Shown piece by piece: positions 1-64,000 of a DNA stretch of 64,000 bases. A model generated the notes under the pieces. It did not search any database. It saw only the letters and a list, made by a program, of their open reading frames with translations, and was not told where the DNA came from. The stretch comes from Clostridium sp. chh4-2 (GTDB lineage: Bacteria; Bacillota; Clostridia; Lachnospirales; Lachnospiraceae), in the NCBI RefSeq assembly GCF_002899675.1, contig NZ_PKUU01000025.1, positions 48,555 to 112,554 on the forward strand. The letters are read 5' to 3'. How positions within the stretch are numbered: the first letter of the stretch is position 1; each line of letters starts with the position of its first letter. The translations under genes and the position numbers were made by a program.

Positions 1-1100
1 ATCCGCCCCTGGAATGCCTGTTTACCGTTCAGGAGGAAACAGGTTTGGACGGAGCGAAAGCATTTGATATGAGCAAAATTGATTCCAGGCGGATGATCGG
101 GCTGGATGCGGGATCAGAAGGCGTTTTCCGCATGGGAACCACGACGAAAATCCAGATGACCGCAGCTTTGAAAACGGAACGGGAAGAGACAAAGGGAAAA
201 ACCTATGAACTTCTGGTGGATGGATTAAGGGGCGGGGATCAGGGAGCCAATGTGCCGAAAGAGAGGATCAGCGCCATAAAGATGACGTTTCGGGCTCTCC
301 ATTACCTGAATCAGGATATGGACGTGCGCGTGATTTCCACCGAGAAACTGGGTAAAGGCATACCGGAAGACTGCCGGACCAGAATCTGCCTGGCGGATGG
401 AGAAGAGGCACGCATGAATGAGATTCTGGAGCGTCAGCAGCAGTGCATCAGGCGTGAATATGCGGAAAGCGATCCCGATATCAGAATCCGTGCGGTGCCT
501 GTGCAGGACGGACAAAAAATGATGACCAAAGAATGCAGTGACAATCTGATCAACAGCATTTATCTGATGCCCTATGGAGCCAGGAACAGAAAACCGTGTA
601 AATTGGACGAGGTGAGATGTTCTGTGATCATGAAGAAAATCTACACAGACCCGGATGCGGTCCGTATCTTTTCCGTGATTTCCACAGAGGAGATGATACA
701 TGGAGATGTTCTGGATGAGGAGATGAGAACCTTTGTGCGCACCCTTGGATGGGAAGTGGAATCGGTGGAACTGGATAAAGGCTGGGACTGGGAAGCCGTA
801 TCCCCTATCCGGGATACCATGGTTAAATCCTACGTGGAACTGTACGGTAAGGAACCAGTCGTCAATATCAGCCACGGAGGCAATGACTGCGTGGTGTTCA
901 AGCATAAGATTCCTGAAATGGATATGGTGACCACAGCAGCAACCTATGAAGATTACCATACGCCCAACGAACATCTTTATATGGATTCCTTCGAGCGGGT
1001 TTACTATCTGCTGGAGCGGGTATTGTTCAATTTATCGGAGGAACAGACAGAAACGGATTCCGTGAGGGAGATGAGCCAGGAATGCGCCGGTTTAGTTTAA
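1..1100 (+). CDS. Aminoacyl-histidine (Xaa-His) dipeptidase PepD-like, M20 family, C-terminal fragment; the 5' end runs off the window (no stop codon in frame upstream of pos 45)
   Basis: The frame is open from nt 3. C-terminal region ...YEDYHTPNEHLYMDSFERVYYLLERVLFNL resembles the PepD/M20C C-terminus by eye. Confidence 0.45.
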   Translation, partial: PPLECLFTVQEETGLDGAKAFDMSKIDSRRMIGLDAGSEGVFRMGTTTKIQMTAALKTEREETKGKTYELLVDGLRGGDQGANVPKERISAIKMTFRALHYLNQDMDVRVISTEKLGKGIPEDCRTRICLADGEEARMNEILERQQQCIRREYAESDPDIRIRAVPVQDGQKMMTKECSDNLINSIYLMPYGARNRKPCKLDEVRCSVIMKKIYTDPDAVRIFSVISTEEMIHGDVLDEEMRTFVRTLGWEVESVELDKGWDWEAVSPIRDTMVKSYVELYGKEPVVNISHGGNDCVVFKHKIPEMDMVTTAATYEDYHTPNEHLYMDSFERVYYLLERVLFNLSEEQTETDSVREMSQECAGLV

Positions 1101-1155
1101 AGGAAGTATAAATCTTATAAAAATTCATTTTGCGAAAAAGGCCGGTTAAACAGCT

Positions 1156-1214
1156 GGAAAACGTGGAATGAGGAACGGAGCGTTCTGCTCCGTTCCTCAT
1201 TCCACGTTTTTTGT
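1156..1214. terminator. Bidirectional rho-independent terminator between the PepD-like gene (+) and the SNF transporter (-)
   Basis: Perfect 21-bp stem acgtggaatgaggaacggagc / gctccgttcctcattccacgt with loop gttct, followed by TTTTTT. Confidence 0.8.
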
Positions 1215-1255
1215 GCCTTTCGGCTGATTAGAATTTTCATACACCTATTATATAC

Positions 1256-2650
1256 CTATGACAAGCCCTGCCCCTTGCCCAAAGTAAAGTAGAGAATCAC
1301 CACGATTACGGCTGGAGCCATAAACCGGACGGAAAATGCCCATATTTTTTTGAGGGCAAACGGATGACCGGAAGTTTCCAGTTCCCTGGAGGCATTTTTT
1401 GTTCCCCAGATCCATCCGGTAAAGAGGCAGAAGCACAGAGCTCCCAACGGTATCATCAGGTTATCCGTGAATTTTTCCATGGCGGCGTTCATGGGAATCC
1501 GGTGTAGGCCGTTGGTGAAATCAAACCACGGAAGGCGGATGTCCACAGCTCCCTGGGACAGGGAATAACCGGCGCTGAGAACGCTCATAGGAACCGCTAA
1601 AAAGAGGGTGGCCTTTAACCGGGACAGATGAAATTCCTCGGTCAGCCAGGCGATACAGCTCTCCAATATGCTGATGGCGCTTGTTAAAGCCGCTAAAAAA
1701 AGCAAAAGGAAAAATGCGAACCCTAAAAATCTCCCGCCCGGAAGCCGGCTGAATATCTCCGGAAGGGCCATGAAGGCAAATCCTCCGCCCATACCCATGC
1801 CTTCCGGTCCTGCGGTCAGATAGACTACCGGGATGATGGCAAGGCCGGAGAGAATGGCAACCAGGCTGTCCAGGACGCAGATGCAGCCTGCGCTTTTTGC
1901 CAGGCTTTCCGTCTTAGGAACATAGGAACCATAGGTCACCATAATGCCCATTCCCACGCTCAGGGAGAAAAAGGCCTGTCCTAAAGCGGCCACCACAGTA
2001 TCCCCGTTAAAATGCGCCGGGTCCACTCTCAGCATGAATCCAAGCCCCTCTTTGGCTCCGTCCAATGTAAATGCATAGATCACAATTCCCAGAAGAAGAA
2101 CGAAAAGGCCGGGCATCAGAATCTTGCTGACCCGTTCGATTCCCCCGGACACTCCGTGCACCACCACATAGATGCACATAGAAAAGAATGCGGCCGCCCA
2201 CAAAAGAGGTTCCACCGGTTTTGATATAAAGCCGGAAAAATACGCGGTGAACACGCTCGCTCCGTCGGCTGCAGAACCAAAATCAGCGCTCGATAAATAA
2301 ACCCAGACGTATTTCATAACCCATCCGCCCACGATGGTATAATAGGAAAGAATCACAAATAAGGTCAAAACCCCGATTCCTCCTGCAAAACTCCAATGGC
2401 GGTTTAGCTGCCTGAATGCACCGATCACATTTTTCTGGGTGCTCCGTCCGATGGAGAGTTCAGCCAGCATGACAGGAAAACCGATGAAAGCCACGATTAA
2501 AATGTAGCAGATTAAAAAAGCCCCTCCGCCGTTTGCAGCCACTTTTCCGGGGAATTTCCAGATATTTCCCAATCCGACGGCGCTTCCCGCGGCGGCCAAT
2601 ATGAAGCCTAAGTTGCTGGCCCATTGGCTTCGTTTTTGTTTTTGTTCCAT
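1256..2650 (-). CDS. Sodium-dependent transporter, SNF (neurotransmitter:sodium symporter) family
   Basis: N-terminal WASNLGFILAAAGSAVGLGNIWKFP signature; 464 aa polytopic membrane protein. Confidence 0.85.
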   Translation of the reverse strand: MEQKQKRSQWASNLGFILAAAGSAVGLGNIWKFPGKVAANGGGAFLICYILIVAFIGFPVMLAELSIGRSTQKNVIGAFRQLNRHWSFAGGIGVLTLFVILSYYTIVGGWVMKYVWVYLSSADFGSAADGASVFTAYFSGFISKPVEPLLWAAAFFSMCIYVVVHGVSGGIERVSKILMPGLFVLLLGIVIYAFTLDGAKEGLGFMLRVDPAHFNGDTVVAALGQAFFSLSVGMGIMVTYGSYVPKTESLAKSAGCICVLDSLVAILSGLAIIPVVYLTAGPEGMGMGGGFAFMALPEIFSRLPGGRFLGFAFFLLLFLAALTSAISILESCIAWLTEEFHLSRLKATLFLAVPMSVLSAGYSLSQGAVDIRLPWFDFTNGLHRIPMNAAMEKFTDNLMIPLGALCFCLFTGWIWGTKNASRELETSGHPFALKKIWAFSVRFMAPAVIVVILYFTLGKGQGLS

Positions 2651-3018
2651 GATAACCCCTCATTCTGCCTTACCGGAGACCTGTTTTCTTAAACCTCCGG
2701 TGGTAAGGCTTTTCATAAAATAAGCCGGCAATCCGGCGAAATATCGTGTTTATTTTATCACAGCCTCTTCGATGCGTCTACCCTCTTAAAGAATCCGGCC
2801 TGACGGCCAAACCCCTCCCACGGACTATGAATGGTACCGATCTTATATAAATAAATGTTATGATAAAGCTCCTTATGTGAAATTTGTGTAAAATGTCCAA
2901 CTTGTATTGACATTCCTATATACTTATGATACATTTATTACAAGTTAACACATATTATAAAAGTATAACAAGATGAAAAAGGGGTCATTTGTTTCTCACA
3001 CAAGAAAGGAGGACGTCG

Positions 3019-3915
3019 ATGAACGATTCACCGATGATTGCAGGAAGAGGGAAAAAGAGATTTTCTAAAAAGGTTGAGCCGTTTCTTTACTTACTGCCGG
3101 CTGCAGCATTTTTTGCGGTTTTCACTTTTTACCCGTTTGTCAAAACGATTTACAGCAGTTTCTTTTTAGTCAATGCAAAAGGGGAGATCAGAAACTTTGT
3201 CGGCATGGAGAATTACATCCATGTATTGTCTGATCCAAAGTTTATTAAGTCAATCGGTAACACACTCATTTATGTGGCCTTGTCTTCTCCGGTAGCGATT
3301 ATAATCTCTCTGGTGCTGGCCATGCTTTGCTGCAAGAAGACAAAAACATCTTCCATCTATGAGACGATGTTTGCCATCACCATGGCCATGTCATTATCCG
3401 TAACGGCCATGATCTTTAACCTTCTCTATAACCCGACAATTGGAGCGTTAAACCATCTGGTAGGCCAGAAGATCCGCTGGCTGGGCGATCCCAAGATTGC
3501 GATGATTTCCCTCAGCATCATAGCGGTGTGGATGAACATCGGTTACAATTTCCTGTTTCTTTTGGCGGCGGTCAGAGGTGTTCCGGCTGAACTTTTGGAA
3601 AGCGCGGAAGTGGACGGCGCCGGGACGGTGAAAAAGGCGGTTAAGATCGTGGTTCCCCTCATTTCCCCAACCGTATTTTTCCTGATCTGCAATTCATTGG
3701 CGAAGAATATGATGATGTCCGGGCTGGTGCTGATTCTGACGGAAGGCGGGCCGCAGGGTTCCACCCAGACCATGATTTCCTATATGTTCCAGCAGTCCAT
3801 TAATAACCAGAATTATAATGACGGATATGCCGCTGCAATCATCGCATTCATTCTCACATTTGCGGCTATGTGCCTGAGTTTTGCATTTGAGAAGAAAGGG
3901 GTGCATTACCAATGA
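3019..3915 (+). CDS. ABC sugar transporter permease (MalF/UgpA-type)
   Basis: Binding-protein-dependent transport inner-membrane protein features; aaggagg RBS 7 nt upstream of ATG 3019 (the track start at 2989 lies upstream of the RBS). Confidence 0.8.
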   Translation: MNDSPMIAGRGKKRFSKKVEPFLYLLPAAAFFAVFTFYPFVKTIYSSFFLVNAKGEIRNFVGMENYIHVLSDPKFIKSIGNTLIYVALSSPVAIIISLVLAMLCCKKTKTSSIYETMFAITMAMSLSVTAMIFNLLYNPTIGALNHLVGQKIRWLGDPKIAMISLSIIAVWMNIGYNFLFLLAAVRGVPAELLESAEVDGAGTVKKAVKIVVPLISPTVFFLICNSLAKNMMMSGLVLILTEGGPQGSTQTMISYMFQQSINNQNYNDGYAAAIIAFILTFAAMCLSFAFEKKGVHYQ

Positions 3916-4745
3916 CAAGTAATCCAAGAAAGCGTTTTTTCAGTATCCTGTTTCAGGTCTTATGCATAGCGGCAGGCTGCATTGTTATCTCGCCGATTCT
4001 TTATGCGGTCAGCGTTTCCTTCATGGATTCCGATCAGATTCTGAACACGGAATTGTCTCTGCTCCCGCGGAGAATCCAGTTTGAAAACTACAAGATTGCC
4101 CTGAGCACCACTCCGTTGATCCGCTATATGTGGAACTCCCTGGTGATTGCGGGAAGTTCCAGCCTGATCCGTGTGCTGACGGCCAGCATGGCGGCATTTG
4201 CATTCGCATTTCTGACTTTCAGAGGGAAAAATGTGATTTTCATGCTGTTCATGGCCACCATAATGGTTCCGGCGGACTGCCTCTTGGTTACCAATTACCA
4301 GACCGTCTCCAAGCTGGGGCTGATCAATACATACATCGGCATGATGATCGTCTTTTGCGCATCGGCCCTCAACATCCTGATGATGAGACAGAATTTTCTG
4401 TCATTTTCCAATGAACTTTATGATGCGGCCAATGTGGACGGCTGCGGAAACTTCCGCTTTTTCACCAGGATACTGCTTCCGCTTAACAAGTCAGTTCTGA
4501 CTACAGTATTCATATCCGCTTTCATCGGCACCTGGAATACATACCTCTGGCCGATGCTGGTGACGAATAAAAATGATATGAGAACCGTGCAGGTGGGAAT
4601 CACCATGTTAAACTTCCCCGACGGTACGGTATACGGCCCCATCATGGCGGCTGCAACAATTGTTTTGGTGCCCACGATCTTAGTTTTCATCATCTTTAAA
4701 AAGCAGATCGTAAGCGGCATTATGGTAGGTTCTGTTAAGGGATAA
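3912..4745 (+). CDS. ABC sugar transporter permease (MalG/UgpE-type)
   Basis: Overlapping start (ATGA) with the upstream permease; EAA-like loop ...NELYDAANVDGCGNFRFFTRILLPL. Confidence 0.8.
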   Translation: MTSNPRKRFFSILFQVLCIAAGCIVISPILYAVSVSFMDSDQILNTELSLLPRRIQFENYKIALSTTPLIRYMWNSLVIAGSSSLIRVLTASMAAFAFAFLTFRGKNVIFMLFMATIMVPADCLLVTNYQTVSKLGLINTYIGMMIVFCASALNILMMRQNFLSFSNELYDAANVDGCGNFRFFTRILLPLNKSVLTTVFISAFIGTWNTYLWPMLVTNKNDMRTVQVGITMLNFPDGTVYGPIMAAATIVLVPTILVFIIFKKQIVSGIMVGSVKG

Positions 4746-4785
4746 ACCCAGAAAATACAGAAAAAAGAAGGAGGAAATTACACTT

Positions 4786-6216
4786 ATGAAGAGAGCTATG
4801 AGTATCTTATTAGCAGCCGCTATGACAGCGGGACTGACCGCATGCGGCGGATCAGGAAGTGCGCCGGAACCGGCAAAGAGCAGTGAAGCAGCAACAACGG
4901 CAGCAGCAGGAAGCGAAGCGGCCAAAGAAACGAGCCAGTCCGAGGCGGGCGGCGCTGTGAGAGTGGAATACTGGCATACCATGACGGGAGCCAATGAAAC
5001 GGCAATTAACGCAGTAGTGCAGAAATTCAATGAAACCGTTGGCAAAGACAAAGGCATCACGGTGGAATGCATTTTCCAGGGCGACGATATCAATGAAAAG
5101 TTAAAGACCTTGTATCAGGCCAAGGATACGGCCAATTTCCCGGACTGCGCCATGATCGCCAATGCAGGAATTCCTTCTATTAAAGACTATGAGCAGGTGA
5201 TTCCCACAGAAGATATGTATGCGTCGGGAAAAGATGTGACGGTAAAGAAAGAAGACCTTCTGCCAAATGCGGCCAGAGCGGCCAGCTATCAGGAACGGAT
5301 GATCGCCATGCCGTTTAATGCATCTGCAATTCTTCTCTATTATAACAAAGATATGTTTAAAGAAGTCGGACTGGATCCGGAAAATCCGCCTGCAACCATC
5401 GCAGATATGGCGGACTGCATAGCCAAATTGATGCAGAAGGACGATAAAGGCCAGGTTACACGTTACGGTCTTAATGTGGCGGTCAGACGTTACCAGCTTG
5501 CAAACTGGATCGGAATGCAGGGCGAATACAACTTCTTTGGAGACAACGAAGGCGGCCGCACCGGAATGATGAGCAAGGTCACATTCGGCGAAGACGGAAC
5601 GTTAATGAATTACTTAAATGAATGGGATAAAGTGGTTAAAACAGGCGGATATAAAGAAGTGGAAGACAACATCAACGAAGAATTCTCCATGCAGTTATTC
5701 GGAATGGCAGTTATGTCTTCCGCACGTATCGGCAAGATCACAAGCTTAGTGGGAGATAACTTTGACTGGGGAACCGCATACCTTCCAAAGGTAAGCGCAG
5801 ATGACAAAGGCGGAGTAGCCGTAGGCGGTTCCAGCACAGTTATGTTCGACCGCGGAAATCCGGATGTTGTGGATGCGGCCTGGATCTTTACCCAGTATCT
5901 GACAAGCCCCGAGGCACAGTATGATTTCTGCAGCGCGACCGGATATATCCCGGTTAATAACGGTACATACGACCTGGATGAGATGAAGACCTTCCTGGAA
6001 GAAAATGATAAGTTTGCGGTTGCATGCGATGAACTGAGAAATTCCAATCCAAACGTACAGGAACCATTTGATATCATCAACTGGGAAATCGACGGAATCA
6101 TCCGCGACAACATGGAATTGTTCGGAAGCGGACAGCAGGATATTCAGACCACCCATGACAACATTGTCAATGACTGCAACGATAAACTTTCCAACTATGT
6201 AAGAGCAAATCAGTAA
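4786..6216 (+). CDS. ABC transporter substrate-binding lipoprotein (extracellular solute-binding protein family 1)
   Basis: Lipobox MKRAMSILLAAAMTAGLTACGG; Ser/Ala-rich linker; about 476 aa, typical of sugar SBPs. Confidence 0.8.
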   Translation: MKRAMSILLAAAMTAGLTACGGSGSAPEPAKSSEAATTAAAGSEAAKETSQSEAGGAVRVEYWHTMTGANETAINAVVQKFNETVGKDKGITVECIFQGDDINEKLKTLYQAKDTANFPDCAMIANAGIPSIKDYEQVIPTEDMYASGKDVTVKKEDLLPNAARAASYQERMIAMPFNASAILLYYNKDMFKEVGLDPENPPATIADMADCIAKLMQKDDKGQVTRYGLNVAVRRYQLANWIGMQGEYNFFGDNEGGRTGMMSKVTFGEDGTLMNYLNEWDKVVKTGGYKEVEDNINEEFSMQLFGMAVMSSARIGKITSLVGDNFDWGTAYLPKVSADDKGGVAVGGSSTVMFDRGNPDVVDAAWIFTQYLTSPEAQYDFCSATGYIPVNNGTYDLDEMKTFLEENDKFAVACDELRNSNPNVQEPFDIINWEIDGIIRDNMELFGSGQQDIQTTHDNIVNDCNDKLSNYVRANQ

Positions 6217-6234
6217 AAGAAAAGGAAATCTGTT

Positions 6235-7047
6235 ATGGTAAAACTAGTTGTCAGTGATATGGACGGCACGCTTTTAGCCCAGAACTCGGTTCTGGGCGGG
6301 CGAGCCGTCAGGATGATTCAAAAGCTGAAGGAGAAGGGCATTCTTTTTACGATGGCCACCGGCAGAAGCCAGTGCCTGAGTGAAAAATATGAGGAACTCC
6401 TGGGGCTGGAAATCCCCTATATCGCCTGTAACGGCGCTGTGATTTTACAGAGGGGAAGAATAATAAAACAGCATCAGATCGCTTTAAAGGGGCTGCGCTC
6501 TCTTATAGAAGAGGCAGACCGTCTGGATATGTCCGTGGTGTTCAGTATAGGCGGCAGCGAATTTTACTATAAAGAAACTCCATGGATTTTAGATCAGAGA
6601 AAAGAACAGGGGTATTATCAGGACCCCATGATACTTTCAGAGGAAATCTGGAATCACACGCTTTTGGAAAAGCTGATGATTATGGATAACCGCCGTACCG
6701 GACGGATTGCGCTGATGGAAGAGCTGTGCAGGAAGCTTCCGCCCGAATACGGCTTTACAAGATATACGGATATGTCGGTTGAGATCGTAAACTGCCGGGC
6801 CACCAAGGCCAGCGCCGTTCAGTTTCTGGCCGGCTATCTGGGTATCGGAATGGAAGATGTGCTGGCAATCGGCGATCATAAAAATGACTGCGAAATGCTG
6901 AAGGAAGCGGGAATAGGGGCTGCCGTGTCCAATGCGATTCCGGATGCAAAGGAGTGTGCTGATTATGTCGCTTCCGAAGATCATTTGGACGGAGTGATGG
7001 AGGCAGTGCGGGTGTTTTGCAGAATAGATACAGAGGAGGCATCATGA
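6235..7047 (+). CDS. HAD-IIB (Cof-type) sugar phosphatase
   Basis: MVKLVVSDMDGTLL motif I; Cof-like layout with C-terminal GDHKNDCEML motif. Confidence 0.8.
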   Translation: MVKLVVSDMDGTLLAQNSVLGGRAVRMIQKLKEKGILFTMATGRSQCLSEKYEELLGLEIPYIACNGAVILQRGRIIKQHQIALKGLRSLIEEADRLDMSVVFSIGGSEFYYKETPWILDQRKEQGYYQDPMILSEEIWNHTLLEKLMIMDNRRTGRIALMEELCRKLPPEYGFTRYTDMSVEIVNCRATKASAVQFLAGYLGIGMEDVLAIGDHKNDCEMLKEAGIGAAVSNAIPDAKECADYVASEDHLDGVMEAVRVFCRIDTEEAS

Positions 7048-7943
7048 GACTATCAACATCAACATGTATGTATTTTAACCGCCCGGGTGGAATAAAGGCG
7101 TCGGTCACCGATTCCATCCGCCGGATATCAGAAGCCGGTTACCGGGTTCTGGACATGAATTTCCATGATTTTTCCACCTTTCAGACACCCTTTCGGGAGG
7201 ATGGCTGGGAAAGATGGCTGGATCAGGCCATGGAGGCGAAGGAAACGTGCGGGATTGAATTTTCCCAGGGGCATTCCCATTTTTACAACTACTGCGATCC
7301 GGGCATAAAGGACAAAGAATATCTGGACGAACTGATCCGCAGGGGAATTGTGTCCGCAGGGCGTTTGAAGATCAAATGGCTGGTCATTCATGCGGGAACG
7401 GATTTCGATTCGGCCACTCCGGTGAAAAGTTCGAAACAAAAGGCATTGGAATATTTTAAACCGGTGATTGAACTGGCGGCAGAAAACGGGGTGGGCATTG
7501 CGATTGAAAACCTTTGGGATCTCAACATTTCACCCAAAAGGCGTTATACCACAACGGCGGAAGAACTGGTGGATCTGGTGGATTCCCTTCCCTATGACAA
7601 CGTTGGGATCTGCTGGGACGCGGAACATGCCAGCATCATGCAGCAGAGCCAGACAAGCGCCCTGAACCTGATTGGAAACCGTTTAAAGGCCACCCACATC
7701 TCGGATCATAACGGGAAAAATGACGACCACATCCTTCCTTTCATGGGCGCTACGGATTGGAAGGAGATTATGGAAGCCCTCAATGCGATCGGATATCAGG
7801 GCGACTTTACGTATGAAACCCACCGCTATACCCAGGCTGTCCCGGACGAAGTGATTCCGGCGGCCCTCAGGTACAGCTATGAGCTGGGACAGTATCTTTT
7901 GTCCCTGGTTCAGCCGGATTCAGATAAAATAAATGCCGTTTAG
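7044..7943 (+). CDS. Sugar phosphate isomerase/epimerase, xylose-isomerase-like TIM barrel (FrlC-like)
   Basis: gaggagg RBS with ATG 7044 overlapping the upstream stop (ATGA); ...IHAG...IENLW...WDAEHA motifs typical of AP-endonuclease 2 / TIM-barrel epimerases. Confidence 0.7.
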   Translation: MRLSTSTCMYFNRPGGIKASVTDSIRRISEAGYRVLDMNFHDFSTFQTPFREDGWERWLDQAMEAKETCGIEFSQGHSHFYNYCDPGIKDKEYLDELIRRGIVSAGRLKIKWLVIHAGTDFDSATPVKSSKQKALEYFKPVIELAAENGVGIAIENLWDLNISPKRRYTTTAEELVDLVDSLPYDNVGICWDAEHASIMQQSQTSALNLIGNRLKATHISDHNGKNDDHILPFMGATDWKEIMEALNAIGYQGDFTYETHRYTQAVPDEVIPAALRYSYELGQYLLSLVQPDSDKINAV

Positions 7944-7965
7944 ACGGCAGTGCAGGAGGAACAAT

Positions 7966-9105
7966 ATGAGTGCTACATACGACAATGCAATGAGGCGCCA
8001 GGTCATGAGCCTTCCGGAACTGATGGATGCTCAGTATGCGGATTTGGAGCCTAAAACAAGAAATATCTTATCATTTCAGGAGATCTATTCCTGCCAGAGA
8101 ATTATTCTGACAGGGTGCGGAGATTCTTATGCGGCCACCATGGCAATGAAGCCCATGTTTGAGATTCTGACCGGCATTAAAGTGGATTTAATTCCGGCCC
8201 TGGAACTCTGCCGCTATACCCCGGAGAAACTTTTAACCGGCAATGCGTTCAGCCCTCTCGTGATCGTCGTCAGCAATTCCGGCGGTGCAGCCCGTTTATC
8301 GGAAGCAGTTCAGCGCTGCAACAAATACGGAGCGTTCACCATGGCAATCACCGGAAAACCGGAATCTCCGGTGGGAATGCAGGCAAAACGCGTACTTCAG
8401 CTGGAAATCCCCAGGTTTGAGAGCGCTCCGGGAACCCGTTCCTATCTGGTATGCCTGATGGCGCTGGAATTATTAGCCATCCGCATGGGAGAAGTGAGAG
8501 GCAGATATCCGATGGATCAGGCCTCTGTTTACCGCCACGAAGTGAGGGATCAGGGTAAGGCGCTGGCTGACATGATGCCTCAGATCGACGCCTCTGTATT
8601 AGAGATCGCCGAGGCGTGGAAGGATCTTCCTGCATTTGATTATGTGGGAGCCGGATTTGATTATGCGACAGCTTGGTTTGGCCATGCAAAGATGATGGAA
8701 GCTACGGGAAGATATTCCATGCACATTAATTCGGAAGAATGGTTCCATTTAAACTGTTTCTTAAAGAATGTGGACCAGGTGGGAACCGTTGTTGTGGCAA
8801 ATACCACCAACCCGGGCCTGAGCCGGACGAAAGAGATGATAAAGGCGGCGGCCGGCATGGGAAGAAAGCTGATGATCATAACGGATGGAACGAAAGAAGA
8901 TTTCGGCGTGGACGCCTATTATGTCCGGGTGCCGAAACCCGGAACTCCATACAGCATGCCGCTGACCCAGTTTGTGCCGGTGTGCCTGCTGGCAGCCTAT
9001 CTGATGGCTATGGGAGATGAAAAACAATGCCGCGGCTGTACCGGACCATGGGAATTCTGCCAGGGTGCGGCGGGACTTAAAAACAGTGAGATCGTAATAA
9101 TTTAA
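7966..9105 (+). CDS. Double SIS-domain sugar-phosphate isomerase/deglycase (AgaS/FrlB/GlmS-C family)
   Basis: IILTGCGDSYAATM and VVSNSGG SIS motifs, with a second SIS domain downstream; caggagg RBS before ATG 7966. Confidence 0.7.
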   Translation: MSATYDNAMRRQVMSLPELMDAQYADLEPKTRNILSFQEIYSCQRIILTGCGDSYAATMAMKPMFEILTGIKVDLIPALELCRYTPEKLLTGNAFSPLVIVVSNSGGAARLSEAVQRCNKYGAFTMAITGKPESPVGMQAKRVLQLEIPRFESAPGTRSYLVCLMALELLAIRMGEVRGRYPMDQASVYRHEVRDQGKALADMMPQIDASVLEIAEAWKDLPAFDYVGAGFDYATAWFGHAKMMEATGRYSMHINSEEWFHLNCFLKNVDQVGTVVVANTTNPGLSRTKEMIKAAAGMGRKLMIITDGTKEDFGVDAYYVRVPKPGTPYSMPLTQFVPVCLLAAYLMAMGDEKQCRGCTGPWEFCQGAAGLKNSEIVII

Positions 9106-9117
9106 CAGGAGGCCGCT

Positions 9118-9522
9118 ATGCTGAAAAAATATGATTTACAGACAGAATATAATGATGTGATTAATATAACGGACCAGGTGAAGGAGGCCGTATCCGAAAG
9201 CGGAGTGAAATCAGGGCTTTGCCTGGTGTTCAATCCCCATACCACCGCGTCCATGACCGTGACTTCCTTCTGGGACCCCAAAGGTTTTGAGGATCTTCAG
9301 GATGAGATCTGCCGCCTGATCCCTACTAAAGTGGATTTTAAACATCAGCACGACACGCCGCAGGACGCGGCCGGACACGTGAAATCCTCCCTGATGGGAG
9401 TGGAGATGTGCTTTATTGTAGAAGACGGAAAGCTTCTTTTAGGCGGTTCCCAGGGAATCTTTTTCCTGGAATTCGACGGCCCCAGAAAACGGAAATTCTA
9501 CGTAAAGGTAATCGAAGGATAA
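9118..9522 (+). CDS. YjbQ/UPF0047 family protein (secondary thiamine-phosphate synthase-like)
   Basis: 134 aa; ...LCLVFNPHTTASMTV...FFLEFDGPRKR pattern typical of YjbQ. Confidence 0.65.
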   Translation: MLKKYDLQTEYNDVINITDQVKEAVSESGVKSGLCLVFNPHTTASMTVTSFWDPKGFEDLQDEICRLIPTKVDFKHQHDTPQDAAGHVKSSLMGVEMCFIVEDGKLLLGGSQGIFFLEFDGPRKRKFYVKVIEG

Positions 9523-9533
9523 AATAAAGCCAT

Positions 9534-9590
9534 AAAAATGCCCTGGCAGACGGCATATTCCATTCATGCTGCCTGCCAGGGTATTTTTAT
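9534..9590. terminator. Bidirectional terminator between yjbQ-like (+) and the GntR regulator (-)
   Basis: Stem ccctggcag / ctgccaggg flanked by an A-run and a T-run. Confidence 0.7.
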
Positions 9591-10372
9591 AAAATTTTAT
9601 TGTCAATCTGATAAGAACCGCCGACATTCTTTAAAGTGAGTTTGAAGCGCACCGCGTTGCCGATCCAAAATGTGCTGGAAAGCTCCAACGGAGTCTGGTC
9701 TTCCAAAACGGACAGGCCGTTAACCAGCATCAGCGGAGAATCCGGAGAGATATCCAGAAGATGCGTTTCCTCCAGAGTAGGGCGGGTCACTTCAATCGTA
9801 TCATCCACCTCTGCGGCGATCAGGTTATAATCGTGAGCCAGGGTGGCAGAAAGCTTATTATTGGGAATATCGATGGATTCGATTCCCGGCACAAAATGGG
9901 ATGGAATCCAGGACTTTCCTAAAGCAACCGGCTTTCCATTGGAATAATAGAGCCTGGAAAAATAAAAAACAGGAGAGCCCAAAGGGATCTGAAGCGGGCC
10001 GCAGATTTCTGCCGAAGCCTCTTTAATCACATACTGCTCAACTTTCTCGGCCGTAATATTATAGGACTGGAGGCCGCCGGAGTTAAAACGTTCGCTGGAC
10101 ACCAGATTATAGCTCAGGTTATGGACAAATGGGGAACGGATTTCATTGACAACCGCCGGCTTTCCCTGCTGGCGCTTGATGAATCCATCCCGTTCCAGCT
10201 CTTTTAAAGCCTGCCGGATGGTGATCCTGCTGACCTTATATTCGTCGTTCAGTTTTGCTTCAGAAGGAATTGGCCGTCCCACAGCCCATTCATGGATGGA
10301 GATGCGTTTTTTCAGATCGTTATATACCTGATAATACGCAGGGATGGGAGAGTTCTTATCAATGGAATGCAT
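9587..10372 (-). CDS. GntR/HutC-family transcriptional regulator with UTRA effector domain (FrlR-like)
   Basis: N-terminal wHTH ...VSRITIRQALKELERDGFIKRQQGKPAVV; 261 aa. Confidence 0.85.
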   Translation of the reverse strand: MHSIDKNSPIPAYYQVYNDLKKRISIHEWAVGRPIPSEAKLNDEYKVSRITIRQALKELERDGFIKRQQGKPAVVNEIRSPFVHNLSYNLVSSERFNSGGLQSYNITAEKVEQYVIKEASAEICGPLQIPLGSPVFYFSRLYYSNGKPVALGKSWIPSHFVPGIESIDIPNNKLSATLAHDYNLIAAEVDDTIEVTRPTLEETHLLDISPDSPLMLVNGLSVLEDQTPLELSSTFWIGNAVRFKLTLKNVGGSYQIDNKIL

Positions 10373-10459
10373 AAATTCACCGCACTTTTCTTTTAATCTT
10401 AATTAATTGATTATAAGAGAAAAATACATAAAAGTCAATGATTACAGGAGGTAGCAAAC

Positions 10460-11479
10460 ATGAGTATTACATTAGAAAACAGGGTATTAGGGTCTCTTTA
10501 CGGCATGGCCACCGGAGACGCATTGGGGGTTCCGTCATCCACTTATCCGCAGAAGCAGGTGGAGGACACATGGGGCTGGATCGACACCTTTTATCCGCCC
10601 GCTCCGGGACACATTTTCCACGACGGCTTAAAGTCCGGAGAATATACCGATGACACGGAACAGGCGCTGGCGCTGATGCATTCATTCATCCGCAACAAAA
10701 AAGTGGTTCCCCACGATGTAGTAAATGAAATCATCAAATGGGCGGACCGTGTGAAAGGAAAATATGCCAGCCCGTTGGGCCCCAGCACCGAACGCGCGTT
10801 AAAGGCCATCCGGGAAGGCGCCGATATCCATACTTCAGGTATAAACGGCAATACAAACGGTTCCGCTATGAGAATCAGCCCGGTGGGCATCATTCACGGA
10901 ATCAGGAAGTCCGGCTGTGAAGACCTGGTAAAAGACGTTTACATGACCTGTATGCCGACCCATAACACCGATGTCTGCGTATCCTCTGCCGCCGCAATCG
11001 CAAGAGGTGTTGCAGTATGCCTGATGGGAGAAACGGATCTGGACAAGATCGTGCTGGAAACTCAGAAAGCCGCCGACTTAGGCGCCGCTTACGGCAATAA
11101 AATCTGTGCGCCGTCCATTTCCAAAAGAATTGCCCATGCCTGTGAGATCGTAAAGAAAGCGGAAACTCCAAAACAGGCCCTGAAAGATCTTTATGATATC
11201 TACGCGGGGATGGATTTGGCCGCCGATTCCATACCGGTTGCCGTAGCTCTTTTTGTTCTCGGCAAAGGCAATGTAAAACTGGTCAATGAATACTGCGTGA
11301 ATTTCGGCGGAGACTGCGATACCAACGCAGCTATGGCCGGAGCTATGGCCGGAGCCTATTCGGGAATCGAAACTGTGCCTGCGGATTGGGTAGAGACCAT
11401 TAATAAAGTGAATGATATCGATTTGTCGGTCTATGTACCGCAGCTGATCGAACTGGCAAAGGACTGGACGGTAGCATAA
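10460..11479 (+). CDS. ADP-ribosylglycohydrolase (ARH/DraG) family protein
   Basis: LGSLYGMATGDALGVP N-terminal signature and C-terminal ...GGDCDTNAAMAGAMAGA Mg-binding region. Confidence 0.8.
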   Translation: MSITLENRVLGSLYGMATGDALGVPSSTYPQKQVEDTWGWIDTFYPPAPGHIFHDGLKSGEYTDDTEQALALMHSFIRNKKVVPHDVVNEIIKWADRVKGKYASPLGPSTERALKAIREGADIHTSGINGNTNGSAMRISPVGIIHGIRKSGCEDLVKDVYMTCMPTHNTDVCVSSAAAIARGVAVCLMGETDLDKIVLETQKAADLGAAYGNKICAPSISKRIAHACEIVKKAETPKQALKDLYDIYAGMDLAADSIPVAVALFVLGKGNVKLVNEYCVNFGGDCDTNAAMAGAMAGAYSGIETVPADWVETINKVNDIDLSVYVPQLIELAKDWTVA

Positions 11480-11582
11480 GGAAAAGAGCGGAGTCCGGCG
11501 TCAGAAGATTAAAATGGAATATATTAGCAATACTTATATATAATAGTTAAAACAAAATATGACTAATTAATACTTTCCTTCT

Positions 11583-11611
11583 TGAGAAACTTTACCATTG
11601 TGCTATAATCA
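11583..11611 (+). promoter_or_regulatory. Sigma-70-type promoter with extended -10 (TTGAGA-N17-TGcTATAAT)
   Basis: cttcTTGAGAaactttaccattgTGcTATAATcaag; it lies upstream of a terminator hairpin and the MtmB-like operon. Confidence 0.45.
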
Positions 11612-11640
11612 AGTTAATTGATAAAGTTTGGCAAGTAAAT

Positions 11641-11703
11641 AAAAGGACGGGAAGCCTGATTGTAATTCTAAAATTTCAATCAGGCCTCCCGTCCTTTTTT
11701 TAT
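11641..11703. terminator. Strong rho-independent hairpin (possible attenuator of the MtmB-like operon and/or terminator of the ARH gene)
   Basis: ggacgggaagcctgattg / caatcaggcctcccgtcc 18-bp stem (1 mismatch) followed by TTTTTTT; A-run upstream. Confidence 0.75.
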
Positions 11704-11756
11704 TTCATAAAAAATGCGATATAAAAACAATTCACGAAGGAAGAAGGAGGAAGCAC

Positions 11757-13133
11757 ATGACAGCAAAAGAGTATCTGTCGATTTGGCAAAGAGGGGAAGA
11801 AGGAGAGAAGGTATCAAAAGAGGACTGGGATCTGGATTACATTGTGGATGGAGTTCGGGAACTGGTGGAAGATTATGATTTTACCTGGGACAAACAGGTG
11901 ATCATCCCGACTGAGGACAAGCTGTTTGATGACATGTTTGAAGCCGCAAAGAAATTCCTGGCTCACAATGGTGTGTTCAACATGTCCACCGGACGCATTA
12001 TGTCTCTGTCTGAAGAGGAGATAGAAGAGGGGATCAGTAATATGAAGACCTCTCTTGTGATGGGAGAGGGAAAAGACGCGGTGACCTTAATCGCAAGGGA
12101 AGTGGAGGACAGAAGAGAACCCTTAGTATGGGCCGGAAATCCCGGATGTCCCACGCCGGAACGCCTCTATTATCCCATCATTTTAAGCTCTGCCAAAGAG
12201 CCTGTGATCGACCTTTTAACCTGCGGTTCTCTGGTGGATGTGGACGGCTATCAGGTAAAAAGCGGGGCGCCCACAGAACTGATTGCGGTCAGAAGAGAGC
12301 TGGAATATCTTCATAAAGCCCTTGCGGAAGCAGGAAAACCCGGCATGGGGCTTTTGGCGGCAGAAAGCGCGGTGACGGAGATGGGAGATCTGGCGGCTTC
12401 CTGTGAAAAACGCCTCCGTCCTTGTGATTCCCACCTGACTGCCATGTTCAATGAACTGATCGTGGATAACGGAAACCTTGTGAGAGCAGCCAATTCTCTG
12501 GATTACGGAATGAGAAATGCTTCTCTGGCCTGTACCATGGTGGGCGGCCTTGCCGGAGATGCCCCGGGGGCCACTGTGGTTATGATCGCTTCCATGCTGG
12601 CGGCCAATATCGTGTATATGGCGGATTACCATCTCTGCCATCCGATCCACATCCGGGATATCGCCACAACGGCAAGAGGCTGCCTCTGGCTTCAGGCGGT
12701 GCTCTGCCAGACATTTGCCAAAAAAGCTCCTGCGATCATCGTATGCGATCTGTGGCCTGCAAGCGGCGCTTATACAAAGGAACTCTTATACGAAGTGGCA
12801 GCCAATTCCATCGTGGTATCCGTATGCGGCGGACATCTGGAAGGGGTTGGATCAGCCAACGGGAACCTGCCTAATGGAACCGGTCTGGAAGTGCGCCTGA
12901 TGGGAGAAGTGGGAAAAGCCGTCGCAAGACAGGGCATGACCCGGGAAAGGGCCAATGAGATCGTATTAAAACTACTGGAAAAATACGAACATGTATTTTC
13001 CATGGAAGGCGGAAATCCGGGCCGCAGCTTTGAAGAATCTTATAACATGGAAACAATCGAGCCGGTGGAAGGATGGCTGAAGATGTATGAGGAAGTGAAA
13101 CAGGAACTGGCAGAGATGGGGATTGAGTTTTAG
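11757..13133 (+). CDS. Monomethylamine methyltransferase MtmB-family homolog lacking pyrrolysine (non-Pyl MtmB-like methyltransferase)
   Basis: 458 aa, the same length as MtmB. Shared blocks: EDWDL..IPTEDK, AGKPGMGLLAAE (MtmB AGRPGMGV-Pyl-GPE), HLCHPIHIRD (WHLDGPVHIRW), EVRLMGEV (EARMMGEV), C-terminal ...EEVKQELAEMGIEF (...KKLEDLGLVF). The ORF is uninterrupted, with Leu at the Pyl position. aaggagg RBS. Confidence 0.75.
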   Translation: MTAKEYLSIWQRGEEGEKVSKEDWDLDYIVDGVRELVEDYDFTWDKQVIIPTEDKLFDDMFEAAKKFLAHNGVFNMSTGRIMSLSEEEIEEGISNMKTSLVMGEGKDAVTLIAREVEDRREPLVWAGNPGCPTPERLYYPIILSSAKEPVIDLLTCGSLVDVDGYQVKSGAPTELIAVRRELEYLHKALAEAGKPGMGLLAAESAVTEMGDLAASCEKRLRPCDSHLTAMFNELIVDNGNLVRAANSLDYGMRNASLACTMVGGLAGDAPGATVVMIASMLAANIVYMADYHLCHPIHIRDIATTARGCLWLQAVLCQTFAKKAPAIIVCDLWPASGAYTKELLYEVAANSIVVSVCGGHLEGVGSANGNLPNGTGLEVRLMGEVGKAVARQGMTRERANEIVLKLLEKYEHVFSMEGGNPGRSFEESYNMETIEPVEGWLKMYEEVKQELAEMGIEF

Positions 13134-13159
13134 GCTTTGTGCACAAAGGAGAAAATGAG

Positions 13160-14713
13160 ATGAAAACGAATAATATCAGCCTGTTTAAAAGAGAAGACGT
13201 GGGCGGAGTTGTCTATGCATTTGTGGGAAATCTGGTTAACTATATTATCATTATCTATGCTTTAAAAGGGATCGGCTGGACGGATGATATCATCTATGGA
13301 AGGGTGGTTCCGGGCCTGTCCATCGGGCTCATGGCCAGCGGAATCGTCTATGCGGTTATGGGATGGAATCTGGCTAAGAAAACAGGAAAAAATGACGTGA
13401 CCGCTCTTCCGTCAGGCGTGTCCACACCGGCCATGTTTGTCTATCTGTACGGAGTCATTTATCCCCTGTCTTATGCGGGACTTGCGCCGGAAGAGTGCTG
13501 GACCGCTGCTGTGGCCGCATGTTTCCTGGGCGGAGCAATCGAACTTCTGGGCGGTTTTGTTGGACCTTATATCAGAAAATACGTTCCAAGAGCGGCCATG
13601 CTGGGAAACGTGGCAGGAATCGGACTGGTTTGGATGGCTACGGTAGGCTTATTCGAAGTTTACCATGATCCAATTCTGGGCATGCCGGTACTGCTGATCG
13701 CATTAATCGGTTTAATCGGCGGTTATGTGTTTAAGAAAAAGATTCCTATGCTTTTGGTATCCGTGGTATTTGGCGTGGTCTATGCAATCTGTCTCGGACG
13801 GGTGAACGTGGATACGTCCACCATCGGCTTTGTTGTGCCGTTTTTCTCAGGCGCTCATATTATAGCGGGATTTAAGATGATCGTGCCGTATCTGGGCATC
13901 ATCATCCCCATCGAAGTGTATAATTTCATCGAAACAATGGACAATGTGGAGTCTTCCATAGCTGCAGGAGATGAATACAATGTGGGCCATGCCCAGATCG
14001 CAGACGGCTGCTGTACCATGCTTTCCGCTTTATTCGGCGGCATTATTCCAAACACCGTATGGCTTGGCCATCCCGGACTGAAAAAGAGCGGTTCAGGAAT
14101 CGGTTTTTCCTGGGTGACCGGACTGCTTTTCGGAGCTTCCGCTTTGTTTGGCGTTTATGGGTTCTTCGATTCCCTGATGCCTGCGGTAATCGCTTCCATA
14201 ACCTTTTTATGGTGCGCAATTCTCATGGTGGTTCAGTCCTTTACCGATGTTCCGAGAAGACATGGGGCCGCGGTGGCAATTGCACTGATCCCTCATATTG
14301 CGGATGTGCTCTATACTTATGTGAGAGATGCGCTGGGAAGCTTCGGCATATTCATTGAAGAAGGACTGACTATGAACTCTTCCGATCAATTTTCTCAGGC
14401 AATGCTGGATTACGGCGTGACCTGGCACGGTGTTTATGCGATGAGAAGCGGAGCGATCCTAACCAGCATTATGTGGGGCGCTGCCGTGGTATTTATCATC
14501 GACCGCAGACTTGATAAAGCGGCATATGCGCTGGTAATTGCCTCAGTGCTTTCCTTTTTCGGTTTCATGCATTCCACCGGGCTGGGCTGCGGCCTGAATA
14601 CCATGAATTTCCCGTATGCGGTGGGCTATTTAATCAGTGCGGTCATTTGCTTCATCATTCATAAAACACAGAAGAAACTGATGGATGTGCCGCGCAGATA
14701 CGATTACGTATAA
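13160..14713 (+). CDS. Polytopic permease, NCS2/AzgA-like (xanthine/uracil/vitamin C permease superfamily), putative substrate importer for the MtmB-like enzyme
   Basis: About 518 aa with 12 or more predicted TM segments; N-terminal LFKREDVGG...AF.GNLVNY resembles the AzgA/PbuG start; aaaggag RBS before ATG 13160 (the track start at 13139 is GTG). Confidence 0.45.
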   Translation: MKTNNISLFKREDVGGVVYAFVGNLVNYIIIIYALKGIGWTDDIIYGRVVPGLSIGLMASGIVYAVMGWNLAKKTGKNDVTALPSGVSTPAMFVYLYGVIYPLSYAGLAPEECWTAAVAACFLGGAIELLGGFVGPYIRKYVPRAAMLGNVAGIGLVWMATVGLFEVYHDPILGMPVLLIALIGLIGGYVFKKKIPMLLVSVVFGVVYAICLGRVNVDTSTIGFVVPFFSGAHIIAGFKMIVPYLGIIIPIEVYNFIETMDNVESSIAAGDEYNVGHAQIADGCCTMLSALFGGIIPNTVWLGHPGLKKSGSGIGFSWVTGLLFGASALFGVYGFFDSLMPAVIASITFLWCAILMVVQSFTDVPRRHGAAVAIALIPHIADVLYTYVRDALGSFGIFIEEGLTMNSSDQFSQAMLDYGVTWHGVYAMRSGAILTSIMWGAAVVFIIDRRLDKAAYALVIASVLSFFGFMHSTGLGCGLNTMNFPYAVGYLISAVICFIIHKTQKKLMDVPRRYDYV

Positions 14714-14727
14714 GGAGGAAATGGAAC

Positions 14728-14997
14728 ATGGATGCAAAATGTGTGAGAGTATTAAGACCCTATGACGATTCAGATAATCATAAAAGAGTGGTATATATTG
14801 ACGAAGATGCCAGATATTCTTTGATGAAGCAGTGGGGAGACACCGTCTTTATCAGAGGCAGAAGGGACATTAAAGACGTTGAGATACAGCCCTTAAAAGC
14901 GATGGACCAGGAAGGATTTATCGCAAGGATGGGGAAGGATCTTTTGGATGAGGTGTACGTGGAATACGGGGAAGAGGTTATGCTGAGCAGGGAATAA
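14728..14997 (+). CDS. Small (89 aa) hypothetical protein, possibly a CDC48-N/VAT-N-like double-psi beta-barrel, translationally coupled to the permease
   Basis: aaggagga RBS 8 nt upstream; VRVLRPYDD...RVVYIDEDARYSL..GDTVFIRG pattern reminiscent of VAT-N. Confidence 0.35.
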   Translation: MDAKCVRVLRPYDDSDNHKRVVYIDEDARYSLMKQWGDTVFIRGRRDIKDVEIQPLKAMDQEGFIARMGKDLLDEVYVEYGEEVMLSRE

Positions 14998-15036
14998 AAA
15001 GACTTTGTGACGGCGAAAATACGCCGGAAAAGAGGT

Positions 15037-15086
15037 GGGATCGGGAATGGGCCGGAGATGCGGCTCATTCCCGATCCTTTTCGTTT
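15037..15086 (+). terminator. Rho-independent terminator closing the MtmB-like operon
   Basis: gggatcgggaatg / cattcccgatcc stem followed by ttttcgtttcc. Confidence 0.65.
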
Positions 15087-15628
15087 CCGGCTGTTTTTCG
15101 GCAGCATTTTGTAATGGAAAGATTTCCTTCACAAAAGAGGAGAAATATGTTAGAATAACGGTTAAACGAAAAAATACGATCTGTCTGTTAAAGCGGGGAT
15201 TTCAAACATGAAATCCTAATTCGCAAGAGTTTCTATTATGGATAAAAATCTGGTATCCTATCATCCTATCTATCTTTCAAAAAGAATTTGGTTCCTATCA
15301 AATTTGATCCTAAAAAATCCAATTATTTTATACGAATCCTATAATGAATCTACATTCTTTTTTGCGGTATCTGACCGCTTTCTTTGGGCCGTTTCGGCCG
15401 CAGTTTTCCATTAAATGATGTTACTATGGTTTTTAGAAAAATCCTGCACGTTTAGAAGTGCTTATGCCCGAAAACGGAACAGGAAAGGCCGTATAAACTG
15501 CCGGAGCCAGGCCGGACAGCAGAGATTCCCGGAGCTGTGAATAATAACTAAATGATCAAAAATGCAGGAGGTGATGCAGAGCGTAACTTGATTCTGTCAA
15601 AAAAAGATAATATAATGAGGAGAGACAA

Positions 15629-16483
15629 ATGAATACAGAATATTTGCAGTGGCATCCCGCTTTTTATGCTGCGGCTCAGATCGAGTTTTCAGAAGAACGG
15701 GAAAAGCTTTATTTTGAAGACGAACACCAGCTCAGCAAAAAGCCGTTATTGATCGACACTCTGATTATAAAAGTCAGAAATGGCGGCCGGATACGGAAAA
15801 ATATTGGAAAGATTTTCAGAGAGCATAATATTATAGAATATAAGAGCCCTGAAGATTATCTCAGCATTAACGATTATTATAAGGTGCTGGGGTATGCGTG
15901 TCTATATCAGGCCGATACGGAACGGGTCTGCCAGATATCGCCGGAAGAGATCACAATCACCTTTGTATGTACCCATTTCCCCAAAAAACTGGTGTCGTAT
16001 CTGATCAATCAGAAAAAATTAACGGTTACCTGTGAGGAGGCGGGAATTTACTACATAGAGGGAGCTGTTTTTCCGATGCAGATGATTGTGGTCAGCCGGC
16101 TGTCACCGGAACATAATTTCTGGCTGAGCCGTTTGAGAAAAGATTTAACAATAACCGATGATATCGAAAAATTGGCAAGGGAATACAGGACGAAAAGAAA
16201 CAGTCCGCTGTATTCGGCGGTTATGGATGTACTGATGAGAGCAAACCATGATGCGGTAGAGGAGGCGAAAGATATGTGCGATGCGATCAGAGAGTTGTTT
16301 GCAGATGAATTGAAGGCTGGAATGGAGAAAGGAATCGAGCAGGGAATTGAATGCGGCATAGAGCGTGGAATTGCCAGGGCCAAAACGGTTTTTCGCATGC
16401 ATGCCCAAGGCAGCACGCCGGAGGAGATTGCCAAAGCATGTGGAATTACAACAGATGAAGTTCAAAAAATCTTGACAGATTAG
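15629..16483 (+). CDS. Rpn/YhgA-family PD-(D/E)XK recombination-promoting nuclease / putative transposase (TIGR01784-like)
   Basis: 284 aa; C-terminal Gly-Ile-Glu repeats (EKGIEQGIECGIERGIARA) characteristic of this family. Confidence 0.6.
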   Translation: MNTEYLQWHPAFYAAAQIEFSEEREKLYFEDEHQLSKKPLLIDTLIIKVRNGGRIRKNIGKIFREHNIIEYKSPEDYLSINDYYKVLGYACLYQADTERVCQISPEEITITFVCTHFPKKLVSYLINQKKLTVTCEEAGIYYIEGAVFPMQMIVVSRLSPEHNFWLSRLRKDLTITDDIEKLAREYRTKRNSPLYSAVMDVLMRANHDAVEEAKDMCDAIRELFADELKAGMEKGIEQGIECGIERGIARAKTVFRMHAQGSTPEEIAKACGITTDEVQKILTD

Positions 16484-16564
16484 TAAGAGGTGCTTGTGGG
16501 AAAAGACGAGATTGACAGACAGATTGAATTACAAAGGAAAATACGGGAACGGAGACAAAAGAGG

Positions 16565-17209
16565 ATGAAGCGCCTGCGCCGGAAGAGGAGGATTCTGATC
16601 GCCGTTTTGGCAGGGATCTTTTTGGTCATCCTCTTAGGCATTGTCTGGCTGGTGGAGGTAATACGAAAGCCGAAGCAGGTGGATTTGGATACGGTTGAAA
16701 TGCCAAGCTGGATCGAGCAGAATTTTATCAGGGTCAATGAGTTTTCCAGGCCCGGTAAAAAGCTGGAACGGGTCAACGGCATTGTCATTCACTATGTGGG
16801 AAATCCCGGCACTACCGCCATGCAGAACAGGAATTATTTCGACAGTTTGGCGGATCAGACCGGAGATAATAAGGTATCGGTGAGCAGCAATTTCATCATC
16901 GGATTGGAAGGTGAGATCGTTCAGTGCATGCCGCTGGACGAAGTGGCATATGCATCCAATCAAAGAAATTCGGACACCATCTCCATCGAATGCTGCCATC
17001 CGGACGCCACAGGAGAATTTACACCGGAAACTTATGAATCCATGGTGAAGCTGACAGCCTGGCTCTGTAAAGAGCTGGATCTGGATGCAGGCGATGTGAT
17101 CCGGCATTATGATATTACTAAGAAAAAATGTCCCCTTTATTTTGTAGACCACAAAGACGCGTGGAAACAGTTCCGGTCGGATGTGAAAAAGAAGATGGGG
17201 GAGAAATAA
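16565..17209 (+). CDS. N-acetylmuramoyl-L-alanine amidase (Amidase_2/PGRP domain) with N-terminal membrane anchor
   Basis: VNGIVIHYVGNPG...SSNFIIGLEGEIVQ...ISIECCHPD; aaaagagg RBS before ATG 16565 (an alternative GTG start at 16490 gives a basic N-terminal extension). Confidence 0.7.
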   Translation: MKRLRRKRRILIAVLAGIFLVILLGIVWLVEVIRKPKQVDLDTVEMPSWIEQNFIRVNEFSRPGKKLERVNGIVIHYVGNPGTTAMQNRNYFDSLADQTGDNKVSVSSNFIIGLEGEIVQCMPLDEVAYASNQRNSDTISIECCHPDATGEFTPETYESMVKLTAWLCKELDLDAGDVIRHYDITKKKCPLYFVDHKDAWKQFRSDVKKKMGEK

Positions 17210-17329
17210 AATGCATTCAGGCGGTATAACCAGACCCTTTCGGAATTTCCGGAAACGGGATTGGCTATACCGCCTGATTCATTACGCCTGGCATGGATTT
17301 TCGCCCATAATTGAGAAAAAACTGAATAA

Positions 17330-18235
17330 TTACGAGGTTTTAATATAGTGAGCTTCCAAAAGCTCCGTCAGATATGCCACGGCAGGATTGTCCATTAGCT
17401 GCGGCTGATAACCGATGATATTATAGCGCTTCATCTGAGGCGACATGGAATACAGATTCACATTCCTCAGCTCGCCGATACAGGAGCCGGGAATAAAAGA
17501 GACACCCACCCCGGTGGAGACCAGGCCGCAGATGGACTGAATATTGTCCATATAGCCGAAGACTTTGGGCCGAAATCCCAAAGGCCGGATTAACGTGTCC
17601 ACAAGCATCTGCATGGAAGACCCTTTTTGTGTCAGAAGAAAGTTGTCATTGGCAAAATAATCCTTCAGGTCCTCTGCTGTGACGCTGTAGCTGAAGCTGG
17701 GATGGATCAGGGAAAAATGATGGCTTTTGGGTACTGCCAGATACAGCTCTTCCGTCCCTAAAAGTTTGCTTTCCTTGAAAAAATCATCGGTGCGGAGTGT
17801 GGTTGCCAGACAGAAGTCCACCTCTTTATCAGCCATCCGCTGCCTCATGGGAAGAGAAAAGCTTTCCGTTATTTCCAGCATAATGCCCGGATACCGTTCC
17901 TTGAAGATGGGAATCACCTTAGTTAACAGGCGGATTGCCCACTGGGAGGTGGTTCCGATGACCAGATGCTCCTGGTAAGATAAGTTTGCAATGTTCTGAT
18001 AGAGCCGCTTTTTCAAACTCATCATGGTCTGGGCGGTCTCTACATAGAGCTCGCCTGCCGGTGTCAGCGTCAGCCCCTTTGCAGTGCGGTAAAAGAGAGG
18101 GGTTCCCACTTCCGTTTCCAGCTTATTTAAATACTGGCTCAGAGACGACTGGGAGACAAACAGCTTATCGGCGGCTTTTCTCATATTCTGTTCTTTTGCA
18201 ATGGTGATGATATATTCCAGATATTTTGTATCCAT
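17330..18235 (-). CDS. LysR-family transcriptional regulator, divergent from the cbi operon
   Basis: MDTKYLEYIITIAKEQNMRKAADKLFVSQSSLSQYLNKLE wHTH; ggaga RBS before ATG at 18235. Confidence 0.8.
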   Translation of the reverse strand: MDTKYLEYIITIAKEQNMRKAADKLFVSQSSLSQYLNKLETEVGTPLFYRTAKGLTLTPAGELYVETAQTMMSLKKRLYQNIANLSYQEHLVIGTTSQWAIRLLTKVIPIFKERYPGIMLEITESFSLPMRQRMADKEVDFCLATTLRTDDFFKESKLLGTEELYLAVPKSHHFSLIHPSFSYSVTAEDLKDYFANDNFLLTQKGSSMQMLVDTLIRPLGFRPKVFGYMDNIQSICGLVSTGVGVSFIPGSCIGELRNVNLYSMSPQMKRYNIIGYQPQLMDNPAVAYLTELLEAHYIKTS

Positions 18236-18703
18236 AACTCTTTTATTCTCCAATCCATCGAATACTTCAGCAGCATTTATTTCAAACAAGCGGTTATGGC
18301 CGCAGTTAAGCCATAGATCGGTGTTTTTATTGTACCATATCCGCTAGCGGCCATGGTATGCTCCGCAGGAATTTAGCGCCTGGATTTCTGCGGTGAACAC
18401 AGAAACCAGTATGCGCAAGTACAATAATCGCTCTGCGATTATTGTACCATACAACCAATACGCCGGGAATGCTAAAAAAGGTTAAAAAATTACAAAGATA
18501 ATACAAGAAAGCAAAAGCTGTGGACGTTAAAATGTATAATATGATATACTGGTTTCTTAGTGGAAATAATGCTGTTCATAACCCCGCGGGCCTCTGCCGT
18601 CAGGCCGGGTTCCGTCGGTTTGCAGCCCCTTTCCGGTTACGGTTTCGGGCATGAGCATTTCTAATATGAAAAAGAGAACCTTCAGGTTCAGGGAGAGATA
18701 AAA

Positions 18704-19399
18704 ATGACAGGAAAATTATATGGTATCGGCGTAGGCCCGGGAGATCCGGAGCTTTTGACCTTAAAAGCGGTGCGCCTGATAAAAGAATGCGATAAAATAG
18801 TAGTTCCGGGAGAGGATTACAAGACCAGCGTGGCCTATAAGATCGCCTTGGAAGCGGTGCCGGAGCTGGCCGAAAAAGAGGTGTGCGGAATTCCCATGCC
18901 GATGACAAAGGATAAAGCCGTTTTAGAAGAAAATTACAGACAGGCAGCAGCTGAAATTACCGGATGGATGGACCGGGGAAATGACGTGGGCATTTTGAAT
19001 CTGGGAGATGTGACCGTTTACTCCACCTGCCTTTACATTCATAAGCTGGTAAAAGAGGCGGGCTATTCCACCGAACTGGTGAATGGGATTCCATCCTTCT
19101 GCGCCGTAGCGGCCAGGCTGGATATGGGGCTTGTAGAGCGTTCTCAGCAGCTCCACGTGCTTCCGGCATCCTATCAGATTGAAGAAGGGTTAAAGCTGCC
19201 GGGAACAAAAGTGCTCATGAAGTCAGGCAGACAGATCGGCAATGTGAAAAAACAGATAAAAGAGCTGGGCATGGAAGCCGTGATGATCGAAAACTGCGGG
19301 ATGGAGGATGAAAAGATTTATCGGACCACAGATGAAATCGATGAAAATGCGGGGTATTATTCCCTGATGATTGTGAAAGAGCAGGAAACGGTTCAGTAG
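18704..19399 (+). CDS. cbiL: Cobalt-precorrin-2 C20-methyltransferase
   Basis: LYGIGVGPGDPELLTLKA signature; 231 aa. Confidence 0.85.
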   Translation: MTGKLYGIGVGPGDPELLTLKAVRLIKECDKIVVPGEDYKTSVAYKIALEAVPELAEKEVCGIPMPMTKDKAVLEENYRQAAAEITGWMDRGNDVGILNLGDVTVYSTCLYIHKLVKEAGYSTELVNGIPSFCAVAARLDMGLVERSQQLHVLPASYQIEEGLKLPGTKVLMKSGRQIGNVKKQIKELGMEAVMIENCGMEDEKIYRTTDEIDENAGYYSLMIVKEQETVQ

Positions 19400-19478
19400 G
19401 CGGGTGCATTTACTGAACAGACTGTAAGAAATCATAAAAGAACAAACGCGCCGCATTAGCGGCAGATTGAGAGGAAAG

Positions 19479-20207
19479 ATGAAGCAGATCTATGTTGTGG
19501 GCATAGGCCCTGGCAGCTATGAACAGATGACAATAAAAGCGGCGGAAATTTTAAAATCCTGCGATCTGATTGTGGGATACACCGTATATGTGGATTTGAT
19601 TAAAGAGTATTTTCCGGATAAAGAGATGATGACAACGCCCATGAAAAAAGAAGTGGAGCGCTGCCGCCTGGCGTTTGAAGAAGCGGACAAGGGAAAAGAC
19701 GTGGCAATGATATGCAGCGGCGACGCAGGCGTGTATGGGATGGCAGGGCTGATGTATGAGATCGGAACTGAGTATCCGGACTGCCGGATTACGGTAGTGC
19801 CAGGCGTCACTGCCGCAGTTGCGGGCGGAGCAGTTCTCGGAGCGCCGCTGATCCACGATTTTGCCCTGATCAGTTTAAGCGATCTTCTGACCCCGTGGGA
19901 GAAGATCGAAAAGCGTTTGGAATGCGCTGCCATGGCGGATTTTGTGGTCTGCCTTTACAACCCTTCCAGCAAGAAACGCCATGATTATCTGCAGAAAGCC
20001 TGCGATATCATGATGCGCTATGCATCGGAAGATACGGTCTGCGGAATCGCAGCCAATATTGGACGGGAAGGGGAAAACGGAAGGACGATGTCATTAAAAG
20101 AGTTGAGGGATACGAAGGTGGATATGTTCACCACCGTATTTATCGGTAATTCACAGACAAAAGTAGTGGACGGCCACATGGTAACTCCAAGAGGGTATTT
20201 GATTTAA
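19479..20207 (+). CDS. cbiH: Cobalt-precorrin-3B C17-methyltransferase
   Basis: IYVVGIGPGSYEQMTIKA; 243 aa. Confidence 0.85.
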   Translation: MKQIYVVGIGPGSYEQMTIKAAEILKSCDLIVGYTVYVDLIKEYFPDKEMMTTPMKKEVERCRLAFEEADKGKDVAMICSGDAGVYGMAGLMYEIGTEYPDCRITVVPGVTAAVAGGAVLGAPLIHDFALISLSDLLTPWEKIEKRLECAAMADFVVCLYNPSSKKRHDYLQKACDIMMRYASEDTVCGIAANIGREGENGRTMSLKELRDTKVDMFTTVFIGNSQTKVVDGHMVTPRGYLI

Positions 20208-20306
20208 TGTTACGGTTCACAGTTTCTGCAAACTTCCAAAACCGGACCGGACGGCAGAGACCGCCGGGGCTGTGAATAACGATTTAATAGAAATGAGGAC
20301 GGCTGA

Positions 20307-21077
20307 ATGACTATTATCAAATCAATGGTAATTGCCTGCGCGATGTATTCGAAGATACCCATGCCCAAAGTGGACTGGAATGAAAAAAATATGAAATACG
20401 CGCTTTGCTTTTTCCCTCTGGTGGGTCTTCTGGAAGGCGCGGCATTTTTCGCATTTTACTGCCTGTTGGGATATATCAACGCAGGAGAGCTTTTTAAGGC
20501 ATCTGTTTTGTGCGCAGTTCCGGTTCTGATCACAGGGGGAATCCACATGGACGGTTTTCTGGACACCATGGACGCGTTAAGCTCCTACCAGACCAGGGAA
20601 CGAAAATTGGAGATATTAAAAGATTCCCATACGGGGGCATTTGCAATTATCGGCTGCGCCGTTTATATGGTGCTGTATCTGGGCGGTGTGAGCGGCTTAA
20701 AGGATGCACAAAGCTGCCTGCTGATTTCGCTGGGATTTGTGATATCCAGGTCTCTGAGCGGCCTTTCTCTGGTCCTTTTTCAGGGGGCGAGAAAGAACGG
20801 CTTGGCTTATACATTTTCAAGTTCTGCCCACAAGGCGGTTACCAGGGGAGTGCTGGCGGCTGTTTTCATAATCTTCACCTGTCTGGCTTTAAGAATGAAC
20901 ATGATTGCTGGCAGCATTATGACAGCAGGGGCGGTTTTCGTGTTTTTCTATTACCGTTTCATGTCATATAAGGAATTTGGCGGAATCACAGGAGATTTGG
21001 CGGGATTTTTCCTTCAGATCTGCGAATTGGTGATGCTCTATTCCGTAGTCATTGCGGAAGGATTGAGACAACTATGA
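20307..21077 (+). CDS. cobS: Adenosylcobinamide-GDP ribazoletransferase (cobalamin synthase)
   Basis: Membrane protein with CobS-like N-terminus (IPMPKVDWNEKNMKYALCFFPLVG). Confidence 0.8.
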   Translation: MTIIKSMVIACAMYSKIPMPKVDWNEKNMKYALCFFPLVGLLEGAAFFAFYCLLGYINAGELFKASVLCAVPVLITGGIHMDGFLDTMDALSSYQTRERKLEILKDSHTGAFAIIGCAVYMVLYLGGVSGLKDAQSCLLISLGFVISRSLSGLSLVLFQGARKNGLAYTFSSSAHKAVTRGVLAAVFIIFTCLALRMNMIAGSIMTAGAVFVFFYYRFMSYKEFGGITGDLAGFFLQICELVMLYSVVIAEGLRQL

Positions 21078-22024
21078 ATTTACATATAGCGGCGCTGGGG
21101 ATCGGATTTATCCTGGATTTGATGTTCGGCGATCCCAGATGGATGATCCATCCTGTCTGCCTGATGGGCAAAACGATATCATGGGCAGAGAAAACAGTGA
21201 GAAGAATCGCAAAAGATGAAAAAAAGAAACTGCTGGCAGGAAGCGTATTTTTGTGTGCAGGAAATGTGATTTTCTGGACGGGACTGTCCTGGCTGCTGTG
21301 CAGTCTTTTATATAAAGCCGGTCCGGGCGTGGGCCTGGCCGGAGAGAGCTTTTTGTGCTATCAGCTTTTAGCCGTAAAAGGCTTGAAAAGCGAAAGCATG
21401 AAGGTGTATCAAGCTTTGAGATACGGGACAATTGAAGAGGCCCGCCATGCGGTTTCCATGATAGTGGGCCGCGATACCCAGGACTTAGATAATGCCGGGG
21501 TGACAAAGGCCGCAGTGGAAACGGTGGCGGAGAATCTGTCGGACGGGGTGATTGCACCTCTGCTTTTCATGGCAGTCGGCGGAGCTCCGTTGGGCTATTT
21601 TTATAAAGCGGTGAACACCATGGATTCCATGGTGGGGTATAAAGACGAAAAGTACCTTTATATCGGAAGAATTCCGGCGAAGCTGGACGATGTTTTAAAT
21701 TATATTCCGGCCCGGATTTCCGCACTTTTGATGATCCTTACGGCCCCGCTTGCCGGGCTGAACGGAAAAGACGCATTTAGGATTTGGAGAAGGGACGGCA
21801 GAAATCATGCCAGCCCCAATTCGGCTCAGACAGAGGCAGCGGCAGCAGGAGCGCTGGGGGTGCAGCTGGCAGGAGATGCGTATTATTTTGGCAAGCTTTA
21901 TAAAAAGCTGACCATCGGAGATAAAAAGAGAGAAATTGAAATCGAGGATATCAAACGGATAAACAGGCTGCTCTATATAACGTCGGCGGCCGCGATGCTG
22001 ATTGTTCTGGCAGTCGGCATTTAA
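21074..22024 (+). CDS. cbiB: Adenosylcobinamide-phosphate synthase
   Basis: CobD/CbiB membrane protein; overlapping start with cobS. Confidence 0.8.
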   Translation: MNLHIAALGIGFILDLMFGDPRWMIHPVCLMGKTISWAEKTVRRIAKDEKKKLLAGSVFLCAGNVIFWTGLSWLLCSLLYKAGPGVGLAGESFLCYQLLAVKGLKSESMKVYQALRYGTIEEARHAVSMIVGRDTQDLDNAGVTKAAVETVAENLSDGVIAPLLFMAVGGAPLGYFYKAVNTMDSMVGYKDEKYLYIGRIPAKLDDVLNYIPARISALLMILTAPLAGLNGKDAFRIWRRDGRNHASPNSAQTEAAAAGALGVQLAGDAYYFGKLYKKLTIGDKKREIEIEDIKRINRLLYITSAAAMLIVLAVGI

Positions 22025-22053
22025 CATCTGTACGGCTATAAAAGGAGGATAAA

Positions 22054-22842
22054 ATGTTAAACAGCAAAGAGGCGATTCTGGTTGTCAGCTTTGGAACCAG
22101 CCATGAAGATACGAGAAAAAAGACCATCGACGCCATCGTAAATGAAGTCCGCATCGCCCATCCGGAATGCAGCATCTATGAAGCCTGGACCAGCGGGATG
22201 ATCATACGGAAAGTGGGAAAAGCAGGATATCATATGATGACTGTGAGCGAGGCGATGGAACAGATCGTAAAAGACGGCGTCACCCGCCTGACAGTCCAGC
22301 CCACTCATGTGATCAACGGCATTGAAAACGACCAGATGAAAAAGGACGTGATGGCCTTTCAGGAGCAGTTAGAAGAGATCCGCTTTGGAACGCCTCTTCT
22401 CACCTGTGAACAGGATTCCTTTTACGTGATCGACACGCTGATGGAAGAGTTTGGGCCGCTGGAAGAAAAGACCGCGCTGGTATTTATGGGCCATGGAACC
22501 ACGCATTATGCCAATACCATTTATGCCGCGCTGGATTATCAGTTTAAAGATAAAGGATATCCCAATGTATTTGTGGGAACGGTGGAAGCTTATCCATCCA
22601 TGGAAACGCTGCAGAAGCATTTAAAGGAAGGCGGCTATGAAAAGCTGATTCTGGCTCCGTTCATGATCGTGGCCGGGGACCATGCGAAAAATGACATGGC
22701 AAGCGACGATAAAGAGTCCTGGAGAAGCCAGTTAGAAGGCGCAGGCTACGAAGTGAGTTGCCTGCTGAAAGGGCTTGGAGAATATAAAGGAGTCCGCCGT
22801 CTGTTTTTAAAACATATAGACCAGGCGGAAAAGGAGGGCTGA
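22054..22842 (+). CDS. cbiK: Sirohydrochlorin cobaltochelatase
   Basis: ILVVSFGTSHEDT...FMGHGTTHYANTIYAALD...LAPFMIVAGDHAKNDMASDD matches CbiK throughout. Confidence 0.85.
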   Translation: MLNSKEAILVVSFGTSHEDTRKKTIDAIVNEVRIAHPECSIYEAWTSGMIIRKVGKAGYHMMTVSEAMEQIVKDGVTRLTVQPTHVINGIENDQMKKDVMAFQEQLEEIRFGTPLLTCEQDSFYVIDTLMEEFGPLEEKTALVFMGHGTTHYANTIYAALDYQFKDKGYPNVFVGTVEAYPSMETLQKHLKEGGYEKLILAPFMIVAGDHAKNDMASDDKESWRSQLEGAGYEVSCLLKGLGEYKGVRRLFLKHIDQAEKEG

Positions 22843-22844
22843 TC

Positions 22845-23597
22845 ATGGTTCATTTTATAGGAGCGGGTCCGGGAGATCCGGAACTTTTAACAATAAAGGG
22901 GAAACGTCTGATCGATGAGGCGGATGTGATTATCTATGCCGGTTCGCTGGTAAATCCCCAGGTATTAAAGGATGCGAAAAAAGAGGCAAAGATCTACAAC
23001 AGCGCCAGTATGAACCTGGACGAAGTGATCGAAGTGATGAAAGAGGCTGAAGAAAAGGGTCTGACGGTGGCCCGGGTGCATACGGGTGATCCGGCTGTAT
23101 ACGGAGCACACAGAGAGCAGATGGACCGTCTGGACCAGCTTGGCATTGAGTACGACGTGGTTCCGGGAGTCAGCTCATTTCTGGCTGCGGCTGCGGTGCT
23201 GAAAAAAGAATATACCCTTCCGGGGGTCAGCCAGACGGTGATTCTGACCCGGATGGAGGGGCGCACCCCCATGCCGGAAGGAGAAAAGCTGGCTGATCTG
23301 GCAAAACACCAGGCTACGATGATCATATTTTTAAGCGTGGGACAGATTCAACTGCTGTCGGAGACGCTGAAGGAATCATACAGCCAGGATACTCCCGTTG
23401 CGGTGGTTTACAAGGCCACCTGGGAAGACCAGAAGATTGTGGCCGGCACTCTGAAAGATATTGCCGGAAAGGTGAAGGAAGCCGGTATTACCAAAACGGC
23501 TCTGACCGTTGTGGGCGGCTTTTTAGGAGATGACTATGAGCTGTCCAAGCTTTACGATAAACATTTTACCCATGAATACAGGAAAGGAATCGATTGA
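22845..23597 (+). CDS. cbiF: Cobalt-precorrin-4 C11-methyltransferase
   Basis: VHFIGAGPGDPELLTIKG. Confidence 0.85.
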   Translation: MVHFIGAGPGDPELLTIKGKRLIDEADVIIYAGSLVNPQVLKDAKKEAKIYNSASMNLDEVIEVMKEAEEKGLTVARVHTGDPAVYGAHREQMDRLDQLGIEYDVVPGVSSFLAAAAVLKKEYTLPGVSQTVILTRMEGRTPMPEGEKLADLAKHQATMIIFLSVGQIQLLSETLKESYSQDTPVAVVYKATWEDQKIVAGTLKDIAGKVKEAGITKTALTVVGGFLGDDYELSKLYDKHFTHEYRKGID

Positions 23598-23600
23598 GGG

Positions 23601-25988
23601 ATGATAATACGGATCGGAACAAGGAAAAGCAAACTGGCAATGGTTCAGACTGAGATTGTAAGGCGTGAGATTGAGTCCCGGTTTCCGGAAGCGGAGATCG
23701 TGATCGTGCCCATGTCCACAAAAGGGGATAAGATTCTGGACCGCTCCCTGACCTCATTTGGAGGAAAAGGGGTATTCACAAAAGAGCTGGAAGAGGCCCT
23801 TTTAAACGGTGAGATCGATATGGCTGTCCACAGCGCCAAGGATATGCCCATGGAATTTCCAAAGGGCCTCTGCATGGGCGCGGTGTTAGACCGGGCAAAT
23901 CCGGGCGACGTGCTGGTGACCACTACAGGAATCAGGGCTGTGGATTTAAAAAAGGGAAGCGTGATCGGAACCAGCAGCCTGAGGCGGGAACTTCAGTTCA
24001 AGCGCGTGAATCCCCAGGTACGCATTAAGATGCTGAGGGGCAATGTCCAGACCCGGCTGGAAAAGCTGAGACAGGGCGAGTACGACGGCATCCTGCTGGC
24101 CGCGGCAGGCTTAGAACGGCTTGGAATGGAAAAACCGGAGGGATTTTATCTGGAATATCTGGATAAAGAGCAGTTCGTTCCGGCTCCGGGACAGGGGATT
24201 TTAGCGGTGGAGATCAGGGAAGGCGGATTACCCGATATCATGAAGGGCATCCATTCAAAAGAGGCGGCCGTGATGTTAAAGGCGGAGCGGGAGTACCTTA
24301 CCCTGTTGGGAGGCAGCTGCAACGCTCCCTGCGGAGCTTACTGCCGCCGGGAAAAAGACGGCTTAATGATGACAGCCATGTATGCAAAAGACGGGATTCA
24401 TCCGGTTTATAAGAGCATGTACCGGGACGGATATGAGGAAGAGGACGGTAAAAAACTGGCGGAATGCCTGGCCGCCCAGGTCAGTTATAAAACTGTGTCT
24501 TTGGTGGGCGCAGGACCCGGAGATAAGGGACTGCTGACCAGAAAGGGCCTGGAATGCGTGCGGAAAGCGGATGTGATTGTTTATGACAACCTGATTTCCC
24601 CATCCATCCTCAACGAAGCCTCGCTGGACGCTGAGCTCATCTATGCAGGAAAGCGTTCCTCCAACCATCACCTGACCCAGGATAAGATCAATGAAGTGCT
24701 GGTGAATCAAGCGGCATCAGGCAAATACGTGGTCCGTTTAAAGGGCGGAGACCCTTATATATTCGGAAGAGGCGGAGAAGAAGCGCTGGAACTGAAAAAG
24801 CATGGAATTCCATTTGAGATTGTTCCGGGAATTTCATCTTCCTACAGCGTGCCGGCTTATGCGGGCATTCCGGTTACACAGAGAAACATGGCATCCTCAT
24901 TCCATGTGATAACGGGACATGAGGGAAATCATAAAGACACGGAAGTGTTAAACTATGCAACGCTTGCCAAGGAAGAGGGAACATTAATCTTTCTGATGGG
25001 CCTTCACAATCTGGAACGCATTGCGAAAAAACTGATAGAAAATGGCAAAGATCCGGCCACTCCGGCCGCCGTCATCTCCTCAGGAACCACAGGGCGGCAG
25101 AAAAAAGCTGCTGCAACCCTGGAAACCGTGGTGCAGGCGGCGAAGGAACAGCAGATCGAGACACCGGCCATTACGGTCATCGGCCAGGTGGTGAACCTGG
25201 AAGAAGAGCTGGAATGGTTTTTGAAAGAGCGCTTATCCGGAACCAGAATCCTTTTGACGGGAACCAGGCATATGGTTAAACAGCTGGAAATGGAACTGGA
25301 CCCATTGGGGGCGGAGACCATATCGCTGAGCCTGGTGGAGACAAAACCCCTGGTATCAGAGGATGCGTTAAATGCTGTCCGCCGGATGGAAGAATACCAG
25401 TGGATCGTATTTACCAGCATAAACGGAGTGAACCTGTTCTTTGACATTCTGCGCAGAGAGCATATCGATTTGAGAAAACTGATGCACCTGAAATTTGCTG
25501 CGGTAGGAAAGAGCAGTGCAAAGGCGCTGGAAGATCAGGGATTCATCTGTGATTTTCAGCCGTCGGTCTATTCCGGCGCAGCCCTGGCCCGGGAATGGGT
25601 GCCAACCCTGGATACCGGCGTGAAAGTGATGTTTGTGCGGGCAAAGGATGTATCAAGCGCTCTGCCGGATGCCTTAAAGGCGGCCGGCATAGAGTACAAA
25701 GATCTTCCGCTGTATGAGACATGGACGGATGAGCGCAGAAAAGAGGAACTGAACCGCATTATAAAAGATGTGGACTACATAACAGTCGCCAGCGGCTCGG
25801 CCGCGAGAGCGCTTAAAAATATGCTGGATGAAACGAACCGGCCGGAGGCCAGAATCATTTCCATCGGCCCTTCCACCACAGAGGAAGCGAAAAAGGCCGG
25901 ACTGGAAGTTTACGATACGGCGGCGGAATACACGGCGGCCGGAATTGCTGAGGCGATTTTGGCGGACCGGTTAAAAGAGCTTCGTTAA
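23601..25988 (+). CDS. Trifunctional fusion: porphobilinogen deaminase (HemC) + uroporphyrinogen-III C-methyltransferase (CobA) + uroporphyrinogen-III synthase (HemD)
   Basis: aa 1-295 HemC (IRIGTRKSKLAMVQT...AVHSAKDMP); aa ~297-540 SUMT (SLVGAGPGDKGLLTRKG...); aa ~545-795 HemD. Single uninterrupted 795-aa ORF. Confidence 0.8.
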   Translation: MIIRIGTRKSKLAMVQTEIVRREIESRFPEAEIVIVPMSTKGDKILDRSLTSFGGKGVFTKELEEALLNGEIDMAVHSAKDMPMEFPKGLCMGAVLDRANPGDVLVTTTGIRAVDLKKGSVIGTSSLRRELQFKRVNPQVRIKMLRGNVQTRLEKLRQGEYDGILLAAAGLERLGMEKPEGFYLEYLDKEQFVPAPGQGILAVEIREGGLPDIMKGIHSKEAAVMLKAEREYLTLLGGSCNAPCGAYCRREKDGLMMTAMYAKDGIHPVYKSMYRDGYEEEDGKKLAECLAAQVSYKTVSLVGAGPGDKGLLTRKGLECVRKADVIVYDNLISPSILNEASLDAELIYAGKRSSNHHLTQDKINEVLVNQAASGKYVVRLKGGDPYIFGRGGEEALELKKHGIPFEIVPGISSSYSVPAYAGIPVTQRNMASSFHVITGHEGNHKDTEVLNYATLAKEEGTLIFLMGLHNLERIAKKLIENGKDPATPAAVISSGTTGRQKKAAATLETVVQAAKEQQIETPAITVIGQVVNLEEELEWFLKERLSGTRILLTGTRHMVKQLEMELDPLGAETISLSLVETKPLVSEDALNAVRRMEEYQWIVFTSINGVNLFFDILRREHIDLRKLMHLKFAAVGKSSAKALEDQGFICDFQPSVYSGAALAREWVPTLDTGVKVMFVRAKDVSSALPDALKAAGIEYKDLPLYETWTDERRKEELNRIIKDVDYITVASGSAARALKNMLDETNRPEARIISIGPSTTEEAKKAGLEVYDTAAEYTAAGIAEAILADRLKELR

Positions 25989-26009
25989 CTCCGAATGAGA
26001 GGATAAAAT

Positions 26010-27506
26010 ATGGCGGCAAAAGTGATTATGATACAGGGAACCATGTCCAATTCCGGAAAGAGCTTTGTCACGGCCGGACTCTGCCGTGTGTTTAAGCAGG
26101 ACGGATACCGGACGGCTCCCTTTAAATCTCAGAATATGGCATTGAATTCCTATATAACAAAAGACGGGCTGGAGATCGGCCGGGCGCAGGCCATGCAGGC
26201 CGAGGCGGCGGGAATTGAGCCCACGGTGTACATGAACCCGATCCTGTTAAAACCCACCAGCAACGTGGGAAGCCAGGTGATTGTAAACGGCGAGGTGCTG
26301 GGAAACTGGAAGGCCGTCGACTACTACAGGGATAAAACCAGGTTCATACCCGACGTAAAGCGTGCCTTTGACGCTTTGGCAGAAGAGTACGATATCATAG
26401 TGATCGAGGGCGCCGGAAGTCCGGCGGAAATCAACCTCAGGGAAAATGACATCGTGAACATGGGCCTTGCCAAAATGGTCCATGCGCCGGTGATCCTGGT
26501 GGGAGACATCGACCGGGGCGGCGTGTTCGCATCCCTTTACGGGACGGTGAAGCTGTTGGAGCCGGACGAACAGAAGATGATAAAAGGCCTGGCTGTGAAT
26601 AAATTCCGGGGCGACGTTTCCATCCTGGAACCGGGCCTTAGAATGATAGAAGAAAAAACGGGAATCCCCATGGTCGGTGTGATTCCCATGGAGAATATCG
26701 ATATTGACGACGAGGACAGCTTATCCGACCGGCTGAACCGGGTGACGGCCGGGGCAGGTGTGGACATTGCGGTGATCCGCCTTCCCCACATATCCAATTT
26801 CACGGATTTCAGCGCATTTGAGCGCCTGAAGGGAGTTTCACTCCGGTATGTGACAGCCCCCGGGCAGCTGAAAAACCCGGATCTGGTGCTGCTTCCAGGA
26901 ACCAAGAACACCATGGACGATATGAACTGGCTGCGGGAAAGCGGCCTGGAAACCCTGATTCTCCGCCTGTCGGAACAGGACGTTCCGGTGATCGGAATCT
27001 GCGGCGGATTCCAGCTTTTAGGGAAAATGCTTCACGATCCCATGAACGTGGAACACGGCGGAAGCATGCGGGGAATGGGGCTTTTGGACGCGGAAACCGT
27101 ATTCGCCCAGGAAAAGACCAGAACCCGGACCACCGGACAGTTTCTCTATCCGGTTCCCATGTTTGGCTCCTTCGGCGAAAAGGAAGTGACCGGATATGAG
27201 ATCCATATGGGACAGACCGTGAATCTGGGCGGCTGCAAAGAGGCAGTGCGCCTTTTAGACGGAAGAACCGACGGCCTTTCCAATGAAAAAGGCACCGTGT
27301 TCGGTTCCTATCTGCACGGAATTTTCGATACGGACGGACTGGCTGCCGCACTTTCGTCAGCGCTGGCTCTTAAAAAGGGAATCTGCCTGGAAGAAGAGGA
27401 TTTTGACCTGCAGGCATACAAAGAACAACAGTATGACAAGCTGGCGGATCTGATCAGATCGTCTTTTGATATGGAAGCGGTCTACCGCATGATGGAGGAA
27501 GAATAA
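26010..27506 (+). CDS. cobQ: Cobyric acid synthase
   Basis: [14 protein letters not shown]-loop-like start plus C-terminal GATase ([10 protein letters not shown]); 498 aa. Confidence 0.85.
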
Positions 27507-27510
27507 ACGC

Positions 27511-28143
27511 ATGGCAGAAGAGATAAAATTTGTAAAACCGGATGAGATAGAAAAAAGAAGCATGGAAATCATCGCCCGGGAACTGGGGGAGAGAACCTGG
27601 CCGGAAGAGGAATTTCTGGTGGTAAAACGCTGCATCCACACATCGGCTGATTTCGATTACGCGGACAACCTGGTGTTTTCCCATCAGGCGGTTCAAAAGG
27701 GAATCGAGGCGCTGAAAGCGGGCGCGGTTATCGTCACGGATACCAATATGGCCGCAGCGGGCATCAATAAGAAATCATTGGAAAAATGCGGCGGAAGCGT
27801 CCGCTGCTTTATGGCGGATGAAGATGTGGCAAGAGAAGCAAAAGAGCGGGGCGTAACCCGGGCCACCGTATGCATGGAGCGGGGGGCCGCCCTCAATGGG
27901 CCGGCAATCTTTGCGGTGGGCAATGCGCCGACTGCGCTGATCCGTCTGCATGAGATGATGAAAGAAGGTCTGGTTAATCCGGCGCTGATCATCGGTACCC
28001 CGGTGGGATTTGTCAATGTGGTGGAATCCAAAGAACTGATTCTGAAAGATGAGGTTCCGTCCATCATTGCAAGAGGCAGAAAAGGAGGCAGCAACATCGC
28101 CGCTTCTATCTGTAATGCTCTCCTTTACCAGATAGCAAGATAA
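27511..28143 (+). CDS. cbiC: Cobalt-precorrin-8 methylmutase
   Basis: CbiC/CobH family; IHTSADFDYA motif; 210 aa. Confidence 0.85.
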   Translation: MAEEIKFVKPDEIEKRSMEIIARELGERTWPEEEFLVVKRCIHTSADFDYADNLVFSHQAVQKGIEALKAGAVIVTDTNMAAAGINKKSLEKCGGSVRCFMADEDVAREAKERGVTRATVCMERGAALNGPAIFAVGNAPTALIRLHEMMKEGLVNPALIIGTPVGFVNVVESKELILKDEVPSIIARGRKGGSNIAASICNALLYQIAR

Positions 28144-28163
28144 GGCGTTGCCGCTGCCGTAAA

Positions 28164-29423
28164 TCAATGGGACCGGTACTGCTTAGGCGTCAGTCCCGTG
28201 TGCTTTTTAAATATTTTAGAAAAATAGCTCTGGTCCTCAAAACCGGTGGCTATCGCAATATTAATCAACGAATAATCGGTGTTGGCCAGAAGGCGCTTGC
28301 TCTCCTCCACCCGCACCATATTCAGGTATTCCTTAAAAGAAGAACCGCAGGCCTGTTTGAATATGGAAGAAAAATAGGCAGGATTTAAGTGGACCTGATC
28401 CGCCACATCTTCCAAGGTCAGAGAAGACGCGAAGTTTTCGGATATGTATTTCATGGCCTTTCTGACCACATCTCCATTTTTCGTATTCAGCTGGCTGAAC
28501 ATGCATTCCATATAGATATCCAGGACTTCCTGAAGCATATAGCAGAGGGCGTCGATGCTCTTCACCGTCTGAAGGTTTTTCAGGAACTGGTTGTTGATCT
28601 TTAAGATCTGATCGGTTCCCGCACCCCCTTCGATGGCCGATCTGGAAAGAAGGGAGCAGAGCTCAGAGGCCCGGCTTTTGATGATTTCGATGCTGTTCCC
28701 CTCTGAGAAGAATACATAGCCCAACAGGTCGTTTAAGATCGCACTGGCTTCCTGCTTGTTGCCTGTTTTTACTTTGGTTAAAAGTTCCCGTTCCTTTTCA
28801 AACGGATAGGATATTTTCTTGTCCAGTTCCAGATTTTTGTACATCTGGATGGATTCGTTGATCTTGGACTGCTGATGAATCTTTCCGCGGTTGAAGATCA
28901 GCTCCTGTCTGGCGTCTGATACGAAGTTGGAAAACAGATGATACAAAAGACGGCTGACCTGAGTGACCATGGACGGTGGAATCACCGTAACCTGGCCCGC
29001 ATAATCGTAGAGATCCAGCAGGGATTCCAGGGGAATATCCGGATAATTGTTGTGCAGGTCCGTGATGAGCAGAGAGTCTGGATTTTCCATTAAAAAGGGG
29101 CCTACTAAAATGGAACCAAACAGGGCCTCCTGGTTGATTAACGGAAAAACGATGTGGTTTAAACCGGCATGACAGGAAAAAATATAAGTTTCACCCAGCT
29201 CCATGGCCCGCTTTCCTGCGGTTGCATGAAGCTTCTGGCAGGAATCATTGGGAGGAAGATAGGGGATAAAATGGCGGCAGTATGTGCTGGGGTCGCCGCA
29301 GCGTTCCAAAACATTGCCGTTTTCATCCAGCACCTGAATCGGAAGCTTTAGACAAGCATGGAAAGCTTCTAAAAGTTCCTGAAGTTTTTCTTTGGCTACG
29401 ATTGTATACAGATAAGATTCCAT
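28164..29423 (-). CDS. AraC-family transcriptional regulator with N-terminal PocR-type sensory domain
   Basis: C-terminal AraC HTH (TLEDVADQVHLNPAYFSSIFK...GFEDQSYFSKIFKKHTG); N-terminal YIFSCHAGLNHIVFPL PocR-like block; aaggggg RBS before ATG at 29423 (the track start at 29534 is an upstream extension). Confidence 0.7.
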   Translation of the reverse strand: MESYLYTIVAKEKLQELLEAFHACLKLPIQVLDENGNVLERCGDPSTYCRHFIPYLPPNDSCQKLHATAGKRAMELGETYIFSCHAGLNHIVFPLINQEALFGSILVGPFLMENPDSLLITDLHNNYPDIPLESLLDLYDYAGQVTVIPPSMVTQVSRLLYHLFSNFVSDARQELIFNRGKIHQQSKINESIQMYKNLELDKKISYPFEKERELLTKVKTGNKQEASAILNDLLGYVFFSEGNSIEIIKSRASELCSLLSRSAIEGGAGTDQILKINNQFLKNLQTVKSIDALCYMLQEVLDIYMECMFSQLNTKNGDVVRKAMKYISENFASSLTLEDVADQVHLNPAYFSSIFKQACGSSFKEYLNMVRVEESKRLLANTDYSLINIAIATGFEDQSYFSKIFKKHTGLTPKQYRSH

Positions 29424-29536
29424 AAAAATTCCCCCCTTAATTAAAGCTATTATATCATAAAACCGTATAAAATCCAAAAATAATACAATAAATCTAAAAA
29501 AATCCCAATGCCGCAGGTGATGGAAGGGAGACAAGC

Positions 29537-31717
29537 ATGAAAATCAGCAATTTACAGCCTAAAATGAACCGGGATGAGGTGTTCCGGCTGATCGACTGTC
29601 ATGAAGACAGCCCCGTTTATGAAGAAGTGGAAGAATCCTATGAGAGTCTGGAAGAAGAAGTTTATAAGATGATCGAACCGGCAGGAATTTTTGAATTTTC
29701 CCGGCTGACGAAAGAAACGGAGACAAAAGAGTATCCGGCAGGAACCCCGGTGATCTATCTGATCGCCACCGTGGGACGCAAGGTGAGCGCCTATGCGGAT
29801 CAGCTTTTCAAGGAAGGCGAGTTTCTAAAAGGCATGCTGGCGGACGCCATGGCGGACTCCTGCCTGTTCAGCCTGGAACGGTCCTGGCAGGAACAGATCA
29901 AAGAGGCCTGCGGAAACAGGAATGTGGGGATTGCCAGGCGCTTGGAGGCTCCTCAGGATATTCCCATGGAAGCCCAGAAGGAGGCATATGAAGTCCTCCG
30001 CGCCAAAGAGGAACTGGATATGAACCTGTCCTCGGGATATATGTACGATCCGGTAAAATCCACATGCCAGGTATTTGTGCTCACTTCAGACCGTGAAGTA
30101 TTCCGCACACAGCATAACTGCAGAGCCTGTTCCAAACTGGACTGCAAGATGAGGAATATTCCTCCCGTCCAGGTGGAAGTGACGGAACAATCCGGCACCT
30201 ATTTTATGGAACTAAAGGATAAAGAAAGCATTATGGACGGTTTGATCCGCCATGGCACCTATCTCAGCGCGGTATGCGGGGGAAAGGGCATCTGCGGTAA
30301 ATGCCGGATCAGGGTAACAAAAGGCAGCCTGCCCCCATCCCCGTCCGACCGCAAATTTTTCACGGAAAAAGAGCTGGAAGAAGGCTGCCGTCTTTCCTGT
30401 CTGGCTTATCCCCAGGATGACGTAAGCATCCTTTTAGAAAATGGACAGGAAGACAGTTTCGAAGTGCTGAGCCAATTCCAGGAACAAAAAAAACAGACGA
30501 AAACCTCAGGCAGCAGTTACGGCATCGCTATCGATATCGGAACCACAACCATCGCAGTTCATCTGATTTCCGTTCCGGACGGAGCCCTGGCCGCTTCCCA
30601 CAGTTCCATTAACCACCAGCGGGCCTATGGCGCCGACGTGGTATCCAGAATGCTGGCATCCAACCAGGGAAAAGGGGAAGAACTGAGGGCCTGCATCCGA
30701 AAAGATCTTTTAGAAGGAATCCGTTCCGTAATTAGCCGGGGCGGGATTGATGCGGATCAGATTAAAAAGATTGCCGTAGGCGCCAACACCACGATGACCC
30801 ATCTGCTTTTAGGGTTTTCCTGTGAAACATTGGGCGTATATCCCTTTGACCCGGTGGATATCAGTTACATTATCCGTCCATTTGAAGAGGTATTCGGTGA
30901 TACGATGTTAGAATGTCCGGTGGAAATCCTGCCCGGAATCTCCACCTACGTGGGCGGAGATATCGTTTCGGGGCTGCTGTTCTGCGGATTTCATAAGTCG
31001 GAACAGGTGAGCGTGCTCATCGACCTGGGAACCAACGGGGAGATGGCAATCGGCTGTAAAGACAGGATATTGGTAACCTCCACTGCGGCCGGGCCTGCAT
31101 TTGAGGGCGGAAATATCAGCTGCGGCATGGGAAGCGTGGCGGGGGCGATCTGCCATGTAAACCTGGATCAGAATAACCGTCCTGCCATAGAAACCATAGG
31201 AAAACAGCCTCCCATCGGACTTTGCGGAACCGGAGTGATTGAAACTACGGCAGAGCTGATACGGACCGGTCTGGTGGATGAAACCGGGCTTTTGGATGAC
31301 GAATATTTCGACGACGGGCTGGTTTTAGCTTTGGCGCCCGATGGAAAAGAGATATCCTTTACTCAAAAGGATGTGAGAGAGATTCAGCTGGCCAAATCCG
31401 CTGTGAGAGCCGGACTGGAAACCCTGATTCTCAGATACGGCGTTTCCTATGAACAGATCCATAAAGTCTATTTGGCCGGAGGATTCGGATATAAGATCGA
31501 CCAGCAGAAGGCGGTGGCAATCGGCATGATTCCGGAAGAACTGGCCGGAAAGATCGAAACTGTGGGCAACAGTTCCTTAGGAGGCGCTTATCTGGCGCTC
31601 ACAAAAGAACACGCCAAAGAAGAGATGGAGCAGCTGGTGGCCCGGTCAGAGGAAATCGGTCTGTCCACGGACAAGGACTTTAATGAGTTTTACATGGAAT
31701 ATATGTATTTTGAGTAA
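29537..31717 (+). CDS. RACo-like ATP-dependent corrinoid reductive activase homolog: N-terminal MetH-activation-domain-like region + plant-type 2Fe-2S ferredoxin + ASKHA ATPase (DUF4445-type)
   Basis: CGGKGICGKCR...CRLSC ferredoxin motif (aa ~245-290); GIAIDIGTTTIAVHL ASKHA phosphate-1 motif; N-terminal 190 aa aligns by eye with the MetH C-terminal activation domain. 726 aa. Confidence 0.65.
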   Translation: MKISNLQPKMNRDEVFRLIDCHEDSPVYEEVEESYESLEEEVYKMIEPAGIFEFSRLTKETETKEYPAGTPVIYLIATVGRKVSAYADQLFKEGEFLKGMLADAMADSCLFSLERSWQEQIKEACGNRNVGIARRLEAPQDIPMEAQKEAYEVLRAKEELDMNLSSGYMYDPVKSTCQVFVLTSDREVFRTQHNCRACSKLDCKMRNIPPVQVEVTEQSGTYFMELKDKESIMDGLIRHGTYLSAVCGGKGICGKCRIRVTKGSLPPSPSDRKFFTEKELEEGCRLSCLAYPQDDVSILLENGQEDSFEVLSQFQEQKKQTKTSGSSYGIAIDIGTTTIAVHLISVPDGALAASHSSINHQRAYGADVVSRMLASNQGKGEELRACIRKDLLEGIRSVISRGGIDADQIKKIAVGANTTMTHLLLGFSCETLGVYPFDPVDISYIIRPFEEVFGDTMLECPVEILPGISTYVGGDIVSGLLFCGFHKSEQVSVLIDLGTNGEMAIGCKDRILVTSTAAGPAFEGGNISCGMGSVAGAICHVNLDQNNRPAIETIGKQPPIGLCGTGVIETTAELIRTGLVDETGLLDDEYFDDGLVLALAPDGKEISFTQKDVREIQLAKSAVRAGLETLILRYGVSYEQIHKVYLAGGFGYKIDQQKAVAIGMIPEELAGKIETVGNSSLGGAYLALTKEHAKEEMEQLVARSEEIGLSTDKDFNEFYMEYMYFE

Positions 31718-31804
31718 TTGTTCAGCAGGTCTGAGCGCTTACCGGACAATTGCCGGTTCGAATAACAAGAGAATGAGCTGTCAGAAGCGGCGGAAAGGCG
31801 GGAA

Positions 31805-32968
31805 ATGATGCAGGATAAGGAAATACAGGAATGTCCCCAGGGATATGTATGGAAAGAGAATAAGAAACTCCGATGCGGATATACAACAGGTTCCTGTGCC
31901 GCCGCCGCGGCCAAGGCAGCTCTTTTTACACTGCTTTCAGGGACTGTATCGGATCATGTGGAGCTTATGACGCCCAAAGGAATCCGCCTTTATCTGGAGG
32001 TAGAAGAGCTGGAAAAGGGCGACGGCTGGGCGTCCTGCGGAATCAGGAAGGACGGAGGCGACGACCCGGACGCGACCCATGGCCTTCTCATCATGGCAAA
32101 GGTGAGCAGAACAGAAGAACCGGGAATTGAGATAGACGGCGGCCCCGGAGTGGGACGGGTTACCAGGAAAGGCCTGGACCAGCCGCCCGGAGCCGCAGCC
32201 ATCAACCGGGTTCCAAGGGAAATGATAACGAGAGAGATGGAAGCGCTTTTGAAGGAATACGGTGATTTGGGCGGGATTAAGGTGGAGATTTCCGTGCCGG
32301 AAGGCGAAAAAACGGCGGAAAAGACATTTAATCCCCGTCTTGGTATTGTGGGCGGAATCTCCATTTTGGGAACCAGCGGGATTGTGATTCCCATGAGCGA
32401 AGCGGCTCTGATTGCCAGCATCGGAATAGAGATGAAGCAGCTTTTAGCGGAGGGGAACGGTTACATTGTCCTTTCTCCCGGCAATTACGGGGAGTCCTTC
32501 TCCCTGAATCAATATGAGATTCCCGGACGGTATATCGTAAAGACCAGCAACTTCATCGGAGAGAGCATCGATTTGGCCATGGAGGCGGGAGCCAAGGGAA
32601 TCCTGATGATCGGCCATATCGGAAAATTTGTGAAGCTGGCAGGCGGCATCATGAACACCCATTCCAGAAATGCGGACGCCAGGACGGAACTGATGGCAGC
32701 CCATGTGATCCGCTGCGGCGGGGATGCGGCCACGGCGGCCAAGATTTTAGAATGTGTGACCACAGACGAAGCTTTGGAAGTCTTAAAGCAGGCAGGAATG
32801 CTTAAACAGGTATCCAAAAGCCTGTTGGAAAAAATCCTCTATTATGTGGAGCGCAGGGGATATGGCCGCTTAGAGACGGGAATCGTGATGTATTCCAATG
32901 AGTACGGACTTTTAGGAGCAACGAAACAGGTTCCGGATCTTCTGAAGAAAGTAAAGGAGTATATGTGA
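31805..32968 (+). CDS. cbiD: Cobalt-precorrin-5B (C1)-methyltransferase
   Basis: LRCGYTTGSCAAAAAKAA signature; 387 aa. Confidence 0.85.
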   Translation: MMQDKEIQECPQGYVWKENKKLRCGYTTGSCAAAAAKAALFTLLSGTVSDHVELMTPKGIRLYLEVEELEKGDGWASCGIRKDGGDDPDATHGLLIMAKVSRTEEPGIEIDGGPGVGRVTRKGLDQPPGAAAINRVPREMITREMEALLKEYGDLGGIKVEISVPEGEKTAEKTFNPRLGIVGGISILGTSGIVIPMSEAALIASIGIEMKQLLAEGNGYIVLSPGNYGESFSLNQYEIPGRYIVKTSNFIGESIDLAMEAGAKGILMIGHIGKFVKLAGGIMNTHSRNADARTELMAAHVIRCGGDAATAAKILECVTTDEALEVLKQAGMLKQVSKSLLEKILYYVERRGYGRLETGIVMYSNEYGLLGATKQVPDLLKKVKEYM

Positions 32969-32969
32969 A

Positions 32970-34925
32970 ATGAATGCAGTACTGATATTTGCAGGAACCA
33001 GTGAGGGAAGAGAACTGGCCTCCTTTTTAAGCCGGAATCGGATTGAATCCTGGGTGAGCGTGGCGACCGAATACGGCGAGACGCTGCTTCCGAAAGAGGA
33101 AAACACAACCGTCGTAACCGGATATAAAGATCAGCAGGAGATCCGGCTTTTTCTGAATGAACACGGCTTTTCCTGTGTGGTGGACGCTACCCATCCCTAT
33201 GCGGTGAAAGCCACCCAGCATATAAAGGCGGCCTGTGAAAGCGCAGGCGTACCGTATTACAGGCTTCTAAGGGAAGAAGAACATGGGCTGGCCGGGTCAG
33301 ACCGGGCCGTCTGCGTTGCATCTGTCCGGGAAGCGGCAGAGTATTTAAAAGACAAAGAAGGAAATGTGATGATAACCACCGGAAGCAAAGAACTGGCGCC
33401 TTATATGGAGTTATCCGACCCATCCAGGCTGTATTTCCGCGTGCTTCCCACCGCATCCTCCTTAGAACTCTGTACGGCTCAGAACATCTCTCCTAAAAAT
33501 GTGATCGCCATGCAGGGACCCTTTGGCAGAGAGCTGAATGCGGCCCTGATCCGTCAGTTTCATTGCCGCTACCTGGTGACCAAGTCTTCCGGACAGGCAG
33601 GCGGATTCGAAGAAAAAATCCAGGCCTGTGAGGATGCCGGAGCGGTTCCGGTAGTGATTAAACGGCCGGAAGAGACAGAAGGATACACGGCAAAAGAGAT
33701 CAGAAAGCTTTTGCTGGAACAGTACGGAATTGAAGAAAAGGCCGTAATTACCATAGCAGGGATCGGGCCTGGATCAGAGAACATGATGACGTCGGAGGTG
33801 TTGCAAAAACTTTCGGAAGCGGACGTATGCATTGGAAGCGGCCGTATGCTGGAAGCGGCGAAAGTACGGGGAATGGCAGTTTTTGACAGCTACCGGCCTG
33901 AGGAGATAAAGGAGTGGATAAAAGCTCATCCCGAGTATCAAAATATCATGATACTCATGTCCGGCGACATCGGATTTTACAGCGGAACGAAAAAACTCAT
34001 GGATCAGCTGGAAGAATATCCGGTCACATTGCTTCCCGGAATTTCTTCCGTATCCGCATTTTGCGCAAAGCTTGGCATATCCTGGGATGATATGTTTTTA
34101 TGCAGCGTCCACGGAAGAAAACAGAATCTGATACAAAAGATACGGAGCCACAGAAAAGTATTTGCTCTGTTGGGAAAGGAAGAGGAATTTCACCGTTTGT
34201 GCGCTCTCATGACAGAATTCGGGATGGAGGATGTGACCATTTATATTGGAGATTCCCTGTCTTATGGCCAGGAACGGATCTTTAAGGGAACTCCCCGAAC
34301 GGCGGTGAAGGAGAAATTTTCCAATCTGTGCTGTGCGGTTTTTATAAATGAGCGGTTTGAAAAGAAAAAGCTGCTTCTGGGAATTCCGGAAGAACAATTT
34401 ATACGGGATAAGGTGCCCATGACAAAAGATGAAGTGAGGTGCATTTCCATAGCAAAACTTCAGATGGAACAGGATTCCGTTGTTTATGATATCGGGGCGG
34501 GTACCGGTTCGGTATCCGTGGAACTGGCTTTGGCAGCAGAAGACGGCATGGTGTATGCGGTTGAAAAGAAGCCGCTGGCGGCGGAGCTGATCGGTAAAAA
34601 CAGGGATAAATTCTGTCTTTCCAATCTGGAAATTATAGAAGGAACAGCGCCCGAAGCCCTATTAAACCTGCCGGTTCCGACCCATGCATTTATCGGAGGC
34701 TCTTCCGGCAATTTAAAAGAGATCATAGAAGTTCTGAAACGGAAAAATCCGTCTGTGAGGATTGTAATCAACGCCATCGCCCTGGAAACAGTGGCCGAAA
34801 TCGCGGCTCTCGGCAGAGAATACCAGATAGAAATCGTTCAGGTTCAGGCGGCGAAAGCGAAAAAAGCGGGAAATTACCATCTGATGATGGGACAAAACCC
34901 CGTAACAATTGCAGTGATTGAATAA
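32970..34925 (+). CDS. Trifunctional fusion: cobalt-precorrin-6A reductase (CbiJ) + cobalt-precorrin-7 C5-methyltransferase (CbiE) + cobalt-precorrin-6B C15-methyltransferase (decarboxylating, CbiT)
   Basis: aa 1-250 CbiJ/CobK (MNAVLIFAGTSEGRELA); aa ~255-455 CbiE (ITIAGIGPGSENMMT); aa ~460-651 CbiT SAM-MTase (YDIGAGTGSVSVELA). Confidence 0.8.
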   Translation: MNAVLIFAGTSEGRELASFLSRNRIESWVSVATEYGETLLPKEENTTVVTGYKDQQEIRLFLNEHGFSCVVDATHPYAVKATQHIKAACESAGVPYYRLLREEEHGLAGSDRAVCVASVREAAEYLKDKEGNVMITTGSKELAPYMELSDPSRLYFRVLPTASSLELCTAQNISPKNVIAMQGPFGRELNAALIRQFHCRYLVTKSSGQAGGFEEKIQACEDAGAVPVVIKRPEETEGYTAKEIRKLLLEQYGIEEKAVITIAGIGPGSENMMTSEVLQKLSEADVCIGSGRMLEAAKVRGMAVFDSYRPEEIKEWIKAHPEYQNIMILMSGDIGFYSGTKKLMDQLEEYPVTLLPGISSVSAFCAKLGISWDDMFLCSVHGRKQNLIQKIRSHRKVFALLGKEEEFHRLCALMTEFGMEDVTIYIGDSLSYGQERIFKGTPRTAVKEKFSNLCCAVFINERFEKKKLLLGIPEEQFIRDKVPMTKDEVRCISIAKLQMEQDSVVYDIGAGTGSVSVELALAAEDGMVYAVEKKPLAAELIGKNRDKFCLSNLEIIEGTAPEALLNLPVPTHAFIGGSSGNLKEIIEVLKRKNPSVRIVINAIALETVAEIAALGREYQIEIVQVQAAKAKKAGNYHLMMGQNPVTIAVIE

Positions 34926-34978
34926 AGGTAACTGTTCAGCAGGTCTGCGCATTTACGAAGAAAGAAAGGGGACTGGCT

Positions 34979-35956
34979 ATGTTGTATCTGGTAACAGGGC
35001 CTGAAAAATCAGGGAAATCGGCCAAAGCGGAGGCGCTGGCGGTTCGTTTAGGAGAAAAAAGAATCTATCTTGCAACCATGGTCCCATTCGGGGAAGAGGG
35101 AAAAAAGCGGGTGGAGCATCATCGGGAGCTGCGAAAAGAAAAAGGGTTTCAGACCGTAGAATGCCCGGTTTTCATCGACCGGCTGGATATTCCAAGTGAC
35201 GCCGTGGTGGTGTTGGAATGCATTGTGAACCTGACTGCGAATTTCTATTTCGGAACGGAGGAAACCCCAGCCCATCCGGCGGAGGAAACCATCCGGCTGG
35301 TCTGCGAAAAAGTGAATGAACTGAAAGGCAAATGTCAGGAACTCATTGTGGTAACGGGCCAAATGGAGTATGATCAAAGCTATGACAAAGAAACGAGAGA
35401 TTATATAGAGACGGTGCACCAGGTCAACCGCCGGTTAGAGCAGATGGCAGACCGGTTGATCGGAAGCGAGCCCCAGGATTATCCCCGCTTTCCGCTGTTC
35501 GTGGATATCAGCAAAAAACGGGTTCTGGTGGCCGGAGCGGGCAAAATTGCGGCCAGAAGAGCTGCTGTTTTAGCTGAATTCGGCGCGGTTGTCCTTGTGG
35601 CGGCGCCGGATGGATGCGCCCAGATGGAACAGCTGGAACAGAGCGGCCAGGTCCATTGGGAGAGAAGGCCCGTAAGAGAAACGGATTTGGCAGGCGTTTA
35701 TCTGGCTGTGGCCGCGACAAACCGCCCGGATGTCAACGGCCGCCTTGCAAAATTATGCAGAGAGCGGGGAATTATGGTCAGCCATGCGGGGGATGAAAGC
35801 CAGTGCAGCTTTTATTTTCCGGGAATCGCCCGGGAAGGGGAACTGGTGGCCGGAGTGGTTGCGGACGGTAAGAACCACAGCCTTGCCAAACAGGCGGCCC
35901 AATCTCTCAGAATCTGGCTCAAACAGTTTATGGCGGAGAGGAAAGACGAGAGATGA
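34979..35956 (+). CDS. Fusion of adenosylcobinamide kinase/guanylyltransferase (CobU) with precorrin-2 dehydrogenase (SirC / CysG N-terminal domain)
   Basis: N-terminal LYLVTGPEKSGKSAKAE P-loop + HH motif (CobU); C-terminal KRVLVAGAGKIAARRAAVLAEFGA Rossmann fold typical of siroheme synthase N-terminal domain. Confidence 0.7.
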   Translation: MLYLVTGPEKSGKSAKAEALAVRLGEKRIYLATMVPFGEEGKKRVEHHRELRKEKGFQTVECPVFIDRLDIPSDAVVVLECIVNLTANFYFGTEETPAHPAEETIRLVCEKVNELKGKCQELIVVTGQMEYDQSYDKETRDYIETVHQVNRRLEQMADRLIGSEPQDYPRFPLFVDISKKRVLVAGAGKIAARRAAVLAEFGAVVLVAAPDGCAQMEQLEQSGQVHWERRPVRETDLAGVYLAVAATNRPDVNGRLAKLCRERGIMVSHAGDESQCSFYFPGIAREGELVAGVVADGKNHSLAKQAAQSLRIWLKQFMAERKDER

Positions 35957-37047
35957 AGACACATGGAGGAGATATCTACGGCGTATCTGCAAGTCTTGGC
36001 GTGAGGCCGGAAGATTGTCTGGACTTTTCAGCGAATATGAACCCTCTTGGTATTCCGGGGAGCGTAAAGGAGGCTATGAAAAAGAGCCTTGAAGAACTGA
36101 TCTATTATCCGGACCCGGACTGCGCTCTTCTGGTTCATGACCTGAGTCTTTTTCACAACGTGCCGGAAGAGATGATATTGGCGGGCAACGGGGCCGCGGA
36201 TCTGATCTTCCGCCTGGTCTATGGGATCAGGCCTAAAAAGGCGCTGGTGACAGCGCCCACGTTTTTGGAATATGAAGAGGCGCTGAAGCAGACAGATGCT
36301 AAGATCGTTCATTATCAACTGAACGGGAAACTGGAAGTTACAGAAGATATATTAAACTGCATAACGGTGGGGACGGATCTCATGTTTATATGTAATCCCA
36401 ACAACCCTACAGGTATTTTAACAGAAAAAAAACTTATTCTGGATATAGCCAAAAAGGCTGAAGAGACAGGGACGGTCCTGGTTTTAGACGAATGCTTCCT
36501 GGATTTTACAGAAAGAGAAGCGGATGATACCATGGTGCCGTATTTACAGGATTTTCCCCATATGGTCATATTAAAATCATTTACAAAGATGTTTTCCATA
36601 CCGGGAATCCGGCTGGGATATGCTCTTTGTTCCGACAGGGAGCTGATTCGTAAGATCCGGTCTGCGGGGCAGGGCTGGAGCGTCAATACCATAGCGGCGG
36701 CGGCGGGGAGAGCGGCCTTAACAGAACGGGATTTTGTGAAAACGTCTGCCGCTTATGTAAGGGAAGAGAGAGACTGGCTGACAGCCGCATTAAAAAAACG
36801 TGGAATTCGAGTATTTCCGGGACAGGCCAATTATCTGTTGATCCAGGTGGAGGACTGTCCCGGTTTATATGATAAAATGCTAAGATACGGGATCATGATC
36901 CGCCGGTGCTGCAACTATGAAGGCCTGGATGAAACCTATTACAGGATTGCGGTCAGAAATCATGAGGATAACAGAAAACTAACGGATGTTCTGGATCAAA
37001 TTATAGAAGGAGAGAAGAAAAAATGCTGCAAAGACCGAGAAGATTAA
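35953..37047 (+). CDS. cobD: L-threonine-O-3-phosphate decarboxylase (PLP aminotransferase class I/II fold)
   Basis: HGGDIY N-terminal motif; ...ILKSFTKMFSIPGIRLGY PLP-lysine region. Confidence 0.75.
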   Translation: MKTHGGDIYGVSASLGVRPEDCLDFSANMNPLGIPGSVKEAMKKSLEELIYYPDPDCALLVHDLSLFHNVPEEMILAGNGAADLIFRLVYGIRPKKALVTAPTFLEYEEALKQTDAKIVHYQLNGKLEVTEDILNCITVGTDLMFICNPNNPTGILTEKKLILDIAKKAEETGTVLVLDECFLDFTEREADDTMVPYLQDFPHMVILKSFTKMFSIPGIRLGYALCSDRELIRKIRSAGQGWSVNTIAAAAGRAALTERDFVKTSAAYVREERDWLTAALKKRGIRVFPGQANYLLIQVEDCPGLYDKMLRYGIMIRRCCNYEGLDETYYRIAVRNHEDNRKLTDVLDQIIEGEKKKCCKDRED

Positions 37048-38000
37048 GAGGAAATGAACTGCTCAGAAAGATGGTAAGGGAGACCAGGCTGGATAAAGCG
37101 TCCCTGATTTATCCCATGTTTGTGAAAGAAGGAACCGGAATTAAAGAAGAGATCCCAACCATGCCCGGACAATTCCGCTACAGCGTGGACCAGGCGGCAT
37201 ACAAGCTGGAAGAACTGAAAAAGGCGGGGGTAAACAGCGTGATGTTTTTTGGCATCCCGGACCACAAGGACGAAGTGGGAAGCGGCGCCTATGCAGAGGA
37301 CGGAATTGTTCAGAAAGCGTTACGGGAAGCCAGAAAACAGTTCCCTGACCTCTATCTGATTACCGACGTATGCATGTGCGAATACACCTCCCACGGACAC
37401 TGCGGCGTTCTCTGCGGACATGAGGTGGACAATGATCCCACCCTTGAACTTCTCTCCAAGACCGCATTATCCCACGTGCAGGCGGGGGCGGATATGGTGG
37501 CTCCTTCCGACATGATGGACGGCCGCGTGCTGGCAATCAGGAATCAATTGGATGAAAACGGTTTTACGGGAACTCCCATCATGTCCTATGCGGTGAAATA
37601 CGCGTCTGCTTTCTACGGCCCGTTCCGGGATGCGGCAGGTTCGGCCCCTGCATTTGGAGACAGAAAATCCTACCAGATGGATTACCACAACCGGAAAGAA
37701 GGGATCAAGGAAGCCCTTTTGGATGTGGAAGAGGGAGCTGACATCATCATGGTAAAACCGGCCATGAATTATCTGGACGTGATCCGGGAAGTGGCTGATA
37801 TGGTGGACGTGCCGGTGGCGTCTTACAGCGTCAGCGGAGAATACGCCATGGTGAAAGCCGGAGCGAAGATGGGATACATAGACGAAGAGAAAATCATTGC
37901 CGAAATGGCGGTTGCATCCTACCGGGCGGGAGCGTCCATCTACCTGACTTACTTCGCAGAAGAGATCGCATCCCTGATTGACAGGGGAATTATTGGATAA
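37023..38000 (+). CDS. hemB: Porphobilinogen synthase (delta-aminolevulinate dehydratase)
   Basis: RPRRLRGNELLR N-terminus; ...MVKPAMNYLDV active-site region. Confidence 0.85.
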   Translation: MLQRPRRLRGNELLRKMVRETRLDKASLIYPMFVKEGTGIKEEIPTMPGQFRYSVDQAAYKLEELKKAGVNSVMFFGIPDHKDEVGSGAYAEDGIVQKALREARKQFPDLYLITDVCMCEYTSHGHCGVLCGHEVDNDPTLELLSKTALSHVQAGADMVAPSDMMDGRVLAIRNQLDENGFTGTPIMSYAVKYASAFYGPFRDAAGSAPAFGDRKSYQMDYHNRKEGIKEALLDVEEGADIIMVKPAMNYLDVIREVADMVDVPVASYSVSGEYAMVKAGAKMGYIDEEKIIAEMAVASYRAGASIYLTYFAEEIASLIDRGIIG

Positions 38001-38116
38001 CCTTAATGTATGGATTACAAGTTTCTGAAAGTTCTTGTAACATTTTAATATTGATTTTTTTTCTAAATAAAATTATAATGTAGAATAACTATTTCCTGCA
38101 GAAAAGGTGACGATCT

Positions 38117-40396
38117 ATGACAAATGATACGGTTTCGGAAAAACTGAATATAGAGCTGGAGGCTCCGGCGGACTTTACAAGCCCGGAAGAGCTCTATGAT
38201 GATCTGATTAAAAGCATACGGAAATACCACCCGTCTGATGATATCAGCCTGGTAGAAAAAGCTTATAAGATCGCATATGATGCCCACAAAGAGCAGAAGA
38301 GAAAATCGGGTGAACCCTATATCATTCACCCTCTTTGCGTTGCCATTATTCTGGCGGATCTGGAACTGGATAAGGAGACGATAGTCGCCGGAATCCTTCA
38401 CGATGTGGTGGAGGATACGGTGATGACCGGAGAAGAGGTTGCCAAGGAATTCGGAGAAGAGGTTGCCCTTTTGGTGGACGGCGTCACGAAACTGACCCAG
38501 TTGTCCTGGTCCATGGATAAAGTGGAGATTCAGGCGGAAAATCTGCGCAAGATGTTCTTAGCCATGGCAAAGGATATCCGCGTAATCCTGATTAAGCTGG
38601 CCGACCGTCTCCACAACATGAGAACGCTCCAGTACATGAGGCCTGAGAAACAGAAGGAAAAGGCCAAAGAGACCATGGAGATCTATGCCCCCATCGCTCA
38701 CCGTCTGGGCATTTCCAAGATCAAGATCGAACTGGATGACCTTTCATTAAAGTATTTAAAGCCGGATGTCTATTATGATCTGGCGGAAAAGATCACACTG
38801 CGCAGGGATGCAAGAGAAGCATTTGTAAAAGAAATTGTGGAAGAAGTGAAAAAGCAGATTAAGGAAGCCGGGATTGAAGCCCAGGTGGACGGAAGAGTGA
38901 AGCATTTCTTCAGTATATATAAAAAGATGGTGAACCAGGATAAGACCCTGGACCAGATTTACGATTTGTTCGCAGTCCGCATTATTGTGGACACCGTAAA
39001 GGACTGTTATGCCGCATTGGGAGTGATCCACGAGCTTTACAAGCCGATTCCGGGCCGTTTCAAGGATTACATCGCCATGCCGAAACCCAATATGTACCAG
39101 TCCCTCCATACCACGCTGATCGGCAGCAGCGGACGCCCATTTGAGATTCAGATCAGAACCTTTGAGATGCACCGCACCGCGGAATTCGGTATTGCGGCCC
39201 ACTGGAAGTATAAAGAGAGCGGAAGCGGCCAGGTGGCGGCAGGGGATGAAGAGGCCAAGTTAAGCTGGCTTCGTCAGATTCTGGAATGGCAGCGGGACAT
39301 GTCGGACAACAAAGAGTTCCTGAGCCTGATTAAGAGCGACTTGGACCTGTTTTCAGACAGCGTTTACTGCTTTACTCCGTCAGGAGATGTGAAAACCCTT
39401 CCCAGCGGTTCCACTCCCATCGATTTCGCATATTCGATTCACAGTGCGGTGGGAAACAAGATGGTGGGAGCCAGGGTTAACGGAAAACTGGTCAATATCG
39501 ATTATGTGATCCAGAACGGCGACAGAATCGAGATCATCACGTCCCAGAACTCCAAGGGGCCCAGCCGTGACTGGCTTTCCCTGGTTAAGAGCACACAGGC
39601 CAAGAATAAGATCAACCAGTGGTTTAAGACCGAACTGAAAGAAGACAACATTTTAAAAGGTAAGGAGATGATCGAACGCTACTGCAAGGCGAAGGGCATC
39701 AACTTATCCGATATCAATAAACCGGAATACATGGAAAAGGTTATGGCCCGTTATGCGTTCCGTGACTGGGATTCGGTTCTCGCTTCCATCGGACACGGAG
39801 GCCTGAAAGAAGGCCAGATCATCAACAAGATGCTGGATGAGCGGGAAAAGAAACTGAAAAAAGAAGTGACGGACACCAACATCTTAGACGGCATTGCGGA
39901 GATGACCAACAAGGTTCCTGTTTCCAAAAAATCCAAGAGCGGCATTGTGGTAAAGGGAATTCACGATGTGGCGGTGCGTTTCTCCAGATGCTGCAGCCCG
40001 GTTCCGGGCGACGAGATCGTGGGATTTGTGACCAGAGGCCGTGGCGTTTCCATACACAGAACGGACTGCATCAATATCATCAACCTTCCGGAAGACGAGA
40101 GGGCCAGACTGATTGATGCCGAGTGGCAGCAGGCGGAAGGCGGCGAAAACCGCGAGCGCTATTCCACAGAGATCCAGATCTATGCAAACAACCGGATCGG
40201 CATGTTCGTAGATATTTCCAAGGTTTTCACAGAGCGGCAGATCGACATTACGTCCATGAATGTGCGGACCAGCAAACAGGGAAAAGCCACGATTATTATG
40301 ACATTTGACATACATGGAATTGAGGAATTGAATCGTTTGACAGATAAATTGAGACAAATTGAAGGCGTATTAGATATTGAGAGAACTGCGGGGTAG
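38117..40396 (+). CDS. relA: Bifunctional (p)ppGpp synthetase/hydrolase Rel (RelA/SpoT family)
   Basis: HD domain (HPL..ILADL), RelA_SpoT synthetase (DLFAVRIIV), TGS and C-terminal ACT; 759 aa. Confidence 0.9.
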   Translation: MTNDTVSEKLNIELEAPADFTSPEELYDDLIKSIRKYHPSDDISLVEKAYKIAYDAHKEQKRKSGEPYIIHPLCVAIILADLELDKETIVAGILHDVVEDTVMTGEEVAKEFGEEVALLVDGVTKLTQLSWSMDKVEIQAENLRKMFLAMAKDIRVILIKLADRLHNMRTLQYMRPEKQKEKAKETMEIYAPIAHRLGISKIKIELDDLSLKYLKPDVYYDLAEKITLRRDAREAFVKEIVEEVKKQIKEAGIEAQVDGRVKHFFSIYKKMVNQDKTLDQIYDLFAVRIIVDTVKDCYAALGVIHELYKPIPGRFKDYIAMPKPNMYQSLHTTLIGSSGRPFEIQIRTFEMHRTAEFGIAAHWKYKESGSGQVAAGDEEAKLSWLRQILEWQRDMSDNKEFLSLIKSDLDLFSDSVYCFTPSGDVKTLPSGSTPIDFAYSIHSAVGNKMVGARVNGKLVNIDYVIQNGDRIEIITSQNSKGPSRDWLSLVKSTQAKNKINQWFKTELKEDNILKGKEMIERYCKAKGINLSDINKPEYMEKVMARYAFRDWDSVLASIGHGGLKEGQIINKMLDEREKKLKKEVTDTNILDGIAEMTNKVPVSKKSKSGIVVKGIHDVAVRFSRCCSPVPGDEIVGFVTRGRGVSIHRTDCINIINLPEDERARLIDAEWQQAEGGENRERYSTEIQIYANNRIGMFVDISKVFTERQIDITSMNVRTSKQGKATIIMTFDIHGIEELNRLTDKLRQIEGVLDIERTAG

Positions 40397-40482
40397 GATA
40401 TCGCAGTTTTTCTCATATCATAGGAGATGATTTCTGCTGATATTAGAACAGCTGTCTAACAGGAAATGGAAGGTGAGGGAAC

Positions 40483-41133
40483 ATGAGCGATTTTCGTATT
40501 AAGACTTGTGTGCTGGGAATGGTCAGCACCAATTGTTATATCATATATAATGAGAATAAAAAAGAGGGCATTATTGTTGATCCGGCGGATAACGGGATGT
40601 ATATTTTAAACAGGTGCAGAGAGCTGGGGGTAACTCCCGCCGCAGTTCTTCTGACCCACGGCCATTTTGATCATATCATGGCTGTGGACGATATCAGGCG
40701 GTCATTCCGGGTAACCGTGTATATGGGGATGAATGAGGAGAACCTGTTGAAAGACCCGTATCAGAACCTTTCCGGTACCATGGGATCGGAACAGACCAGC
40801 ATGGAAGCGGATTATCTGCTGCGGGATAATGAAGTCATCACTGTGGCAGGATATAAGATCAAGGTGTTGGAGACGCCGGGCCATACGGTTGGTTCCGTAT
40901 GCTATCTGTTCGAAGACGAAGATGTGCTGATCAGCGGGGATACGCTGTTTGCGGATTCTCTCGGCAGAACGGATCTGCCCACCGGAAGTTCTTCGGAGAT
41001 TGTGAAGTCCATAACAGAACGGCTGTTTCCGTTAAAAGACGATATCATGGTTTATCCGGGCCATGGAGAGCCCACCACCATTGGACACGAGAAAAAATAT
41101 AATCCGGTTGCGGTTTATATGAGAAGAAGATAG
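40483..41133 (+). CDS. MBL-fold metallo-hydrolase
   Basis: LLTHGHFDHIMAVDD metal-binding motif; 216 aa. Confidence 0.8.
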   Translation: MSDFRIKTCVLGMVSTNCYIIYNENKKEGIIVDPADNGMYILNRCRELGVTPAAVLLTHGHFDHIMAVDDIRRSFRVTVYMGMNEENLLKDPYQNLSGTMGSEQTSMEADYLLRDNEVITVAGYKIKVLETPGHTVGSVCYLFEDEDVLISGDTLFADSLGRTDLPTGSSSEIVKSITERLFPLKDDIMVYPGHGEPTTIGHEKKYNPVAVYMRRR

Positions 41134-41147
41134 GAATTGATAAAACT

Positions 41148-42602
41148 ATGATAGGAATATTGCTAAATGATTCTGCCTATGAGCAGGATATCAGGGAATT
41201 ATTGATGGCTTTCTATCCGGGAGAGACATTTTCCCACGAAGAAACCACAGATAATACATTTGAAATACAAGGAATCCTGGATGATTCCCATTCAAATTTC
41301 ACCCTCCGGATGAAAGCGGCAGAACAGCCTTTCGAGCAGGAATGCTCTTTCGCTGTGATTTACCAGGACCGTTTTGAAACAAAAAACAGGATAAAGAGGC
41401 ATCTGTATCTGATGCTGAAAGAGCGCACCGGAAAAGAACTTCCCTGGGGAACTCTGACCGGCATCCGCCCTACCAAAATCGCCATGACCAAGTTTCAGGA
41501 AGGCATGACAGAGGAACAGATTTATCATTACATGAAAGATACGTATTATACCAGCGATGAAAAAATCGCGCTGAGCATAGAGATTGCCAAACGGGAAAAA
41601 CAGCTGTTGTCCACCATTGATTATGAACATGGGTACAGCCTGTATATCGGAATTCCATTTTGTCCAACCACCTGTCTGTACTGTTCCTTCACCTCATACC
41701 CAATCGGCAAATGGCAGGGCAGAACCCATCTCTATCTGGAAGCTCTGTTTCATGAGATGGAATACGTGGCAGAGAGGATGAAAGGACGGACTCTGGATAC
41801 GGTGTATTTCGGAGGCGGCACCCCCACCTCCCTTCCGGCCGAAGATTTGGATCGGCTGATCACCAAATTAAAAGAGACATTTGACTTTTCATCCGTTCAG
41901 GAATTTACCGTGGAAGCAGGACGGCCCGACAGCATTACCAGGGAAAAATTCCAAGTGCTGAAAAAACACGGCGTGGACCGCATTTCCATCAATCCGCAGA
42001 CCATGAAGCAGGAGACCCTGGACCTGATCGGCCGCCATCATACGGTGGAAATGGTGAAGGACTGCTTTAAACTGGCCCGTGAGATGGGATTTGACAACAT
42101 CAATATGGACCTGATCATCGGACTTCCCGAAGAAACCATGGAAGACGTGGTAAGTACCATGGAAGAGATCAAGGCGTTAGGGCCGGACAGCGTAACGGTT
42201 CATTCCCTTGCCATCAAGAGAGCCGCCCGCCTCAACATGTTTAAAGAAAAATATGCAGACCTGAAGATTACCAACACCCAGGAGATGATCGACCTGACCG
42301 CAAGATATGCCAGAGAGATGGGCATGGAACCTTATTATCTGTACCGCCAGAAGAACATGGCCGGGAATTTTGAAAATGTAGGTTATGCGCTTCCCGGAAA
42401 GGCATGTATCTATAATATTCTGATTATGGAAGAGAAGCAGACCATCGCAGCCTGCGGCGCGGGAACTACGACAAAAGTGCTCTATGCTTCGGAAAACAGG
42501 CTGGAACGGGCGGAGAATGTGAAGGATGTGGATCTGTATATTCAAAAAACAGATGAAATGATAGCAAGAAAGGAAAAATTGCTTGCAAAATTAGAAATGT
42601 AA
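41148..42602 (+). CDS. Radical SAM coproporphyrinogen-III oxidase-like protein (HemN/HemZ family)
   Basis: YIGIPFCPTTCLYCSF CxxxCxxC; about 484 aa with the N-terminal extension typical of HemZ. Confidence 0.65.
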   Translation: MIGILLNDSAYEQDIRELLMAFYPGETFSHEETTDNTFEIQGILDDSHSNFTLRMKAAEQPFEQECSFAVIYQDRFETKNRIKRHLYLMLKERTGKELPWGTLTGIRPTKIAMTKFQEGMTEEQIYHYMKDTYYTSDEKIALSIEIAKREKQLLSTIDYEHGYSLYIGIPFCPTTCLYCSFTSYPIGKWQGRTHLYLEALFHEMEYVAERMKGRTLDTVYFGGGTPTSLPAEDLDRLITKLKETFDFSSVQEFTVEAGRPDSITREKFQVLKKHGVDRISINPQTMKQETLDLIGRHHTVEMVKDCFKLAREMGFDNINMDLIIGLPEETMEDVVSTMEEIKALGPDSVTVHSLAIKRAARLNMFKEKYADLKITNTQEMIDLTARYAREMGMEPYYLYRQKNMAGNFENVGYALPGKACIYNILIMEEKQTIAACGAGTTTKVLYASENRLERAENVKDVDLYIQKTDEMIARKEKLLAKLEM

Positions 42603-42629
42603 TTTAAAATAGAACGTGGCCATCAAGAT

Positions 42630-42723
42630 TTAACATTAAGGGTGAAGGCATTTTCGAAAATGCCTTCACGTTTAAAGTAAAACGTCAAGGCATTTTCGAA
42701 AATGCCTTCACCCTTAATGTTAA
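42630..42723. repeat. 94-nt composite palindrome: two near-identical 28-nt perfect hairpins (GTGAAGGCATTTTCGAAAATGCCTTCAC) enclosed by a 13-bp outer inverted repeat
   Basis: ttaacattaaggg[GTGAAGGCATTTTCGAAAATGCCTTCAC]gtttaaagtaaaac[GTCAAGGCATTTTCGAAAATGCCTTCAC]ccttaatgttaa, read directly from the sequence. Confidence 0.85.
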
Positions 42724-42779
42724 ATCCGGTGGTCCCTTGAATTAGAAAAGCCGCAGCTGCGGCAGAATGAGAGGAAATT

Positions 42780-44051
42780 ATGGCAGCAACACTGAAAAAG
42801 AAGCCGGTTACCGGCATGAAAGACATCCTTCCCGCAGAGATGCAGGTAAGGGATTATGTGATGAATCAGATAAAAGAAACCTACCGCGGTTTCGGGTTCC
42901 AGTCGATTGAAACTCCCTGCGTGGAACATATTGAGAATTTAACCAGCAAGCAGGGCGGCGATAATGAAAAGCTGATCTTTAAAATCATGAAGAGAGGCGA
43001 AAAACTGAATTTGGAGACAGCACAGGAGGAAAAGGATCTGGTGGACAGCGGACTGCGCTACGACCTTACTGTACCCCTCTGCCGGTATTATTCCAACAAT
43101 GCGGCACAGCTTCCGGCTCCGTTCAAAGCCCTTCAGATGGGCTCCGTATGGAGAGCCGACCGCCCTCAGAGAGGACGTTTCAGACAGTTTGTCCAGTGTG
43201 ATATCGATATTTTAGGCGATCCTACTAATTTGGCTGAGATCGAGCTGATTTTAGCTACCACAACCCTGCTTGGAAAGATCGGTTTTGACAAATATAATTA
43301 CCGCATCCGCATCAACGACCGCAACATCTTAAAAGGAATGGCAGCTTACTGCGGCTTCCCGGAAGACGATTATGATAAGATCTTCATTTCTTTAGATAAG
43401 ATGGACAAGATCGGCATGGACGGCGTAGAGGCAGAGCTGACTGAGATGGGATATGACGCAGACCAGGTGAAAAAATATCTGGGACTGTTTTCTTCCGTGA
43501 CCCATGACGCGTCAGGCGTCCGCAGTTTGGGAGAAGTCCTTGCAGAAGTGATGGAGCCGGCAAAAGCCGAGAATCTGGCCGTGATCATGGACAGCGTGGC
43601 CAATGTTCCTTCCTGCAAATTCGATATCGTGTTCGACCCGACCTTAGTCCGCGGCATGTCCTACTATACGGGAACTATTTTTGAGATTGAAGTGGAAGGT
43701 TTCCCTGGATCAGTGGGCGGCGGCGGCCGTTATGACAAGATGATCGGCAAATTCACCGGCATGGAAACGCCGGCCTGCGGATTTTCCATCGGTTTTGAAA
43801 GAATCATAACAATTCTGATGGAAAATGGATTTACTGTGCCTGGTTCCAAGGCTAAAAAGGCATATTTGATTGAAAAAGGCGTCAGCAGCGAGGTGATGTC
43901 CAAGGTAATCGAAGAGGCCATGCAGGAACGGTCCGAGGGAGTTCAGGTTCTGGTTTCCCAGATGAACAAGAATAAAAAATTCCAGAAAGAGCAGCTTCAG
44001 AAAGAAGGATATCTGGAATTTAAGGAATTTTATAAAGAAGCGTTAAAATAG
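42780..44051 (+). CDS. hisS: Histidine--tRNA ligase
   Basis: Class II aaRS motifs; 423 aa; strong RBS. Confidence 0.9.
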   Translation: MAATLKKKPVTGMKDILPAEMQVRDYVMNQIKETYRGFGFQSIETPCVEHIENLTSKQGGDNEKLIFKIMKRGEKLNLETAQEEKDLVDSGLRYDLTVPLCRYYSNNAAQLPAPFKALQMGSVWRADRPQRGRFRQFVQCDIDILGDPTNLAEIELILATTTLLGKIGFDKYNYRIRINDRNILKGMAAYCGFPEDDYDKIFISLDKMDKIGMDGVEAELTEMGYDADQVKKYLGLFSSVTHDASGVRSLGEVLAEVMEPAKAENLAVIMDSVANVPSCKFDIVFDPTLVRGMSYYTGTIFEIEVEGFPGSVGGGGRYDKMIGKFTGMETPACGFSIGFERIITILMENGFTVPGSKAKKAYLIEKGVSSEVMSKVIEEAMQERSEGVQVLVSQMNKNKKFQKEQLQKEGYLEFKEFYKEALK

Positions 44052-44082
44052 AGAGCAGAACGAGCGTAAAAGGAGAAAAGTC

Positions 44083-45876
44083 ATGGCAGAGTCAATGAGG
44101 GGACTGAAACGTTCCCACAGATGTACAGAAGTTACAACCGCTAATATCGGCCAGGAAGTGACCGTTATGGGCTGGGTACAGAAGAGCAGAAATAAAGGCG
44201 GCATCATTTTCGTGGATTTAAGAGACCGTTCCGGTATCATCCAGTTAATATTTGAAGAGAGCGACTGTGGAACAGAAAATTTTGAAAAAGCTGAGAAGCT
44301 GAGAAGCGAATTCGTTGTGGCCGTTACAGGACGGGTGGAAGCCCGTTCCGGCGCAGTGAATGAAAACCTGGCAACCGGAGCGATTGAAGTCCGTGCCAAC
44401 AGCCTGCGCATCTTATCCGAGTCGGAAACACCTCCTTTCCCGATTGAGGAAAACAGCAAGACGAAAGAAGAACTTCGTCTGAAATACCGCTATCTGGATC
44501 TGAGAAGACCTGATATTCAAAGGAATATGATGCTTCGAAGCGATATCGCGATTCTCACAAGACAGTTTTTGGCAGAAGAAGGATTTTTGGAGATCGAAAC
44601 TCCTACTCTGGTTAAGAGTACCCCGGAAGGAGCCCGCGATTATCTGGTTCCAAGCCGCGTGCATCCAGGTTCCTTCTATGCGCTTCCACAGTCTCCGCAG
44701 ATTTACAAACAGCTTTTGATGTGCTCCGGATATGACCGTTATTTCCAACTGGCAAGATGCTACCGCGACGAGGACCTTCGTGCGGACAGACAGCCGGAAT
44801 TCACACAGATCGACATGGAATTATCATTTGTGGATGTGGACGATGTGCTGGATGTCAATGAAAGACTTCTGCAGAAGTTATTTAAGGAGATTCTGAACTA
44901 CGATATCGAACTGCCGATCCAAAGGATGACATGGCAGGAAGCCATGGACCGTTTTGGTTCCGATAAGCCGGATATGCGTTTCGGCATGGAATTAAAAGAT
45001 GTTTCAAAAGTGGTGGAGGGCTGTGAGTTCGCAGTATTTAAAGGCGCTCTTGAAAATGGAGGTTCTGTCCGCGGAATCAACGCAGAAGGACAGGGCGCTA
45101 TGCCGAGAAAGAAGATCGACGCATTAGTTGAATTTGCAAAAGGCTTCGGCGCAAAAGGCCTGGCCTATCTGGCTGTAAATGAAGACGGAACTTATAAATC
45201 CTCCTTTGCAAAATTCATGAAGGAAGAAGAATTGACCGCGCTTGTGGAAGCTATGGGCGGAAAGCCTGGCGACCTGCTTTTATTTGCAGCGGATAAGAAT
45301 AAAGTTGTTTACGACGTGCTTGGCAACCTGCGTCTGGAACTGGCAAAACAGCAGAATCTGCTTAAAAAAGATGATTTCAAATTCCTGTGGGTAACAGAAT
45401 TCCCGCTTTTAGAGTACTCCGAAGAGCAGGGACGTTTCATGGCAATGCACCATCCGTTTACTATGCCTATGGAAGAAGACTGGCATATGATCGACACCGA
45501 TCCGGGCGCAGTCCGGGCAAAAGCTTATGATATCGTATTAAACGGTACGGAGCTGGGCGGCGGATCTGTCCGTATTCATCAGGCCGATATTCAGTCCAAG
45601 ATGTTTGAAGTTCTTGGATTCACACCGGAATCCGCTTATGAGCAGTTCGGCTTCCTGTTAGATGCATTTAAATACGGCGTTCCGCCTCACGCAGGTCTGG
45701 CATACGGTTTAGACCGTGTGGCAATGCTGATGTTAGGCTGTGACAGCATCCGCGACGTGATCGCATTCCCTAAGGTGAAGGATGCGTCCTGTCTGATGTC
45801 GGAAGCTCCGTCCGTTGTAGATGTGAAGCAGCTGGAAGAACTTGGCATTGAAGTGAGTAAAGGCGCTCAGGAATAA
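44083..45876 (+). CDS. aspS: Aspartate--tRNA ligase
   Basis: N-terminal OB fold, [20 protein letters not shown] class II motifs; 597 aa. Confidence 0.9.
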
Positions 45877-45887
45877 AGGAAGGTCAG

Positions 45888-46808
45888 ATGGAATTAGCAG
45901 CCATAACCGCGTATAAGATCATCACCATGTTTGTGATGGCGATGATCGGTGCGGTTTGTTTCAAAACAAATATTATTACCTCCGAAACAAACGGAAAATT
46001 ATCCAATCTTCTTTTGATGGTGATCGCACCACTGATGATTTTCTGTTCCTATCAGAGGGAATTCAGCAGACAGCAGCTGGAAGGGCTTTTCATGGCTCTG
46101 TTTCTGGCTGCTGTAAGCCATGTTATCGCAATTCTCATCACAAAAGTATTCATCCGGAAAAGTTCGGGAGAAAATTATGGAATTGAAAGCATGGCCGCCA
46201 TTTATTCCAACTGCGGTTTTATGGGAATCCCCCTGGTCAATGGAATCTTTGGCGCTGACGGCGTATTTTACATAACCGCCTACATAACCGTGTTCAACCT
46301 GTTCGTCTGGACCCACGGAATTTTATTGATGATTGGAAAGCAGACGGCAAAAGAGGCGCTGAAGGCGATGAAAACGCCGACCATATTCGCAATTGCAGCC
46401 GGCCTCATTTTCTATCTCTTCCAGATCCGACTGCCGGAAATGATCCGGGAACCTTTGGCCGCTTTAGGAGACATGAACACTCCGGTGGCAATGCTGGTAG
46501 CAGGCGCTTCCCTGGCAGACAGCAGCCTGATTAAGATGCTGAAGAAAAAGAGGATATATCTGATCAGCTCGCTCAGACTTCTTGTGATTCCGCTTATAAC
46601 CATGGTTGTTTTAAATGCATTTCATCTGGACCCCATGGTTACAACCACGGTAGTTTTAGCCACAGCCTGTCCGGCTGGATCGACAGGAACCTTATTCGCC
46701 CTCCGGTACGGAAAGGACGCCATCTATGCATCCGAGCTTTTCGGGGTGACGACAACCCTGTCCTTAATCACGATTCCTCTCGTGATGCTTGTATACACTT
46801 TTTTATAG
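45888..46808 (+). CDS. AEC-family (auxin efflux carrier / malate permease-like) membrane transporter
   Basis: 306 aa, 10 TM; AEC-type N-terminus. Confidence 0.7.
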   Translation: MELAAITAYKIITMFVMAMIGAVCFKTNIITSETNGKLSNLLLMVIAPLMIFCSYQREFSRQQLEGLFMALFLAAVSHVIAILITKVFIRKSSGENYGIESMAAIYSNCGFMGIPLVNGIFGADGVFYITAYITVFNLFVWTHGILLMIGKQTAKEALKAMKTPTIFAIAAGLIFYLFQIRLPEMIREPLAALGDMNTPVAMLVAGASLADSSLIKMLKKKRIYLISSLRLLVIPLITMVVLNAFHLDPMVTTTVVLATACPAGSTGTLFALRYGKDAIYASELFGVTTTLSLITIPLVMLVYTFL

Positions 46809-46949
46809 AAAATGTCTTTTGAGCGAAAAGAAAATATGGACATATATTTAAAATGCCTTGTAATCACAAGGCATTTGTGTTATTATGAAAACAGATGTAA
46901 AGTGTATACAAGTACATAATAAGACATAAATTTAAGGAGGATGTTTACA

Positions 46950-47792
46950 ATGGATATTCGTTATTCTTGCAACCAGAGAGACTTTAAACGTTATACAACA
47001 CAGGAGACAAGGGATGAGTTCCTGATTGAGAACTTATATGTTCCCAACGAAGTGGTAGCCGTATATTCTCACGTTGACCGTATGGTAACATTGGGATGTA
47101 TGCCTACGACAGAGACTGTTTCCATTGATAAAGGAATCGATATCTGGGCTAATTTTGGTACAAGCTATTTCCTTGAGAGACGTGAAATCGGTATTTTCAA
47201 CATCGGCGGATCAGGTGTGATCAAAGCTGACGGCGTTGAATACAAGATGGGATATAAAGACTGCTTATACATCACAAAGGGAACAAAAGAAGTTCTGTTC
47301 TCCAGCGATGACGCTTCCAACCCTTCAAAATTCTATATGGTAAGCGCACCTGCCCACAAGGCATGCAAGACCACATTTATTCCGATCGAAGACGCAGCTA
47401 AGAAACCTCTTGGCGCTATGGAAACATCCAACAAGCGTGTGATCAACCAGTTCATCCATCCGGATGTTCTTGAAACATGCCAGTTATCCATGGGTATGAC
47501 TGTTTTAGATCCGGGCAGCGTTTGGAACACCATGCCGGCTCATACACATGAGAGACGTATGGAAGTTTATATGTATTTCGAAGTTCCGGAAAACAACGTA
47601 GTATTTCATATGATGGGCGAAGGAAATGAAACAAGACATATCGTAATGCAGAATGAGCAGGCAGTTATCAGCCCATCCTGGAGCATCCATGCAGGAGCAG
47701 GTACCAGCAACTATACCTTTATCTGGGCTATGGGCGGCGAGAACCAGGCATTCGACGATATGGACACCATTCCAACAACTGAATTAAGATAA
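46950..47792 (+). CDS. kduI: 5-dehydro-4-deoxy-D-glucuronate isomerase
   Basis: Near-colinear with E. coli KduI (SYFLERRE.G..NIGG, ETCQLSMG, WNTMPAHTHERRMEVY, HIVMQNEQAVISPSWSIHAG); aaggagga RBS before ATG 46950. Confidence 0.85.
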   Translation: MDIRYSCNQRDFKRYTTQETRDEFLIENLYVPNEVVAVYSHVDRMVTLGCMPTTETVSIDKGIDIWANFGTSYFLERREIGIFNIGGSGVIKADGVEYKMGYKDCLYITKGTKEVLFSSDDASNPSKFYMVSAPAHKACKTTFIPIEDAAKKPLGAMETSNKRVINQFIHPDVLETCQLSMGMTVLDPGSVWNTMPAHTHERRMEVYMYFEVPENNVVFHMMGEGNETRHIVMQNEQAVISPSWSIHAGAGTSNYTFIWAMGGENQAFDDMDTIPTTELR

Positions 47793-47805
47793 TAGAATTG
47801 AATCG

Positions 47806-47860
47806 ATTGCCAATCCTGCGGCCGGCGAAAGCCGGGCGCGGGGATTGGCAATTTTTATTT
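47806..47860 (+). terminator. Rho-independent terminator of kduI
   Basis: attgccaatcc...ggattggcaat stem followed by tttttattt. Confidence 0.8.
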
Positions 47861-47875
47861 AGTTAACTAAGGTAC

Positions 47876-48173
47876 GCCGGAAAGAAGGGGAACCCCAGGC
47901 AGGCGGCGGAAGGAATATGATAAATGGGGATTCGGGATTCGCCCCTAAGATGTACTAAGACCCGCAAAGACAAAAAGAGACAGGGCAGCGCCCATTCGCA
48001 GTGAACTCCTGATGACTTCACTGCTCAGGGGGCGCTTTAGAAACTGACCTGGAAATCAGTTTCTACCTGTCTCTTTTTGTCTCTGCAGATCTAAGTACAA
48101 CTAAGGGGTTCCATACGATCCCCATTTATCATATTCCTTCCGCCGCCTGCCTGGGGTTCCCCTTCTTTCCGGC
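47876..48173. repeat. ~300-bp nested imperfect palindrome (MITE-like or structured-RNA-like element) with 53-bp perfect terminal arms
   Basis: 47878-47930 ccggaaagaaggggaaccccaggcaggcggcggaaggaatatgataaatgggga is the exact reverse complement of 48120-48172. The inner arms (gacaaaaagagacagg / cctgtctctttttgtc) and a central double hairpin are also inverted. Confidence 0.8.
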
Positions 48174-48228
48174 TGTTGCTTGGCTAGCCGAGGATAAATA
48201 AGATTTGTTGGATTAGAAATCAAGTTTT

Positions 48229-48813
48229 TTATATCACCAGCTTGATTCCATACCAAATCAGAATAATCCCCATAGCCCAGTTGAAAAGCTTCCGGTGCTT
48301 TCCGATGCCGGACTGAAGTGCATTTCCCGCCATAGCCCAGGTAAGTGTACCCAGGATGCCGACGGCTGTATTCAAAAAGGCAGAAGCCGCGAGAGACGGA
48401 ACGGAACGGGAAAACGGCAGCACATAGCATGTATAAATAGTGACCGCATAGAGTATAATTTTCACATTCATAAACTGCAGCAAAAACCCGTTCCAAAAAG
48501 AACTTTTTCCGCCGCTTTCCGTGTTATCCTGCCGGCTTAAAACGATGTGTACGGCCAGCCAAATCAGATATGCCGCCCCTATGTATTTCATGAACGAAGT
48601 AAAAGCGGGCAGAACTCCTGCCATACCAAAACAGCCGGCGGCGCAGATGACCATCACGCATGTAAAGCCGGAAGCGATCCCAAGTATCATGGGTTTTCCG
48701 CGTTTCCATCCGTAAGAGGTCATGGTGTTGAGCGCCAGAATGTTATTGGGCCCGGGGGTGAATGCGGTTATCATAGCATAGGGCAGATAAGAAATTAAAA
48801 TAGTAGTCAGCAC
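48229..48813 (-). CDS. LysE/RhtB-family amino-acid exporter
   Basis: MLTTILISYLPYAMITAFTPGPNNILAL signature; 194 aa. Confidence 0.8.
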   Translation of the reverse strand: MLTTILISYLPYAMITAFTPGPNNILALNTMTSYGWKRGKPMILGIASGFTCVMVICAAGCFGMAGVLPAFTSFMKYIGAAYLIWLAVHIVLSRQDNTESGGKSSFWNGFLLQFMNVKIILYAVTIYTCYVLPFSRSVPSLAASAFLNTAVGILGTLTWAMAGNALQSGIGKHRKLFNWAMGIILIWYGIKLVI

Positions 48814-48921
48814 TTGTTATCATCCTCCTTTTGGAATATAATACAATCAAAATAATATTAAAACAAATTGAAATAATTATAAAAATAATTTGATTTTATT
48901 GAAGTAAAGAGAGGCGCAGGA

Positions 48922-49815
48922 ATGGATTTAAAATATCTGAACACATTTAAACATATCGTGGTTTATGGAAGCTTTTCCAAGGCCGCCGAGATGTTAAACT
49001 ATACCCAGTCCACCATCACATTTCAGATGCAGCAGCTGGAACAGGAGCTGTCCGCTCAGCTCTTTGAAAAGATTGGCCGCAGAATGGTTTTGACAAAAGC
49101 GGGAGAAAGCTTGATCCCCTATGTGGATGAGGTGCTGGCTTCTGTGGACAGGATGCAGAATTTTGGAACAGCATCGGACGGACTGCGGGGAGACCTGCGG
49201 ATTGCGGTTGGAGAGTCCTTTTTGTGCTATAAGCTTCCGCCCATTTTAAAACAGTTTCACGAAGCCGCCCCCAATGCCAGGCTGTTCCTGCGTTCCACCA
49301 ACTGTTATGAGATCAGAAGGGAACTGATGGAAGGAACCATTGACCTGGGACTTTTCTATCGGGAGATCGGAGGGCTGGAACAGTCGATCCGCACCTATCC
49401 GTTCGGCGAATATTCCCTGGCCTTAGTGGCCTCCGCCGATACGAAGCGGAGATACCCGGATTTCATCACACCCGGCCAGCAGATGAATGTGCCGTTTATC
49501 ATCGATGAGCCGGACTGCATTTTCCGTCAGATGTTTGAATCCTATCTGAGAGAAAAGGAGATTGTGCTGGATCATACCATTGAACTGTGGAGCATTCCCA
49601 CCATAAAAAATCTGGTAAAAAATGATATGGGCGTGTCCTACCTGCCGGAATTTACGGTGAAAGAGGAGTTGGAGAACGGGGAACTGGAAGAGATACAGAC
49701 GGAGCTGAAACACAGGACGATCACCGGAGTATGCGGTCATCATAAGAATAAATGGATCAGTCCGCTCATGGAACTGTTCATCAGTCTGCTGACCGATAAC
49801 ATGTCTGAAAGCTGA
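48922..49815 (+). CDS. LysR-family transcriptional regulator (divergent partner of the LysE exporter)
   Basis: N-terminal wHTH ...FSKAAEMLNYTQSTITFQMQQLE. Confidence 0.8.
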   Translation: MDLKYLNTFKHIVVYGSFSKAAEMLNYTQSTITFQMQQLEQELSAQLFEKIGRRMVLTKAGESLIPYVDEVLASVDRMQNFGTASDGLRGDLRIAVGESFLCYKLPPILKQFHEAAPNARLFLRSTNCYEIRRELMEGTIDLGLFYREIGGLEQSIRTYPFGEYSLALVASADTKRRYPDFITPGQQMNVPFIIDEPDCIFRQMFESYLREKEIVLDHTIELWSIPTIKNLVKNDMGVSYLPEFTVKEELENGELEEIQTELKHRTITGVCGHHKNKWISPLMELFISLLTDNMSES

Positions 49816-49930
49816 TCCGATCACTTGAAAGGCCCGCTTTACGGCCAACGTTACTGTTCACGGCCAACTGTGAAATCTCTGTGAAAACGTAGAAAACTGT
49901 TTTTTTATCTGCTACAATATTAGAAAGTAT

Positions 49931-50064
49931 GTAACTGTTCAGTAGGTCTGCGCATTTACTGCGCTGACCGTAATAAAATGCGGGAAAGCAGGCAAAAATC
50001 CCATCGCCGCAGGCGATTTTGCATGGATTTTTGCTCGTAATTGTGAGGGTACTGAACAATTACG
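49931..50064. repeat. MITE-like unit bounded by inverted GTAAYTGTTCAGTA termini; carries one of the window's three GTAACTGTTCAG(C/T)AGGTCTGCGCATTTAC repeats
   Basis: Left end gtaactgttcagtaggtctgcgcatttac (49931-49959); right end ggtactgaacaattac (50048-50063; reverse complement gtaattgttcagtacc). Internal hairpin gcaaaaatcc...ggatttttgc. Confidence 0.5.
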
Positions 50065-50096
50065 AAAGAATTAGATAGTAATGTTAGGAGGGCAAT

Positions 50097-50774
50097 ATGG
50101 ATCAGTTGAAGGTATTGGTTGTGGACGATGAATCGAGAATGCGGAAGCTGGTAAAAGATTTTCTTACAGTAAAAGGATTTCAGGTGATAGAAGCCTCTGA
50201 CGGAGAGGAAGCGGTGGACGTTTTCTTTGATCAGAAAGATATCGCCTTAATTATATTAGACGTGATGATGCCCAAGATGGACGGATGGGAGGTTTGCAAG
50301 ACCATCCGCAAATATTCCCAAGTGCCGATCATCATGCTGACGGCCAGAGGAGAAGAGCGGGATGAGCTTCAAGGCTTCGATCTGGGAGTGGACGAATATA
50401 TCTCAAAACCGTTCAGCCCCAAGATTCTGGTTGCCAGAGTGGAAGCGATTTTAAGGCGGAGCAGCTCCAGTTTAAGCGATGCGGTGGATATCGGAGGAAT
50501 CCGTGTGGATAAGGCGGCTCATCAGGTGACCATAGACGGTAAAGAAATCGAACTGAGCTATAAAGAATTTGAACTTCTGTGCTATTTCATCGAAAATCAG
50601 GGCATCGCTTTATCCAGGGAAAAGATACTGAATAATGTGTGGAATTACGATTATTTCGGAGATGCCAGAACCATCGATACCCATGTGAAGAAATTGAGAA
50701 GCAAGATGGGTGAGAAGGGAGATTACATCAAAACCGTATGGGGCATGGGGTATAAATTCGAGGTGAGTGAATGA
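50097..50774 (+). CDS. OmpR-family response regulator
   Basis: REC domain (VLVVDDE..., D54-like ILDVMMP) plus winged-helix trans_reg_C. Confidence 0.9.
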   Translation: MDQLKVLVVDDESRMRKLVKDFLTVKGFQVIEASDGEEAVDVFFDQKDIALIILDVMMPKMDGWEVCKTIRKYSQVPIIMLTARGEERDELQGFDLGVDEYISKPFSPKILVARVEAILRRSSSSLSDAVDIGGIRVDKAAHQVTIDGKEIELSYKEFELLCYFIENQGIALSREKILNNVWNYDYFGDARTIDTHVKKLRSKMGEKGDYIKTVWGMGYKFEVSE

Positions 50775-52309
50775 AACAATCCATTAGAACCAGATTTACC
50801 CTGATTTTTGTAGGGCTGTCCGCATTATCTCTGGTGGCGATCTGGTGTGTGAATAACCTGTGTCTGGAAAGCTTTTATATGATGGATAAGCTCCGGGTTC
50901 TGGAGCGGGTCTATGAAAGATTTGACCAGCTGGTTCTGGACAAGGCCGGAGATGGAAAAACCTTGATTCAAGACTTTGAAGAAAGCGAAAATTCAAATAA
51001 AGAAACGTTGGGAGATGTGGCATTTCTGCTCAGAATGGTGGCGGAGCAATACAACATTTCCATCGTGGTTTCCGACAGCGTGACGGGAGAGACGATTCTG
51101 CCTTCTGCAAGAGAGGGAGCTTTTCTGGCCGATAAAGCCCAGCGGTACATTCTGGGATATGATTTGCCAAAGACCGAGGTGCTGCGAAGGGCGGAGAATT
51201 TTACGATTCAGAAGGCATATGACAGCAGGTCGAAAGCATTTTACCTGGAGAGCTGGGGGTATTTTTCCGACAACAGGACAACTTTTATCATGTCCACTCC
51301 CTTAGCCAGCATCAGGGAGAGCGTGGCCGTTTCCAACCGCTTTTTGGCCTATGTGGGATCGCTTGCCATGATTTTAAGCTGTATCGTCGTCTATCTGACC
51401 ACCAGAAAAGTGACCTCTCCGATTCTCAAGCTGGCTTCCCTTTCGGAAAAAATGTCCAATCTGGATTTTGAGGCCAAATATGAGGGCAATGCCCAGGATG
51501 AGATCGGGGTGCTGGGAACCAGCATGAACCGGCTGTCCGATAAACTGAAGGACACCATCGGTGAATTGAAATCCGCCAACTTAGAGCTGCAAAAGGACAT
51601 TGAGGAGAAGATTCAGATCGATGAGATGCGCAAAGAGTTCATTGCTAATGTGTCCCATGAACTGAAAACCCCCATCGCGCTGATCCAGGGATATGCGGAA
51701 GGCCTGACGGAAGGCATGTGTGAAGATAAAGAAAGCCGCGACTACTACTGTGAAGTGATCATGGACGAGGCCAATAAGATGAACAAGATGGTCCGCCAGC
51801 TGCTGACCTTAACAGCTCTGGAGTTTGGTAATGATACGGCGGTGATGGAACGGTTCGATTTGACGGAACTGATCCGGGGCGTGCTTTCCTCCGCCGGAAT
51901 CCTGATTCAGAATAAGCAGGCCGCAGTGGAGTTTCAGGCGGATGAGCCGGTTTATGTGTGGGCCGACGAGTTTAAGATCGAAGAAGTGGTCACCAATTAT
52001 TTAAACAATGCGCTGAACCATCTGGATGGGGAGAAGAAGATCACCATCAGGATGGAAGAGAATAACGGAGAGGTCCGCGTTTCCGTCCGCAATACGGGAC
52101 AACCCATACCGGAAGCGGATTTGCCTAATATCTGGACAAAGTTTTATAAAGTGGATAAGGCCAGAACGAGGGAATACGGCGGAAGCGGGATCGGTCTGTC
52201 CATCGTAAAAGCCATAATGGATTCCCATCACAAAGAGTGCGGTGTCCGCAATATGGAAGACGGAGTGGAGTTCTGGTTCACTTTGGATACGAGTAATGAT
52301 ATGTGTTAA
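50771..52309 (+). CDS. Sensor histidine kinase (2 TM, HAMP, HisKA, HATPase_c)
   Basis: H-box VSHELKTPIA; N, G1 and G2 boxes (...GGSGIGLSIVK). Confidence 0.85.
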   Translation: MKQSIRTRFTLIFVGLSALSLVAIWCVNNLCLESFYMMDKLRVLERVYERFDQLVLDKAGDGKTLIQDFEESENSNKETLGDVAFLLRMVAEQYNISIVVSDSVTGETILPSAREGAFLADKAQRYILGYDLPKTEVLRRAENFTIQKAYDSRSKAFYLESWGYFSDNRTTFIMSTPLASIRESVAVSNRFLAYVGSLAMILSCIVVYLTTRKVTSPILKLASLSEKMSNLDFEAKYEGNAQDEIGVLGTSMNRLSDKLKDTIGELKSANLELQKDIEEKIQIDEMRKEFIANVSHELKTPIALIQGYAEGLTEGMCEDKESRDYYCEVIMDEANKMNKMVRQLLTLTALEFGNDTAVMERFDLTELIRGVLSSAGILIQNKQAAVEFQADEPVYVWADEFKIEEVVTNYLNNALNHLDGEKKITIRMEENNGEVRVSVRNTGQPIPEADLPNIWTKFYKVDKARTREYGGSGIGLSIVKAIMDSHHKECGVRNMEDGVEFWFTLDTSNDMC

Positions 52310-52334
52310 ACAGTAAGAAAGAAATAAATAAGAG

Positions 52335-52420
52335 AAAATCCCCTGGCGGGAACGATCAGATGTGAGGCAGAACCGAATAGCCTTCTGAACCTGATCATTC
52401 CCGCCGGGGGATTTTTTCTT
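52335..52420. terminator. Bidirectional terminator (25-bp stem) between the histidine kinase (+) and the AraC regulator (-)
   Basis: aaaatcccctggcgggaacgatcag / ctgatcattcccgccgggggatttt followed by a T-run. Confidence 0.75.
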
Positions 52421-52438
52421 TTGCGCATACAACCTGAA

Positions 52439-53275
52439 TCAAGATTTCGCCGCGCCGTTTTTCCTGTATTCACTTGGAGAGACATGAGTCAGCTTTTTAA
52501 ATACTTTTGAAAAGTATAAAGGATCGTCGTAACCAACCGAATAGGCGATCAGACTGATCGGGCTGGTGGGAAGATCGCGGATCATCTTGCAGGCTTCACG
52601 GATGCGCAGCTGCGTCAGATATTTGATGGGAGGAAGGGAAAATGCCTCCATAAACAGGCGGTACAGATGATTGCTGCTCACTTCCGCATATTCGGCCACA
52701 TCCTCGATAGTCATCCGTGAATTGCTGAAACAATTGTCAAAATAAGCGACCGCCCGGTCTAAATGGATATTTCTCACAGCCTGAGGCTGTTCCTTTTTTG
52801 AATATTTGATTAATAGCGCAAACAGGTTGTTCAGATGTCCCAGCATGGAAAAATAATCGACCATGGACATGCCATAGCAGTTAGCCAGGGAGATGATCGC
52901 ATCGGGAACATTGGGATCTTCTATGTGCATTATATGATTCTTCTTGGAAAAATCCGTGTATTTTAATATCCCCGGTATATCCAGGCCGCTGAACCCCACC
53001 CAGCAGTATTTCCAGGGATTTTTGATATCGGCTCCGTAATAGATCACTTCATTGGGATATCCCAGAAACAGATCGCCGGCCTTCAGCTGATACTGGTTCT
53101 TACTCACATGGTACCAGCCGGTGCCGGAAATGACATAGTGCATCAGGTAATAGGTACGGATTCCCGGCCCCCAGATATGATTCGGTTCCGTTTGGGAAAT
53201 CCCTCCGGTATTGATAACGATCCCGTTCATGTTGGCATGAGGGAAATTAAAAAATTTTTTAAACGGTTCCTCCAT
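52439..53275 (-). CDS. AraC-family regulator with N-terminal cupin sugar-binding domain
   Basis: C-terminal AraC HTH (DVAEYAEVSSNHLYRLF...GYDDPLYFSKVFKK); aaaggag RBS before ATG at 53275. Confidence 0.8.
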   Translation of the reverse strand: MEEPFKKFFNFPHANMNGIVINTGGISQTEPNHIWGPGIRTYYLMHYVISGTGWYHVSKNQYQLKAGDLFLGYPNEVIYYGADIKNPWKYCWVGFSGLDIPGILKYTDFSKKNHIMHIEDPNVPDAIISLANCYGMSMVDYFSMLGHLNNLFALLIKYSKKEQPQAVRNIHLDRAVAYFDNCFSNSRMTIEDVAEYAEVSSNHLYRLFMEAFSLPPIKYLTQLRIREACKMIRDLPTSPISLIAYSVGYDDPLYFSKVFKKLTHVSPSEYRKNGAAKS

Positions 53276-53530
53276 GGAAAACTCCTTTCTAAAGCAGGTC
53301 TTAAACAAAATCTATCACAATCTCTGGTGAAATGCAAGAAAATTCCATATAATGAAAGTTTAATATATTGCGGAAGCAAGCGAAAAAATCTAAGATATAT
53401 TATATAAAATACATAAAAAAAGAGATAAAAACCGACAAAAAAAGTAAAAATAGATAAAAATATATTGGATCAGCCTGCAATTAAATCAGATGCAGTGTAT
53501 TTTTTTATGCAAAAAAAGGAGGAAATGTAC

Positions 53531-54403
53531 ATGAAGAAACAACCTTTCTGGCGAAATATCAAAGTGGTGCCCTATCTTTACATCATGCCGAACATGATAT
53601 TGTTTTTAGTTTTCATGATCATCCCCATCTTCATGAATTTTTACTACAGCCTTACGAAATGGAAGGGGATCGGAAAGCCTCAGTTCATTGGATTTGAAAA
53701 TTATACCTGGCTGTTTTCCAACGATGTATTTTGGAAATCCGTCTGGAACACTGTCTATTACGCGGTGGCAACAGTTCCTTTAGTCATGGTTCTGGCCTTG
53801 TTTTTGGCAATACTGCTCAACACACAGCTTCCCTTTAAAGGAGTATTCCGCTCGGCGATCTATGTGCCGGCCGTCGTATCCACCGTTGTGGTCGGCGTAG
53901 TCTTTATGTGGCTGTTTCAGGATCAGCTGGGCCTTATCAACTATCTGCTGAACCTGATGGGCTTTCAGTCGATTAAATGGGGAAACGATCCCAAATTCGC
54001 CATGATCATGATTATCGTCGGCACCATCTGGCAGAGAACCGGATACAACATGGTGATCTATCTGGCAGGGCTTCAGGGAATCTCCCAGGACTATTTCGAA
54101 GCCGCCACGGTGGACGGGGCAAATTCCTGGCAGAAGTTCCGGTACATCACCTTTCCGCTTCTGAAAACCACCCATGTATTTGTGCTGGTAACCTGCATAA
54201 TACACAGCTTCCGTTCCTTTGACCTGGTGTACACCATGACGCAGGGCGGACCTCTTAATTCCACGAAAACCCTTGTCATGTACATATACGAGATGGGCTT
54301 CACCAAGAACTATTATGGACGGGCCGCAGCCGCGGGCATGGTTTTATTCGGAGCTATGTTTGTGCTGACCGCAATTCGTTTAATGAACAATAAAGAATCA
54401 TAA
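53531..54403 (+). CDS. ABC sugar transporter permease (MalF-type)
   Basis: EAATVDGANSWQKFRYITFPLL EAA loop; ggagg RBS. Confidence 0.8.
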   Translation: MKKQPFWRNIKVVPYLYIMPNMILFLVFMIIPIFMNFYYSLTKWKGIGKPQFIGFENYTWLFSNDVFWKSVWNTVYYAVATVPLVMVLALFLAILLNTQLPFKGVFRSAIYVPAVVSTVVVGVVFMWLFQDQLGLINYLLNLMGFQSIKWGNDPKFAMIMIIVGTIWQRTGYNMVIYLAGLQGISQDYFEAATVDGANSWQKFRYITFPLLKTTHVFVLVTCIIHSFRSFDLVYTMTQGGPLNSTKTLVMYIYEMGFTKNYYGRAAAAGMVLFGAMFVLTAIRLMNNKES

Positions 54404-54465
54404 GAGGCTGACCGGATATTTGGACCGCCGTATTCAGCGGCGAAATGCTTCGGAAAGGAAAAGAA

Positions 54466-55293
54466 ATGAAGAGAAAAGCAATACTGATCAAGATCGTCAT
54501 TTTTCTGTTTGTGCTGGGCGTGACAATTATCACCTTATTCCCTTTTTACTGGATGTTCATCACAGCCGTAAAACCTTTGAACGAGGTATTTGCCTTCCCG
54601 CCTAAATTATGGCCTTCCGAGTTTGTATTCAGCAATTTTGCAAAATCACTGAAGGTGGCGGATTTCAATACTTATTTCAAAAACAGTTTTATTGTCACAA
54701 CGCTGGCAACTTTAATCACAATCGGAATCAACCTTTTGGCCGGCTTTGCATTTGCAAAATATGAATTTAAGGGGAAGAATTTCTGCTTTTTAATCGTGCT
54801 GAGCACTCTGATGATTCCCTTACAGGTCACCATGATCCCCAACTTCATCATAGCGTCCAAAATCGGGATCAGAGATACCTATATCGGCCTGTTTTTACCT
54901 CCATGCGCAGAGGCCTTCGGGCTTTTCATGTCAAGACAGTTTATGGAAGAGATTCCCAATGAACTTTTAGAGGCAGGCAGAATCGACGGCGCCACCGAAT
55001 TCGGAATCTTTTCCAGGATCGTGGTTCCAAACGTAAAACCATTAATCAGCGTGCTGGCAATTTTTACCGTGATGTGGCGGTGGAATGACCTTCAATGGCC
55101 GCTTATTATGGTTTCCAGTTCCAAATTATACACCGTTCAGCTGGGCTTAGCCTTCCTAAACGGTTCCCAGCATGTAAACTGGAACGATATGATGAGCGCA
55201 TCCCTGATCTCCATCTGCCCTGTGGTAATTATATTCCTGCTTTTCCAGAAACAATTTGTGCAGGGAATGGCATCCAGCGGTATCAAAGGTTAA
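54466..55293 (+). CDS. ABC sugar transporter permease (MalG-type)
   Basis: LEAGRIDGATEFGIFSRIVVP EAA loop. Confidence 0.8.
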   Translation: MKRKAILIKIVIFLFVLGVTIITLFPFYWMFITAVKPLNEVFAFPPKLWPSEFVFSNFAKSLKVADFNTYFKNSFIVTTLATLITIGINLLAGFAFAKYEFKGKNFCFLIVLSTLMIPLQVTMIPNFIIASKIGIRDTYIGLFLPPCAEAFGLFMSRQFMEEIPNELLEAGRIDGATEFGIFSRIVVPNVKPLISVLAIFTVMWRWNDLQWPLIMVSSSKLYTVQLGLAFLNGSQHVNWNDMMSASLISICPVVIIFLLFQKQFVQGMASSGIKG

Positions 55294-55329
55294 ATGAAAT
55301 AATAAAAGAAAGTAGAGGAGGAAATAACA

Positions 55330-56738
55330 TGAAAAAAAGAGGAAAAAAACTGACTGCACTGATGATGGGTCTGTTCATGGCCATGTCCTTGGCCGCATGC
55401 GGATCATCCGGCCAGGAAGCAGGAACAAAGGCGCCCGAACAGCAGACCACCAAGGCTGAGGCAGGCCAGACAGAAGCCCCTCAGACCGGCGCAGCCCAAA
55501 CCGAAGCGGGCCAAAGCGGAGAACTCACCGCAGAAGAAGGGGCGGAAATCGAAGTCGCATATTGGGAGGGCTCGGAATCCGATAAAGCGGCATGGGATTG
55601 GGCGCTGGAAAATCTTCAGAAAGACCATCCTGAGATTAAGATCACGGCCCAGACCTATCCGTCTTCCAAATACCGCGACATGCTGGATACCAGAGTTGCG
55701 GGAAATGACTGGCCGGACGTAATGCGGTACACCTACCAGCGCCTCGGAAAATTCAAAGAAACGGATACCATGCTGGATCTGTCCCCATACATTTCGAAAG
55801 AAAACCTGGACGATCTCGTTCCCGCCTACAAAACGGCATGTGAATATGACGGAAAATTAGTTGCAATGCCTCATCATACGGATGTAATGGCCGTTTATTA
55901 CAATAAGCGCATGTTTGAGGAATCAGGAATCAAAGTTCCACAGTCCATAGACGAATCCTGGAGCTGGGACGAGATAACCGACATTGCCAGAACCTTGAAA
56001 AAGGATCACAACCTGGATTATGCCTTTGCCGGAATCTGGGAAAAGACATCCGGATACCGCTATCTTCCATTTGTCTACATGAACGGCGGCGCCATTTTAA
56101 ATGAGGACCAGACGGAAGTTACTATGGACACACCGGAAGTATTGGAAGCGATCCAGCTTTATGAAACATGGAGAAAAGAGGACTTAATCAACAACAACGC
56201 GTTCACCGGCGAAACAGTTGCCAACCAGCTGTTCGTGGCAGAGCAGCTTGCATTTACATTTTCAGGAAGCTGGCACTGTTCTTATATGAAAGAAAATATG
56301 CCTGATCCGGAAAACTGGGGCGTTACCTATATGCCGCAGAAAAACGGTAAAACAGGATCAGATATGGGCGGCAACGGTTTATTCGCCTATGCCGGAACAA
56401 AATATCCGAAAGCAGCTGCAATTGTAATCGAATATCTCACAGACGCAGAACACATGAAAGGCTTTTGTGAAGCCGGCAATTTCATCCCCGTCAGAAAGAG
56501 CCTTATGGAAGAAGGCCTGACATTCAGCGAATTTCAGAATGAAATGAATCTTTTCCTGGAGATTGCGGGAACCGTTGATCCTAAAATGGGAGCGGATGAG
56601 ACTTCCGTGCCGTTCCAGAACCTGAATATGGCATTTTGCGAGGCCATGGACCCGATGATTGTAGACGGAAGCAAGACCGCCGAAGAAGTGGTACAAACCT
56701 GCCAGGAGACAATGACGGAAATTCTGCAGGATTATTAA
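55330..56738 (+). CDS. ABC transporter sugar-binding lipoprotein
   Basis: agaggagga RBS before ATG 55330; MKKRGKKLTALMMGLFMAMSLAACGS lipobox (the track ORF 55095.. is an out-of-context upstream extension). Confidence 0.8.
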
Positions 56739-56778
56739 TAAATGACTCAAAACTATGAGACAGGAGGCTTATAAAGCG

Positions 56779-58080
56779 ATGGCAACCAAGATTACATTTT
56801 TAGGAGCGGGCAGTTCCGTATTTGTGAGAAATGTGTTGGGGGACTGCATGCTTCACCCTGATATGGGAGACCTGGAATTTGCGTTATACGACATAGACCC
56901 GGTAAGAGACCAGGACAGCTATGCCATGCTCCAGGCGATCAACAACAAATTCAGACAAGGCAAGGTAGTTATCAAAAAGTATGTGGGCTTAACTGAACTG
57001 CCGGAAGCATTGACAGGTGCCGATTTTGTGATCAATGCGATTCAAGTGGGCGGCTACGAGCCATGCACGGTGACCGATTTTGAAATTCCGAAAAAATACG
57101 GCCTGCGCCAGACCATAGCGGATACATTAGGCGTGGGCGGCGTGTTCCGGGCATTGAGGACCATTCCGGTGATGCAGACATTTGCCGATTATATCGGAAA
57201 ATACTGCCCCAACGCCATTTTCCTGAATTATACCAATCCCATGGGAATCCTGACCGGCTATATGCTCCGGTATACGGATGTGAATCTGGTGGGATTATGC
57301 CACAGCGTACAGGTTGCCGTTCCCAAACTGATGGCAGGCGTGGGCATGGACTATGATGATACGATTCAGTGGAAAATAGCCGGAATTAACCACATGGCCT
57401 GGGTTTTAGAGATAACAAAAGGAGGAAAAGACCTTTATCCCGAGATCAAGCGCAGGTCTCTGGAACAGGGCGCCCCAGCCGAAGACCGTGTGCGCCACGA
57501 GATCATGCACAAGTTCGGCTACTATGTGACTGAATCCAGCGAACACAATGCCGAATACATGCCCTATTTCATCAAGGACAAATATCCCGAACTGATTGAC
57601 CGGTTCAACATTCCGCTGGACGAATATCCCCGCCGCTGCATCCGCCACATCGATGAATGGGCGGAAATGAGAGAAAAGCTGATCAATTCCCACGAACAGT
57701 CCAAGGAATACGCAGCATACATTATGGAATCCGTGCTTACCAACAAAGCCTTCAAATTCGGCGGAAATGTAATCAATAACGGTTTGATTTCCAACCTGCC
57801 GCCGGAAGCCTGTGTGGAAGTTCCCTGCATCTCCGATGCATCCGGCATCACCCCATGCTATGTGGGCAGACTGCCGGAACAGCTGGCCGCATTGAACCGG
57901 ACCAACTTAAATGTCCAGCTTCTCACAATCGAAGCGGCAAGGACCCTGAAAAAAGAGACCGTTTACCATGCCGTAATGCTGGACCCCCATACATCGGCCG
58001 AGCTGACTATGGATGAGATTATCAGCATGTGCGACGAGATGTTCGAAGCGCATAAAGATTGGATGCCTCAGTATAAATAA
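56779..58080 (+). CDS. Glycoside hydrolase family 4 (NAD+/Mn2+-dependent alpha-glucosidase/alpha-galactosidase)
   Basis: KITFLGAGSSVF NAD-binding start; GH4 catalytic-region conservation; 434 aa. Confidence 0.8.
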   Translation: MATKITFLGAGSSVFVRNVLGDCMLHPDMGDLEFALYDIDPVRDQDSYAMLQAINNKFRQGKVVIKKYVGLTELPEALTGADFVINAIQVGGYEPCTVTDFEIPKKYGLRQTIADTLGVGGVFRALRTIPVMQTFADYIGKYCPNAIFLNYTNPMGILTGYMLRYTDVNLVGLCHSVQVAVPKLMAGVGMDYDDTIQWKIAGINHMAWVLEITKGGKDLYPEIKRRSLEQGAPAEDRVRHEIMHKFGYYVTESSEHNAEYMPYFIKDKYPELIDRFNIPLDEYPRRCIRHIDEWAEMREKLINSHEQSKEYAAYIMESVLTNKAFKFGGNVINNGLISNLPPEACVEVPCISDASGITPCYVGRLPEQLAALNRTNLNVQLLTIEAARTLKKETVYHAVMLDPHTSAELTMDEIISMCDEMFEAHKDWMPQYK

Positions 58081-58103
58081 TGAGTTTTTACATCGAAAAT
58101 GCA

Positions 58104-58153
58104 TAAAAGAGGAACCGGCGGCAGCCCCATCGCTGCCGCCGGTTCCTCTTTCA
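58104..58153. terminator. Bidirectional terminator between the GH4 gene (+) and the WYL genes (-)
   Basis: Perfect 19-bp stem aaagaggaaccggcggcag / ctgccgccggttcctcttt. Confidence 0.8.
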
Positions 58154-58182
58154 CGCTGATCATCTCCGGCTTAATTAACTAT

Positions 58183-59160
58183 TTAGTTCCGGGAAAGCAG
58201 TCTCGCCTGCTTTCGCACCCTCATCTTAATCTGTTCCAAAAACCCTTCCGGCCCCAACACCTTTATCACCGGTCCAAAAGATAGAATCTGAATTAAAAGC
58301 TCAGTTTCCATACTCTGATTATAGTAGATGGAACAACGGTATTTTCCTGTGGCCTCCATTTTTTCAATCCGCTTTTCATAGCAGGCAAAATGCAGCATAG
58401 CCCGTTCCAGCCCATTGCGTTCCTCGGAAATCTCCAAAACCACAGGATCTTCACAATAAGATTTTTCAATATACCGGTCAATATCCACTTCATCCTTTAC
58501 GAAAAATCCCGTTTCCTTTACGGAAAACATCCGGCCGATATTTAACGTTTCCAGTCTCCAATCCCTTCCCGCCCGTTTAAACAGCGCAAAACAGCGGAAT
58601 TTATCATCCTTTGCAGAATATTCAATCCTGCAGGGCAGATAAGTCCGTTCCGACAGCTTGCCCTTGCCGGAATAATAGGCGATTTTCAGCGTCTGCTTTT
58701 CTTTAATCCCCTTTACAATCGTCTGGAAATGCCTGCGGTAAGCATCCGATCCTGTCATATCCCCGTCGGAATACTGGTCAAAATAGAGAAAATCTTCATT
58801 TCTAAACAGAGGCTCCACATCTCTGAGATAGTCCGACAGGATGCGAAGCTGGCAGTCCGTCAAAAACAGGGTGATCCTCGGGTCAAAGAGCAGGGATTTC
58901 AGCCAGGATTTTTGAAGCAGGGTCAGAGGCAGCACCTGCAGGTTATCAATTTTAGAAAGATACCCTTCGTCCGTTTTAACCAGAAGGTCCCAATCCCCGC
59001 CGGTCAAACGGGGCACAATGGAGACTGCGCTTTCTCCATACCCATAAGTATCCGCCAGCCGGTTCATCTCCTTTACGCTGACCGGTTCCAGCGCCCCCTT
59101 CTTTAAAATACGGTCCACAACCTGATAATAACAGTTATAGATTTCTGAGAACAATTCCAT
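58183..59160 (-). CDS. WYL-domain protein with C-terminal WCX domain (PafC-like partner)
   Basis: LKIAYYSGKGKLSERTYLPCRIEYSAKDDKFRCFA WYL core; ILSFGPVIKVLGPEGFLEQI WCX; ggaggagg RBS before ATG at 59160; start overlaps the stop of the upstream WYL gene. Confidence 0.6.
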   Translation of the reverse strand: MELFSEIYNCYYQVVDRILKKGALEPVSVKEMNRLADTYGYGESAVSIVPRLTGGDWDLLVKTDEGYLSKIDNLQVLPLTLLQKSWLKSLLFDPRITLFLTDCQLRILSDYLRDVEPLFRNEDFLYFDQYSDGDMTGSDAYRRHFQTIVKGIKEKQTLKIAYYSGKGKLSERTYLPCRIEYSAKDDKFRCFALFKRAGRDWRLETLNIGRMFSVKETGFFVKDEVDIDRYIEKSYCEDPVVLEISEERNGLERAMLHFACYEKRIEKMEATGKYRCSIYYNQSMETELLIQILSFGPVIKVLGPEGFLEQIKMRVRKQARLLSRN

Positions 59161-60404
59161 TAAAAATCCTCCTCCCCCAGATACAGGCTGATCATCCGCT
59201 CCATATCCCTTCGCCAAATGGCCTCCACCTGCTTGTTGGAACATTCAAAAGAGAGGATGCGACCGGTAAATGTCTTAACCCAGGGCAGCAGCTCATTGGC
59301 ATCCCATACCCGGACTTCATAAAGGTAAGCTCCGGGACCTGTTCTGGTTATGGTTCCATGTCTTCCTTCCCGTTCCAGCCTGTTTAATATGTATTGTTCC
59401 GTCTCTTCATTAATCTTTAAAGTGAGCTTCACCTCTTCCGGATTCCGCTTGCTGCCGAAGGATACGCCCCAGCAAAAACTGAGATTCCTCAGCAAACCTT
59501 CCATATGCCTGGAAAATTCAGGTTCGGCTTCGCCCACAGATACGGATTGGATGGTATCCAGCCGGTAGGCGTGAAAGCGGCAGGAACGTCGGTTCCTGAG
59601 ACAGACATACCGCCTTCCTGTCTGAGTGCTGACCAATATTTTAAGAGGCGTGCCTATTGCCTCGGAAACATTTCCCCGTTTGCTGCCTCTTATGGTCAGG
59701 GATACAACCTTCTGCTCTTTAATCGCGGTGAGAAGAGGCAGAAGAATTTCATCTTCCAGCGTGTGCACCAGATAATCGTGCTTCATGCGAAACAGATCGT
59801 TATCCGTCTGCTGGTTATCCAGAATGGTGCTTCCCACGAACCCAAACGGCGAGATTCCCTGATAAAAACGAACCGCATTTAAAAGGTCAGGCAGTTCCTC
59901 AGGTATTTCTTCCTCCACACTGGGATTCACCCCGTATAGATTCTGCTTCCCTTCCTTATAGAGAGTGAAAAGCCCGCTCTTTTCATATTCCACCAGCTTT
60001 TTTCTAACCGTCTGAGAATCAAACAGAACCTGATAATTGATCTGAATTTCATCTGTAATCTCATCCACGCTTCTCAGTTCCCCGTCCTGAAGCAAATCCA
60101 GAATGAAAAAATGAAGCATAATATCATTGGAAGTAAAACTTTTTGATTTCCAGACCGAATACAGCGGATTGACCGAGATGCGGCTGCTGTCAATGGTGAT
60201 AGCCACCGATTTTTTTCGCTCCGAATTATAGTCGCTTTGTATGTAATCGGAAAACCAGCTTTCGATCCGCCTCCGCTCATTGTCATAGGTGCGGGCGCTT
60301 TTATTCTGATAGTCTTCCCTCGTTTTAAAGCCATAGATATAGAAATCGCGGACATAAGTCCTTATCTTATCAAACCGTTTCACCAATTCACTGAATTCCG
60401 ACAT
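59160..60404 (-). CDS. HTH-WYL-WCX transcriptional regulator (PafB-like)
   Basis: N-terminal HTH (KSARTYDNERRRIESW); WYL core (VVSLTIRGSKRGNVSEAIGTPLKILVSTQTGRRYVCL); C-terminal WCX. Confidence 0.65.
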   Translation of the reverse strand: MSEFSELVKRFDKIRTYVRDFYIYGFKTREDYQNKSARTYDNERRRIESWFSDYIQSDYNSERKKSVAITIDSSRISVNPLYSVWKSKSFTSNDIMLHFFILDLLQDGELRSVDEITDEIQINYQVLFDSQTVRKKLVEYEKSGLFTLYKEGKQNLYGVNPSVEEEIPEELPDLLNAVRFYQGISPFGFVGSTILDNQQTDNDLFRMKHDYLVHTLEDEILLPLLTAIKEQKVVSLTIRGSKRGNVSEAIGTPLKILVSTQTGRRYVCLRNRRSCRFHAYRLDTIQSVSVGEAEPEFSRHMEGLLRNLSFCWGVSFGSKRNPEEVKLTLKINEETEQYILNRLEREGRHGTITRTGPGAYLYEVRVWDANELLPWVKTFTGRILSFECSNKQVEAIWRRDMERMISLYLGEEDF

Positions 60405-60552
60405 ATTCCCGCCTCCCTGAACTGCTATTTAAAATCATTATACTGGTTATTAATGGAAGTTCGCAACTTTTTTTAAATGATACTTCATAAGATTCCTGAT
60501 ACGATAAAGGCACAACAAAACAACACGGAATAATAAAGAGAGGAAGAAAGAG

Positions 60553-61785
60553 ATGTTCGTAATTTATAATGAAAAAACAAATAAGCCAATTAAAGTCTGG
60601 CTGGAATCAGCAGGACAGATAGAAGAAAGCTGTTTGGAACAGGCTTACCATTTATCGAATCTTCCGTTTATACATAAATGGGCCTGTCTCATGCCTGATA
60701 CCCATACCGGAAAAGGAATGCCCATCGGCGGCGTGATCGCAGCGGAAGGCGTTATTATCCCCAATGCGGTAGGCGTGGATATCGGATGCGGAATGAATTT
60801 TGTATCCATTGATATAAAAGTGGAAGAGATGCGCGGGATCATGACCGGAAACGGAACACTGATCCAGTCCATAGTAGGAGATATTTTAAGAAATATTCCC
60901 GTAGGCTTTAATTCCTATAAAACAAAGCAGGAATCCCAGGTTTTGAACCGCGCCATGGAGAACCGTGAAATTTATGAGAAAAATCCACATTTGTTTCCCT
61001 TAATTGAAGACGCTTATTACCAGGTCGGCACTCTGGGCGGAGGAAATCATTTTATTGAACTTCAAGAGGACCAGGACGGATTTCTCGGAATCATGATCCA
61101 TTCGGGAAGCCGCCATTTTGGAAAGGAAATCTGTGATGAGTACCACAACAGAGCGAGAGCGTTAAACACCATGTGGCACAGCAAAGTGCCGGATGAATAC
61201 CGTCTGGCATTTCTCCCGGTTGAATCCGAAGAGGGGCGTGAATACATTGACTGGATGAACCTGGCTCTGGAATACGCCTTTGAAAACAGGGAGCGCATGA
61301 CGAAAAAGGTAATCGCCATAACATCAGCGCAGATTGAGAAACATATGGGCCTGAAGATGAACTGCGGAAAAGAGATCAACTGCCACCACAATTATGCGGC
61401 TCTGGAAAACCATTATGACAAAAATGTCTGGGTTCACAGAAAAGGCGCCACCAGAGCCAGAAATGGCGAGCTGGCTGTAATACCGGGCGCTATGGGTTCC
61501 TACAGCTACGTGGTTATGGGAAAAGGAAATCCAGAAAGCTTTTGCTCCTCCTCCCACGGCGCCGGAAGAGCTTATTCCAGAAAGGGAGCTATGGCCGCAT
61601 TTTCCTGCGAACAGGTTATGACAGATTTAAAGCAGCAGGGAGTCGTGCTTGGAAAATATAATAAATCCGATGTGGCGGAAGAAAGCCGCTTTGCATACAA
61701 GGATATCGAGTCGGTCATGGACAGCCAGACCGATCTGGTAGTCCCCATAAAACGGTTAAAAACCGTAGGGGTTATAAAAGGATAA
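60553..61785 (+). CDS. rtcB: RNA-splicing ligase RtcB (3'-phosphate/5'-OH RNA ligase)
   Basis: CLMPDTHTGKG, GVDIGCGM, HNYAA...HRKGAT metal/GTP-binding motifs; 410 aa. Confidence 0.9.
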   Translation: MFVIYNEKTNKPIKVWLESAGQIEESCLEQAYHLSNLPFIHKWACLMPDTHTGKGMPIGGVIAAEGVIIPNAVGVDIGCGMNFVSIDIKVEEMRGIMTGNGTLIQSIVGDILRNIPVGFNSYKTKQESQVLNRAMENREIYEKNPHLFPLIEDAYYQVGTLGGGNHFIELQEDQDGFLGIMIHSGSRHFGKEICDEYHNRARALNTMWHSKVPDEYRLAFLPVESEEGREYIDWMNLALEYAFENRERMTKKVIAITSAQIEKHMGLKMNCGKEINCHHNYAALENHYDKNVWVHRKGATRARNGELAVIPGAMGSYSYVVMGKGNPESFCSSSHGAGRAYSRKGAMAAFSCEQVMTDLKQQGVVLGKYNKSDVAEESRFAYKDIESVMDSQTDLVVPIKRLKTVGVIKG

Positions 61786-61892
61786 TTAACTACTGTATCT
61801 TGGCATATATGCCGGATGGTGCCGGCTGCGCTGCAGTTTGGTATGCCGTAGTAATTATGATAAATGCTATGTGGGATAGCAGAAATGATTTG

Positions 61893-61920
61893 TCGCAGGT
61901 TCGAATCCTGCCGGCTAACG
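61893..61920 (+). pseudogene. tRNA 3'-end-like fragment (T-arm GCAGG-TTCGAAT-CCTGC plus 7-nt acceptor strand), with a D-arm-like CTCAGTGGGTAGAGC 10 nt downstream; no complete cloverleaf
   Basis: Canonical T-loop GGTTCGAATCC read directly from the sequence. I could not fold a complete tRNA by hand. Confidence 0.3.
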
Positions 61921-62270
61921 CCGTAACTCAGTGGGTAGAGCAATCATAAAACACCTGTCAAGTGTTTAGAAGAATGAACTTCTTCTCAAATGTGCAAGTG
62001 ATACCGGATTGTATCGGCCGTTTCGCAAACGGTAAAAAGGCCAGCGCCGCTTTACCGTTACGAAAATGGCAGCAGGGAAAATGCCCTGAAGCCCGATGGC
62101 TACCGCAGCTTGAAAAAAGTCCCCATGTCCCGGAACTTGTTTCGGGAAGCCGGTTCTTTTCGATTCTGCCTAAATCAGACTCCGCATATTTCTTGTGATG
62201 CAAACCGGAATCACAAGCTTCAAATTATTAAAAAAGTTAAGCTGCCAAAGGCAGAAGAACGGAGGTAATC

Positions 62271-63365
62271 ATGAAATATATAATCAATCAAACGCAGTGT
62301 GGTTTCTTGTTAAAAGACGGCAGCTATGTAAAAATGCTGTCCAACGGAAAACACAATTACATAAAATCATTGGGCTATGAAGTGATCGTCGAAGAGATGA
62401 ACGGACCGGTGAAATTTTCCAAGATTCCAAAAGCAGTTTTGCTTCAGGACCCTGAATTCTCTAAACAGGTTCTGCATATCCAAATTCCCGACGGTTTCCT
62501 TGGGCTCTTATATCTAAACGGCAACCTGAACGGAGTTTTAACCGAAAAAGAATATCTTTTCTGGAACGTATGGGAAAAATACGAATACCGCCTGTTGGAT
62601 ATGAGGGAAACGGTTATGGACAAAGAGGTGACAAAACAGTATTTGTCCTACATACCGCTTAAATATTACAAAAAAATAGAAATCCAGCCAGGTGAAACCG
62701 GCCTGCTATATCTGGATAACCAGTATACCGACGAACTGACCAGCGGCACTCACTACTACTGGCTCTATTCAAAAGACGTTTTATGCCGGATTGTGGACTT
62801 GAAAACAAAAGAACTGGATATTACCGGACAGGAGATATTGACAGCCGACAGAATCGGAATCCGTATTAATCTGATCTGTACCTACCGGATTGCCAACCCA
62901 AGAAAAATGGTGGATACCATAAAAGGACTGGAAAACCAGCTGTATTCCTGCGCTCAGTTAATCATCCGGGAATATATAGGCCGCTACCGCCTGGACGAAC
63001 TGCTTGAGCAGAAAGAAGAGATATCAGGCTACATCTATCAGAGGTTAAAAGAAGAGCAGGACCGCAACTGCGTAGAATTCCTTTCCGCCGGAATCAAAGA
63101 CATCATCCTTCCGGGCGAAATCAGGGAGATCTTAAACACGGTGCTGATCGCAGAGAAAAAAGCGCAGGCCAATGTGATCACCAGAAGAGAAGAGGTGGCA
63201 TCCACCCGTTCCCTTCTCAACACAGCCAAACTGATGGATGAGAATAAAACCCTCTACAAATTAAAAGAAATGGAATGTTTGGAGAGAATCTGCACCCAAG
63301 TTGGAAATATCAATGTGGCCGGCAGCGGAACTTTGCTGGAGCAGTTGAACAATTTAATGGGTTAA
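62271..63365 (+). CDS. SPFH/band-7 (stomatin/prohibitin/flotillin/HflKC) domain protein with a non-membrane N-terminal region
   Basis: aa ~180-340 ...ILTADRIGIRINLICTYRIANP...IIREYIGRYRLDELL...AEKKAQANVITRREE match the SPFH fold pattern. Confidence 0.55.
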   Translation: MKYIINQTQCGFLLKDGSYVKMLSNGKHNYIKSLGYEVIVEEMNGPVKFSKIPKAVLLQDPEFSKQVLHIQIPDGFLGLLYLNGNLNGVLTEKEYLFWNVWEKYEYRLLDMRETVMDKEVTKQYLSYIPLKYYKKIEIQPGETGLLYLDNQYTDELTSGTHYYWLYSKDVLCRIVDLKTKELDITGQEILTADRIGIRINLICTYRIANPRKMVDTIKGLENQLYSCAQLIIREYIGRYRLDELLEQKEEISGYIYQRLKEEQDRNCVEFLSAGIKDIILPGEIREILNTVLIAEKKAQANVITRREEVASTRSLLNTAKLMDENKTLYKLKEMECLERICTQVGNINVAGSGTLLEQLNNLMG

Positions 63366-63420
63366 AAAGCAGCGCAAAAGAAGTGCCGCATATAAAAAAC
63401 ATCTTGCGATTGACATCACC

Positions 63421-63492
63421 CAACAAAAAACGCTATATCTGTTCCGGTCTTTCTTGTATAGAAGAAAGACTGCGTATACAAGATATAGCGTT
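63421..63492 (+). terminator. Rho-independent terminator of the SPFH gene (nested hairpin)
   Basis: aaaaaacgctatatct...gtctttctt-gtata-aagaaagac...agatatagcgtttttt. Confidence 0.75.
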
Positions 63493-63570
63493 TTTTGCAG
63501 GCCAAATCAAAGGGGAAGCGGAAAATGTAAAATGAAAGGAAAAAAACTTAGAAAAATATGTAAAAACCTG

Positions 63571-63602
63571 TTGACTTTTGATGAATGGTTTGATATTATA
63601 AT
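63571..63602 (+). promoter_or_regulatory. rRNA operon promoter P1 (TTGACT-N17-TATTAT) with upstream A/T-rich UP-like region
   Basis: ttgacttttgatgaatggtttgatattataat. Confidence 0.55.
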
Positions 63603-63673
63603 ATTCGCCTTACGAAATGAGGCAAAAACAAAGAAACTTTGTAAAAAAGTTTTGAATAAAATAAAAAAAGTTG

Positions 63674-63705
63674 TTGACAAGCACTTGAACATGTGATAAG
63701 ATAAT
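63674..63705 (+). promoter_or_regulatory. rRNA operon promoter P2 (TTGACA-N17-TAAGAT)
   Basis: aaaaaaagttgTTGACAagcacttgaacatgtgaTAAGATaat. Confidence 0.45.
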
Positions 63706-63937
63706 CGAGTTGCTGTTGAAGACAACAACACAGAATGAACCTTGATAATTAAAGATTGAACAGTATGTAAAACCCTGAAAATTCTAATAAAACAGGTCAT
63801 GTTTGATGGCCTTGAATGAGAAGTTCAGAACAATACAGAGATGTATACGAACCAAACAAAAACAGTAAAGAGAGTTGAAAAACACTCTCCGGATTTAAAA
63901 TTAGCTAACGTTAATTTTGAATCAAGATCAAAACTTT

Positions 63938-64000
<63 letters not shown>

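Follow-up and report, generated by a model that had tools for sequence, protein, structure and literature searches.

Described methyltransferases of the MtmB and MttB types

Members of the MttB superfamily that lack pyrrolysine (Pyl) demethylate glycine betaine (MtgB), proline betaine (MtpB) or carnitine (MtcB) and work with a corrinoid protein, an MT2 methyltransferase and a RamA/RACo activase. To our knowledge, all characterized non-Pyl substrate:corrinoid methyltransferases (MT1) of the methylamine type use quaternary amines. No significant sequence homology links MttB to MtmB, and in MtmB Pyl serves as the activator of methylamine (PMC9842639). The sole non-Pyl member of the MtmB family with a demonstrated function is MtqB of Methanococcoides methylutens Q3c, a tetramethylammonium/choline:corrinoid methyltransferase; the substrates of MtqB and of the non-Pyl MttB proteins mimic the Pyl-methylamine adduct, and the remaining non-Pyl MtmBs are listed as being of unknown function (PMC13044021). 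By the routes known so far, N6-methylated adenine compounds enter bacterial metabolism through hydrolytic deaminations (PMC8643624, PMC13296781).

Organization of the operon in Clostridium sp. chh4-2

The window, i.e., the whole 64-kb stretch of DNA from Clostridium sp. chh4-2 whose positions serve as coordinates here, contains at 11757-14997 a three-gene operon of this gut Clostridium with the order MtmB-like gene, permease gene and gene for a double-psi beta-barrel (DPBB) protein. All three open reading frames of the original prediction were recovered: the non-Pyl MtmB-family gene (11757..13133, plus strand; 458 aa; WP_103230019.1), the permease gene (13160..14713, plus strand; 517 aa from the ATG used by gene callers, 524 aa from an alternative GTG at 13139) and the DPBB gene (14728..14997, plus strand; 89 aa). 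The intergenic gaps of 26 and 14 nt each contain a Shine-Dalgarno sequence. A sigma-70-like sequence at 11582..11609 (plus strand; TTGAGA, 16 nt with TG, TATAAT; 11 of 12 matches) is predicted to act as the promoter; this TG-extended site lies about 25 nt 5′ of a leader hairpin and is also kept in two close relatives, L002 and L021. The operon ends with an intrinsic terminator (15037..15086, plus strand) formed by an 18-pair stem (15037-15078) with 11 G-C pairs, a loop of 6 nt and a T-run.

The operon had been described as bounded by terminators on both sides, which holds for the 3′ end. The upstream structure, a terminator-like hairpin with a U-run (11638..11705, plus strand; -37.8 kcal/mol for the window copy), is more than a boundary; as a leader element it is conserved and specific to the MtmB-like gene. 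Its 5′ half is conserved in sequence, GGNCGGAGAACC(G/T)ATTGAAATCT. Two models, R1 and R2, located the hairpin 11-300 nt 5′ of the ATG of the MtmB-like gene in 15 loci, and gave no strong match in the rest of the 1.3 Mb scanned. Two-sided changes were present in six of 16 pairs, and 86% of the hairpin cells pair, compared to 43-59% with the partner slid. Comparison with Rfam gave no family match. The hairpin may act on the MtmB-like gene as an attenuator or cis-regulatory RNA.

Directly 5′ of the operon lies a gene of the ADP-ribosylglycohydrolase family (10460..11479, plus strand), whose adjacency to the MtmB-like gene is limited to one species group (the window, L002 and L021); that its product is a glycosidase freeing the methylated base is speculative. 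A GntR/UTRA regulator gene (9587..10372, minus strand), divergent from it, may act on the ADP-ribosylglycohydrolase and MtmB-like genes or on the sugar cluster located upstream. Relatives of the MtmB-like gene repeatedly have non-orthologous GntR/UTRA regulators nearby. Transporters of the SNF family adjoin the MtmB-like gene at L008 and L028, and one is encoded 9 kb off in the window.

Family and active site of the MtmB-like protein

The predicted membership in the MtmB family was confirmed: the 458-aa protein matched PF05369 along its full length (E=1.8e-94; 317.6 bits, cutoff 25), and the Methanosarcina barkeri MtmB structures 1L2Q and 1NTH matched its residues 9-458 (E=5e-65). With M. barkeri MtmB it shares its length, the TIM-barrel scaffold, 31% identity over the entire sequence and 37 positions that are invariant among 102 clade members. 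Sixty loci belong to the window's clade and 42 to a sister clade. Pyl202, the "X" of the crystal sequence, aligned with Leu200, and the sole in-frame TAG of the gene is its stop codon, in agreement with the predicted leucine at the Pyl position and absence of an amber codon. All of 121 orthologs, and likewise all 102 loci, have Leu200, and in the clade leucine also invariably occupies the positions of M. barkeri Glu229 and Glu259. The sister clade, at 52-64% identity, has the same leucine; in a 50%-identity library the window's clade has one full-length neighbor at 54% identity, all others being at 39% or lower.

We regard the protein as a putative MT1 that probably shares with Methanosarcina MtmB the transfer of an N-methyl group to a corrinoid protein in its Co(I) state. 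In contrast to the archaeal enzyme, it has leucine in place of Pyl202, Glu229 and Glu259, its gene is not adjacent to an mtmC-type corrinoid gene, and it occurs in a gut Clostridium (Lachnospiraceae) in a context of purines rather than methylamines. The analogy to the mtmB-mtmP pair of methanogens is drawn from the position of a methyltransferase gene beside a transporter gene. The view that the function of non-Pyl MtmBs is not established has been overtaken for archaeal MtqB (March 2026) and still stands for the remaining members (PMC13044021). Our literature search found no paper tying MtmB homologs to purines.

Genes for adenine and purine metabolism in the neighborhood

A purine-related gene was found within 6 kb of the MtmB-like gene in 45 of the 60 loci (75%) of the window's clade, across genera and phyla. 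The neighbors included the permease (24 loci), a Bmp/PnrA-type ABC importer (21) and adenine deaminase (17). Adenine phosphoribosyltransferase (Apt) was found at three loci over both scans (L009, L020, L024), all of them lacking the deaminase. The deaminases score above the equivalog cutoff of TIGR01178, and the phosphoribosyltransferase above those for Apt. At one locus a PF00860 purine permease occurs as a substitute, and in six loci of the LLAGQ subclade PNP_UDP_1 nucleoside phosphorylases adjoin the MtmB-like gene. About a quarter of the clade loci, many of them on short contigs, have no purine gene, and L004-L006, L008 and L013 have unrelated neighbors. Bmp-type binding proteins also take non-purine ligands; the top NCBIfam match of the one found here is a putative B6 binder, below the cutoff. 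Neither adenine deaminase nor Apt was found in the 64-kb window. Since relatives are consistently encoded beside adenine-handling genes, the MtmB-like enzyme probably demethylates a methylated adenine, which fits the earlier proposal of methylated purines as assay substrates.

The permease had been called NCS2-like, a description that the fold and the database names support and the profile searches do not confirm. Its AF2 model (pLDDT 78) matched BicA, SLC26, SVCT1, UraA and UapA in Foldseek with probability 1.0 and TM values of 0.4-0.57, which supports a predicted 7+7 fold of the UraA type. The model thus resembles AzgA/NCS2 permeases (PurP, PbuG, UraA, UapA) in its 7+7 inverted repeat and short central strands; further likenesses are the linkage to adenine deaminase and the names given to the family by NCBI and JGI (xanthine/uracil/AGZA permease). 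Unlike these permeases, it matched neither PF00860 nor any NCBIfam model, and hhalign against a true PF00860 protein gave a probability of 1.5%; it belongs to a permease family without a Pfam model. In the 24 loci mentioned above the permease gene is located directly 3′ of the MtmB-like gene, and in C. paraputrificum and Desulfonispora the same family is encoded 3′ of tandem adenine deaminase genes without MtmB. Adenine or one of its derivatives is the probable import substrate of the permease. The DPBB protein, a stand-alone domain, follows the permease in every context examined, including 14 of the 24 permease loci of the clade, and the complete trio is kept at L032 (Deltaproteobacteria bacterium Smac51) and L033.

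The same neighborhoods could reflect a retained methylamine methyltransferase. A deaminase-family enzyme would then split N6-methyladenine into hypoxanthine and methylamine, whose methyl group the MtmB-like protein would move onto a corrinoid protein. The MtmB ancestry, the deaminase-family genes at 17 of 60 loci, the ability of annotated adenine deaminases to deaminate N6-methylated substrates (PMC8643624) and the slight demethylation of methylamine by Pyl-free MtqB (PMC13044021) agree with this scheme. We consider it quite unlikely, as the activating Pyl (PMC9842639) and both glutamates are replaced by leucine, the Apt loci without deaminase fit adenine and not methylamine as the product, and the neighboring deaminases are by score canonical adenine deaminases, an enzyme type whose E. 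coli representative AdeC accepts neither N6-methyladenine nor N6,N6-dimethyladenine (PMC13296781).

It is very unlikely that the protein is an MtqB-like demethylase of choline, tetramethylammonium or betaine with coincidental purine neighbors, even though MtqB is the only characterized non-Pyl MtmB (PMC13044021) and SNF-family transporters occur at the loci named above. Against it stand the purine and adenine genes in three quarters of the clade loci in multiple genera and phyla, and the neighborhoods showed no BCCT or betaine-type ABC transporter. MtqB, compared by description, serves methanogenesis and adjoins its corrinoid gene MtqC, whereas an adjacent corrinoid gene is wanting in 59 of the 60 loci of the window's clade; the identity values from the 50%-identity library also speak against this assignment.

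Candidate corrinoid partners of the MtmB-like protein

As predicted, the large open reading frames across the 64 kb encode neither a B12-binding corrinoid protein nor an MT2 of the URO-D or pterin type, and the window does contain a B12 synthesis (cob/cbi) cluster (18704-38000) with a gene for a RACo-like corrinoid reductive activase (29537..31717, plus strand). The activase has Fer2, RACo middle and ASKHA domains, and its N-terminal domain resembles the MetH activation domain. Next to it lies a gene for a PocR-sensor/AraC regulator (28164..29534, minus strand). This pair is about 15 kb from the operon, the cluster itself 3.6 kb.

At one locus of the window's clade, L018 (73% identity), the MtmB-like gene is found together with genes for a URO-D-type MT2, a PocR-AraC regulator, a DxHxxG-containing corrinoid protein and a RACo-like activase. 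The regulator and activase of the window are 61 and 48% identical, respectively, to these counterparts over the full length, and the regulator is 59% identical to one encoded divergently from an operon of adenine deaminase, ABC importer and MtmB-like genes at L015. The two window genes are candidates for the regulator of the MtmB-like system and the activase of its cognate corrinoid protein. In the sister clade, a corrinoid protein is encoded 22-38 nt 5′ of the MtmB-like gene in ten of 42 loci, two of them with RACo. Corrinoid use in the window's clade is deduced from L018 and the sister clade, as the neighborhoods of the other 59 loci, like the window, showed neither a corrinoid protein nor an MT2. 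The full set at L018 supports the original reading of the operon as the substrate-specific half of a B12-dependent demethylation system with partners elsewhere. The combination of MT1, corrinoid protein, MT2 and ATP-dependent activase is that of the non-Pyl MttB systems, which differ by an MT1 of another fold family (PMC9842639) and by quaternary-amine substrates in place of the presumed methylated nucleobase.

A loss of methyl transfer, leaving a corrinoid-independent purine hydrolase, isomerase or base-binding protein, would account for the missing corrinoid gene in the window and 59 of 60 loci, the substitution of Pyl and two acidic residues, and neighbors that form a self-contained transport and salvage set. 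It is unlikely in view of the L018 cluster, the close coupling to corrinoid proteins in the sister clade with the same leucine, and the PocR and RACo homologs of the window. Moreover, for characterized MT1 proteins such as those of the MttB family in E. limosum, the corrinoid protein is known to be encoded at another site in the genome.

Cobamides with adenine as the lower ligand occur in nature. A role in supplying or modifying the adenine or 2-methyladenine ligand of pseudocobalamin-like cofactors would explain the proximity of the operon to the cob cluster, within which the PocR and RACo genes lie. We judge such a role highly improbable, as no cob genes were seen among the recurring or Pfam-annotated neighbors at the other loci examined, and the partners that recur are importers and enzymes of catabolism or salvage (adenine deaminase, Apt).

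Proposed function

Our preferred reading, held with about even confidence, is that the operon encodes a methyltransferase that acts on methyladenine (or another methylpurine), depends on a corrinoid and yields adenine. We infer methyladenine as substrate from the gene neighbors alone; which way the methyl group moves, the use of a corrinoid protein from another locus and the mode of regulation are predicted parts of the model. The operon would form the uptake and substrate-activation half of N-methyladenine demethylation, with N6-, N1- or N3-methyladenine, possibly as nucleoside rather than base, as substrate. As a methyl donor, N6-methyladenine is poor unless it is protonated. The base would be brought in by the UraA-fold permease, or in other genomes by the Bmp/PnrA-type importer, and held in the TIM barrel, where hydrophobic residues replace Pyl and its acidic neighbors in the pocket. 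Its methyl group would pass to Co(I) of the corrinoid protein, from which a URO-D-type MT2 would hand it to tetrahydrofolate or a thiol, and the RACo-like activase may re-reduce oxidized corrinoid protein. The adenine formed would go to adenine deaminase for deamination or to Apt for salvage. Expression may be gated by the leader hairpin, possibly also by the PocR-AraC regulator.

Like B. subtilis Bsu06560 and E. coli Add, which are hydrolytic deaminases of N6-methyladenine and N6-methyladenosine, the proposed system would channel N6-methylated adenine compounds into purine metabolism (PMC8643624, PMC13296781). These enzymes free methylamine by hydrolysis, giving hypoxanthine or inosine, whereas here adenine would be retained and the methyl group caught on the corrinoid. 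The unassigned non-Pyl MtmBs (PMC13044021) would include bacterial clades like that of the window, and B12-dependent removal of the methyl group from methylated adenine would be a reaction without earlier description.

An mtmB-like operon with the form of a transferable cassette

The gene for the 458-aa MtmB-like protein (11757-13133, +) is followed on the same strand by genes for a 517-aa permease (13160-14713, +; a GTG farther upstream, at 13139, is another possible start) and an 89-aa double-psi beta-barrel (DPBB) protein (14728-14997, +). The two intergenic gaps measure 26 and 14 nt, and each contains a Shine-Dalgarno sequence. A TG-extended promoter-like site with 11/12 matches (11582-11609, +) and a long hairpin with a T-run (11638-11705, +) precede the trio, and a strong intrinsic terminator with 18 pairs and a T-run (15037-15078, +) follows it. 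The original prediction of a three-gene, terminator-bounded operon was accurate in coordinates and description, the three ORFs and the terminator having been found again. Five proteins of the window have exact NCBI matches (PNV59902-59905 and PNV59918).

Deltaproteobacteria bacterium Smac51 and one other Gram-negative contig have the trio in intact form, and it therefore behaves as a transferable cassette. Just 3' of the operon lies a gene for an Rpn-family (PD-(D/E)XK) recombination-promoting nuclease or transposase-like protein (15629-16483, +), which fits a mobile cassette that also occurs in Deltaproteobacteria.

Upstream, an operon at 2989-9522 (+) encodes two BPD_transp_1 permeases and one SBP_bac_1 binding protein of a sugar-type ABC transporter, together with an HAD phosphatase, an AP_endonuc_2/xylose-isomerase-like TIM barrel protein, a double-SIS protein and YjbQ, and looks like a cluster for the use of a compound of the amino-sugar or fructosamine type. 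The GntR/UTRA regulator (9587-10372) may be part of this operon rather than of the mtmB-like one. It was rejected as a conserved dedicated regulator: its HTH region is only 28% identical to that of the GntR protein beside the trio of locus L033, so that orthology of the two is unsupported, and the GntR/UTRA genes recurring near sister-clade members are likewise non-orthologous. For the ARH-family protein, the nearest solved relative was the uncharacterised MJ1187, which gave no functional lead. Near the end of the window, two minus-strand genes for WYL-domain proteins and a gene for the RNA ligase RtcB are arranged divergently (58183-61785), likely an RNA-repair module with WYL regulators, and the window end cuts off a 16S rRNA gene (RF00177) after its 5' end (63937-64000).

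The MtmB-like protein has leucine at the pyrrolysine position

The MtmB-like protein matched Pfam PF05369 over profile positions 5-450 of 450 (E=1.8e-94, 317.6 bits, cutoff 25), and its residues 9-458 aligned with residues 12-458 of the Methanosarcina barkeri MtmB crystal sequences 1L2Q and 1TV2 (E=5e-65, 31% identity). In MtmB, Pyl202 is located on a beta-strand that lies in the TIM barrel (PMC9842639). In the alignment, Leu200 of the MtmB-like protein pairs with the 'X' of Pyl202 in the crystal sequence. The gene contains no internal TAG; the only TAG is the stop codon at 13131-13133, and hypothetical read-through would meet a TGA after just nine more codons. A scan of the window's large ORFs revealed no pyl genes. 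The profile and the 1L2Q alignment thus agree with the original assignment to the MtmB family with Leu at the Pyl site and no in-frame amber codon.

Leu200 and the surrounding GMGLLAAES block were invariant in 121 close homologs, and Leu at the Pyl202 position was invariant across all 102 loci gathered for comparison. At the positions of M. barkeri Glu229 and Glu259, reportedly the pyrroline-ring partners in the 2002 structure paper, the group has Leu without exception, and 37 other positions are invariant in the group and common to MtmB. By these alignments, the protein is an MtmB-family scaffold with a hydrophobic site in place of the Pyl-based one. Although a member of the family, it lacks the pyrrolysine that defines a true monomethylamine methyltransferase. 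In place of the adjacent MtmC and methylamine permease of MtmB in the strict sense, a UraA-type permease is adjacent, and the scan of large ORFs over the 64 kb found no B12-binding protein. Two matches that at first resembled Pyl-containing close relatives (P0279 and P0293) were fragments starting near position 200 because the sequences ended there; they have Leu at the Pyl site where it is covered and are not UAG-split genes.

In a protein library clustered at 50% identity, 796 clusters matched the MtmB-like protein. Within it, a single full-length neighbour of the window's clade reaches 54% identity, the next ones lie at 39% and lower, and the bulk of the matching clusters lies at 28-33%, the same range as Pyl-MtmB. 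A function has been reported for one non-Pyl MtmB homolog, MtqB of Methanococcoides methylutens, which demethylates tetramethylammonium and choline and was described in March 2026 as the first of its kind with a function; the remaining non-Pyl MtmBs were assigned none (PMC13044021). These would include bacterial clades such as that of the window. The original statement that the function of non-Pyl MtmB proteins is not established is slightly out of date, since the archaeal MtqB has been characterised, and holds for the rest, including the bacterial clades (PMC13044021). MtqB and the window protein are both non-Pyl MtmB homologs, and a quaternary-amine demethylase of the MtqB type is one alternative for the latter. 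MtqB has an adjacent corrinoid protein, MtqC, and its clade a conserved Met/Cys/aromatic site (PMC13044021). No corrinoid protein adjoins the window gene, and the gene neighbourhoods of the window's clade speak against placing the window protein in the MtqB clade.

The permease and the DPBB protein

The permease had no Pfam, NCBIfam or PDB sequence match, and hhalign against a PF00860 protein gave a probability of 1.5%, which at the profile level rules it out as a true NCS2 member. Two short intramembrane strands, as in the 7+7 UraA fold, are present in its AF2 model (pLDDT 78), and Foldseek returned probability 1.0, with modest TM scores of 0.4-0.57, to BicA, SLC26 (SLC26Dg), SVCT1, UraA and UapA. 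The 7+7 inverted-repeat fold is common to SulP and SLC4, and therefore the fold alone cannot define NCS2. At NCBI and JGI the family is named xanthine/uracil/vitamin C or AGZA permease. The label "NCS2-like" of the original prediction consequently applies to fold and database annotation and fails with respect to the profile.

A better clue to the function of the permease than this label is its linkage to adenine deaminase. In Clostridium paraputrificum (L030, 6439-11566) and Desulfonispora thiosulfatigenes (L031, 6438-11566), two loci with no mtmB gene, a member of the permease family follows two tandem adenine-deaminase paralogs. The first paralog scored below the TIGR01178 cutoff (390 vs 472.5 bits) and could be a specialised deaminase, e.g., for N6-methyladenine. 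The 89-aa protein has a DPBB fold of the VAT-N/CDC48_N type, as the original description of a small VAT-N-like protein had implied.

Purine-related genes recur in the neighbourhood of mtmB-like genes

Gene neighbourhoods were compared in 22 reference-genome loci (68-96% identity, plus exact-protein look-ups) from Lachnospiraceae, Blautia, Eubacterium, Lactonifactor, Brotonthovivens and Emergencia and in 80 metagenome loci (53-78% identity). A few loci of the whole collection are near-duplicates from the same species (e.g., L026/L040 and L020/L034). Neighbours were called by tblastn against reference proteins, with Pfam and NCBIfam checks on representatives. A neighbour-joining tree showed two groups, the window's clade with the GMGLLAAE motif (n=60) and a sister clade with MLAAQ or LLAGQ (n=42).

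A purine-related gene was present within 6 kb in 45 of the 60 loci of the window's clade. The approximately 520-aa permease is encoded directly downstream of the mtmB-like gene in 24 loci, and genes for a Bmp/PnrA-type binding protein, an ABC ATPase and two BPD_transp_2 permeases are directly adjacent in 21. Adenine deaminase above the TIGR01178 equivalog cutoff was found in 17 loci, the DPBB protein in 14, adenine phosphoribosyltransferase (Apt) above the equivalog cutoffs in three (L009, L020, L024) and a PF00860 purine permease in one. Six loci of the LLAGQ subclade have nucleoside phosphorylase genes (PNP_UDP_1, one or two per locus) adjoining the mtmB-like gene; these genes and the pairing of permease and adenine deaminase without MtmB likewise point toward purines.

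Some loci carry further neighbours. An aldo/keto reductase-4Fe-4S ferredoxin fusion directly adjoins the mtmB-like gene in L005 (8806-9987), L006 and L024 (11514-12638); in L003 and L028 the adjoining gene encodes a plain aldo/keto reductase. Three sister-clade loci (L098, L099, L101) encode a divergent second MtmB paralog (461 aa) about 3.5 kb upstream, in the order corrinoid protein, MtmB paralog, corrinoid protein, MtmB-like protein, with more corrinoid protein copies nearby.

The most economical reading of the neighbourhoods is that the MtmB-like protein is a corrinoid-dependent substrate:corrinoid methyltransferase (MT1) with methylated adenine, as base or nucleoside, as substrate, a proposal that we consider about evenly poised between right and wrong. 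The broader claim, an MT1 of this kind for some imported methylated compound, is probably correct. The enzyme would demethylate the methylated adenine base or nucleoside in a corrinoid-dependent manner, and the adenine formed would pass to adenine deaminase or Apt. Adenine deaminase of Escherichia coli rejects N6-methyladenine and N6,N6-dimethyladenine (PMC13296781), so that demethylation ahead of the deaminase is biochemically sensible. Bacteria are known to process N6-methylated adenines by hydrolytic deamination (PMC8643624; PMC13296781). A methylamine route via a deaminase is an alternative; the Apt loci without deaminase favour adenine rather than methylamine as product. N6-methyladenine resembles the Pyl-methylamine adduct in having a methylamino group on a ring carbon adjoining a nitrogen, and N1- and N3-methyladenine are similar to the cationic N-methyl donors of other non-Pyl enzymes; all three isomers are candidates. 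A literature search for MtmB homologs with purines or adenine deaminase and for corrinoid-dependent (N6-)methyladenine demethylation found nothing relevant.

Links to corrinoid chemistry

Among the large ORFs scanned across the 64-kb window, none encoded a B12-binding corrinoid protein or a second methyltransferase (MT2), bearing out the original observation that neither is adjacent, and both are absent from 59 of the 60 loci of the window's clade. Compared with a three-component system, the window holds the MT1 and an activase, and corrinoid protein and MT2 are not encoded with the MT1. A corrinoid-independent purine enzyme was therefore weighed as an alternative. On the other side stands the in-clade locus L018 (73% identity), where the mtmB-like gene is followed by genes for a URO-D-family MT2, a PocR-AraC regulator (minus strand), a 217-aa corrinoid protein with B12-binding_2 and B12-binding domains and a GDLHDIG motif, and a RACo-like corrinoid reductive activase. 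The window has a homologous PocR-AraC/RACo pair (28164-31717), inserted between cbiC and cbiD, whose members are 61% (PocR-AraC) and 48% (RACo) identical to those of L018 over the full length. A third PocR ortholog is divergent from an operon of adenine deaminase, ABC transporter and mtmB-like genes in the Blautia locus L015. The L018 set, the window pair and the L015 regulator tie the window's clade to corrinoid chemistry. Of the 42 sister-clade loci, 10 have a corrinoid protein gene 22-38 nt upstream of the mtmB-like gene, two of them together with RACo; an ECF-type transporter and a GntR/UTRA regulator often accompany it.

The window activase (29537-31717, +) has Fer2, Raco_middle and RACo_C_ter domains, and we infer its functional tie to the mtmB-like operon. 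The original guess that this distant activase is a partner of the system is supported by synteny elsewhere, because PocR and RACo genes occur with mtmB-like genes in other loci. The protein has an extra N-terminal domain of approximately 220 aa, residues 50-180 of which match Thermotoga maritima methionine synthase 1J6R (E=9e-7), presumably the AdoMet-binding reactivation domain of that enzyme. The window activase is a fusion of two kinds of corrinoid reactivation module, and L018 encodes the same fusion. The surrounding region (18704-38000) contains a complete anaerobic cob/cbi cluster (cbiK, cbiC, cbiD, cbiJ, cobS, cobD, cobU, hemBCD and others); despite this cluster, a search of the full 64 kb with Rfam gathering thresholds gave no cobalamin riboswitch match. 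As a further alternative to a corrinoid-dependent MT1, the system might serve the metabolism of cobamide lower ligands.

A conserved leader element upstream of mtmB-like genes

The hairpin at 11638-11705 has the form of an attenuator, a G+C-rich hairpin with a U-run within the 5' leader. Its 5' half, GGNCGGAGAACC(G/T)ATTGAAATCT, is conserved across genera, and the stem varies by compensatory substitutions: GGACGGGAAGCC pairs with GGCCTCCCGTCC, GGACGAAAAACC with GGTTTTTCGTCC and GGCCGGAGAA with TTCTCCGGCC. Two-sided changes were found in 6 of 16 pairs, and 86% of the cells pair, compared to 43-59% when the partner was slid. In 15 loci, including four outside the model-building set, a covariance model gave strong matches (>43 bits). 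All lie 11-300 nt upstream of an mtmB-like start codon and score higher on the strand of the gene, and there was no strong match elsewhere in 1.3 Mb. The hairpin is not a generic terminator.

In several loci the Bmp gene and the mtmB-like gene flank the element. In L003, L020 and L034 a distance of 11-12 nt separates the U-run from the start codon, so that it directly abuts the ribosome-binding site, and the mRNA must therefore be transcribed through the hairpin. This obligatory transcription suggests regulated read-through, in the form of attenuation by a protein or ligand. No known riboswitch (purine, cobalamin or others) was detected at Rfam gathering thresholds in the window and 16 related loci; Rfam matches in the leader were at chance level and no family matched. 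The DPBB protein was rejected as the factor acting on the hairpin for lack of co-occurrence: some loci have the hairpin and lack the DPBB gene, and L035 and L037-L039 have the DPBB gene and lack the hairpin.

Implications

Overall, the window probably encodes an MtmB-family corrinoid MT1 with a nucleobase substrate and its own leader element. The L018 cluster, the corrinoid proteins of the sister clade and the PocR/RACo homology support the original interpretation as non-Pyl MtmB in B12-dependent demethylation. Tentatively, and with somewhat less confidence than in the substrate itself, we propose a previously unrecognised B12-dependent route in gut and sediment anaerobes, in which a Pyl-free branch of MtmB would demethylate methyladenine (N6-, N1- or N3-, or the nucleosides) derived from DNA and RNA turnover. 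The adenine would enter salvage or catabolism and the methyl group one-carbon metabolism, with a new class of leader RNA in control.

If true, a nucleobase would for the first time be a substrate of a corrinoid methyltransferase of any kind, and bacterial non-Pyl MtmBs would gain their first function. Of the hundreds of non-Pyl MtmB clusters, a function is known for the archaeal MtqB only (PMC13044021), and the window's clade gains a concrete, directly assayable candidate substrate class. The gene-specific leader hairpin is a separate, testable candidate regulatory RNA. Confirmation would provide a second case of a substrate replacing the pyrrolysine-methylamine adduct and would add nucleobases to the small amines, ethers and betaines that corrinoid methyltransferase chemistry covers. 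It would also reveal recycling of methylated adenine by anaerobes, a process described as 'not established' even in E. coli (PMC13296781), and would join the turnover of nucleic-acid modifications to acetogenic and one-carbon metabolism and to the B12 demand of the gut.

Follow-up and report, generated by a model that had tools for sequence, protein, structure and literature searches.

Corrinoid activases and related systems

Gut Lachnospiraceae employ corrinoid methyltransferase systems to remove methyl groups from methoxy compounds of diet and drugs, from methanol, and from quaternary amines. Each such system needs an activase in order to recover from cobalt oxidation. The bacterial Ram/RACE enzymes, among them RamQ from E. 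limosum and AE/OdmC from A. dehalogenans, perform this task by ATP-dependent reduction of Co(II) to Co(I) on small corrinoid proteins (PMC8604678, PMC6739815, PMC10418091). The gene for RamQ of E. limosum is located away from those of the corrinoid proteins it activates, and the one enzyme serves several such clients (PMC8604678, PMC12155760). RACo from Carboxydothermus hydrogenoformans (3ZYY, 4C1N) and AcsV, the CoFeSP activator of the Wood-Ljungdahl pathway (NCBIfam NF040756), combine a [2Fe-2S] motif of the form Cx5Cx2C...C with a middle domain and an ASKHA ATPase carrying the ATP motifs. The methanogen RamA (TIGR04270) belongs to the same reaction class and has a homologous ASKHA core. It bears two C-terminal [4Fe-4S] clusters, not an N-terminal [2Fe-2S] cluster, and no MetH-like domain. 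MetH is reactivated in another way, with flavodoxin and AdoMet. A regulator sited at a cobalamin biosynthesis operon is also known, PocR of Salmonella, which activates cob and pdu genes.

The window analysed here, a 64-kb stretch of DNA from Clostridium sp. chh4-2, encodes an activase of the same enzyme family as RamQ and AE/OdmC. It has the features listed above for RACo and AcsV. What sets its gene apart from those of the Ram/RACE comparators is the pairing with a PocR-AraC regulator and the location inside a cbi operon. The activase family itself is already known; what is new is the N-terminal domain of the enzyme, which represents an undescribed and unannotated domain family.

Domain organization of the activase

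The activase comprises 726 aa (ORF 29537..31717, + strand). The three-domain architecture proposed in the first-pass annotation is borne out: Fer2, Raco_middle, and RACo_C_ter lie in the C-terminal two-thirds, and a MetH-like fold precedes them. The ferredoxin domain (aa 211-300; 30167..30436, +) is recognized by Pfam Fer2 at residues 222-293 (E 1e-9) and aligns with the N-terminal domain of RACo. Its ligands are invariant in homologues and follow the RACo-like spacing C247-x5-C253-x2-C256...C288, rather than the Cx4Cx2C originally claimed. A flexible linker (aa 303-322; 30443..30502, +), the one stretch at which pLDDT drops to <50 when AF2 models the whole protein, connects this electron-transfer unit to the ATPase body. 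The latter (aa 328-725; 30518..31711, +) consists of the RACo middle domain and the ASKHA ATPase, matched in Pfam by Raco_middle (328-488, 7e-45) and RACo_C_ter (491-725, 2e-72). The residues of its ATP motifs, D333-I-G-T-T-T338, D496-L-G-T-N-G-E502, and G648-G-F-G651, are invariant in homologues.

Comparison with the RACo structures 3ZYY and 4C1N gives E values of 1e-78 (phmmer) and 1e-40 (Foldseek), and the Foldseek alignment with 4C1N shows about 33% identity over the ATPase part. The MetH-like N-terminal domain of 205 aa has no counterpart in RACo, whose residue 17 aligns to residue 226 of the activase. Ser398 of RACo, which we take to be a cobalt ligand, aligns to Ala. The AcsV model scores 348 bits on the activase, below its cutoff of 800, and the RamA model 152 bits, below its cutoff of 500 and on the ASKHA core only. 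Among the window ORFs scanned, neither acs nor CoFeSP genes were found near the activase, and acs genes are absent from the window as a whole.

The N-terminal domain (aa 1-190; 29537..30106, +) folds like the reactivation domain of MetH, a resemblance already noted in the first-pass annotation, and is structurally closest to TM0269 (PDB 1J6R). A profile of the domain run against PDB sequences reached 1J6R and no other structure. The HMM scan that had been proposed for three domains recovers Fer2 and RACo_C_ter and fails to detect Met_synt_B12 (PF02965); the N-terminal 208 aa match no Pfam or NCBIfam model, PF02965 included, even at E<=1. The AdoMet-contact motif RxxxGY is indeed altered, as had been suspected, and aligns to R134-R-L-E-A-P139. 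Its position is occupied by the loop R135-x-E137-A138-P139, in which A138 and P139 are conserved in 75% and 84%, respectively, of 147 representatives. Since the AdoMet motif is lost, the domain probably donates no methyl group.

A further difference from TM0269 and the MetH domain is an added motif, H193-x-C195-x2-C198-x4-C203, at the end of the domain (30113..30145, +) and outside the region alignable to TM0269. This His-Cys3 motif is invariant in 121 full-length homologues and 96-99% conserved over fused and stand-alone forms (147 cluster representatives, <=50% identity). The segment is modelled at pLDDT of about 71-75. The motif is a candidate Zn or Fe-S site, which C21 and C125 may possibly join.

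The N-terminal domain family comprises around 2,000 clusters, in which the domain is either fused or stand-alone. This size comes from an exhaustive search of representatives, as a word-indexed homologue search with the domain alone returned only 15 short proteins. None of the stand-alone proteins has a name in the source records. The literature covered on RACE, COG3894, DUF4445, RamQ, TM0269, and the O-demethylase activating enzyme does not describe the domain, and no assay of any member of the subfamily bearing it was found there. A common Lachnospiraceae activase thus possesses an unannotated domain of the MetH reactivation fold with a conserved His-Cys3 motif, fused to an ATP-driven reductase instead of working with flavodoxin and AdoMet as in MetH. 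The domain provides a concrete idea of how activases could recognize and condition their corrinoid-protein clients.

A conserved module in Lachnospiraceae

The gene neighbourhood was compared in 68 species-level loci of relatives with enough upstream DNA, nearly all of them from Lachnospiraceae. A small corrinoid protein gene lies immediately upstream of the activase gene, on the same strand, in 55 of the 68 loci (81%), and an orthologous divergent PocR-AraC gene is present in 50 (74%); both occur together in 43. The corrinoid protein is a stand-alone protein of 212-217 aa with a median identity of 79% to that of B. obeum. URO-D, MtaB, and Pterin_bind (pterin methyltransferase) genes are frequent neighbours, and CobW genes also occur. 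The locus in the window belongs to a conserved module in which a PocR-AraC regulator is encoded divergently from the genes of a small corrinoid protein like MtaC and of the activase; a candidate operator is described below. The window activase has the traits of the RACo/RACE/Ram family (COG3894), namely an ASKHA ATPase with intact ATP motifs and a [2Fe-2S] domain. The trait of pairing with a corrinoid protein or methyltransferase is found in the same 55 relatives' loci, the 64 kb of the window containing no corrinoid-protein gene. Detection of the Fer2 and ASKHA domains, together with orthologues that do adjoin corrinoid and B12 genes, upholds the outline of the first-pass annotation.

Linkage to B12 biosynthesis is a recurrent feature of a minority of these loci. 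The module adjoins cbi or cob genes in about 10% of them, against roughly 1-2% estimated for chance, and the linkage recurs in about five lineages beyond the source clade, which suggests co-regulation. In loci L014 (with a gap of 26 bp) and L039, the module is directly upstream of cbiD-led operons; in L077, L068, and L073, it is 3-9 kb from cbi genes; and in L089, a split form directly precedes cobT-cobU-cobS. L014 and L039 both keep the corrinoid protein, and L014 has adjacent URO-D methyltransferases and a transporter as well, so that the cbi linkage in these two loci does not replace the methyltransferase context.

Position within the cbi operon

Both genes described in the first-pass annotation are present, as ORFs at 28164..29534 (-) and 29537..31717 (+), and they are located, as stated there, between cbiC and cbiD. 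cbiC (27511..28143, +; NCBIfam) is convergent with the regulator gene and is the final gene of an upstream block (18704-28143) with the order cbiL-cbiH-cobS-cbiB-cbiK-cbiF-hemC/cobA/hemD-cbiP-cbiC in NCBIfam assignments; cbiL itself (18704-19399) matches Pfam TP_methylase. The distal block (31805..38000, +; NCBIfam) contains cbiD (31805-32968), cbiJ-cbiE-cbiT, cobU-sirC, cobD, and hemB. cbiC and cbiD are both part of a 19-kb cbi/hem cluster. The activase stop codon is 87 bp from the start of the distal block, and neither a terminator scan nor the gap sequence reveals a terminator-like site between the activase gene and cbiD. Given this short gap devoid of such a site, the activase and the distal block from cbiD to hemB are probably transcribed together.

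The description of the pair as inserted in the middle of the operon is accurate for the gene order and does not hold in the sense of a recent event. Clade members with as little as 72% protein identity still have the pair between cbiC and cbiD, and its GC3 equals that of the cbi genes; the pair is therefore old in the cbi operon of the source clade. A recently inserted mobile cassette was considered and ruled out, as GC and GC3 show no sign of recent foreign insertion.

Possible functions of the activase

It is fairly probable that the enzyme is a Ram/RACE-type (RACo-like) ATP-dependent activase for a methyltransferase corrinoid protein, coming from a Lachnospiraceae-wide three-gene module that is cbi-embedded here. 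This function is assigned on account of the corrinoid protein in 81% of the loci, the PocR-AraC gene in 74%, and the methyltransferase neighbours. By analogy with the Ram/RACE enzymes, the activase is expected to convert Co(II) to Co(I) in the same manner, and like RamQ it is encoded away from client corrinoid proteins. A low-potential donor would reduce the [2Fe-2S] cluster, and the uphill electron transfer that brings the corrinoid protein from Co(II) to active Co(I) would be powered by the ASKHA domain as it binds and hydrolyses ATP, as homology implies for both steps. The N-terminal domain, which has lost the AdoMet motif and carries the probable metal-binding His-Cys3 motif, may dock on the B12-binding domain of the client like the MetH domain in its reactivation conformation. 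In the source clade, the corrinoid-protein gene would have gone from the locus, leaving the regulator-activase pair between cbiC and cbiD. Against the assignment, a tblastn search with four corrinoid proteins as queries finds no gene for a B12-binding or corrinoid protein in the 64-kb window.

Three services had been considered for the enzyme in the first-pass annotation, of which B12 biosynthesis turns out to be the least supported. In that role, the activase would supply Co(I) corrinoids for adenosylation or assist another reductive step of the anaerobic cobalamin pathway. The maintained position between cbiC and cbiD in the clade speaks for it, as do the cbi/cob adjacencies of L014, L039, L077, L068, L073, and the split form of L089. 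So does the lack of an adenosyltransferase or a cobalamin riboswitch among the ORFs and RNA families scanned in the window. The first of these absences, already pointed out in the earlier annotation, is maintained for the scanned ORFs, about 55 of the 57 with >=150 aa, in which no adenosyltransferase family was matched and of which one, a 524-aa permease (13139-14713), has no Pfam match at all; as for the second, Rfam finds neither a cobalamin riboswitch nor another RNA family in 18200-32000. Nevertheless, about 90% of the loci are cbi-distant, while 81% have a dedicated corrinoid protein, which is retained even in L014 and L039, in L014 next to URO-D methyltransferases. The solved or characterized enzymes RACo, AE, and RamQ act on protein-bound corrinoids, and adenosyltransferases take electrons from flavodoxin or ferredoxin and are not known to need an ATP-driven activase. 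A biosynthetic reductase is thus very unlikely, and on the present evidence the locus does not answer which Co(II) reductant serves adenosylation in anaerobes. A broader role is doubtful. In it, the subfamily with the N-terminal domain would be a hybrid of both known corrinoid-repair strategies: a MetH-type domain, with the His-Cys3 site in place of the AdoMet loop, would position or condition the client cobalamin for the ATP-driven electron. The repeated cbi/cob placement would then indicate that newly made or biosynthetic corrinoids are substrates too, for example when the cofactor is loaded or reduced during hand-over from the pathway to its carrier protein.

Reactivation of MetH is unlikely as well. 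Here, the N-terminal domain would dock on the cobalamin module of a MetH without its own activation domain, and the RACo part would provide the electron. The resemblance of the fold, closest to TM0269, is the part of this proposal that stands, and Huang et al. in 2007 reportedly found TM0269 to be needed for MetH reactivation. A precedent comes from fitness genetics, by which DUF4445/RamA-like proteins reactivate a PF02965-less MetH in Desulfovibrio and Phaeobacter (PMC5764234). Some relatives adjoin genes for pterin-binding methyltransferases and B12-binding proteins, and L024 is near a Cys/Met PLP enzyme. However, no metH-like multidomain gene was encountered in 80 neighbourhoods, save one atypical pterin+B12 protein of 941 aa in L024; the conserved neighbour is the stand-alone corrinoid protein, and the RxxxGY motif central to reductive methylation in MetH is lost. 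For the C-terminal 460 aa of the L024 protein, neither Pfam nor PDB sequences give a match.

The remaining candidate client is the MtmB-like methyltransferase encoded 15 kb upstream of the activase (11757-13133). In L037, a gene 73% identical to it and a URO-D gene directly flank the module, in the order MtmB-like, URO-D, regulator, corrinoid protein, activase. Methyltransferase service fits best among the three options. The L037 arrangement is seen in just one of 80 loci, and in the window the MtmB-like gene is separated from the activase region by a putative transposase-like gene, an amidase, and a LysR regulator, and is accompanied by neither a corrinoid protein nor an MT2 gene. Exclusive dedication to it is improbable, but the MtmB-like system is compatible with the Ram/RACE-type function as one client of several.

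The PocR-AraC regulator and a candidate operator

The most likely start codon of the regulator gene (28164..29423, -) is the ATG at 29423, which would make the product 419 aa long; its homologues have 416-419 aa and align from residue 1. Pfam confirms the divergent AraC regulator with a PocR-type domain of the first-pass annotation, detecting PocR (PF10114, aa 8-169, E 1e-28; roughly 28917-29402, -) and HTH_AraC/HTH_18 (E 1e-25; roughly 28170-28466, -). Salmonella PocR likewise joins a PocR sensory domain to an AraC HTH. The window regulator scores 122 bits with the equivalog model of the Salmonella protein (NF047788), below the cutoff of 500, and pdu genes are missing from the locus. Its orthologues in other genera adjoin corrinoid protein and activase genes and not cob or pdu genes as in Salmonella. 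Identity to regulators of its own clade is 89-97%. With the module's divergent regulators from other genera, it shares 56-74% identity, more than the 40-56% of the corresponding activases.

Regulator and activase genes are separated by an AT-rich divergent region of 113 bp (29424..29536, by sequence inspection), which presumably holds the promoters of both. Upstream of its ATG at 29537, the activase gene has the RBS GGAAGGGAG. The repeated wiring of the module to B12 biosynthesis operons could account for the adjustment of B12 supply to demand without a cobalamin riboswitch; at the gathering threshold, the sole Rfam match in the whole window is the first 64 nt of a 16S gene. The regulator probably binds an operator-like A-rich direct repeat in this region, AAAAATAATAC-N8-TCTAAAAAAATCC (29476..29506, +), and would drive the activase together with cbiD-hemB. 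Such joint expression would couple B12 supply to the B12-dependent methyl-transfer system. The evidence for a candidate PocR-AraC binding site at 29476-29506 is suggestive only: the repeat pattern, derived after inspection of the same intergenic data on which it was counted, matches 23-25 of 53 homologous regulator-proximal intergenic regions, against an average of 0.1-0.4 in shuffles. These matches all have a single orientation, with zero on the reverse strand. The pattern occurs once in the 64-kb window, at 29476-29506, and the repeat is common to this locus and the canonical module loci.

Domain architecture of the regulator-activase pair

Between cbiC and cbiD, where the first-pass annotation had placed them, lie two divergently oriented genes with an AT-rich spacer of 113 bp between them. 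The leftward gene (28164-29423, minus strand) encodes a regulator in which Pfam recognises PocR as the sensory domain (aa 8-169, E 1e-28) together with an HTH of the AraC type (E 1e-25). The ATG at 29423, giving 419 aa, is the preferred start, since homologues span 416-419 aa and their alignments begin at residue 1. Equivalence with Salmonella PocR was rejected (122 bits, where the cutoff is 500). The rightward gene (29537-31717, plus strand) encodes a 726-aa activase that comprises the Pfam domains Fer2 (aa 222-293), Raco_middle (328-488, 7e-45) and RACo_C_ter (491-725, 2e-72) and resembles the RACo structures 3ZYY and 4C1N both in sequence (E 1e-78) and in fold (E 1e-40). Its scores are well under the curated cutoffs for AcsV (348 bits versus 800) and RamA (152 versus 500). 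In the full-length model (pLDDT 85.8), the N-terminal domain, a His-Cys3 motif and Fer2 form one unit, tethered to the ATPase body by a disordered linker (aa 303-322).

The N-terminal domain and its His-Cys3 motif

Residues 1-208 have no Pfam or NCBIfam match, even at E<=1. The likeness to the activation domain of MetH proposed earlier is upheld by phmmer against PDB sequences, which matched Thermotoga maritima TM0269 (1J6R, E 8e-7), entered there as a methionine synthase activation domain. RxxxGY is the AdoMet motif known from MetH. Two independent HMMER alignments set the R-I-S-P-G-Y of TM0269 opposite R134-R-L-E-A-P139 of the activase, so that the suspected alteration of the AdoMet contact is confirmed. 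Since the family strongly conserves R-[LM]-E-A-P-x-D as a loop of its own, the AdoMet loop has been replaced and has not just decayed.

Directly after the domain stands H193-x-C195-x2-C198-x4-C203, a motif absent from the first-pass annotation; the aligned region of TM0269 ends before it. The motif is invariant in 121 full-length homologues and 96-99% conserved in 147 cluster representatives at <=50% mutual identity. C21 (85%) and C125 (80%) are likewise conserved. Judged from sequence, the motif is a candidate Zn or Fe-S site.

Full-length relatives of the activase are abundant (720-760 aa, 100% coverage, 51-55% identity) and occur among others in Blautia obeum, Ruminococcus sp. OA3, Anaerocolumna and Fusicatenibacter, where their annotation goes no further than 'ASKHA' or 'DUF4445 domain-containing protein'. 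When a profile of the N-terminal domain was searched exhaustively, 2,046 cluster representatives matched at E<=1e-3, 239 of them at E<=1e-30, with bimodal lengths of about 720-810 aa and about 205-230 aa. Some short forms are split genes. In locus L089 (8001-14721) a 227-aa N-domain gene precedes a 537-aa Fer2-RACo gene, and L091 is probably similar; the L089 region contains neither a PocR-AraC nor a corrinoid protein gene, and a 175-aa ORF without Pfam match follows, then cobT, cobU, cobS and relA. Other short forms are true stand-alone proteins, as are the 216-aa copies with the His-Cys3 motif in L092 (2237-2887) and L093 (2228-2878), which have no RACo-type gene beside them within the contig. 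Their neighbours encode PfkB, TauE, a C_GCAxxG_C_C protein and a LysR regulator.

A conserved module with a corrinoid protein

One genome per species was scanned, giving 80 loci, nearly all from Lachnospiraceae; neighbours were counted wherever the upstream DNA extended for at least 2.3 kb, which gave 68 loci. In 55 of the 68 (81%), the gene immediately upstream on the same strand encodes a small corrinoid protein (B12-binding_2 and B12-binding domains), whose median identity to that of B. obeum is 79%; a divergent PocR-AraC gene occurs in 50 (74%), and 43 have both. The window regulator is more conserved relative to its counterparts (56-74% identity) than the activase (40-56%), and the two are therefore regarded as an orthologous module. 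The genes nearby are those that typify corrinoid methyltransferase systems: B. obeum has URO-D family methyltransferases, CobW and DUF5714, Anaerocolumna has MtaB, Ruminococcus sp. OA3 has a pterin-binding methyltransferase, and locus L014 has a TRAP transporter and two URO-D genes.

Neither the enzyme class nor its reaction nor its link with methyltransferase systems is new. No description was found in papers, Pfam or NCBIfam of the MetH-reactivation-like family with His-Cys3, fused or split (structure-based resources may already flag the fold), of the conserved module of PocR-AraC, corrinoid protein and activase, or of its repeated wiring to cbi/cob operons.

Linkage to B12 biosynthesis

The pair is preceded by cbiL, cbiH, cobS, cbiB, cbiK, cbiF, hemC-cobA-hemD, cbiP and cbiC and followed by cbiD, cbiJ-E-T, cobU-sirC, cobD, hemB and relA. 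Two of these genes are unusual fusions, HemC-CobA-HemD in one 795-aa protein (23601-25988) and CobU with a SirC-like precorrin-2 dehydrogenase domain (34979-35956), both kept in the close relatives L007 and L009. The GC3 of regulator and activase (0.58) is one that cbi genes also show (0.50-0.66), so that the placement is old and not a recent insertion. Only in the window's clade does the pair lie between cbiC and cbiD without a corrinoid gene between regulator and activase; to this clade belong Clostridium sp. MCC353 (L009), the MAG L010 and relatives from metagenomes, whose activases reach down to 72% identity. By tblastn, no corrinoid protein gene occurs anywhere in the 64 kb.

Other lineages also show linkage to B12 genes. 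In L014 only 26 bp separate the complete module from cbiD-cbiL-cbiH-cbiJET-cbiA-cobT-cobU-cobS downstream, and L039 is similar; in L077, L068 and L073 cbi genes lie within 3-9 kb of the module, and the split form of L089 is directly upstream of the cob genes and relA. Such linkage concerns roughly 10% of loci; for a random gene, a rough estimate of our own, uncorrected for phylogeny, is 1-2%.

Proposed function

Homology to RACo, the A. dehalogenans activating enzyme and RamQ (PMC6739815, PMC8604678, PMC12155760) suggests as the most likely mechanism that the [2Fe-2S] cluster would take an electron from a low-potential donor and that ATP in the ASKHA domain would drive it to a corrinoid protein, whose Co(II) would thereby return to Co(I). 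The MetH-like domain may dock on the cobalamin-binding domain of the putative client, as in the reactivation conformation of MetH, presumably without AdoMet chemistry, and the His-Cys3 site could be structural or an additional redox centre. RamQ is encoded apart from its clients and serves several (PMC8604678), a precedent for an activase encoded away from the proteins it reduces.

Only its position in the cbi cluster speaks for a biosynthetic Co(II) reductase; against it stand the dominant pairing with a corrinoid protein in the family and the persistence of that pairing in the other cbi-linked loci. As foreseen, no adenosyltransferase family match was obtained in the window, where roughly 55 of 57 ORFs of at least 150 aa were scanned; a 524-aa permease is without Pfam match. 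Reactivation of MetH would agree with the fold of the N-terminal domain and with genetic precedent among DUF4445 proteins (PMC5764234), but the AdoMet motif is lost and the 80 neighbourhoods hold no metH-like gene save an atypical pterin- and B12-binding protein in L024. For service dedicated to an MtmB-like methyltransferase, the basis is one locus only, L037, where an MtmB-like gene (73% identical to that of the window), URO-D, regulator, corrinoid protein and activase follow one another.

Regulation

The PocR-AraC protein probably controls a rightward transcript of the activase and cbiD-hemB. No terminator-like structure was found in the 87 bp from the activase stop to cbiD. The regulator-activase spacer carries an A-rich direct repeat, AAAAATAATAC-N8-TCTAAAAAAATCC (29476-29506), the only match to its pattern in the window. 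The pattern matches 23-25 of 53 homologous regulator-proximal spacers, always in a single orientation and never on the opposite strand, versus an average of 0.1-0.4 in shuffles; it was written after inspection of those same sequences, and the evidence is thus suggestive only. Neither the region upstream of cbiL (18290-18703) nor the rest of the window gave a cobalamin riboswitch match, even at E<=1. Instead, genes for protein regulators flank or interrupt the cbi cluster, namely a divergent LysR (17330-18289) and PocR-AraC.

Other genes

The window's MtmB-family protein (11757-13133, 458 aa; Pfam MtmB, 2e-94) is a non-pyrrolysine homologue, as its gene has no in-frame stop; neither a corrinoid protein gene nor an MT2 gene is beside it. 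An ADP-ribosylglycohydrolase and a divergent GntR regulator lie upstream (9587-11479), and the 524-aa permease that follows (to 14713) is a multi-pass membrane protein. Between this region and the cbi cluster, a 284-aa ORF (15629-16483) that has only weak HTH matches looks, by its sequence, like an Rpn/transposase-type element.

The L024 protein (15039-17864, 941 aa), encoded 3 kb downstream of the activase homologue and adjoining a Cys/Met PLP enzyme, contains the domains Pterin_bind, B12-binding_2 and B12-binding, and its C-terminal 460 aa match nothing in Pfam or among PDB sequences; an unusual enzyme resembling methionine synthase is possible.

WYL regulators next to RtcB are a known pairing. 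Two adjacent ORFs of 353 and 414 aa (58183-60404, minus strand), each with only a weak WYL-domain match, lie upstream of an RtcB RNA ligase gene (60553-61785). The window ends inside a bacterial 16S rRNA gene, of which it includes the first 64 nt (63937-64000).
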